DNA of 42,554 nt, taken from assembly GCA_013115145.1 (NCBI GenBank), contig JAAPAO010000287.1, positions 1-42,554 on the forward strand, read 5' to 3'. A model generated the notes under the pieces. That model worked only from the letters and a program-made list of their open reading frames with translations. It did not search any database and was not told the origin of the DNA. Origin of the DNA: Perkinsus chesapeaki ATCC PRA-425 (taxonomy: Eukaryota > Protista > Perkinsozoa). Each line of letters begins with the position of its first letter. The first letter of the stretch is position 1. Positions 1 to 42,554 of the stretch are shown in pieces. Made by a program: the position numbers and the translations under genes.

Positions 1-960
1 TAATATTATCAGTTATGTTCATCGGACATAAAAATAAATTATCATTTTCGGCACTCTTAACGTTCTTTTCATTAAATACTTCGATATAGGGATGCGCAAA
101 AGGCGCGGTTTGACCGGAAGCCGAAGATATCAAACCCAAAGTGATACGAAGCGCGAACCTCATAGACCTGGATGAACTAAGCAAAGCTGAGAGGACATCA
201 GAAGCTTCCGAAAATGTTCTTGCTTAAAACCAATGGAGGAACTTTTTAAAGTCGGATAACTCGGAAGGAGACACCAATTTGGGTAACACCCGGCACATTC
301 ACGAGACGAGCATGACACCTCACACCTGCCGTGGGTGTGAAACGGCTTCACGAAACTAATCTTGTAATATATGAGTCAGGACTACGCACAAGACCCGACC
401 CAAAGATGAGCTACTTAGTAAGCAGTGCTTACAAGGCCTTCTTGATGAAGGGACGGAGCTCGGCAATTCATCAGTAAATTCTGTTGGATGGCCGCAAGTT
501 CGATCTGTCATTTTTCTGCGGGAAAATATTTTTTGGCCCGCGAACCTTCAAGATACAACGAGACCAACTTTCGTATTTTTCCTAGTAACCCCAGAGTAAG
601 AGCTATCGATTGGTGCATAGTATGTGATCATAACCCCTCTAGATCCAGCTCGATAATTTGTTCGCACGCACCCACAAAGTATTAGTAAAGTTGTGGGAGT
701 CGTGATCGAGACGACGATTGATACTATCGGTAGGCGATGGGCGACTCTGGTAACACAATACCAAATACGAAGTAGTGCTTAGCGGGCAGGCAATACAGCT
801 TCGAGGTACAATGGCTCGAGACCTCGGAGACAAGTAATGAAGCGTAGGTGAAACTAACTTCTCACCAACAGTACGGATAAAGGATTCCAGTGAATCTTCT
901 CCTTTATCTAACTCACCGTACGCGTGCGGACTTAGCTCTTCCGCAGAAGAAGCGCCGCGT

Positions 961-995
961 CCGTGAGTCACGGTCGGTCACGGGCCGTGACCGAC
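961..995. repeat. Two abutting perfect palindromes with 1-nt centres upstream of RRP5
   Basis: CCGTGA-G-TCACGG (961-973) and GTCGGTCACGG-G-CCGTGACCGAC (973-995), about 270 nt upstream of the RRP5 ATG. Confidence 0.8.
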
Positions 996-1267
996 TACAA
1001 CAGCAGGGGATATAAAGACTCGTAGCTACATATGGCCGAACGGAATCGATTTACATACAATATAGCAGGCACATAGCCACACGGGCACACGTAAAAGGAA
1101 TAGAGGAACCTCCTAACGGGCCGGCGGCGCCGCTCGCTCCGCAATAATATGAATTGTTTGGTAGCAAAGAACCGTTACAACGCCAGTAGCGCTCGCCATT
1201 CTGATCGATTTTATTTTGTCGTCACGGTGGCTACCTCCCTCGCACAATTGATTACTGCGGTTGTTCA

Positions 1268-4200
1268 ATGGCCAAAACCAACAACGCCAAACGAGCACCA
1301 TCTAAAGGAGGATCTTCGAAGGGCTCCTCGATCACAAAGAAGAAATCTGCTGTAACGAAGCAAACCTCGGCAGCAGCCATCGTGGCCGCTAAGACTGCTG
1401 GTCTTACTCACGTACCTAGTATAACCTATAAAGACCTTAAAGTCGGCACACAACTCCAGGCTGCTGTACAGGATATCTCATCAGAGGCTTTAACACTTGA
1501 CTTGCCATTTAATAAGGTTGGCTTCGTCAAAGGTACGCGGGATTTGAGGAAAGAGCGGTATCAGATGTTATTAGGTGTTGCTAATATGGTGGATGAAGGG
1601 GACATTAGTAAGCATATTAAGCAGGCTAATGTGACATTGAAGAGCTATAAACCGGAACATAGATTCCATAAAGGTCAATTGGTGTCCGCTGTTGTGATAG
1701 AGAATGACGCTACTGGCCGAGAAGTACCGGCAGCTGCCCTCCCTGCATTTTAATGGTATCATTCAGGCCTCGGTTCACTTATCTTTGTTACCATCTGTAT
1801 TGAACGCTGGTCTGACCCCTAAGAGCCTCAGGAAAAATATGTGGTTGTCTGCCTCTGTCCTGACCGAAGAGGCTCATGGGTATGTTGGATACATTGCGAG
1901 GTTGGTGACAATTGCTTGGTTGGTTAGATACGTCCTGAGCTTTGGTATAGACGGCATTACTGGCTTCCTTAAGAAGAGTGAACTACCGGCGCATGCAGAG
2001 GGTGTTGAGACTGTCAAGGGCGACAATCCTTTATTGGAATTGTCGGTCAGAGATAACGATGCTCCCGAGGCCGACCAGGTAGGGAGGGGCCTGTGGGGGG
2101 GTCTGTTGGGGATGGGTTGGTTCAGATGAAGTTGGGGACATTGTTAAACGTACGTATACTTGAGGAGAATGCTGCTAATAAGACCAGCATACAGTGCAGT
2201 GCAAAGGTTGGCAAGTTGGACGAGGAGGATAAAATAAGTGAGGGAGCTGGGGATTGAACCGGGGACATATGGGATGGTAATCAGGCAACAACACCAGTTC
2301 AGCTGTGAAGATGAACTTGTTGAAGGTGGGCACGCCTGTTGAGGCCAAGGTGACCCATGTATGTGTGCCGATTCAAGCTGGCAAGAAAAAGGCCAATAAG
2401 AAAAGTGCAGGAATTGAAGTCGGGTTCATGGGGCCGCTAAAGGGTGAGGATCTGTGACGCCGTGACGCGTTGGTTATCTTTCGTTATTTAGGCGTAGTTC
2501 ACCAGTATCACTTGGTTCATCCGATACTTAATCAAACGGACATGACAATGTCAACCAACCTTAAGGTGAGGAATCTTCATAGTGCGGTTAGAGGGTATCT
2601 TTGTGCGCACGCGTGCTGATGTTTAGGTTGGACAATCGGTGAGTGCTAGAGTGCTGGCAGTTTTGGCCGATCCTTCGTCGCACAATCGAGCTGTCTACCT
2701 CACCCTTCTTCCCAACATTCTTCAATGGAAGACTGTTGAGAGTCAAGTGGAGCCTGGAGTCACATTGGAGGTATCGGTATGGGGACAGTTTTTGTGTTAC
2801 ATCTTCCTGGTCAGGCTGCCAGAGTTATCGATCTCATCCCAAAGGATTGTACTCGCTTCGTTGATGGTGGCAACTTGTTAGTGGCCCATGCTACCCGATG
2901 TGCTTTGCCATATAGACAGCCAGGAGCGGTGGGCAAGAAAACAGATGTCAGAGTCCTTGGATCAAATCTGCTAGAGATGACGATACAGGTGATATAGTTT
3001 ATTGGATAAAAATATGGTATGTAGAGTACCATTAATATTCCTCTATCTTGTCTTTGCCACGTATTCGCTCACAGTGCGCCATTTTCTTGTGGAAGATTTT
3101 TACAAGAATACAAGACATTTCCAGTGGAGATTCCAACTTCATTCCGGTTCGATTATGTAGTCGTTGTCGCTGTGTGTAGGTTAGCGCTGAGGAGAAGGTG
3201 TTGGCAGCCTCTGTGGTGAACCTCCAACAGCTAGCTCCTGGTATGGTATTCGACAAAGCTGTTATCGAACATTTCGACAACGAGAAGGGCCTTATAGTGA
3301 GGCTTAGTGACTTCGTTACTGGTAGAGTGCCGAAGGAGCAATGTACAGACCAGGGAAATCAGAAGAAGTTGCCGAAGAGGTATACTGAAGAGAAGGCTGA
3401 GATTAGAGTCAGAGTGTTGGGGGTAGACCCAGTAAGAAGACAGGTAATTGGAGGGAGCGGTATGGTAGCGGCTGAGAATTGCACAAAATTGGGGACAGCA
3501 GCGAGGGGAAATTTATATGCACAAACATTACCTATATATCGTAGTGATAATCTTTCTTCATTTCATGGCGAGTGACGGAATTTCTGGAAGACTGGAAAGA
3601 TTCTTCCAGGTTACCTTGACTGCCAAGAAGTCGCTGGTAGGCCGACCTGATGATGAGGAACCTCCCAGAGCTCTCACCAGGAACGCTGATGCAGCTGTTG
3701 GAGATGTGTTTGTCGGTTACGTTAGTAAAATGCTGGACCATGGTGGTTGCTACGTGAAGTTCTTCGGTGAGGCATTTGGACTGATGCCGGTGGTCAGCGA
3801 AGGGTGTGCTCATAGTGGAGCATATGTTAAGGTTAGGGTCACTAGCAAGAAAGATTCGCCTAAGGGAACTAGATTAAGGCTACAGCAGATAAACGGTATG
3901 GAGGACGCTGTAATAGGGGAGATTACTAAGATTGGGGATCTATTGGCGATCGAGAAGCTCGAGGGGCCGGCAAAGTGCAGTGGGGGCCGACAGGGGGTTA
4001 AGATCAGATGCGAAGGAGGGGTTGATGTGCTGGTGCCGGTTATGCAGCTGGCTGATGACCCGGATATGGCAGTGGCTGTTATGGAGCGCGTTGAGAAAAT
4101 GCAAGATTTGCAAGATTTCCCAGTTAAGAGCGTCCTTGTCACTGCAGTGTTGAACAATGGTACTATAGAAGGGACATGCAAGCCAGTTTTGGTTGAGGAC

Positions 4201-7200
4201 GCGAAGTATAGGGAACTTCTCGGTGTCAGTCAGGAGGAGATTCCGGCAAAAATTAAAGTTGGGGAAGGACTGGTCGGATTCGTCTCGAATGTGACGACGT
4301 TCGGTGCGTTTGTGAAGGTCGGTGGTATCTCGGGACTGGTACCGAAGCCTAAGTTGGCGGAGGGATTTGTTGATGAAGTGTCGGAGGCTGTAGAGGTGGG
4401 ACAGACTGTCACAACGGCGGTGGTGTCATCGGTGGATGCTGAGAGGAACATGTTCAAGCTGGACATGCAGCCACGGCCGATCGCTGGGGTAGCTGAGCTG
4501 GGCGCGAGAGAGCAGCTTCGTGCAGAGGCGAAACTGGCGCTGGAAAAATGGCTTGGGGGCGGGAAACTGCCAAAGAGAGGGGAAGTTGTTACGGCGACCG
4601 TGGGAAAGAAGAAACCGTACGGATGGATGTTGGAGCTGAAGGAGTATTCGGAGGCAGCTGGTCTGTTGTTGAAGCTGGAGGGAAGTGACGAGATCGAAAG
4701 TGGAAAGAAAATGAAGGTCTTAGTGGTCGATGTCGATGTGGTGCGATCGGTTGTTTATACGTGCAAAGAGCCCGAGAAGAGCCGGAAGAGAAATCGTGAC
4801 AGTGAGGAGTTTTGTGAAGGGAAGGTTATGACGAGCCGGGGAGGGTACAGCACGGTACTGCTCGGCAGTGATGTATTGCTGGTGACCAGCGGACCTAGGA
4901 GCATCAGCCAGGAAGATACTGTCAAGGTTAAGGTGCATGCAGGTGTGGGTGTGCTAGTTAATGAAGATAAAAAGGCAAAGAAGGCGCGTCGCTCCGCTGG
5001 GGAGGGTGGCAATTTCGCGGCGGATGTGTCGGTTGTTGAGGAGATAGAAGAGCTAGTGGATGGCAAGGAGCTGTCTATGGAGGTAGGAGGGTGGCATGGG
5101 TTCGATCCCGGGATGGTGCATTTTTAGATTGTCGGTCACACGCCTACTAGAGTGATTCTTGTTGCCGCGCCTAACATTAGGGCGACCATGCATGTGGCTC
5201 ACTGCCGTCCAGGCGTGGAAGGAAAGCTTGCGAAGGAGTAATAAATGCTTTGGAGGGGGTTTGAACCGACGACATTGTGTATGATAGACGTGGAGCATAC
5301 CCCGTTCATCTAGATACCCGATCGGTTCTGTCGTTCCCGTTCGCGTGCTTGGATCCTCTCGTGTAGCAGCTTACTCTGCTGCTGGTACTAGCCAATGGAA
5401 TATAAGTGTTAGGGATCCCAAGACAGCGAAGGAGGAGTGCAAGGTAAGGGAAGGGGGACACTACCACACAACACTAACAACCGCAACCTTTGCCTAATCG
5501 CCAGATCACGATTTCTAAGTTTAATTTTTTTCTCAAAAGACTGCTATTTTACATCATAGCTATTTGGGGTGCAGGGAAAATAACAAACGACTCGCATTGT
5601 TGAAGAGATGCTCGACATCTGGGGGTCAACAAGGGATGCATTAGAAAATTTATATATTCACATTTTCTGAGCGGTTTCGAGGTTAAGTAAGTCCACGATG
5701 CTCAGCAACCACTCTAGACGGCAGGTCGTATCTGTATAGAACATTTCTCTACCTGACCAGCCTTTGTAAAATTTGGCTGCTTCTATGGTCCGAGGGAAGT
5801 ATCTTTTCAAGCCCGCCTTTCCGACAACACACAATAGCTATATCTCCTTCAGTTGTACAAGTGGAACCCAGCATCCCTCTGCGGTGCCTCAGTGGTGGGC
5901 TGTGCGGTGTCCTCAGTCAACGAGGATGAGATGTTCGTTACTGTGGATGTGCCTGGTGTGGAGATGAGCTCTCATTCGCAACTGGAAGCTGGCAAACTCG
6001 GGAATATGACAAAGTCGCAGAAGGCGAAGTAAGCGGGAGGTCGTGGGTTCGAATCCTGGTGGAGATATTTTTTAGGTTTTTCCGTCAGCATTTGGGTGAC
6101 CATGAGGCAGCTAATAGCACTTGCAAGGTGAGGCAGAAAAGATTCTTTTGAGGTTGACTCGCGTGCCACCGTTGGGATTAGCCAATTCAGTAGACCTACT
6201 AGAGATACCCAAAATAGTTGCTGTTTTTAAGATTGCTTTCCTAGGCGACATGTGTGTGTTCCGACAGGTGATGGTCGGCAAAATCCGGGCTGTCGACTTG
6301 CCGAAGGCTGTTGAGGAATATAAAATCGGTCACGTCCTCACCGAGGAAGTCAGAGCGTTTGATGTGGTACCAAAGAAGAAGATAGAGCTAACTGCTGTGG
6401 AGGAGGTGATGGTCGAAAGTTCAGCGAGTTGAGGAGAAGTCGGTATGATCAGGTTTCCGAGGGTACAGTGGTCACCACTGCCCGAGTGTCTAATAACAAG
6501 ACTGCTCCGATCCAGCGGATGTTGGATCTTCCAGGCGGCCACAAGGGGAGATTGCATGCTACTATGGCGTGTGATGATTGGAGAGCAAAGTGAGGGCGAG
6601 GGGATTCGAACTAGGGATCTACGGATTACTGGAGGGCTGCTCTACCGCTGTAGTATATTTACTGACTTTCTAATGTTAGTCCGTTGGCACCATTGACTCC
6701 CGGTATGTTGGCACCAGCTGTGAAGGTGATTAGTGTTGGCAGCGGGCGCAAGCCGACTGAGGTCTGCCTCAAATCGATAAGCCAGGCGCACGTGAAGTCC
6801 CTTCCAAAGGGAGCCAAGGACCTGAAGGAAGGAGGAAAGGTAAGGTCGTGGGTTCGAATCCCAGGGGCGGTATTTTTATTGTGATAGGTGTCCGGCTATG
6901 TCGCCAGTGTGAGCTCCTCGGGTCTCTTCGTCGCCCTCTCTCCATGGCTCACCGGCAGAGTGTTGTTGGGCAATGTTGCGGAGCATCCAGTCACTCCTGA
7001 GGAAGCTGGAAAACTGTATGTGGATTTCATACCGACTTTTCCTCAGATTCCGATTGTTAGGTACCCCGTTGGGACTGCGGTGAAGGAGATCGCAATCACT
7101 TCTGTAGACGTGACCAAGAACCAAGTAAGGCGGAGCGAAGCGTTTTTTGAATTACGTTTTTTCGATAGGTCGGCTTGGCTATTGTAAACAAGGACAAGAG

Positions 7201-10200
7201 TAAGGTTGAGGAGATTGAAGAAGATGCGATTATGTACGGTCAAGTGTCCCGGAAGGACAGAGATGGCAAAGGACTCTTCGTAATAGGGAATAGCTCTTCC
7301 TCTGTTATTTATAACGCCGATGGAAGAGTGTAATAGTCGATTTAGGTCCGTATATCTGGTACAGGAGGGAGGCATGGATACTGTGCAGCGAAGGACTTGT
7401 TTGATGGCAAGGGGGATAATAAGGCATTGAAGGAGGCAGTGGGCAGTTACAAGGTGATAGAAGTGGGGAGGGTTGAGGAGGATTGGTTGTGATGTTGGTA
7501 GATCGGCACGAAAGTTCGTTGTCGGATTTTATCGGTTAAGGATGACGGAAAGATTAATATTGGATTGGCTAAGAAGTACTTCCCAGAGGATAATGATGTC
7601 GTGGTTGAGGATGCTGTTGGAGAGGAGGAAGAAGAGGATAGCGATGTTGAGATGGAAGAGGAATTAGCTGAGGTGGTTAAGGGTCGTGGCTGTCAGCCGA
7701 GTGGTCGTGGGTTCAATTATTTGTTTATCCATTTTATACTCAGACAAGTGAAGCTCCATCACCTTCTATTGAAGAGAGCGAAGAAGATGACGAGGAAGAG
7801 GAGGAGGAAGATCTCGAGGGTACGTCAGATGAGTGAGCTTGAAGGGTGTCCTACCGGTGCCACTTCACCCAACGTAAATCATTATTCAATTCCTGTAAAG
7901 CGTCGTCGCTCTTGGGCAACAGCAGCCGCCGCTTTGTGTTGTTGTCATTTGGTGGTGGTTTCAGTGAACGGCGGCGATAGCGAAGTGGGACAGTTTGGAT
8001 TTGCTGAAGGGGAGATGTTTGCTGAGGAGGAAGAGGATGACGTAAGTCCTGTAGGGGAGGGTCGGGCTATCTCACTGCGGTTAGTTCTGTGGTCCAGCAA
8101 TAGGCTCTCCAATGGATGGATTTTATATGTTATAATTTATACGGCTTATCTATAAGCTTAGGATTATAATTGTAGGATATGCTTTCATGGTTCATTCATA
8201 AGAGGGTTTCAGTCAAATCCACTGTAGTGTAATTATTACTAACTGTCTGACGTGTCACTAAGCATCTTTAAGATGTCCTAGAAGAGCGATGATGGATATA
8301 GAACGATAATGTCATGGTTGTTCAGGAGGAGGAGGACGAAGAGGCAGATGGTACCAATGGAGAGCCGGAGCATGACGCTATGGAGGACAGTGATGATAGT
8401 GAGGGAGAGGAGGAGGAGAAGGCTGGTAATATGGGGTACAGAGGAGAAACGCCAAACGCTATCAGAATGAATGTAGTTGCTGTCTTAACTTGCTCTGTGG
8501 AATATTTCCTGACAAAGATCAAATTATAAATCTGCAACAGGGACTAAATTCCACCCCCCTGCGGGTCACATCGTGGAGAGGTTGAGAGACTCTCTGGCGA
8601 AATTCAGCATTGTGAATACGGCGAATACTTTTGTAGAACTTCTAAACCTATTCGTACATAATAATTTGCCTCAGGTACTGGTAAGAAATCCGCCAGGCAG
8701 AAGGCCCGAGAGCGACGTGAGAGAGAGAAGGAAACAAGGGAGATTGAGTTGGCTAATGCTAGTGGTGATTGGAAGAGGAATCCAAGGGGACCTGATGACT
8801 TTGAAAGACTGGTAGTTTGGAGAGGATGATATCTGCATTCGATCGCCTGCACCATTTGACGAGGAGGGTAAATTCTGGTAAACTTTACGAAATTACGCGC
8901 TAGCTTCGAGAAGTGTCTTTCGTGTGCCAACTCGGTGAGGATATTTACAGCTACTAATCGAGCTCAGGTGCTAATGTCATGTAGTGCCTCTTCGACGCCG
9001 GACATGCCTAGCGCCTCCGAAGTGTGGATTCAGTATATGGGTTACTGGATGCAGATGGCCGAAGTTCAAAGAGCTCGAGACTGTGCTGAACGAGGTCGGC
9101 GAGAAGCTGTCGGTCTGAATTGACGGGGTGGTGGTCTGTTAGGTATTAAACAGAGGCTTGGATTTAGGGATGAGCAGGACAGGTTGAATTTGTGGATTGC
9201 ATATCTTAACTTGGAGGCCCATGTAAGAGATTTGGCGGGTGGTGATGGAGGTGGTGATGGACGGTCGTTGCTGCAGTTGTGTGTTGAGGGCGGCAGAAAA
9301 CGAGATGGTATCAAGAGAGTTGAGGATTTGTTCAAGAGAGCTGCGAGCTATAATGACTCTAAGAAAGTGTAATAAGAATGGTGGGAGGGGGCAGCCGTTT
9401 GTGTGCACGCTCAGGAGGAATGGTTCGGGGAGTGTTGCGTCACAGCTTACGTGATGACAAGCTTGTTTTACCCAACCATTTTCTCTGGGCCTCAAAATGA
9501 GCATATCGAAGCTTCCGCTCTGAGTTCATCAACTTTGTGTGTGTGTCAGGCATATGGCCATGTGTGACGTATGGTCTCGAGCAGGAGCGGAGGACCTTGC
9601 GTTAGATATGTACAAGAGAACGGCGGAGAAGTTTGGACATTCTAAGAAGGTTTGGTTGAAATATTTAGAGTGAGTTTGGGGGGGGGGTTGGAATAGCTTT
9701 AGTTGTCGAATTTAGGTTCCTCTATTCGACTGGGAAGTTGTCTGAGGCGCGCCAGAATTGTCTGCCCAGAGCCTTGAGATTAACCGAGAAAAGGAAGCAT
9801 GTAATAAAAGGGTCTATTGGGTGTTATAGAGCTGTCTGGGCTACGATAGAGGTTCATGAAACAGTTTCGGTACGGAGGTTATTCTCATGATTCGACGTGC
9901 GCACTCGTGACACCAGATATCCTTTGATTCGCTGATTCTCATGTTATTTCTGTTCCCTTAGTCGCTGATAGCCACGAGAGCGGCTAAGTTAGAGTACAAG
10001 TATGGTACGGTGGAGAGAGGGAAGACTATCTTCGAATCGTTACTTGCGGTAATAATATGGAAAGGATAGGTCGGTTGTGATGGAGGTGATTGTTAGTCCC
10101 AACCTAAGCGTCTTGATATATGGTCGGTGTATCTGGACGAGCACATCAATGCTAATAAGGAGGACCCGGACGCAGTTCGTTCGGTGTTTGATAGAGCTAT

Positions 10201-10705
10201 CACTCTGAAGTGGGACGAGGGCGATTTTGATTGTTATTATATGGTGGCAGGTTGAAACCAGCAAAGGTTAAGTTCTTCTTTAAGCGGTGGGTCGGTTTTG
10301 AGCAGTTGTATGGAGATGTTGAACATCTCGAACTTGTGAAGGATAAAGCAAGAGGGTAATGTTGCCAGAGGGAAGGCAGCGGTCTTGGGGCTGGCTGTCA
10401 AAAAAGTCGAACTAGTTATTGAATTTGGTAAATAAATTAATAATCTCATAATACTCATTATTAACTCACCAAAATATCATATGGGACTCCAGCTTGTTGG
10501 AGGTGTGCTTTTTGGAGTGTACTTATTATGGGCGAAGTATAAAGGGTGCACAGTTTCTCTCAAGTGAATAGAATAAAACCCTTCAGTGCAGTTAGCTCGT
10601 TGGTTCCATGTAGATTATTGGTTGATAAACTCGGTGGTCAGGTATGTTATGGCTCTTGAGAAGAGTCGTCGGGCCGATGATATCGGTGAAGAGGGCGAGG
10701 AGTAG
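1268..10705 (+). CDS. RRP5: rRNA biogenesis protein RRP5 (multiple S1 domains, acidic linker, C-terminal HAT repeats); multi-exon, 3' end tentative
   Basis: Hand-spliced exons give S1 motifs (EEAHGYVLSFGIDGITGFLKK; GFVSNVTTFGAFVKVGGISGLVPK; VSGYVASVSSSGLFVALSPWLTGRV) and the RRP5 HAT region (DFERL...SEVWIQYMGY...RLNLWIAYLNLE...KFFFKRWVGFEQLYG). GT-AG introns remove the in-frame stops. Confidence 0.95.
2238..2284 (-). pseudogene. 47-nt RRP5 intron containing an antisense tRNA 3' fragment
   Basis: Splicing is needed to avoid an in-frame TGA. Reverse complement reads GTC-CCCGG-TTCAATC-CCCAG-CTCCCTC-A-C (T-loop/B-box, 12 nt, A73). The final AC is the GT donor. Confidence 0.6.
5083..5127 (+). pseudogene. 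45-nt RRP5 intron containing a tRNA-Gly-like 3' end and T-run
   Basis: ATGGG-TTCGATC-CCGGG-ATGGTGC-A-TTTTT-AG. The ...TGGTGCA end resembles eukaryotic tRNA-Gly(GCC) 3' ends as I recall them. The T5 run abuts the AG acceptor, and the flanking exons are in frame. Confidence 0.7.
5238..5313 (-). pseudogene. 76-nt RRP5 intron containing an antisense degenerate tRNA
   Basis: Reverse complement ...CAATGTC-GTCGG-TTCAAAC-CCCCT-CCAAAGC-A-TTTATT. Splicing joins KLAKE to YPIGSVVPVRVLG. Confidence 0.55.
6029..6075 (+). pseudogene. 47-nt RRP5 intron equal to the 3' half of a tRNA-Thr(AGT)
   Basis: A|GTAAGCGGGAGGTCGTGGGTTCGAATCC matches the intact tRNA-Thr(AGT) at 37610-37682 at 27 of 29 nt. It continues TGG-TGGAGAT-A-TTTTTT-AG. 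Unspliced, the frame hits TAA immediately. Confidence 0.8.
6590..6679 (-). pseudogene. 90-nt RRP5 intron containing a near full-length antisense tRNA relic (6591-6653)
   Basis: Reverse complement CAGCGGTAGAGC-A-GCCCT-CCAGTAA-TCCGT-AGATC-CCTAG-TTCGAAT-CCCCT-CGCCCTC-A-C has canonical spacing from D-arm to position 73, but the stems do not pair. Confidence 0.7.
6840..6887 (+). pseudogene. 48-nt RRP5 intron containing a tRNA T-arm, 3' end and T-run
   Basis: GTA-AGGTC-GTGGG-TTCGAAT-CCCAG-GGGCGGT-A-TTTTT. T-stem pairs 4/5. Splicing joins KEGGK to VSGYVASVS. Confidence 0.75.
7673..7743 (+). pseudogene. 71-nt RRP5 intron containing a tRNA D-loop, anticodon arm (GTC, Asp-like) and T-loop
   Basis: GTGGTTAAGGGT-CGTGG-CTGTCAG-CCGAG-TGGTC-GTGGG-TTCAATT shows exact 5-7-5-5-5-7 spacing, and the anticodon stem pairs 4/5. 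The first 11 nt are identical to the D-loop region of the tRNA-Leu at 36118-36128. Confidence 0.7.
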
Positions 10706-10804
10706 ATACCTGTATAGGCTCACCCTTCAACGTAAATCTACCAACGTACGTTATACCTTATCAGTTTCTCTATCCCAATTCTATACTGTCTTGTTTATAC
10801 AGTT

Positions 10805-12277
10805 TTACAGGGGGTTGGGCAACAAGGTCTCCGCCAGTGATTCAGCGGTAGTACACCGTCTCTGTCTTAGCATACCTTTTCTAATGCTTTCGGCGGTGCA
10901 TCGGGGGCTGCGGGCGATAGGGACGGGTAATGCTTGGTGGAATTTCGATCCCTGTGGCTTGATAACTTGTCATATCAATTTCGAGGGCGTGTTATATGCG
11001 AATCAAGGTATTGCTGATTTGTTACTAAGTTGGCGGCGTGAATTTTGTATACGGTACTTGATGCGAAGTTGCATTACTGCTGTCTGTGGACCCTCGATTC
11101 CTGACCAGTGGGAGGTTCCTGTCCCGATTAAAGGGTTCGGCGTTAGCTGGGACTAATAGTAGGGTCACCCTGTCCCATTTAGGCTCGGCGCTCATTAATG
11201 CACGGAAGGTTCCTGCCATCCTATCCAACCAAATAGCCGCACCGGTAGTAGGGTTTGCAGTAATTAAGAGTGAGCCGTGATCCGTTTGTAGGCTGTACGA
11301 ATAGGTTGGCATCAACCGACTGCTGCGGGTTTCGCTACTTGGCAGCCTGGGCAGAGGGGAACCAGACGGATGAGATTCTCTCGGATGGGAACGACGTTGG
11401 TGCCTTCTCTTTGGAAATGGTATGATACATTGGAGGTGGCCGTGAGCGAATTTGAGATCTAAAATTTGTATAAACTAATGAGAGCTGAAACTCTTGCCTT
11501 GTAAGTACTTTGAAAATATTGATCGGAGTCGTTTCAATATAATCCACTGGCCTAAATCCAGTTATTCGATGTGTAACGGACCATGTCACCGAAACCGTGT
11601 GATAAAATGCGGCCATGGATTATCTCATAGCACAACACTTCATCCAGCCTCGGGGCTCCTTGGATCCTCTAGGCTGGAAAGTGTAGTCACACTTGGGCCT
11701 CTCACCAAAGACGGAACGTGGGGTACAGACGACGGATAAGCTCTGTTGAGCTCGCGGTCTCGAGAAGGGCCGGGGCCCAGCTCCTTTGTGCGCCAGTACG
11801 ACTAATCGCAGTGCTGTCACGTGACGTGATCAAGAGATTCTGTCAGCTGTGCACGTTAGAAACTGTTACGGGTAGGTGCTAGTAAATCCTTGGTGCGCCG
11901 CACTGAGGTGAGTGCACTTGTGGCCCGAATGATCTGATACTGGAAAGTATGTGAGTATTTGAAGAGTACGGGGTGTTCAACTCTCCAGCTTTCGTCTGCA
12001 TTCGGTGACAACGTTGGTGATATTATGTAGATATGCTGATTGATTACAACAATCTCAAGTGGCCCACTTACAGAGCGAGTTAGGGACGGTGCGGGCCGGG
12101 CATGTCATCTCCATGGACCACCAACGCAACACTATCAAACAGATACTCAGACGCAAGATTTCCGGCCAAACTCTCACCATGGTGACCGACTACGGATTCA
12201 TCTTTGGCATATACGTGGTTCCCACAACGGCAATATATTACGCGAGTCCCGCGCTGGAAGATATCTTTAACGGTCAT
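10805..12277 (-). CDS. Hypothetical multi-exon protein, convergent with RRP5; model partial
   Basis: Several phase-consistent 36-46 nt GT-AG introns join open exons (e.g. ...VVGHH/VLRWWSMEMTCPARTVPNSL/SYLHNIT...; ...ENLIRLVPLCPGCQ/PTNGSRL...). I could not close the full model and recognise no family. Confidence 0.4.
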
Positions 12278-12629
12278 GAATGATGAGTGCTCTAGTGACT
12301 ATTCGAACAAACTAGTTCGATTAATTGTCACGAGAGAATTATTGTTGATGGATATATTTGAACGTTTACGTTGGCTTTGTATTCTGCAGACAAAAACACT
12401 CGGGGATATATACCGCAGTGGGCAGGACCACCGTCGCTCTCGCAATCATGACTACTCACCGGTTTGGTCGTCAGGTTTCGTCTTCCAATATAATGAGTTG
12501 TTTTCTTGTTTACTTGATAGAGTAGCGAATGATTCTGGTGGTGGGTCGAAGATTTCATCTTCGAAACGAAATTCCAACTGTGTTAACCGAAGTTTTCTTT
12601 AGCGAATGCTTTGGTTAGGTACCATAGGC

Positions 12630-13733
12630 ATGGATACTGGGCAACGCGAAAGAAGAACCTTCACTTTACTAAAAAAAGGTGAACTGACCACGCGACTCAA
12701 CGGCGATCAGAAGCATGATCTTTTTTGTCAGGCCACATAAATTCCACCTTGCTGTTGGGTTTGGCAAACGGAAGAACTCATATAAAAGCATGTATGTTGG
12801 TAGCAGAAAGGATAACTCCTACTATAAGCCTATAAAGAATTACTGCAGATTTTAGGTTTAAGGAACATGCGGTTTCAGATGATATTGCGGTGGTTCGTGT
12901 TGTCAATTGGTGAAACCCTTCCCGTACAGTGAATGTCACCTGTGATTTTCGGCACTAGTGTTATAGAATGAATCAGCGTACAATGCGCCATGAATGTGGC
13001 GCGCTTCTGATGAACGTATTTGGTCGAGAAAAGCTACGAGATGACGGTACCTTGTTAGAATTTGTAGAGGAGCTACAGCACGGAAACTGCCCTAGTGAAA
13101 GGTGCCAGCTTTTCTGTTAACAACGCGATACGAATGGCCTTTGTTGGTAGATTAAGGAGCGAGCTTGATGAAGTTAGTAAACACCTGTATAGTCGGGTAG
13201 AAGAATTGGAAAAGGCTGGGTGTGAGTCTGTGAACAGTACCAGCCCACACACCCCCTCAAGCGGAGAGGCAGAAGTGAACAGGCAGAACCGGCTGAAGGC
13301 GGCCGATTGTTTTGGTAAACATTGATGGTTACGGAAGTCCTCTTCGATTTGCCCGGTATTCCTATATACAAAGCCTCGAGAACATCTGGTACCACTAAAA
13401 CGACTATGAATTATTCTCAACTGGTCTACATGAGATTAGCCTCAACATGATTAGAATACTTTGTGATACAATTTATTTTTCGTGATAAAGTCTTCATCAT
13501 AAAATATAAAGCTTTATTCCTGCCAGTAGCTCACTAGCTATGACTCATAGCCTAAGAGTCGTCGGCGATAGCTCGTCGCCCAGGACAAGCTCCCACCATC
13601 TTTTTCAGAAGCTCTTGGAGCAAGATTTAAATTAAGCCTGCTTGAAGAAGAGCTTGATGATCTACGGGAGAGGCATAAACATGCGAAGATAATAGTTAAG
13701 CGGCTCAGCTCAATATTAGAGCACCAAACGTGA
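12630..13733 (+). CDS. Hypothetical coiled-coil protein, multi-exon
   Basis: Exon-like segments MDTGQRERRTFTLLKK, RLRSELDEVSKHLYSRVEELEK and ARFKLSLLEEELDDLRERHKHAKIIVKRLSSILEHQT* are bounded by GT/AG. One junction could not be resolved. Confidence 0.4.
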
Positions 13734-14579
13734 GCGCATCTTCCAGTTGCGATCTTAGCATTTTGCTCAGCGAGGACGGCGAGATCGTCAAGGGCTGCCT
13801 TCAGGCATTAGAAAGATGCCTTGACACGTAACATGGTACTCCTGTATCATCGAAAGGAAGGATTGTGTTGTTGGTGTCAGAGAGTCTGAGGCTGGAATGT
13901 CATCTTGATGGACGATTGATCATCATCACACTAGCGGGGTGATATGCCATTTTTAATGACTCCACAAACAGTCCTTACTGTTATTTCCTGTCGGTAGCCC
14001 ATACACGACGGAGCAGGGAGTGACCCCTGTTATTCGTTACTACCCGATTGGTAGCGACGTACGCACATGTTGCGCGGGGACCGCATCTAAGTATTCCACG
14101 AGGCATGATTATTTCTGCATTCGTAGTCAGTTTAAATCACAATTATTTCCTATCGAGCTTCATCAGCTATGATGTTAGCGGTTGAGAGTCTCTACTGATT
14201 CTTTACTCAAGATCCCTTGTTTCTACTGGCAACTAGTGGCAACGTGGCAAAGTAGTATATTCTCGAGTGAGTACTACCCACTAAGTACTCTACCTAAGTG
14301 TTTAGGCAGTATTTAGCTAGATAGCTGTTATATGTCTTATTGGCTGTCTAAACGTCTATTAACCTACATCGGGGCATGGTAGCCAAGTCACCACATTCGC
14401 AAGACAATCTCGCCGAGACTTGAATGTAGAGTTCACGCAGTTCCTTGACTTGTGAACACATAATGGACATTAAGCCGACTACGTACAGATACGACTCTGA
14501 ACAAGGGTTAGAAGATACGAGTGAGCATCCTGTAATATGTTATTCGATAAATCTACAATATACACTTTAGTAGGCCGAA

Positions 14580-15620
14580 TGCCCAAAGGTTTGGAGTGCG
14601 CCGTTGGAGCCTAAAGGGGATGATAGAGAAGTGAGCTTCCACGAGAGCTTGATCAAGCGCATTCGATTTCAAGATCCGGAAGTTAAAGTCGAAGATGGCT
14701 AAGATCCGCCAGAAGGCTGAACGAGCGAACGAGGTTGACATTTCTGTCGGTCGCATGGATGCTTTATCTCGAATGAGCATGTGTTTGATGAGAGGGACAG
14801 AGGATCGTACAGGAAAGCTTGACTGTAGCGATGACGAAGCTACTACTGTAACTTCCCATACCTGTACTCCTGACTATGTGTTGGTAACTGGCAGGAAGGG
14901 CCTAAACCAGAGGGTAAATGGTAAGGATTGTGTAGTCCTCCGAAACAAGACCGTACCAGTTCGCAGGGGTGTACGGCCGTCTTAATATAGATCATGACGG
15001 AAAGCCGGTTTATTTAAAAGTGCAAGAGAAATGTGATGGGACTATCAATTGGACCGCTGCTGCATGGAATGTGCTCTGCAAAATGGCCCATGACGTACCT
15101 ATCACTCGTGAGTAAGAACTATCCATTGAGGTAGACGAAGCGAGCACTGTCAGACTCTCCCCTAGATTTGTTAATAGAGTTTTCAAGGATATGAAGAGAG
15201 TCGAATTCGATATACCATTCCCGAGGTTGAGCCAAGGTAAATACGGCAATCTTGCAAGCCACTACCAAGTGTCGCTCTTTATTAGACACTTGTGGGGCGG
15301 AAGGAATGAACCCATCCTCGTCAGCGGAGGTCTTTCTTATTGGCAATGACATAAGATGGGTATCTTTAGGTTGGCATTATGACTGGAAGGTCCATCGCTG
15401 GATCGGAGGCCTCTTCTGCCGCGGAACCATTGCCTGAAGAATTTCGGACGGTAACCGATGCACAGATGTGGTTTTACTTTTGCGAGAATACTGGTTACTG
15501 GTGAGGACACTCTGTAGATATGATGAGTCCCTAGGAATGGTGAGTGTTATAAGGCAATGCGTTAAGGTACATTTCTCCCCGTATTGACCATGCTCTAGCA
15601 TTTGCTCGATGCGCTGGAAG
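14580..15620 (+). pseudogene. Possible decayed ORF or transposon relic
   Basis: Long protein-like stretches interrupted by isolated stops (e.g. WNVLCKMAHDVPITRE*ELSIEVDEASTVRLSPRFVNRVFKDMKRVEFDIPF...). No diagnostic domain recognised. Confidence 0.2.
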
Positions 15621-15946
15621 ACTCACTCCAGCACAGGCCGATCCGAGCCTGCTGGGAGGCCACAGCGGCCCGTGGGAGGTTTATGATAAGATAACGCGTA
15701 ACACTATAGCAGCGACAGTTAATGAGTGTACTTTTGTCGCAGGCGAATTCGTCTTCGATCCATGTGTTGTTGTCGTACCGTGTGGCAACAATGAAGAGAT
15801 ACTACAAAGTCATTCTTGAGACAGCACTCTATTGAGTTAGACAAAGTTTGGGAAACGTGGCACGTGAATTTACTTACGCTGGCAACGCCAAGAGAATCCT
15901 GCAACACATTTCGTATCGCACTTGCACCCCACCCACTTGCACCCGA

Positions 15947-16016
15947 AACCAACTGAGCTGGACCAGCTCAGTTGGTTCGATCGAGATAGGTAGGCTCACT
16001 GTGAGCCGCTCACAGT
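15947..16016. repeat. Cluster of perfect inverted repeats with 1-nt spacers
   Basis: AACCAACTGAGCTGG-A-CCAGCTCAGTTGGTT (15947-15977), GGCTCAC-T-GTGAGCC (15993-16007) and ACTGTGAGC-C-GCTCACAGT (15998-16016). Confidence 0.85.
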
Positions 16017-16314
16017 AATCCATGGCTTGCACAAACTCGACTTAACCCAACACAAAGGGTTACGACTATGAAAGTCTTTCGTTGACAGCATCTGATATGA
16101 AAGATTATTTCTAGCAGAACATTTTAATTGCCTGCAGAAATGAGCCAGACCTTATCTGAGTGGGTCAGATGCCACTCTGAGGATTGGTCTAAACTGAGAC
16201 TCACGAAGTCATACACGAGAAGTTATTTCCAAAGAATATCACGGTCTCTCTGGTGGTTCAAGGCAGTATGGCCACCGTGAGCAAAAGAGAGAGGGTGTAT
16301 CCTTGCTGCGAGGA

Positions 16315-17142
16315 CTATTCCAGTATAATGGTACGGTTAATAAACGGAATAGTGGTGTTCGCAATTAGTTTGCCAAGAACACTCCCTGAAACATCTATAG
16401 CTCCCAACAACTTCCATTTCTTAAAGCTGTCATCCAAATTACTGAAAGTGAGATACGCTATAGCTTTAGCAGTAAAGACGTGAACGAGCGATGTTTTATA
16501 ATTATAGCGCATGTGCGAGCCTGCTTCGGGACCATCTTCACTGAATACATAAGAGTAAGGCGCGGTGAACCCACCATGGATGAGCTGTCTCGAGTATGCG
16601 CTAAAGTCTATGAACAACTTTGCATTGTAGAGCACTGATAGGAAACCTTCAGTAACCTTGAGGGGCGGCAAGGGCTCTTCAGCAGTGCAGATTGCGAGTC
16701 CAACCGCTACCACCGATGGCTTGCCATATTGAACGACCTTCGCGCACCCACCGAAATGACCACGCAAGCTTACATAGTTCTTCCCAGTGTAGGTGGCAGT
16801 GAAGCCAATCATTGTAGAGTTGTTAGGGTCGATAATATCTGTCAAGTTTAGACGAGCATCAATTCTCGAGTTGTCACCATTCTTCTGGAGGTTACCGTAG
16901 AAACAAAAGCTCAAACCGGTCTTGTTTTTGCTTGTCGAACAGCCAGGCGGAACATCAAAGTCACCAGCTGCTCCAAGAGTTCCTCTATCTACCAAATCCT
17001 CAATTGGGAAGTTGTCTTTTAGGTTGCGCGAGCCAAGAAATTGGGGTGCGGTTTCTACCGATTTGAAGTAATTGTTAGGGATCGACTCGCAGACGCCACA
17101 GGCAACGTATGATCCAATAATGATCACCAGGTAGCAAATCAT
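16315..17142 (-). CDS. Intronless 275-aa predicted secreted or surface protein of unknown family
   Basis: Single ORF with a hydrophobic signal-like N-terminus (MICYLVIIIGSYVACGVCES), Cys residues and several N-X-S/T sequons (NKT, NLT, NNS, NST, NTT, NRT). No internal hydrophobic anchor is evident. Confidence 0.75.
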   Translation of the reverse strand: MICYLVIIIGSYVACGVCESIPNNYFKSVETAPQFLGSRNLKDNFPIEDLVDRGTLGAAGDFDVPPGCSTSKNKTGLSFCFYGNLQKNGDNSRIDARLNLTDIIDPNNSTMIGFTATYTGKNYVSLRGHFGGCAKVVQYGKPSVVAVGLAICTAEEPLPPLKVTEGFLSVLYNAKLFIDFSAYSRQLIHGGFTAPYSYVFSEDGPEAGSHMRYNYKTSLVHVFTAKAIAYLTFSNLDDSFKKWKLLGAIDVSGSVLGKLIANTTIPFINRTIILE

Positions 17143-19182
17143 TTCAAAGAGCGTCCGAGGGGGAATACTCGCTTGGGCGAGACGCGAAGTGCAACAGTGC
17201 GGCGCCTGTCACCCGACACGGTTCTGTTTTACTCCTGGGCGATGTGCGTGCCATGTGGTCTGACTGACTCAGTTAAACTGAGGGCGTCTAAGAGTACCAC
17301 AAAGTCTAATACTGCTGAAGCTAATTTGCTGTAGCCTGGTTTACCGGGAACCAAATTTCCATGCCGACTTAGATAATGATGCGGCACACAATCCTAGTGT
17401 GGCGATCTTGTGAAGACACGGCCAACGTTGTGTGGAACGGTTAGGAAAATGAGTACGTATTTGCTAGTGTCTTTCCTAGGATAGGGTGCCTCATTCTGTC
17501 ACGGAATTTGTGTATCCACCAGTTCAGGTTTGGCTGGAGATTGCAGTATAATTTAGATTGCTTAGGCGATGTGTGGGGCTTTGCGGACATCGGTTATCTG
17601 ATCTACACATCCGCACGCATGCGTTGGGGTTGTCTGCGCGGTTAAAATTCCGTGCCAAAATCTTGGACGGCTCGGTTCTGCTCGGAGCTTTGGGGTGTTT
17701 GAGTCTGCCCGGGTTCACAGAGCCCGTGGCCCGGACTGGCCATGTGACTCACATGAAGTACGGACAGAGACTCAAAGTGCGAGCATCTCCAAGTCGTTTT
17801 CAGGAACGGACGCCTAACATCATTTTGCGCGGCTGCAAAGAACTTATGTTAGGATGACCGTGTTTCCCGGGAGTGGAGGGATGGGCCAAGAAAAACCTCA
17901 CGTGAGACGTGAGGAAGATTCAATTATTACACCGAACGCGGATAGATTCAAGACTCTGAAACTGAAAGATATGTGGCGCGCGGGATATCCTGCCTTGCGC
18001 AGCCGTAATACCGCGCGGTGGCTGGTATCGCGTGTCTTTCGAAAGTATTCTATTTTACCGAGGCAGTTCTGCGCGCGCGGAAAATTTCGCGCGCCGGTAT
18101 CTTTGCACCCAGGCATGAAACGGTTGATCGATTTACATGTTCTTCCTTGCTGTGTCTTCTAGGACTATGCTACAGTATTTTAAGGTCGTACACTCAGTAG
18201 CAGACGAGAAATCGTTAAAAAACGAAATATTCTATTCCATTGGGGAGGGCTGTATACCGCGCGCGTCCACCGCCGCAGAAGGCAGTGGCGTTGCTTCGCC
18301 CTCATGATTTTTACCGGCCAATCCTTGATCACCCGGGTCACACGTGTCCGGAGTACTCTCCGATTGACTTCGCAAACTAGGAGATGATCTCATCGTAAAT
18401 CATAATTACGTTTCTCTACCACAACATTGCGATACTTGCAATCGTCACCATGAATCATGGTCCATGATCAACTGCGACCATCAGTATAGTATGGCCGGCG
18501 ACTCTGGCATCCCAATACTTTATGAGCAGTAGTATTGAGACTAATTCTTGAGTTACTCTGCTCAAGATACCCGAGCAGCTACATCATCACAAGTAGCGTG
18601 CTAGCCAACTACAAAAGCAGGGCCGTGCAAATGCTCACAACTATGCGTGGGCGAAACGGGAGCGATTTATTTCCAATATAGCGGGAATGTAGATGCAGGC
18701 GACGCTAGCGAAATGATCCTCCTACCCCAGGCTTATCTAGCGTATTTCTCATACAATGAGAGCCTTGTTTAGTAACAGGGACCGGTAACGCTTAGCTTCA
18801 AAGGAAGACGTTCGGCTGGGCTCTGAGCTGCGCGTAACGTAGCTGCAGGTCTCCCTTGCAGTTTGCTACTTGTTGAGGACTTTAAGGACACTCGGAGTCG
18901 CGTTGCCAACGCGGCGTTGGACAAAGACTGCCTACTAAAACAGGTTGGGACTATCGATCGGACCTTGCGACAAAAGGTGTTTATCCAATGTCCACGGCAG
19001 GGATACGGGGGGTCTATATCAAGCGGCATGACTAACTCATAGTTACTAGCTTACTGTAATGTAGGACAAGAACATAGTCAGGTAGGCGTGGCATATAAAA
19101 GCTACAATCGAACTACCACCTACTACAGACTTCGAACGATCACACTAGCTTGTGTACCACTGGGCCTATACCATAGTAGCAG

Positions 19183-19405
19183 CTCCTTAAGGAAGGAGCC
19201 TAGCTTAGGCTACGTAAGTTACTTAAGGAAGGCGCATATCCCTGTAACATAGGAGGCCAAGGACCTAACGATAGGACCTTAAAGGGAGAATCTTAAGGTT
19301 CTATGCTAAGGTCCTCAGGGAAGGGTTACGGTGTTTATGTGTACAGTGGGTCTATTACATAGTAGCAGTAACATAAAGTAACATAGTAATAGTACAAGTA
19401 ACACA
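19183..19405. repeat. Low-complexity CCTTAAGG/TAAGG and GTAACA repeats
   Basis: Repeated CTTAAGG(AAGG), CCTA/TAGG palindromic words, followed by several (A)GTAACA copies. Confidence 0.5.
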
Positions 19406-19460
19406 CTGTATGTCGCTGCCCATTTACCAGCGCTTGTTCAGTTGAAACTTGCGCGCGATA

Positions 19461-19495
19461 GACGCGAGTTCGAACCCTGGCACGTGTATTTTTAG
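19461..19495 (+). pseudogene. tRNA 3'-end-like element upstream of ArfGAP
   Basis: GCGAG-TTCGAAC-CCTGG-CACGTGT-A-TTTTT-AG has the same register as the RRP5 intron elements. Its AG lies 41 nt before the ATG. Confidence 0.55.
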
Positions 19496-19515
19496 TCTAT
19501 TTTTCCCTCGACTAG

Positions 19516-22595
<3,080 letters not shown>

Positions 22596-22722
22596 CTTGT
22601 GTATTATTTGATAGACTGCTTGTCTGTGCGTTTTCCAAAGGGAAGTGACGTGTTTTGAGTTGGTATAAGCGAAGCCGCAAAATTGTTGTTCCAGTTCCTT
22701 TCTGTTATCTCATCCAGCTCGG

Positions 22723-25700
22723 ATGAGTACACCTACGGAACCGTCTGCTCCTGCGGCAGCAGCAGAGGCGTCCTCGAATAATACGAATAACGAAGGTGAA
22801 TCCAAGAAGCCTGAGGTTGAAGATGCTGTTGAAAGGAGAAAGAGGCAGTTGGAGAATTTGGGTAATGATTGGGCAAGGGAGCGGTATGAGTTTATATTCT
22901 TGATCGGTGGATGTACGGTATTGAGGTATAATAGTTTGATGAAGAGAAGCGTTTATAGTAAATCATGTATCAACTATATCACGTAGCGCTTGGACGCTTA
23001 GATAAAGACTATAATTACCAACATGTGCGTCTGGGAGAGAATTCGGAGATTCGGTAGCACCGCATCATTGCCACCAGATTGACGACAGCGTTTGCTCGGT
23101 CGATCACACCCTGCCCATAAATAGTGAGATGTGCACACCATTAACCTTTGATGGAGGGTAAATGTCATATCGCATACAGTACGCGCAGGTGCCAAAAATG
23201 CAGTAAAAACGTTTTGAGAAAACTCGACCTGTGAAGCATTTTAGCGATACAACAGCATTAAGAGAGCATATACACAAAATTTCAGATTCATATGTGGTCT
23301 GGTTAAGAAACTATGCCGGTGACACCAAACGCGCGCTTTAGATTGCGCGTACTGTAGAACCTTAGCAATATTGGATATTGCTAGGGTATCTATTTTATGT
23401 ATGTTATGAACAATCGGATGTTGGGGCCATGCAGGGTCGGACTAAGATACGCGTTACCGATGAAGAATGGCGAGTTTTGAGCGAATGTGTTTCTGAAGAA
23501 TCAGGAAGGCGTTCCGGTTGACCTGGACTATGACTTGTTGTTGTTCTGTAACTAGGTCGATCTGGTGGTGTTTACATTCCTCCCTTCAAGTTGGCAAGAA
23601 TGCAGGCTGAAGCTGCTAAAGAAGCCAAGGACCCTTTTGGTGACCAGACGGAGGGGGGAGGCTATAGTATTGTTGATGTTAGGTGCGGAGGTTCAACGGC
23701 AGGAGTGGGAGGCATTAAGGAAGTCTATCAATGGATTGGTTAATAAAGTGTCTGTTGGCAATATCAAAGATATTGTGCGAGGAGAACTCTTTACTTTGAA
23801 CCTCCTTAGAGGGAAAGGTCTCTTCGCTAGAGCTGTCCTAAGGGCTCAGATGGTAGGGGGTGGGTTGGTCGGATATGGGATTGAGTTGGACACGTAGGCC
23901 TCCCCCGGCTTCACTCATGTATATGCGGCATTGGTGGCGGTGGTTAACTCCAGACTGCCGGAGGTTGGAGAGCTTATTGCTAATAGGACGGCCTTGATGT
24001 TTCGGTAGTAAAGGGGCTTAGCGGCGTCGGTGGGGAAAGTTCGTATGGCGCTCGACGTAGATGGTCTGGTCGGAGGATGATTGGCTGCTAAACGTATTGT
24101 CTAATATCATGCTCAGTAAGTATTGTTGATATATTTTGCATGAGCTTCAAACTAACATAGCAAGCAAAAGCGATTGGGGTTGCCGTTGCTGTATCAGATG
24201 TAGACTTCTTCGTTATTATGTTATAGTCCCAAAAACCTGTTATCGCCTACTCTAACCTATTCACCTGTATTACCACTTGAGGCCCGTTTGATTCAAACAC
24301 ATGGCATTTGTGAGTTTCATTTCCATATTTTTCTGTTTAGGCGTGCCTATGCTAGAAATGATAAGATCGTTCTGACGGCAGCCTGTAAGATGCTGGCACA
24401 TCTGATGAATCAGAAGGTTGTGTCGGAGTAAGTCGTGCTTAATGGAGGGGGAGGAATCTTGCCCCAGTATCGACGCCTTTGTGGGGGATTCATCTTGCAA
24501 TCCGTCAACCTTTCGGCTCGTGGAAACGAGCCATAGTTCTTGACGTGGCCCAACAAATTGATCGTCAAGATGTAGATCTCATGGATGCAGGCTACTGGGG
24601 GCCGTTCGAGCTGGGCGTGAAGCTTAGGACTTGAAAATATGGTGAATTAGGAACTCAGCAAGATGGATATAATCGTCATTTTGACGGTCAATGGGTCGGA
24701 GCCCGTATTTTTGTTCTTCTCCGAAGCATGGTTGCTTGATTTTTCAGGTTTACTATTATGAGAGTCTGTTTGTTGTTTTTGGAGGAGTTGACCACAGACA
24801 GTGTTGAGGTATGTTGCCAATTGCTAACTGAATGTGGTCAAGTGTTACAAGAGATGAATAAAAAGGCAATGATGATATTAACATCGAGGTTGAGAAAGAT
24901 ACTTCATGAAGGTAGGAATGGTGGTATCTTTAAAATCTATGTAGTGCGCGGCCGCAGAATTGAACCAAGAAGTTATCTAAAGTCTTATCCGGCCTTTTTT
25001 CATCTTAAGAATATAATAGAGTTTCACCCGTTATATGTAAAATGCCAATGAAAAACGAAATTCGTAATTCGCAAATACCTGCTGGTGTTATTACATTCGT
25101 ATGTAATATGCGCCATTTGCGGGTGAATTTCTTTTCGAAACTCAGTTATATGCTCTTCGCTATTGTCTTGGGGACTCGAAGGATTCTTTTCTTTCGACTT
25201 GGTTGGGTTACCGGTGGACCGGTTCAAATCCCGACTGGGTTCTGATGCGAATGTCCTTCAGGTCAACTTGACAACAAACGCGTTCAGTATGCCATCGAGA
25301 ACTTCTTTGCTATACTTCGGCAGAATTTCGCCCCTGACCATATTGGAGTTGTGCCAGAGTTAGAATTGATAGACGAGGAGGACCAGTAGGAGGAGGAGGC
25401 CTCCAGGAGAGGGCTATGGGATATGCACGCATGCGTTTGGTAGGTATACCCATGACATCGCTATAAGAGATGGTAAAATTGACGGTGAGAATATCTTGAA
25501 TATTTTCCGAGCGGAGCCACCTGAGCAGTAAGCCTTGGGGTAGAGTGGGTGGTTGAGGAGGTTGGTTAAGATACAAAAAGGAAGAAGGTGAATGGAAGTC
25601 ATTTAGCAAGTCCTTGTTGGGAGGGGAAAGTAGCGAGTCTGAAGGGGAGAGTGATGGTGGTAAGTTTGTGGACATTATTAACTGTATATAAGACCCTTAA

Positions 25701-28518
25701 CCTCTTCCTCTAAGACTCTTTGAAGGTTGAGGCCGATATGTGTGTGCTTATATCTGTATTGTTTGATATTATTAAACGTATTATACTTATTTGCTCCGGT
25801 AGACAGACGTATTAGATGAATCGGTTGTGCGCAGAAATCAGCTTTTCAAATCTACTCTTCCTCAATCGCAACCCAGCATTTCTAAATTACTTAATTTTTA
25901 ATTTAGAAAACTTACTTGGATTTTTAAATTCTAAAAATTACTTTATACCGAATCTACTTCTCGTCGTCGTCGTCCTCATTGCTACTTCACCTCGCTAGCT
26001 TGGTATCCTTGATGTCACTGGCCTTGTATAGCTCTATTATCCTTCTCAACTCGCTCATCTTGATCAGTATTTCAACTTTTTCTTACATGGCATTTTGTTA
26101 CTATATTCAGAGTCATCATCATCATCATCATCTGAGGACAGTGAGGCTGAAGAGGAGGAGGAAGGAGAAGAGGGGCAACCGAAGGCTACACAGGACATTG
26201 TCGATTACACCGAGCAGGCTACGGTCGACCTACGAAGAACAGGTGCTTTGCATCTAAGGCTTTATTGAAGGAGATTCTACTTTTATTTTCAGTGTACTTA
26301 TGCATCATGTCATCGGTCAACTTTGAGGAATGTGTTCATAAGATTCTAAGTCTTAATATAAGGGAAGGGCAAGAGAAGGAGGTAGGGGGGCGGAGCGAAG
26401 CAATTCATGTTTGTTATTTTTATTCAGATATGTACAATGCTTATCGATTGTTGTGCGATGGAAAGGACGTTCAACAGCTTCTATGCCCTACAGGTAGGCG
26501 GAGCGATGCAAGAATCTTCGTCCTTGTCTTTTACTGATGTCATCAACGGGTTGAAAATTTTTCGCCTAATAAGCTTCAAAACTAATAAACTTCAGCATTG
26601 CTTGCTTGTTCAGGCCGAAAGATTATGTCGATTGGTCGAAGTGTATCGGCAGAATTTCGAGGCTAACTTCTTGGATCAATACGAAACATGTCATAGACTA
26701 GAGACCAATAAGATTAGAAATGTTGCCAAGTTCTATGGTCATCTCCTGGCTACAGATGCTATCAGTTGGGAGGTAGGCATGGTGATGGACGGGTTGAGGG
26801 GTAGAGTGGGATTGGTAGGTATTGAAATGCATACAGTTGACAGAGGAGACCACAACTTCTGCTACACGTATATTTATAAAGAACCTCATACAGTATCTTA
26901 GTGAGGTGAGGGAGAATACGGTATGAGATTTGGTGATAGATAGGTTGGAGTAGGTATGGGGCTTACGTAAACTATATCAAAGGCTTAACGATGCTAACTA
27001 TGAGGAGGCATTGGCGGGTATTCTACCGAGGGACACGGCTCATCATATGAGGTAGGGAGATAGAAGGGGGAATGGAAAATGAGATTCTGATGCATTAGAT
27101 TTGCTATTAACTTCTTCTCGGCTATCGGATTGGGGGCATTGACAAAGAAGCATCGGCAGTTACTAGAGGAGGTAGATGGATCCTGAGGGGCGGTAGAGTA
27201 GGGTGGATGCAGGTACAGGCGAAGGAGGCGGCTGAGAGGGCAGCTGCTCAGATTGATGATGATGAGGAGGACTCTAGTAGCGATGAAAGTAAGATAAGTT
27301 GTCATCATGCTCGTTCGTTTGGGTTGAGGAATGACACTCGTGGTAGTTTTGGTGATTTACTTTCGCGTGACTTGGTGGGTGTTTAATTTTATTACTGACA
27401 ACTGCTTAAGTAGAGAGTGAAGCATCTTCCTTGATTGGATGCGTTACATTGTCTTTTCTGTTTCACCGGACATACTGTTGATACTCCGATAATGAAGGGT
27501 TAATGTGGACGCTGAAAATGGGGGCAGCTTAGGAGATTTGACTCTCTCTCTCGGATTTTACTGTATCCTAGGATTTCCCTTCTTTCCTGGCAGCACTTCA
27601 ATAATTCCTGTTTGGCAGGTTCGTCGTCCTCATCGTCCTCATCGTCATCTTCATCCGACTCCGACTCTGACAGTAGTAGTAGTAGCGAAGAGAGTGATAG
27701 TGAGGCAGAGAGAAAGAGTAGGTCACCTATAAGGCGACGGAACCGGAAGGATACCAGAGTTAAGAGTGAGGATAGGAGCCCTAGGGCTCGAAGGAGTCAA
27801 AGCTATTCAAGGAGGAGAAGGAGGCAAGGTGAAAGGAGGGATAGATCGGCTGAAGGAGACCGTCGACGAAGTGAGCGAAGGGATAGATCGGCTGAAGGAG
27901 ACCGTCGACNNNNNNNNNNNNNNNNNNNNNNNNNNNNNNNNNNNNNNNNNNNNNNNNNNNNNNNNNNNNNNNNNNNNNNNNNNNNNNNNNNNNNNNNNNN
28001 NNNNNGAGCGAAGGGATAGATCGGCTGAAGGAGACCGTCGACGAAGTGAGCGAAGGGATAGATCGGCTGAAGGAGACCGTCGACGAAGTGAGCGAAGGGA
28101 TAGATCGGCTGAAGGAGACCGTCGAGGAAGCGAGAGAAGGGATAGATCTAACGAAAATAGGAATAGGTCTAGCGAACGAGAGCGTCGAGGAGGAGACCGT
28201 TATGAGGAGAGAGATGAGCGTCGTCCTCGAGGTGGAGTGAGGAGGCATGAAGGATATGATGGAGGGGACAGCCGCTCTTACCATTATTACCATGACGACG
28301 AGGGCGACAGGAACCAGGGACGTAGACATAGTGGAACTGAAGATAGAAGGAAGAGTCTTTCTCCTCCAAGAGCAGTTGGCAGGAGAAGGGAAAGATCTAA
28401 TAGCCGAGAAAGTGGAGGTGAGAAAAAGAACCCTTCTTCACAGCTCCATTCCTTCGAAGTACTTTTGTCGCCTACTAGCTCCCCATCGTTTCGAAGGATG
28501 GGTGGATGGAGCCGCTGA
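22723..28518 (+). CDS. CWC22: Pre-mRNA splicing factor CWC22 (MIF4G and MA3 domains, RS/RD-rich tail); contains an assembly gap
   Basis: [56 protein letters not shown] and CHRLETNKIRNVAKFYGHLLATDAISWE are characteristic CWC22 motifs. Confidence 0.95.
27831..28150 (+). repeat. 42-nt coding tandem repeat (ERRDRSAEGDRRRS)n in the CWC22 tail, spanning an N gap (about 27910-28005)
   Basis: Unit GAGCGAAGGGATAGATCGGCTGAAGGAGACCGTCGACGAAGT repeats on both sides of the gap, so copy number is unknown. Confidence 0.9.
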
Positions 28519-29537
28519 CAGCCAGGGACTCGGCCGCCACGCCGGCAACTGCCGGGCGGTCCGCAAATTCGCCCGGCAATGTCCGCCATTTGCCGGGAAG
28601 CCTGCGATGCTACCCGGACTTACCCGGCAGTCCATTACTTCACCGGGCTTTCACTCGAAAGCAAGGATAAGGGCGGCCGGTGGAGATGCTCCTAAAAATG
28701 CACAGTTGAACTTCAGTGCAATACGGCGCATACAGTAGTGTACGCGCACACATTGTCGCGCACACTCCTACCGAAGCCTACAGGCATGAAGAAAGAGTAT
28801 ACAATACTTATTTTGATAGCCACCTATCCATTGAGATGAAAATTTCCGCATCATCACTCTCCTGTCCATCGCAAACGACTCTAATCGTTCGAGAAATGCA
28901 AAAAGCGAGATATGTTGTCCTATTTCGTCATTCTATCAAGGGCTTTCCCGAGGTCCCTATAGGGTCCACTTATATCCTTACTAACCTCTTCCCCATGAAT
29001 ATTCACTCCTACCAGTATCCGTCTGAGTCGACTCACGGCTCACCTTCGTTCAGATCCCACGGCCCTTCTTTAAAAATTAGAGGCCCGAGATCTGCGGTGC
29101 CGGGCGGCCGAGAGCGAGACTTTGTGGAATTGCGACGCCTATGCCTCTGGCCAGTTAATGTTTTTCAGGTGCTGGACGTCCATCTGCTAGAAGTGTCTCG
29201 AGGTCGAGCGAGAGGCCTGCACGTAGTCGTGAAGGCAGTCGCAGCAGCAGAGGTCTCAGGGCCTAACAACATAGTGAACTTTCGGATATACTCAAAATGG
29301 AACTGTTGTTTCGTTCGGTCAATCATGGGATGAGTGCGGAGCCGCAGTTTTGGGGTGTCCATGATGAACGCAGATTTGTGGCCCGACTGGATGCTTGTTG
29401 TTGGTCTTGAGGTATACTGTAGATCCTGGGAAGTGGCTAGTGCCTTATTACCGGTCACTACAGTACGATCTGTAGCAGTAGAGTAAGTTGGTCCGTCCTA
29501 TACAGGCATGGGTGGTTTTCATCTTTTTTCCTCGTCG

Positions 29538-29609
29538 GCCACTTTAGCTTAGTGGTAGAGCGTCTGCTTCGTAAGCAGAAGGTCGTCAGTTCAATCCTGG
29601 CAAGTGGCT
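29538..29609 (+). tRNA. tRNA-Thr(CGT)
   Basis: GCCACTT/AAGTGGC acceptor, TCTGC-TTCGTAA-GCAGA anticodon arm, GTCAG-TTCAATC-CTGGC T-arm. Confidence 0.95.
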
Positions 29610-29708
29610 AGTGCTTTATTAGCGGTCACTACAATGCGAACTGTAGCAGTAGAGTAAGTTGGTCCGTCCTATACAGGCATGGGCGGTTTTCATCTTGTTT
29701 CCTCGTCG

Positions 29709-29780
29709 GCCACTTTAGCTTAGTGGTAGAGCGTCTGCTTTGTAAGCAGAAGGTCGTCAGTTCAATCCTGGCAAGTGGCT
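29709..29780 (+). tRNA. tRNA-Thr(TGT)
   Basis: Identical to the preceding copy except the anticodon loop TTTGTAA. Confidence 0.95.
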
Positions 29781-29879
29781 AGTGCTTTATTAGCGGTCAC
29801 TACAATGCGAACTCTAGAAGTCGAGTAAGTTGGTCTGTCCTATACAGGCATGGGTGGTTTTCATCTTATTTTCTCGTCA

Positions 29880-29951
29880 GCCACTTTAGCTTAGTGGTAG
29901 GGCGTCTGCTTTGTAAGCAGAAGGTCGTCAGTTCAATCCTGGCAAGTGGCT
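29880..29951 (+). tRNA. tRNA-Thr(TGT), D-stem variant
   Basis: GAGC changed to GGGC in the D-stem (G-U still possible); otherwise intact. Confidence 0.85.
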
Positions 29952-30150
29952 AGTGCTTTTTTAGCGGTCACTACAATGCGAACTCTAGAAGTCGAGTAAG
30001 TTGGTCTGTCCTATACAGGCATGGGTGGTTTTCANNNNNNNNNNNNNNNNNNNNNNNNNNNNNNNNNNNNNNNNNNNNNNNNNNNNNNNNNNNNNNNNNN
30101 NNNNNNNNNNNNNNNNNNNNNNNNNNNNNNNNNATCTAATTTTCTCGTTA

Positions 30151-30222
30151 GCCACTTTAGCTTAGTGATAGAGCGTCTTCTTTGTAAGCAGAAGGTCGTC
30201 AGTTCAATCCTGGCAAGTGGCT
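30151..30222 (+). pseudogene. tRNA-Thr(TGT), probably defective
   Basis: D-loop GG changed to GA, and the anticodon stem TCTTC/GCAGA has a mismatch. Confidence 0.7.
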
Positions 30223-30321
30223 AGTGCTTTATTACCGGTCAATACGATACGAACTGGAGCAGTCAAGTAGGTTGCTCCGCCCTATACAGGCATGGGTGGT
30301 TTTCATCTTGCTTTCTCGTCA

Positions 30322-30393
30322 GCCGCTTTAGCTTAGTGGTAGAGCGTCTGCTTCGTAAGCAGAAGGTCGTCAGTTCAATCCTGGTAAGTGGCT
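30322..30393 (+). tRNA. tRNA-Thr(CGT)
   Basis: GCCGCTT acceptor and CTGGT T-stem variants, both G-U compatible. Confidence 0.9.
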
Positions 30394-30492
30394 AGTGCCT
30401 TATTATAGGTCACTACAATGCGAACTCTAGAAGTCGAGTAAGTTGGTCCGTCCTATACAGGCATGGGTGGTTTTCATCTGGTTTCCTCGTCA

Positions 30493-30564
30493 GCCACTTT
30501 AGCTTAGTGGTAGAGCGTCTGCTTCGTAAGCAGAAGGTCGTCAGTTCAATCCTGGCAAGTGGCT
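30493..30564 (+). tRNA. tRNA-Thr(CGT)
   Basis: Consensus copy with an intact cloverleaf. Confidence 0.95.
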
Positions 30565-30663
30565 AGTGCTTTATTAGCGGTCACAACAATGCGAACTCTA
30601 GCAGTCGAGTAAGTTGGTCCGTCCTATACAGGCATTGGTGGTTTTCATCTTGTTTTCTCGTCA

Positions 30664-30735
30664 GCCTCTTTAGCTTAGTGGTAGACCGTCTGCTTTGTAA
30701 GCAGTAGGTCGTCAGCTCGATCCTCGCCAGTGGCT
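30664..30735 (+). pseudogene. tRNA-Thr(TGT) pseudogene
   Basis: Multiple substitutions in the acceptor, D-stem, anticodon stem and T-arm (GTCAGCTCGATCCTCGC). Confidence 0.8.
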
Positions 30736-30834
30736 AGTGCCTTATTACCGGTGAATACAATACGAACTGGAGCAGTCAAGTAGGTTGCTCCGTCCTATAC
30801 GGGCATGGGTAGTTTTCATCTTTTTTTCTCGTGA

Positions 30835-30906
30835 GCCACCTTAGCCTAGTGGTAGAGCGTCTGCTTTGTAAGCAGAAGGTCGTCAGTTCAATCCTGGCAA
30901 GTGGCT
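30835..30906 (+). tRNA. tRNA-Thr(TGT), acceptor mismatch variant
   Basis: GCCACCT/AAGTGGC gives one C-A mismatch; D-stem GCCT. Confidence 0.7.
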
Positions 30907-31005
30907 AGTGCCTCATTACCGGTCACTACAGTACGATTTGTAGCAGTCAAGTAGGTTGCTCCGTCCTATACAGGCATGGGTGGTTTTCATCTTTTTTTCT
31001 CGTCA

Positions 31006-31077
31006 GCCACTTTAGCTTAGTGGTAGAGCGTCTGCTTCGTAAGCAGAAGGTCGTCAGTTCAATCCTGGGAAGTGGCT
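31006..31077 (+). tRNA. tRNA-Thr(CGT), T-stem variant
   Basis: CTGGG gives a G-G mismatch at the base of the T-stem. Confidence 0.75.
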
Positions 31078-31176
31078 AGTGCTTTATTACCGGTCAATAC
31101 AATGCTAACTGGAGCAGTCAAGTAGGTTGCTCCGCCCTATACAGGCATGGGTGGTTTTCATCTTGCTTTCTCGTCA

Positions 31177-31248
31177 GCCGCTTTAGCTTAGTGGTAGAGC
31201 GTCTGCTTCGTAAGCAGAAGGTCGTCAGTTCAATCCTGGTAAGTGGCT
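31177..31248 (+). tRNA. tRNA-Thr(CGT)
   Basis: Same diagnostic variants as the copy at 30322. Confidence 0.9.
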
Positions 31249-31347
31249 AGTGCCTTATTATAGGTCACTACAATGCGAACTCTAGAAGTCGAGTAAGTTG
31301 GTCCGTCCTATACAGGCATGGGTGGTTTTCATCTTGTTTTCTCGTCA

Positions 31348-31416
31348 GCCACTTTAGCTTAGTGGTAGAGCGTCTTTGTAACCAGAAGGTCGTCACGTTG
31401 ATCCTGGCAATTGCCT
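31348..31416 (+). pseudogene. Degenerate terminal tRNA-Thr(TGT) copy
   Basis: Deletion in the anticodon stem (CGTCTTTGTAACCAGA) and a broken T-loop (CACGTTGATCC). Confidence 0.8.
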
Positions 31417-31453
31417 TCTCTCATCCTGGCTGCCTTAGTTGTTTTGTATAACC

Positions 31454-31892
31454 ATGTCTGCCTTCACGTCTTCACCTAACACATATGCCCACCACGGCCC
31501 GCGTGTACCGGACTACCACTCGGGCGGCTTTTATTTTGCAGGAGTACGGTATAAGTCGCAGGTGAGAAGAGCTCCCATAATTTTTGTTGTCGACCATCTG
31601 TCCTCAGTATGGATCGATGTTGATGCAGCCTTGCCGCGTGCAAAAGAAAACAGCGAATCAGAAGAAGTGTAAGATAAGAGCGTTGAGAAATTTGTCACCG
31701 ACCAGAACTTGGCTGCTCGGTGATATTTGATGATATCTGATGACTGATCCAGGTACCACTCCAGTGGCAGCTATGGCTGCGCTGTATGAAGTTAACTCAG
31801 AGTACCGTACGGAGATGAAGAAGAGATACCAAGTAAGTAGTCACTCTGATCTGCAGCACCATGGCCTGCTACGCGACCTAGGCTATGAATAA
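31454..31892 (+). CDS. Small (~97 aa) hypothetical protein, 4 exons plus terminal exon
   Basis: Four phase-consistent GT-AG introns give MSAFTSSPNTYAHHGPRVPDYHSGGFYFAGVRYKSQYGSMLMQPCRVQKKTANQKKTWLLGTTPVAAMAALYEVNSEYRTEMKKRYQHHGLLRDLGYE*. Confidence 0.65.
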
Positions 31893-32694
31893 TAACCGCT
31901 GCTCAGGCACTGATGTTCCGCTGCGAGCATCCATGGTCTGGTAGAACTCCATATGAAGTGAAGGAGAACTTCAAGTTCAGCAGTGAGGGTAGGCCGTATG
32001 AGTAAAACAGCCTGTTTGGAACAGCACACTATACATTGAACACATCATTCTTCGTTCGGCAATATGACTTTTGTCCAGGAGACGAGCACACGCTGCTCCT
32101 GCCTTCTCAGTTTCATATTGTGACACAAGCTCAAGCGGGACGCACGCACACAAGACCCGATCACGACATGGCTCGGCCTGCTCATCGCGCTCAAGTGAAA
32201 CCGGGTCTATTGGATCTCAGAAGCTGGCCACCGGTCTGGGGCCAAACACTCCTACTCCCTCGAGGAAACGAGACGCGGCTACGAGCATCTCTGGGCTATC
32301 TGTTGGCAGACGTTCAACGGCACGAAGCTCGCAGGTAACCTATACGCTCAACTGGCAGATGTTGCCTTGGCCAGCACCGTTAGCGAACTTCGTTCACATT
32401 CGTGGCGACCTATTTTAAATAGCGTCAGGATTTCGGGCAGTCCAGCGACTATATAACCGTGTTCTCTCAGGCATCGTCCATCCGAGCATAATGTAACCCC
32501 ATGTTTTACGTAAGAGAACAGCAGTAGGTGTAAGCATCCTTGTGACTCCTGTGATTTACTTCCATGACTGTTTACAATGAGTCATCGCCGTTATATGCCC
32601 CTTCATTTTGTGTTGGAAGTAACCTACGAGGGAAACTGCGGTCACCGGTGTATACGCGTTCTCGGGGCGATCGAGATTTCGCTTTAAAATTGAG

Positions 32695-34003
32695 ATGCAA
32701 TCCGATCGACGTGTGCTGTTCAATTGCAGCGCTGTCCTCATGAATTTGGAAAATGCCGACTGGTCAATCACTCCTCCACTTCCGGCAGGGATTTTGAGTA
32801 CATCCAACAGTATGAATGCATTGCCGAATCTGTTACCAATTAATGAATCACTCCCTCTCCATATCATACTTGTGCATCTACGAGTCGAAGATATCTTTAA
32901 TCTCGGTGCGAGCTCGAGAGAGATGAAGACCAGCATATTAGATTCAAGCCCGCTAAGAATGTATTTCTGTCGGGAACGGGGATGGAACCCCCATAGAGTG
33001 AAATCGTGGATAGACATGGCTAAAAGAGACCGTTGTTTGATGTAGTTATCCCTGTAGCATCGTCTGGTAACGGCCAAGTCAAGGTACGAGGATTTCAACG
33101 GTCATTTTAACTGGAAGCGGGGGCCAAGCCTCAAGTGCCCTGAGTTGAACACCATCGAGTTGATCGAACGAGAGAACCGTAGCAAGTGGCTCAGACTGAG
33201 CGGAGGAACTGACTGGCAGGGTGAGTTGTACGTCCTTTAGGTACCGGTTCATTGCTTTATTTCCTCAGGCTTCAAAGGAGTATATCGCACGTTCGAGAAT
33301 GACGCCTCTCACCCGGCCAAACATTATTGGTTGGAAATCGAGCTGAGAGTGAACGACATCGATGCGACATCTATTTGCGTTGTGAGCCATAAAGTAGCCT
33401 ATTGTTGTTATATTTTGGAAGGTTCTAAGTGAAGGCATCCGTAATTGGGGACCAGAAGGTGTTATCATGCAACTAGTATACGATGGTCATCGAACTGGTT
33501 GGAGATTCGTGCTTCGAAAACCGGCTGGTATGCCAACATTACGAGGCTCTCGAAGGAGGGAAGTGAGTCCACGTTATTGACCATCTAATCGACCTTCTAA
33601 TTTTGTCATTTGGTAGGTACCAGTGGAGGATTGCCGAGGTAACACAACTTTCACTTTCCTTTTTTTCATCGACTTCGCCAGCAAGTACGTTGTATTCTAC
33701 TCAAACGGCGTCTTGAATGGCGCTATGGAGTTCGCCAGCGATGCCGAATACGTGGGAGCTTTATCGATCTATTCTTGGCGATCTCAGTCTGAACTGCTTA
33801 TCTCGAATATCATCCTTACCAAGTTTGAATCAAGTCTGCGTGTGGCTCCGCGTTCAACGAAAGAAGGGAGCATTGATATTCCAGACCATGGGTCTCGAAA
33901 CGACCCGCGCATACTTATCCGGTTTTTGCTCTTCATTGCCTTACCGGTGATAGCGGCAATGGCGGCGGTTCGACTGTGGTCTTCTGTTAGATATATATTT
34001 TAG
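32695..34003 (+). CDS. Hypothetical type I membrane protein, possibly with a ConA/LamG-like beta domain; start not determined
   Basis: Exons such as HYWLEIELRVNDIDATSICV and DFASKYVVFYSNGVLNGAMEF (LamG-like strand pattern) and a C-terminal hydrophobic helix ILIRFLLFIALPVIAAMAAV. Confidence 0.5.
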
Positions 34004-34146
34004 CTTATATGTAATAATCTACAAGATTTCTCGATCACTATTGCGTTAACTGGCCAGTACAAGGTTCGCTGTTCCCCCACTGCAAAGTGGGCATGCTACA
34101 CTTCATAGAACCCAACACTAAAGCTAATAACAGAAACAACAGTGAT

Positions 34147-36052
34147 TCACTCGCTCATGCTGGACGCAGGTGGTGGTTGACTCCGCAAAAACACCTCAGC
34201 AAAAACCTCGACAACCGTTCTGTCACACTTGAGTAGGACGTTTCTATCAGCATGTTTTTCACACCATAGCCTAGCCAGCTCAGAGGAGGTAGTTAGCCCC
34301 TCATCATTAGCAATGACTCTGAGAGCCTCTGTCAGAGCGTAAGAGTCTATCGTGGACTTCGGCAGCTTCGTCTTGGGCTTGGGAACACTGAAACGGGTCA
34401 AACTTCAAGAGCCGGCCGTAATGGTATGCGTACTTATCGCCTTCATGTGGTGCACCGTTCTTTGGGAGTTCATCGCATTTTTCGGAGACGTTGTCATTGT
34501 CGGATGATCCAGTCTGAGGAGCCACTTCAACTTGGACGCACAGGCGCCTTACGAGAAGTCGTTTTTTAAGTATTGCTTCGTCGACCTTCGTCTCGGAAGG
34601 TCGGTGGCGAAGAGCTCTACGGAATTCGACGTTGGAGATGTCGCCGAGCTCCGTCACAATTTCGACAGCCTCCGATATTCCCTGACAGACGGACTCCCTC
34701 CAACAGTCGACTGGTTTCCGCCACCGACAGCTGCCTCGAATTCCTTCTCAACCGTGTGCTCATCGGGTAGGTTGTCGGCAGTCAAGTAATAAGGAACATC
34801 ATACTCACTAACCCCCATACGTCGTAGCAATGCCGCTCTAGCTGGGAGCTCTGATAGGAACGATGACTGCTCATGCAGTTGGCTTTGGCTTACCATTTAA
34901 TATTCCGTTCTCATCGTGTGAAGCTGTAAGAACAAGCCTAGGGTTCGCTATGATGGCTCTGTGTGGATTCAGGCCACATTCCCGAAGGCCACTCACCTGA
35001 CCAAAAATCCGCTGCACACCAGAGCGTCCATACCAGCTTTTTCATCATTGGAGGTTTCCCAATACCCCAAAACTCAGGAAGAGCCGGACATCGATGGATG
35101 ATCTCAACAGCTTGTGGTAAAGGCAGATTGAGTGGTGCGCTTGTGATCGAGTGTAGGCAACCCTTAACGTGTTTCGGATTCATCGGTATGAAAAACTCCA
35201 ATTGCACTGCGCTCACCTCATGACCCCAACAGCAACACTAACGCGACATCGGTGGATATGGTCAAGCATGATCTCAGAGACTATCGGCCAAGCCGACTGC
35301 GTTTGGGTTGCCGACCGGACAGAGATGATGCTGAAGATGCCGAGGATCGACTCTCTCGTGACCGCACGTCTTTTGGTCCTTGGAGCGTTGCTACTGTCCC
35401 ACGCTGTCCTGAGCAATGATTCAGTTATACAAACTAGATCCATGCTTACCAGCTGCATCTGAGTTACTTGAAAGCCCCTGATGTTGGCGATACCTCAATG
35501 AGGGCGATGATTAAAAGATCTTTACACCGTAGAGACTTACGAAAACGTTGAATCGTTCAGCGTGCTTCTTCTCACAGTCGTCAAAGTCCTCTTGGCTCCA
35601 TCAGGCGATCGAGCTCGACTATACCGCTTCAACGGTGTCCTACTTCCACCCTTACAATTTGTGGTTCCCTGCTGAAGGTAGGACAAAGTACAGTTATCCG
35701 CTGGAATAACTTACCATTGGGGGGTTCAAGCCTTTCTTAACGACCTTATTGGTTTTCCTTCCACTACACGCCAAAGCTTCATTCTCGAGTAGTTCTGATG
35801 ATGCGCTTGACGCCACTACTGGTGCTGGTGGTGGAGCCTCTGTGTTACAGTAGCACGCAGATGACTGTAGCTTAGCCAGGCTGATGTACACAGTAAAAAT
35901 CCATTGCACCACCAAATTTGTGCGAAGAGTTGGTAACTGGACAGCAAGTGAGAATCTTACCGCTGCTCACGAGTGAGCTTCTGTGCACTTTGACGTCCGC
36001 CGAGGCGATGCCCTTCGGAATGGATATAGCCGGAATATGCAGAGGGATGCAT
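34147..36052 (-). CDS. Hypothetical multi-exon protein
   Basis: Phase-consistent splicing links MHPSAYSGYIHSEG... through ...GISEAVEIVTELGDISNVEFRRALR... to ...VFLRSQPPPASSMSE*. No family recognised. Confidence 0.6.
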
Positions 36053-36103
36053 TTAATTCAAACTTTACATATACACCCCAATCCTGTTCACAAGTTTAGC
36101 ACA

Positions 36104-36185
36104 GAGTGTTTGCCCGAGTGGTTAAGGGGGTGGACTTAAGATCCACTGGACATGGTCCGCGTGGGTTCGAACCCCACAGCACTCA
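36104..36185 (+). tRNA. tRNA-Leu(TAA)
   Basis: GAGTGTT/AGCACTC acceptor, GTGGA-CTTAAGA-TCCAC anticodon arm, long variable arm, GTGGG-TTCGAAC-CCCAC T-arm, then CTTTT. Confidence 0.95.
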
Positions 36186-36352
36186 CTTTTCTCAAATATT
36201 GCGCTCGCCATACGATTGCGCGTTCCGTGGTGGCGGACCATCTCCCATTGAAACATATGGCTTTCAGCAGCTCCGCAAGGTAACATTGAAACGAATTGAA
36301 ACACTGAGCTCAACATACGTTAAATAACACCAAAGATAAAAATGCTAAACAA

Positions 36353-39300
36353 TCACATGTCGAACTTTATGTCAACTGACTTCAACGTATCTTTTTTGGC
36401 ACCTCGCATGCCAGCTAAATAACGCTTATGAATGACTGGATTGGTCCACTTATCATCATATGTGTTTGTAGTAACATCTTTTGGAAGGTAAACCTGAGGT
36501 TCGCCCAGAATCGTGGTGACTGTTTCTTTCCGCACTGCTGTTGTCCGATCCCACCTGAGAGTCGCTGTCCCTTCTGAAGGCCGAATAATCGGTCTGTATG
36601 CTTCTCGTTCTCTTCTGCCGCAAAGCAACAGCCTTCAGTAATTTCTCTCGCATCCTCCATTCGTTCCACCTGTCATCAACACCGGGAAATGCATACTCCA
36701 CCTCGCCATCGGCTCACTCGTAATCCTTATCAGAGCTCCTCTCTGGATGCAAATCGGTCTCGATTGCTACATCGACTCGAACCTGTTCGACCTTCCCTTC
36801 TACATAAGGTGCTGGAGAGCCTAAAGCAGCAGCATCTCAGAGTAGTGCACTGTATAACCACCTTGACTGCCTTCACGTGCAGTTATACAGGCTGGAACGT
36901 GGGGGAAGTCCGTCTGCATCCTGAAGAAAAAGAACGCTATATCGGCCAACAACAGACGAAGCCACTACTGAAGGAAGGGAATGAGGGGAGGCAGCACACG
37001 ACAGAGAGCCTTCACAGCTTCTATGTAGTGGTTATGGCTATTCATGAACCTATACGAGAATCATCACCGGCCAACGACCAATGGGGATCACCTGTTCACA
37101 GCGGAACGGGACGAGCATGCCACCAAGGATACATTATCATAGCCAAGGCGCACCAAGCCATGCTGGGGGTCGCCAGGAATTAACAGGCCTCGGCCTCCCA
37201 CCAGGGCAATTGGGCAATACCCCTGTACGAAGGCAGTGACTAATTAAATAGCTTGGAATGCCTTTACTTGATACTTAAGTTTCGTTCCTTGATACTCCCC
37301 ATAGCTTCCAGGCTCCAACAGGTACAGTTCACCTGACGTGTTCTCAAACAGACCGGCCAACCATGTATTACCTCCGTCACCACTCTCTTTGTTGTGGGGC
37401 TTCCCCTCGGTTTGGTCCTCCTGAGATTTAGCGGAAATATGGTAGAAATAAGAATGACCGCTCACCTTCCACCAGCTCGGGTCTGCTCCTTGTGCCTTTC
37501 GATCTTCCACAGATTCCAGTAGCTCTTCGGGCAGAGAAGGACTCACACTGAAACGTGTGGAGAGTAAACAATCAAAGATAGCCTCATGAAGACAGACATA
37601 GAGCATCAAGCCTTCTTAGCTTAGTTGGTAGAGCACCCGCTTAGTAAGCGGGAGGTCGTCGGTTCGACTCCGGCAGAAGGCTTATTTTCCCATATCCTCC
37701 ATGCCACGGAGGCTTCTTTTCCTCTCCCTATATGTATTACCTATAAGTATCCAACTGCTTCAGCACCAACTCTGCCAATTTAATTCGATCCTCCATAAAC
37801 AATAGCTCCTCCCGACAACTGTTATAATACCTTGTCAACGAGTCAAACCGTGGATACACCTGAATTTGTTCAACTGAAATTCGCAACAGCCAGAAGAGAG
37901 AGCATCACATCCTCCTTTGCAACAGCCGTCTTGGTGCCTATTCCGATACTGACCAACTTTAAACACTCGCTGAACTGCATTCGAGAATTATACAGTCGAG
38001 CCAGCGCCCTGAGATAGTATGCTTGTAACACTTCCCATCAATCGCCACCAACTACTTTTCCACATCATCGCCGATCGATTGCAAATAAAGTAAGCTTTGC
38101 CTTAGATAGCAGATGTCCTGTGCGAACCGGCTCAGATTCCCAGTCGCCTCGGAATCTATCCATGTACCACCTCACACGACTGTAACCCTTTTACTACCAT
38201 CAAACATTGACACATCAACAAGAGTATCAACCAGCTCAGCTATCTCCGTACATTTATCTGCATCACTTTCACTGTACACCCATTGCACTTTACTGCCCAC
38301 CATTTATCCTTTGCAGCCAGGTCTCCTTTTCAACTGCTTTCCTGCAATCCTCCGCATTCCCAACCACCTAGCCCAACATATTGCCTCTCTTCCATCCGCC
38401 GGTTTACCTCCTCAACCCAAAGTCCCGCCCCACTCCAGTCACCCGCTGCCGAGTGAAAAAGTCTAATTCCATGGACCAAACTGACGAGCTCTCGTAGTTG
38501 GCATATCTTAGCACAGTGCTTTCTTGGTAGCTTGTACGGGTTAAGCTACCTTTTCCGAGTCTGTTAACGAACAAAATGATTTAATGGCCACACGAGGCAT
38601 CACCGAATGCAACGCCGGACCTAGGTCTTGCCGTATCTACCACAAGCTCGATCGCATTGATCTATATCTACTTTATTTTAATAATATATGACCTGTAGTT
38701 CTGTGCCTTTATCAGGTATCCTTCCCGAAGGTATAGCCACTATTGCCGCTGTCACTAGGAGCTCATGAACAAGCTTGTATCTGCCCTCACACTACTGGTC
38801 TCCTCCACCATTGAGCTTTACATTAAGTTAAAGCCATTGAAATCCATCCTTCCATTAAGCTCATTTGTCTGCTCCACGATCCTCCTTATCGATGACCCTA
38901 TCGCTTCATTCCGCGCCAGTTCTCGACTGAAGGGCAACTGCTTGTTGCCAGACGTATGCCCCTCCCCGATCTACTTAACAGCCTCCTGTTCGATATTATT
39001 ATAATGGTAATTCAAATCAGTCTGCAATCTCATGGTCTCTAGGGAAGGATCATCCCTCATTGATAGCCGTTCAATAGACTAATAACAGATCATCCGCCCA
39101 ATGTTCATTAAACCAATTCTGAGATTCAGAATCGATTCCAGCATCCCATTTTACGTGTAAAAAGCAGTTCTGGAATCGATTCTGAATTTCAAAATCGGTT
39201 TATCGAACGATCCCCCGGTCCAATACTATACAATGGTTACCTTCTCCACGGCAGTGTTGGCGTCCTCATCACTGAGCTCGCCCTTTTCCATATAAAACAC

Positions 39301-39463
39301 CTATCATACCACTCCCTCGCTGGTTTGCCCTTCAATCTACCTTATCATCATATGGCAGCAGTGTGGCCACTATAAACTGACTAAGCCCTTCTGTAGAGGG
39401 AATGCCGACTTCACGGCATCCAAGGAGAACACGTCGACCGAGGCTTTCGATTGTATGTGACAT
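36353..39463 (-). CDS. CFAP206: Cilia- and flagella-associated protein 206, multi-exon
   Basis: N-terminus MSHTIESLGRRVLLGCREVGIPSTEGLSQFIVATLL...DPSLETMRLQ, central GYCPIALVGGRGLLIPGDP, and C-terminal WNEWRMREKLLKAVALRQKRTRSIQTDYSAFRRDSDSQVYLPKD match FAP206 motifs as I recall them. Confidence 0.88.
37610..37682 (+). tRNA. tRNA-Thr(AGT), antisense within a CFAP206 intron (37548-37740)
   Basis: GCCTTCT/AGAAGGC acceptor, CCCGC-TTAGTAA-GCGGG anticodon arm, GTCGG-TTCGACT-CCGGC T-arm, then TATTTT. Confidence 0.96.
39120..39191. mobile_element. Short MITE-like inverted repeat in a CFAP206 intron
   Basis: 18-bp perfect arms ATTCAGAATCGATTCCAG (39124-39141) and CTGGAATCGATTCTGAAT (39170-39187), extendable to 21/22, with an internal TTTTAC-GT-GTAAAA palindrome. 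Confidence 0.55.
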
Positions 39464-39814
39464 TAATTAGGGCGATCAGTAGTAATGGAGACTGCGGCCA
39501 ATGATATGATGATCGCCACCTTCTCCATCATCAACCGTCTTCTCAAATTGTTGCCTATTAACCGCACTATTAAGTGGAGCACCCCGTCGACTAATGCCTG
39601 TTCTTTGTACTCGCCTAACGGGTATCCCTTACTATCTTGCTCACTCTTGCTAATCCCTTACGTAACAATTTCTCGGGCTTGAGGATGTTCCTATTAGATT
39701 AAAGCGCTACTCTGTGACTTTGAAATACTATTATTAGGTATCATCGCATTTAGCTAATATAGCTCATCTCAGGTGGCCCTGTACTACCTTGAACTCTTCA
39801 AATCTTCTATTACC

Positions 39815-41982
39815 ATGTCCACCCCTCTAGAAGGCTCCCCGATCATATGCGATAGCGGTTCAAGGCAGGTGCCGACGCTTTAGGATGGTCGGTCAAGTCC
39901 ACTTCTCAGCATGATCAAGTGTGGCTTCTATTCCTCATCTACTCCAGAGGTCCATATCCCCGCAGCAGTAGCCCGTCGGACACTAGGGTAATATGGGACG
40001 TGTTACGGACATGAAAATGATCGTGGGCCGTTGGTAGGATAGATGGACTGTTCTTCGATACGGATAGTGATGATGAAAATGTAGCGCAGCTTGGAAACAA
40101 ACTCACACGTAAACGACATACGGTAATGACCGATGTTTACGAGCTTCGTTATTGAAATGTAGCCGGAGTCATCACCACAAGGCCAACGAGGGGCTTCCTC
40201 CTCATCGTCGTCATCAACACTTGTGGGCTACGAGGCGTTGTCGACGGCAGACCAATCTGGCATTAATGCTAGCTATCCTCTTATTAATGGAGTTGTTACC
40301 GATTGGGATGATATGGTGCTGATATGGGATCATACCTTCCATCAGCTACTAACTGCTGCTGGACGGCATCAGAGAGCTAAGAGACTTAAGACACTTGATG
40401 GTAGGACCGGTGCTGCGGGTGAGTGCAGTGTCGTCGGCTGTTATCATGACCGTTCTTCCAAATACATTATTTATTGCAATATATATCACCGTAAAAATAC
40501 GCGTTGTACACACATCTCACTCAGAGCAGTAATGGCTTTATAGAACTCACTCTCTTTTGGTTGTGACCCACCTCCATCGTTCTGCGGAAGCCAGCCAATC
40601 TACTACGTACTGCGGTTTTTCAATAATTAATGTATCTCCTGTCTCCATAGAGAGCCTTGACACTATTCCTCCCCGTCTACTTCGACCCTGGGGAATCTTT
40701 GCTGTGGTAGGTTGCGTAGGAGCAGCTGCGTTCGGTGATGATTCTGACGATGACTGGATGGATTCGTTGAAGGGCGGGAAGATAGTTCAAACTGAGGCAG
40801 CGTGCAATCCTACCAAAAATAGGGAAAGGATATTAACTGAAATGTTTGAACGGTAGTAGTAACGGCGTTCTGACTTATTTTGAATCTTGTTATGGTTCAA
40901 CCAAGATACGGCTTCGGAAGTGTTAACGTATCAGTCCAAGCGGTGCTCTCGCTTTTGGCCACGGTGAGCTGCTGCTGCTGGTGGTGTGTGTCTTGTAGTA
41001 GTTGTGGAAGTGTGTTAGGGTCAACGGACAGGTATGGTTGTTGATTCTGGTGACGGAGTGACCCATGTTGTGCCCATTTATGAGGGGTTCGTACTTCAGC
41101 CATGTGTCAGAAGGATGGATATTGCCGGAAGAACTATAACTCGGTGAGAGAGAGTGCAACTTGGCGGCGATCATCATGTGACAGGCAATTGGCGTATCTT
41201 GTGACGCACACGTCTGGCAATCGGGTGAAGGGGTTGAAGCATCTCAATACAGTAGTAAAGGACCGGATAAATTAAAAGGGAAATTATTATTATTGCAGAT
41301 GAGGCAGTGGAAAGAAGACCACTGTTTTGTTTCGGGGAATCCCGTTAAGAGCAAGATGGACGCCAGAAGAAACAGAGTAAGCTCTTTTAAAATGGCTATG
41401 CTTTGGTTTGAACCTGTGCCTCGTGAATGAGGTGTTGTTAGCTTAACCAATTCGCCAAACTGCCTGATGGAACGGAGGTTCCCATAGGAGCTGAGCGATA
41501 TCTGGCTCCAGAGATTCTGTTTACCCCGGCTTATGCTGTGGATGAAGTGTTCAAAGATCAGCCTGGAATCCAAGGCACCATCGTCGAGTCTGTACGTTGC
41601 TGGCTTCGCTGATCGGCCTCATGAGTGTCGCGTGGTAGATCGACATGTCACCGCTGGACATCCGAGACTCGCTGAAGCAATCGGTGTTGCTCTCCGGTGG
41701 CAACACGCTCCTGAAGGGCTTCGGCCGACGACTTAACGCCGAGCTCGGTCGAGATTTCAGTGGAAAGGTTAAAGTGGTGGAAAGGGATGATAGAATGTAG
41801 AGTTGAGGAGGGAGTAGTCTATTTCTATTTATTTGTTAAGGTTTCTTCCGTATATAGGAGCTTGCACCATGGCTGAGATACACAAGGATGACGACGCCCC
41901 GGAAATGTGGATCACTCGTGAAGAGTTTGACGAGCATGGTCCATCGGTGGTACACAGACTGATCCCGACACATCATCGTTAA
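39815..41982 (+). CDS. Actin-related protein, Arp2-like, with large insertions; multi-exon
   Basis: [114 protein letters not shown]. Confidence 0.9.
41377..41441 (-). pseudogene. 65-nt Arp intron containing an antisense tRNA 3'-end-like element
   Basis: Reverse complement ACAGG-TTCAAAC-CAAAG-CATAGCC-A-TTTT has the same register as the RRP5 elements; the T-stem does not pair. Confidence 0.45.
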
Positions 41983-42367
41983 TTAACATGCTCACACCAG
42001 TACGCAAGTTTCCACTGTACAAGTTTAGTTGCTTTTATTAGTTTTACGCGTGATTGAATGATCCCATGTTAGTTTAGCAAGGTCGTAGTGCTATAATAGC
42101 ATAAAGACAAAAATAAGTATTTGTGCACCGCAGAAATGCCGTCATTCCTTGTCCCTATTATAAGGATATCAATTTCGCGAAGAAGGATGACAATGCCATG
42201 GACGAGGACACCAATTTCGGGTTCTACTTTCCACAACGTTCAGGGTTGGGGGTAATTTCCGAGGCTTGGACCACCTTCCATGACATGTGCAGTTTTCTAG
42301 CAGGCATGCACAGGATTGTCGCCCACTAACGCAAAGTGTGAATTATTGCAGTACCTTCGCATTCATA

Positions 42368-42554
42368 ATGGTTATATCGAGTACCTTGACGGCCAACGGT
42401 GAGGAGATTATTAAAGGGGTATCACCAGCTGTACATGATGTAGAACAAGGAGCACTAGGAGCTGCTAATACCAAACCGGTTCAAAAAGTTGACGCTTGGC
42501 TCCTTATACAATATGGTATACTGGGCTTCGTGGCCCTTGCACCTTGGAACTATG
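42368..42554 (+). CDS. Equilibrative nucleoside transporter family protein, 5' partial (runs off the window)
   Basis: MVISSTLTAN, intron 42399-42443, then EQGALGAANTKPVQKVDAWLLIQYGILGFVALAPWNY, which resembles the ENT first-helix G..L.PWN motif. Confidence 0.7.
   Translation, partial: MVISSTLTANGEEIIKGVSPAVHDVEQGALGAANTKPVQKVDAWLLIQYGILGFVALAPWNY

Follow-up and report, generated by a model that had tools for sequence, protein, structure and literature searches.

An RRP5-like gene (1268..10705, plus strand) in a 42,554-nt stretch of Perkinsus chesapeaki DNA (this whole stretch is hereafter called the window) carries seven short introns that each appear to hold part of a tRNA gene, which raises the question of how pieces of Pol III genes came to lie in the introns of a Pol II gene and what keeps them recognisable there. 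A sequence-only reading had offered three hypotheses: (a) that intronic tRNA genes decayed and shrank, (b) that inserted tRNA fragments created the introns, and (c) that the B boxes are retained as TFIIIC sites, linking a ribosome-biogenesis gene to the state of Pol III.

The host gene shows S1 repeats (with an S1 domain in its large exon), a C-terminal HAT-like part and ∼35 short introns. Its spliced 1426-aa product aligns collinearly with P0017 (Pfam: S1_RRP5, OB_RRP5_4th, HAT), and in this collinear order of several S1 domains and then HAT repeats it agrees with known RRP5/PDCD11. P0017 itself derives from a transcript contig without introns. The RRP5 introns were delimited with L001, a contig of a related organism, as guide; it is collinear with the gene from 1247 to 9839, past which, to the stop near 10703, the reading frame is the sole basis of the gene model. 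The seven introns have GT..AG ends and measure 65 nt (2238-2302), 45 nt (5083-5127), 76 nt (5238-5313), 47 nt (6029-6075), 90 nt (6590-6679), 48 nt (6840-6887) and 71 nt (7673-7743). Splicing out introns 1-23 yields a stop-free coding sequence in both species (1426 aa in the window, 1439 aa in L001), the RRP5 proteins are 79.7% identical, and all 26 intron positions compared are common to the two, none being missing where the tRNA-like elements lie. Judged by splice-site ends, reading frame and this shared placement, the seven stretches are real introns, as had been proposed. Two small RNA runs from this species gave no reads on the stretch. An Rfam search for snoRNA in conserved introns gave insignificant matches only, and a mobile-element insertion considered in the long intron 5444-5852 was dropped, the repeats there being unconvincing.

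The motif GTTCRANNY, previously credited to all seven introns, was found in six; in intron 7673 it reads GTTCAATTA, with the last Y not satisfied, and in the L001 orthologue GGTTCGAATCT. Against the B-box consensus, which extra-TFIIIC (ETC) sites also match, five of the seven RRP5 boxes in the window are perfect, one scores 10/11 and that of 7673 is degenerate (10/11 in its L001 orthologue). Perfect GGTTCRANYCC matches outside tRNA genes number six in the window versus 0.30 expected from shuffling (200 shuffles, maximum 2 matches), an excess that upholds the motif against shuffled sequence at the scale of the window, and five of the six lie inside verified RRP5 introns (∼5% of the window). Position 73 is A in all seven introns, once the spacing of intron 7673 is re-read with G53 at 7711, as well as at 19461, 41377 and 24965. 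The earlier count was six of the seven plus 19461 and 41377. For 2238 and 6590 this A carries no independent weight, since the complement of A73-C74 supplies the host's 5' splice GT. A T-run starts at position 74 in 5083, 6029, 6840, 19461 and 41377, as stated before, and also in 7673; 5238 has TTTATT.

Stems are largely unpaired while box spacing is kept, again in agreement with the sequence-only reading: T-stem pairs average 2.9/5 in these elements, compared to 5/5 in the live tRNAs of the window and ∼2.5 by chance. The A box is absent from five of the seven. ARAGORN at default settings called no tRNA among the seven introns, and the Rfam tRNA model, applied to the window in full and to 2200-7800 separately, found no tRNA in these introns, in the latter region even at E<=10, so that the permissive covariance search once suggested for these introns came out negative; permissive ARAGORN runs (threshold 65-75%) gave 71-227 calls, essentially noise, and were left unused. 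The elements do not have the recognisable cloverleaf of a functional tRNA gene, and what they display is the set of features expected of a tRNA-gene relic, namely a B box, a 12-base spacing to the discriminator, a T-run and in-register tRNA similarity. From these features a tRNA-relic origin appears very probable, and we refer to the elements as relics.

The relics occur in both orientations, and their RNA sequence differs between orientations. The antisense relic 2238..2302 fills its whole intron (tRNA positions about 11-74), with a perfect B box (GGTTCAATCCC, 2250-2260) and an A-box-like CTGAACTGGT at tRNA spacing; the 16-base word GGATTGAACCGGGGAC is common to L001, and the intron is conserved over most of its length. 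Relic 5238..5313, also antisense, has a perfect B box in the window (GGTTCAAACCC, 5257-5267) and A73 followed by TTTATT at the host 5' splice site, which this tRNA end forms; in L001 the box has decayed (5/11) with spacing retained. The third antisense relic, 6590..6679, is tRNA-Thr(AGT)-like (positions about 18-74), aligns ungapped with the window's tRNA-Thr(AGT) from G18 to C62 at 31/45 (z=8), and has a B box (6602-6612) retained in L001 as GGTTCGAACCC. Among the sense relics, 5083..5127 (positions about 44-79) has its B box at 5099-5109, A73 at 5120 and T5 then AG, the 13-base word TGGGTTCGATCCC and A73 being common to L001; 6840..6887 (positions 44 to about 85) has its B box at 6851-6861, A73 at 6872 and T5, and L001 retains AGTTCGATCCC as well as A73 then TTT. 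Relic 6029..6075, sense and tRNA-Thr(AGT)-like from position 35 to the terminator (B box 6046-6056; T6 then AG), lends tRNA positions 35-39 to the host 5' splice GTAAG. It matches the window's live tRNA-Thr(AGT) at 27/29 over positions 34-62 (z=15) and at only 4/11 over positions 63-73, and its L001 orthologue is decayed, a pattern that suggests renewal or late death rather than steady selection. Finally, the sense relic 7673..7743 is of class II (Ser/Leu-type), with a degenerate B box (7710-7720), A73 at 7731 and T4; its D-loop GTGGTTAAGG matches the window's Leu-TAA gene, and the 13-base word TGGTCGTGGGTTC is common to L001, where the B box is intact.

Similar sequences lie elsewhere in the window. 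A sense relic (19459..19495, plus strand) with B box, A73, T5 and AG stands upstream of an ArfGAP-like start codon, and a 350-nt intron of a CWC22-like gene (24912..25261, plus strand; frame open across the junction) shows B-box matches and contains two relics, one antisense close to the 5' end (∼24945-24975) and one sense close to the 3' end (∼25212-25242). A 65-nt intron of an actin-related (ARP-like) gene (41377..41441, minus strand; frame open across the junction) holds an antisense relic with a B box at about 41404-41414, A73 and T4. Both ARAGORN and Rfam (67 bits) recognise an intact tRNA-Thr(AGT) gene at 37609-37683 on the plus strand, antisense within a predicted 191-nt intron (37551..37741) of a neighbouring minus-strand gene, a prediction based on canonical GTAATA..TTTCAG sites and frame-consistent exons to the stop codon. 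Two further candidate introns were set aside, one at 11951 to which the reading frame gives no support and one at 35701-35741 whose support is doubtful.

The claim that the elements differ and are not one SINE family was confirmed: across 11 relics, pairwise identity is 80% at positions 53-61, compared to 25% at positions 28-43 and 32% at positions 62-72. Because the relics are unrelated outside the T arm, they are, by this comparison of their sequences, the remains of different tRNA genes and not one repeat family. The earlier labels Gly-like and Asp-like are provisional, as the tRNA genes in the window available for comparison are Thr and Leu only. Among the same 11 relics, with 25-32% identity outside the T arm, the many near-identical copies of an introner are not seen, nor is the tRNA-derived SINE pattern of an A + B box head, an unrelated body or tail and multiple copies. 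The T-run together with the absence of CCA indicates gene copies, not retro-copied mature tRNA.

Conservation was assessed against one relative, L001. Four-fold sites are near saturation (34.1% identical versus 26.7% for random sequence, corresponding to about 1.6 substitutions per site), and the ordinary introns of the two species cannot be aligned. Conservation scores were nonetheless 0.77 for the B boxes, 0.66 for the rest of the relic introns and 0.56 for non-relic introns, with a background of 0.54. In four of the seven relics the B box is intact in the window and in L001 alike, and the two species have words of 13-16 bases in common; yeast ETC sites, which are B-box-only, are likewise conserved among related species. 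The longest orthologous words measure 16, 13 and 13 bases, whereas among 608 non-orthologous pairs none was longer than 12. Intronic B-box matches in L001 fall in the orthologues of 2238, 5083, 6590, 6840 and 7673, its other matches being one that straddles another intron's end and two in exons. Orthologues also have odd loop variants in common (TTCAATC in 2238, TTCGATC in 5083), which argues for descent, not convergence. This conservation beyond neutral expectation makes it likely that the B-box region is under real constraint. The constraint on the boxes is not uniform, since three of the seven have broken down in one species, those of 5238 and 6029 in L001 and that of 7673 in the window, and conservation reaches beyond the box: the shared word of 7673 survives though the window's box is broken, and intron 2238 is mostly conserved, which a bare B-box/TFIIIC model does not predict. 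No third species emerged from protein searches with the exon between two relic introns or with the final 260 aa of the large exon, nor from a metagenome scan, and no close relative was present in the representative library.

The explanation that we favour, at a probability of roughly one half (0.48), is that these are decayed tRNA genes in old introns whose B-box region was kept by selection, most plausibly through TFIIIC. Old spliceosomal introns would formerly have housed complete tRNA genes of various kinds in either orientation, as the neighbouring intron with Thr-AGT apparently still does; the tRNA genes would then have died and the host introns shrunk, presumably by deletion, toward a minimal ∼45-90 nt. 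The remainder would be mainly the last third of the gene, from the variable loop through the T arm and its B box to the 3' acceptor strand, the discriminator A and the T-run. Where a relic lies in sense, its T-run, placed just before the host AG, would now act as pyrimidine tract; where it lies in antisense, the tRNA 3' end would adjoin or form the host 5' splice site. No tRNA would be made, because the cloverleaf is gone. Hypothesis (a) is thus the best supported of the three, with 6590 and 6029 aligning with Thr-AGT and an intact intronic tRNA gene nearby. Of hypothesis (c), the TFIIIC half gains from a B-box region conserved far beyond neutral, which would fit a putative TFIIIC site: under purifying selection, double-stranded B-box DNA may dock TFIIIC without Pol III, as at ETC sites. 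A reading at the DNA level is indicated because both orientations occur, the RNA differs between them and the T stems are unpaired. We infer TFIIIC as reader of the motif, and any effect of such binding, tentatively; as cause of the constraint it is somewhat short of an even bet.

Selection is not the only way to keep a T arm near consensus. Neutral relics could be patched again and again through ectopic gene conversion, with the very many live tRNA genes as donors, or some could be recent deaths, and what all tRNA genes have in common (variable loop, T arm) would then stay near consensus without function. The history of relic 6029 fits such renewal, as do words of 15-17 bases common to non-orthologous relics (e.g. 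GGTCGTGGGTTCGAATC), the tandem tRNA-Thr array present in the window and the high tRNA copy number of P. marinus, which is reported to have >500 copies of just five tRNA types (PMC3706591). We nevertheless regard renewal as unlikely: orthologues keep idiosyncratic loop variants and non-consensus flanks, such as the 16-base word in 2238, where the T stem is unpaired, and relics with decayed boxes stayed unrepaired. Moreover, the identity able to seed conversion spans ∼11-19 bases, and the usual minimal pairing lengths are far above this.

Less likely still is that the relics are kept as RNA, supplying a pyrimidine tract (T-run), a branch site (T-loop adenosines) or a site for an intron-definition factor. 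In sense relics A58/A59 lie 22-30 nt before the 3' splice site and AG follows the T-run immediately, splice sites are built from tRNA positions (GTAAG from 35-39), and relic introns exceed others in overall conservation (0.66 vs 0.56). Yet antisense relics carry the motif beside the 5' splice site, at a distance of 40-70 nt from the 3' site, and their RNA reads differently; 19 of the 26 verified introns are spliced although they lack the motif, and TTCGAAT is a poor match to the branch-site consensus.

Hypothesis (b), in which tRNA-gene fragments inserted into coding sequence became introns, is improbable, if conceivable for the deep past. Intron ends do coincide with tRNA features (the anticodon-loop GTAAG, T-run plus AG, and GT as complement of A73-C74), and the exon just 5' of the D-loop-like start of intron 7673 contains an A-box-like TTAGCTGAG. 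But no pairing is seen between the relics' 3' acceptor strands and the exon bases that would represent the 5' acceptor, and since all 26 introns are common to a relative at saturated silent divergence, none was gained after the two lineages split. Introners, the intron-generating mobile elements of algae, fungi and dinoflagellates, likewise fill introns of unrelated genes with recognisable related sequence; the relics differ from them in forming no multi-copy family, in occupying introns that neither of the two species lacks, and in showing no terminal repeats or target duplications that we noticed, and positive evidence for hypothesis (b) is absent. The remaining half of hypothesis (c), in which RRP5 expression would be coupled to Pol III state through the B boxes, is highly improbable and found no support, for although relics occupy 7 of ∼35 RRP5 introns, a share somewhat above that of neighbouring genes, they also occur in the ARP-like and CWC22-like introns and upstream of the ArfGAP-like gene.

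The closest precedent is the extra-TFIIIC sites of C. elegans, which largely overlap putative tRNA pseudogenes (CeRep3) and are over-represented in introns (PMC6950938). Both are tRNA-promoter motifs without a working tRNA gene. The C. elegans sites, however, keep A and B boxes and form a dispersed repeat family (PMC6950938), whereas the RRP5 relics, for which TFIIIC binding is putative, are each unique, mostly without an A box, make up most of a minimal intron and recur in a relative whose silent sites have diverged to saturation. tRNA genes located inside introns of protein-coding genes, e.g. in Caenorhabditis (PMC3342880), are likewise Pol III genes within Pol II introns in either orientation, of which Thr-AGT (37609-37683) is the window's apparent example; the RRP5 elements are dead: they have lost the cloverleaf and their 5' parts, and the intron has shrunk around what is left. 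tRNA-derived SINEs also place B boxes within Pol II transcription units, where these bind TFIIIC inside genes (PMC3744447), but the relics have neither family similarity nor an unrelated body or tail, and keep only the 3' third, ending in a Pol III terminator where a SINE has a retroposon tail. We found no earlier published account of the phenomenon.

For annotation, permissive tRNA or SINE searches will flag introns in this genome. tRNA-gene parts can be reused as splice signals (terminator as pyrimidine tract, anticodon loop as GTAAG), a point relevant to the shaping of minimal introns. Should the B boxes prove to be bound, this protist, which is culturable and transfectable, would provide a natural system of tRNA-gene promoters outliving their genes within the introns of Pol II genes. 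More speculatively, with the odds somewhat against it, Perkinsus introns may carry a genome-wide layer of putative TFIIIC docking sites, each a remnant, kept by selection, of a tRNA gene that died within its intron; if so, a Pol III factor would mark Pol II gene bodies, with a role in chromatin organisation, transcription pacing or intron definition, and dead tRNA genes would be a regular source of minimal-intron material.

The introns of this eukaryotic window are very short; Perkinsus introns are reported to have GT/AG ends and to be mostly <100 bp (PMC3101222). An RRP5-like gene lies on the plus strand from about 1268 to 10705, with an S1 domain found in its large exon and a spliced product that is collinear in alignment with P0017, a protein of 1777 aa with Pfam matches to S1_RRP5, OB_RRP5_4th and HAT. 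No RNA-seq run was found to cover this DNA. A query with the 491-aa RRP5 exon retrieved one protein (P0151, 74% identity), and introns were called by comparison with the contig of a related organism from which this protein comes (L001, 8.8 kb, Logan assembly), which is collinear with window positions 1247-9839. For 26 introns, the copies in the window and in L001 both have GT..AG ends and agree in phase and position; splicing out introns 1-23 left stop-free frames of 1426 aa (window) and 1439 aa (L001) that are 79.7% identical to each other. The seven stretches in which the sequence-only reading had noticed tRNA fragments (2238-2302, 5083-5127, 5238-5313, 6029-6075, 6590-6679, 6840-6887 and 7673-7743; here called relics and named by their start) all belong to this set common to both contigs, and are thus introns. 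Several orthologous introns differ 3- to 10-fold in length between the contigs (window 5444-5852, 2989-3179, 3444-3609 and 6128-6267; L001 7383-7846 and 5878-6027), for instance 409 versus 50 nt and 48 versus 464 nt (window versus L001), and nothing clear was seen when window intron 5444-5852 was examined for repeat structure.

The 9-mer by which the relics had been noticed (GTTCRANNY) is on its own weak evidence, with 46 matches in the window, live tRNA genes included, versus ~21 expected; decisive is the canonical B box GGTTCRANYCC. Outside tRNA genes, six perfect copies were found versus 0.30 expected (200 shuffles, maximum 2). Five of the six lie in verified RRP5 introns (~5% of the window); intron 6590 has a 10/11 match, and the box of intron 7673, degenerate in the window, matches at 10/11 in L001. 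A further recurrent intron motif, CGGAGCGAAGC, which is not a clear B box, has 5 matches at up to one mismatch versus 0.56 expected (7131-7141, 26391-26401 and 26499-26509, also 22540-22550 and 4986-4996 on the minus strand). In three introns, from two genes, it lies 4-10 bases past the donor GT, and the copy in intron 7125-7168 sits within a 13-base word that L001 has unchanged.

Counted from G53, position 73 is A in every RRP5 element (forced in 2238 and 6590, because the host GT is there the complement of A73-C74), and a T-run starts at position 74 in most of them. The four sense relics carry T5, T6, T5 and T4 from position 74, with the host AG directly after, and the window's real tRNA genes have a matching layout (A73, then a T-run). 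CCA is absent after position 73, which argues for gene copies with a Pol III terminator and against retro-copied mature tRNA as the source. Box spacing is kept and stems are largely unpaired, as had been claimed: T stems pair at 2.9/5, which is chance level, and a search over the relics with Rfam and default ARAGORN recognised no tRNA. Identity among the relics is only 25-32% beyond the T arm, and they therefore stem from different source genes, in agreement with the view that they are not one repeat family. In register with the window's tRNA-Thr(AGT) gene from A34 onward, relic 6029 agrees with it at 27/29 of positions 34-62 (z=15), and its host 5′ splice site GTAAG corresponds to tRNA positions 35-39; the antisense relic 6590 aligns ungapped with the same gene from G18 to C62 (31/45, z=8). 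Relic 2238, also antisense, covers positions about 11-74 and has a correctly spaced A-box-like CTGAACTGGT, and relic 7673 starts with a class-II D loop, GTGGTTAAGG, like that of the window's tRNA-Leu. The exon sequence directly ahead of intron 7673 (window 7661-7682), TTAGCTGAG, conforms to the A-box consensus TRGCNNAG and is correctly spaced relative to the D-loop-like beginning of the intron; relic 7673 may for this reason extend into coding sequence, in an acidic low-complexity linker, or the fit may be due to chance.

Four-fold degenerate sites of the two contigs are 34.1% identical versus 26.7% expected from composition, or ~1.6 substitutions per site. Alignment identity was 0.54 for the non-orthologous intron background, 0.56 for ordinary orthologous introns, 0.66 for relic introns outside the B box and 0.77 for B boxes (40/44 in four introns). 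The longest words common to both contigs were 16 (2238), 13 (5083) and 13 bases (7673), compared to 4-9 bases in other orthologous introns and a maximum of 12 in 608 non-orthologous comparisons, each with at least one non-relic intron. Intronic B-box matches in L001 fall in the orthologues of 2238, 5083, 6590, 6840 and 7673; the others are one straddling another intron's end and two in exons. Orthologues also have odd loop variants in common (TTCAATC in 2238, TTCGATC in 5083), which implies descent from a common ancestor, and together with the conservation this places the relics before the species split, with their cores kept. Retention is not uniform: two B boxes are broken in L001 (5238 and 6029) and one in the window (7673).

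Searches of the open-access literature turned up no account of tRNA remnants within introns of Perkinsus; an unusually high number of tRNA genes is reported for P. marinus (PMC3706591). The observation as a whole is confirmed, and among the origins proposed for it, decayed intronic tRNA genes are the best fit, given near-full-length relics and an intact tRNA-Thr(AGT) gene (67 bits) in a predicted 191-nt intron (37551-37741), antisense to its minus-strand host gene. This predicted intron has canonical splice sites, frame-consistent exons and ~58 nt on either side of the tRNA gene. The window's tRNA-Leu gene is not intronic. At least 11 tRNA-Thr genes form a tandem array (29537-31416, 171-bp period, CGT and TGT anticodons intermixed, last two copies degenerate) that is broken by an assembly gap at 30035-30133. 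Splice sites that coincide with tRNA positions can also be explained by deletions, which would join an old splice site to the relic remnant; for relic 6029, this may have involved microhomology at GTAAG. The creation of introns by inserted fragments lacks positive support: each compared intron is present in both species, and neither a repeat family nor signs of insertion were seen.

Conservation is not confined to the B box: positions 44-56 of intron 7673 are conserved despite its broken box in the window, and most of intron 2238 is conserved. In relic 6029, the sequence outside the box is almost the same as in the live gene, while the L001 orthologue has decayed. For these reasons, renewal by gene conversion or late gene death, and likewise an RNA-level role of the relics in splicing, stay alive as explanations. 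A double-stranded DNA reader of the motif is the simplest explanation, because relics occur in both orientations, with different RNA transcribed from each, and the stems are lost.

Relics are not confined to RRP5: an actin-related gene and a CWC22-like gene carry them in introns (41377-41441 and 24912-25261, respectively), and one (19461) precedes an ArfGAP-like gene, so that a link specific to RRP5 is unsupported. The ArfGAP-upstream relic, a tRNA 3′ end with a T5-AG end (within 19459-19540), lies ~45 nt before the start codon, and its T-run and AG might act as a 5′UTR or spliced-leader acceptor. The CWC22-like C-terminal tail (27850-28130) is Arg/Ser/Glu/Asp-rich and made up of near-identical ~48-nt repeats, with an assembly gap inside it (27910-28005). 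In its general form, the proposal of retained TFIIIC sites stands as plausible for the relic B boxes. The closest precedent is the extra-TFIIIC sites of C. elegans, which are over-represented in introns and of which 45% overlap repeats, nearly all of these being CeRep3 putative tRNA pseudogenes (PMC6950938); akin to them, the B boxes of the decayed tRNA genes in these introns would, if bound, be TFIIIC sites that outlived their genes.
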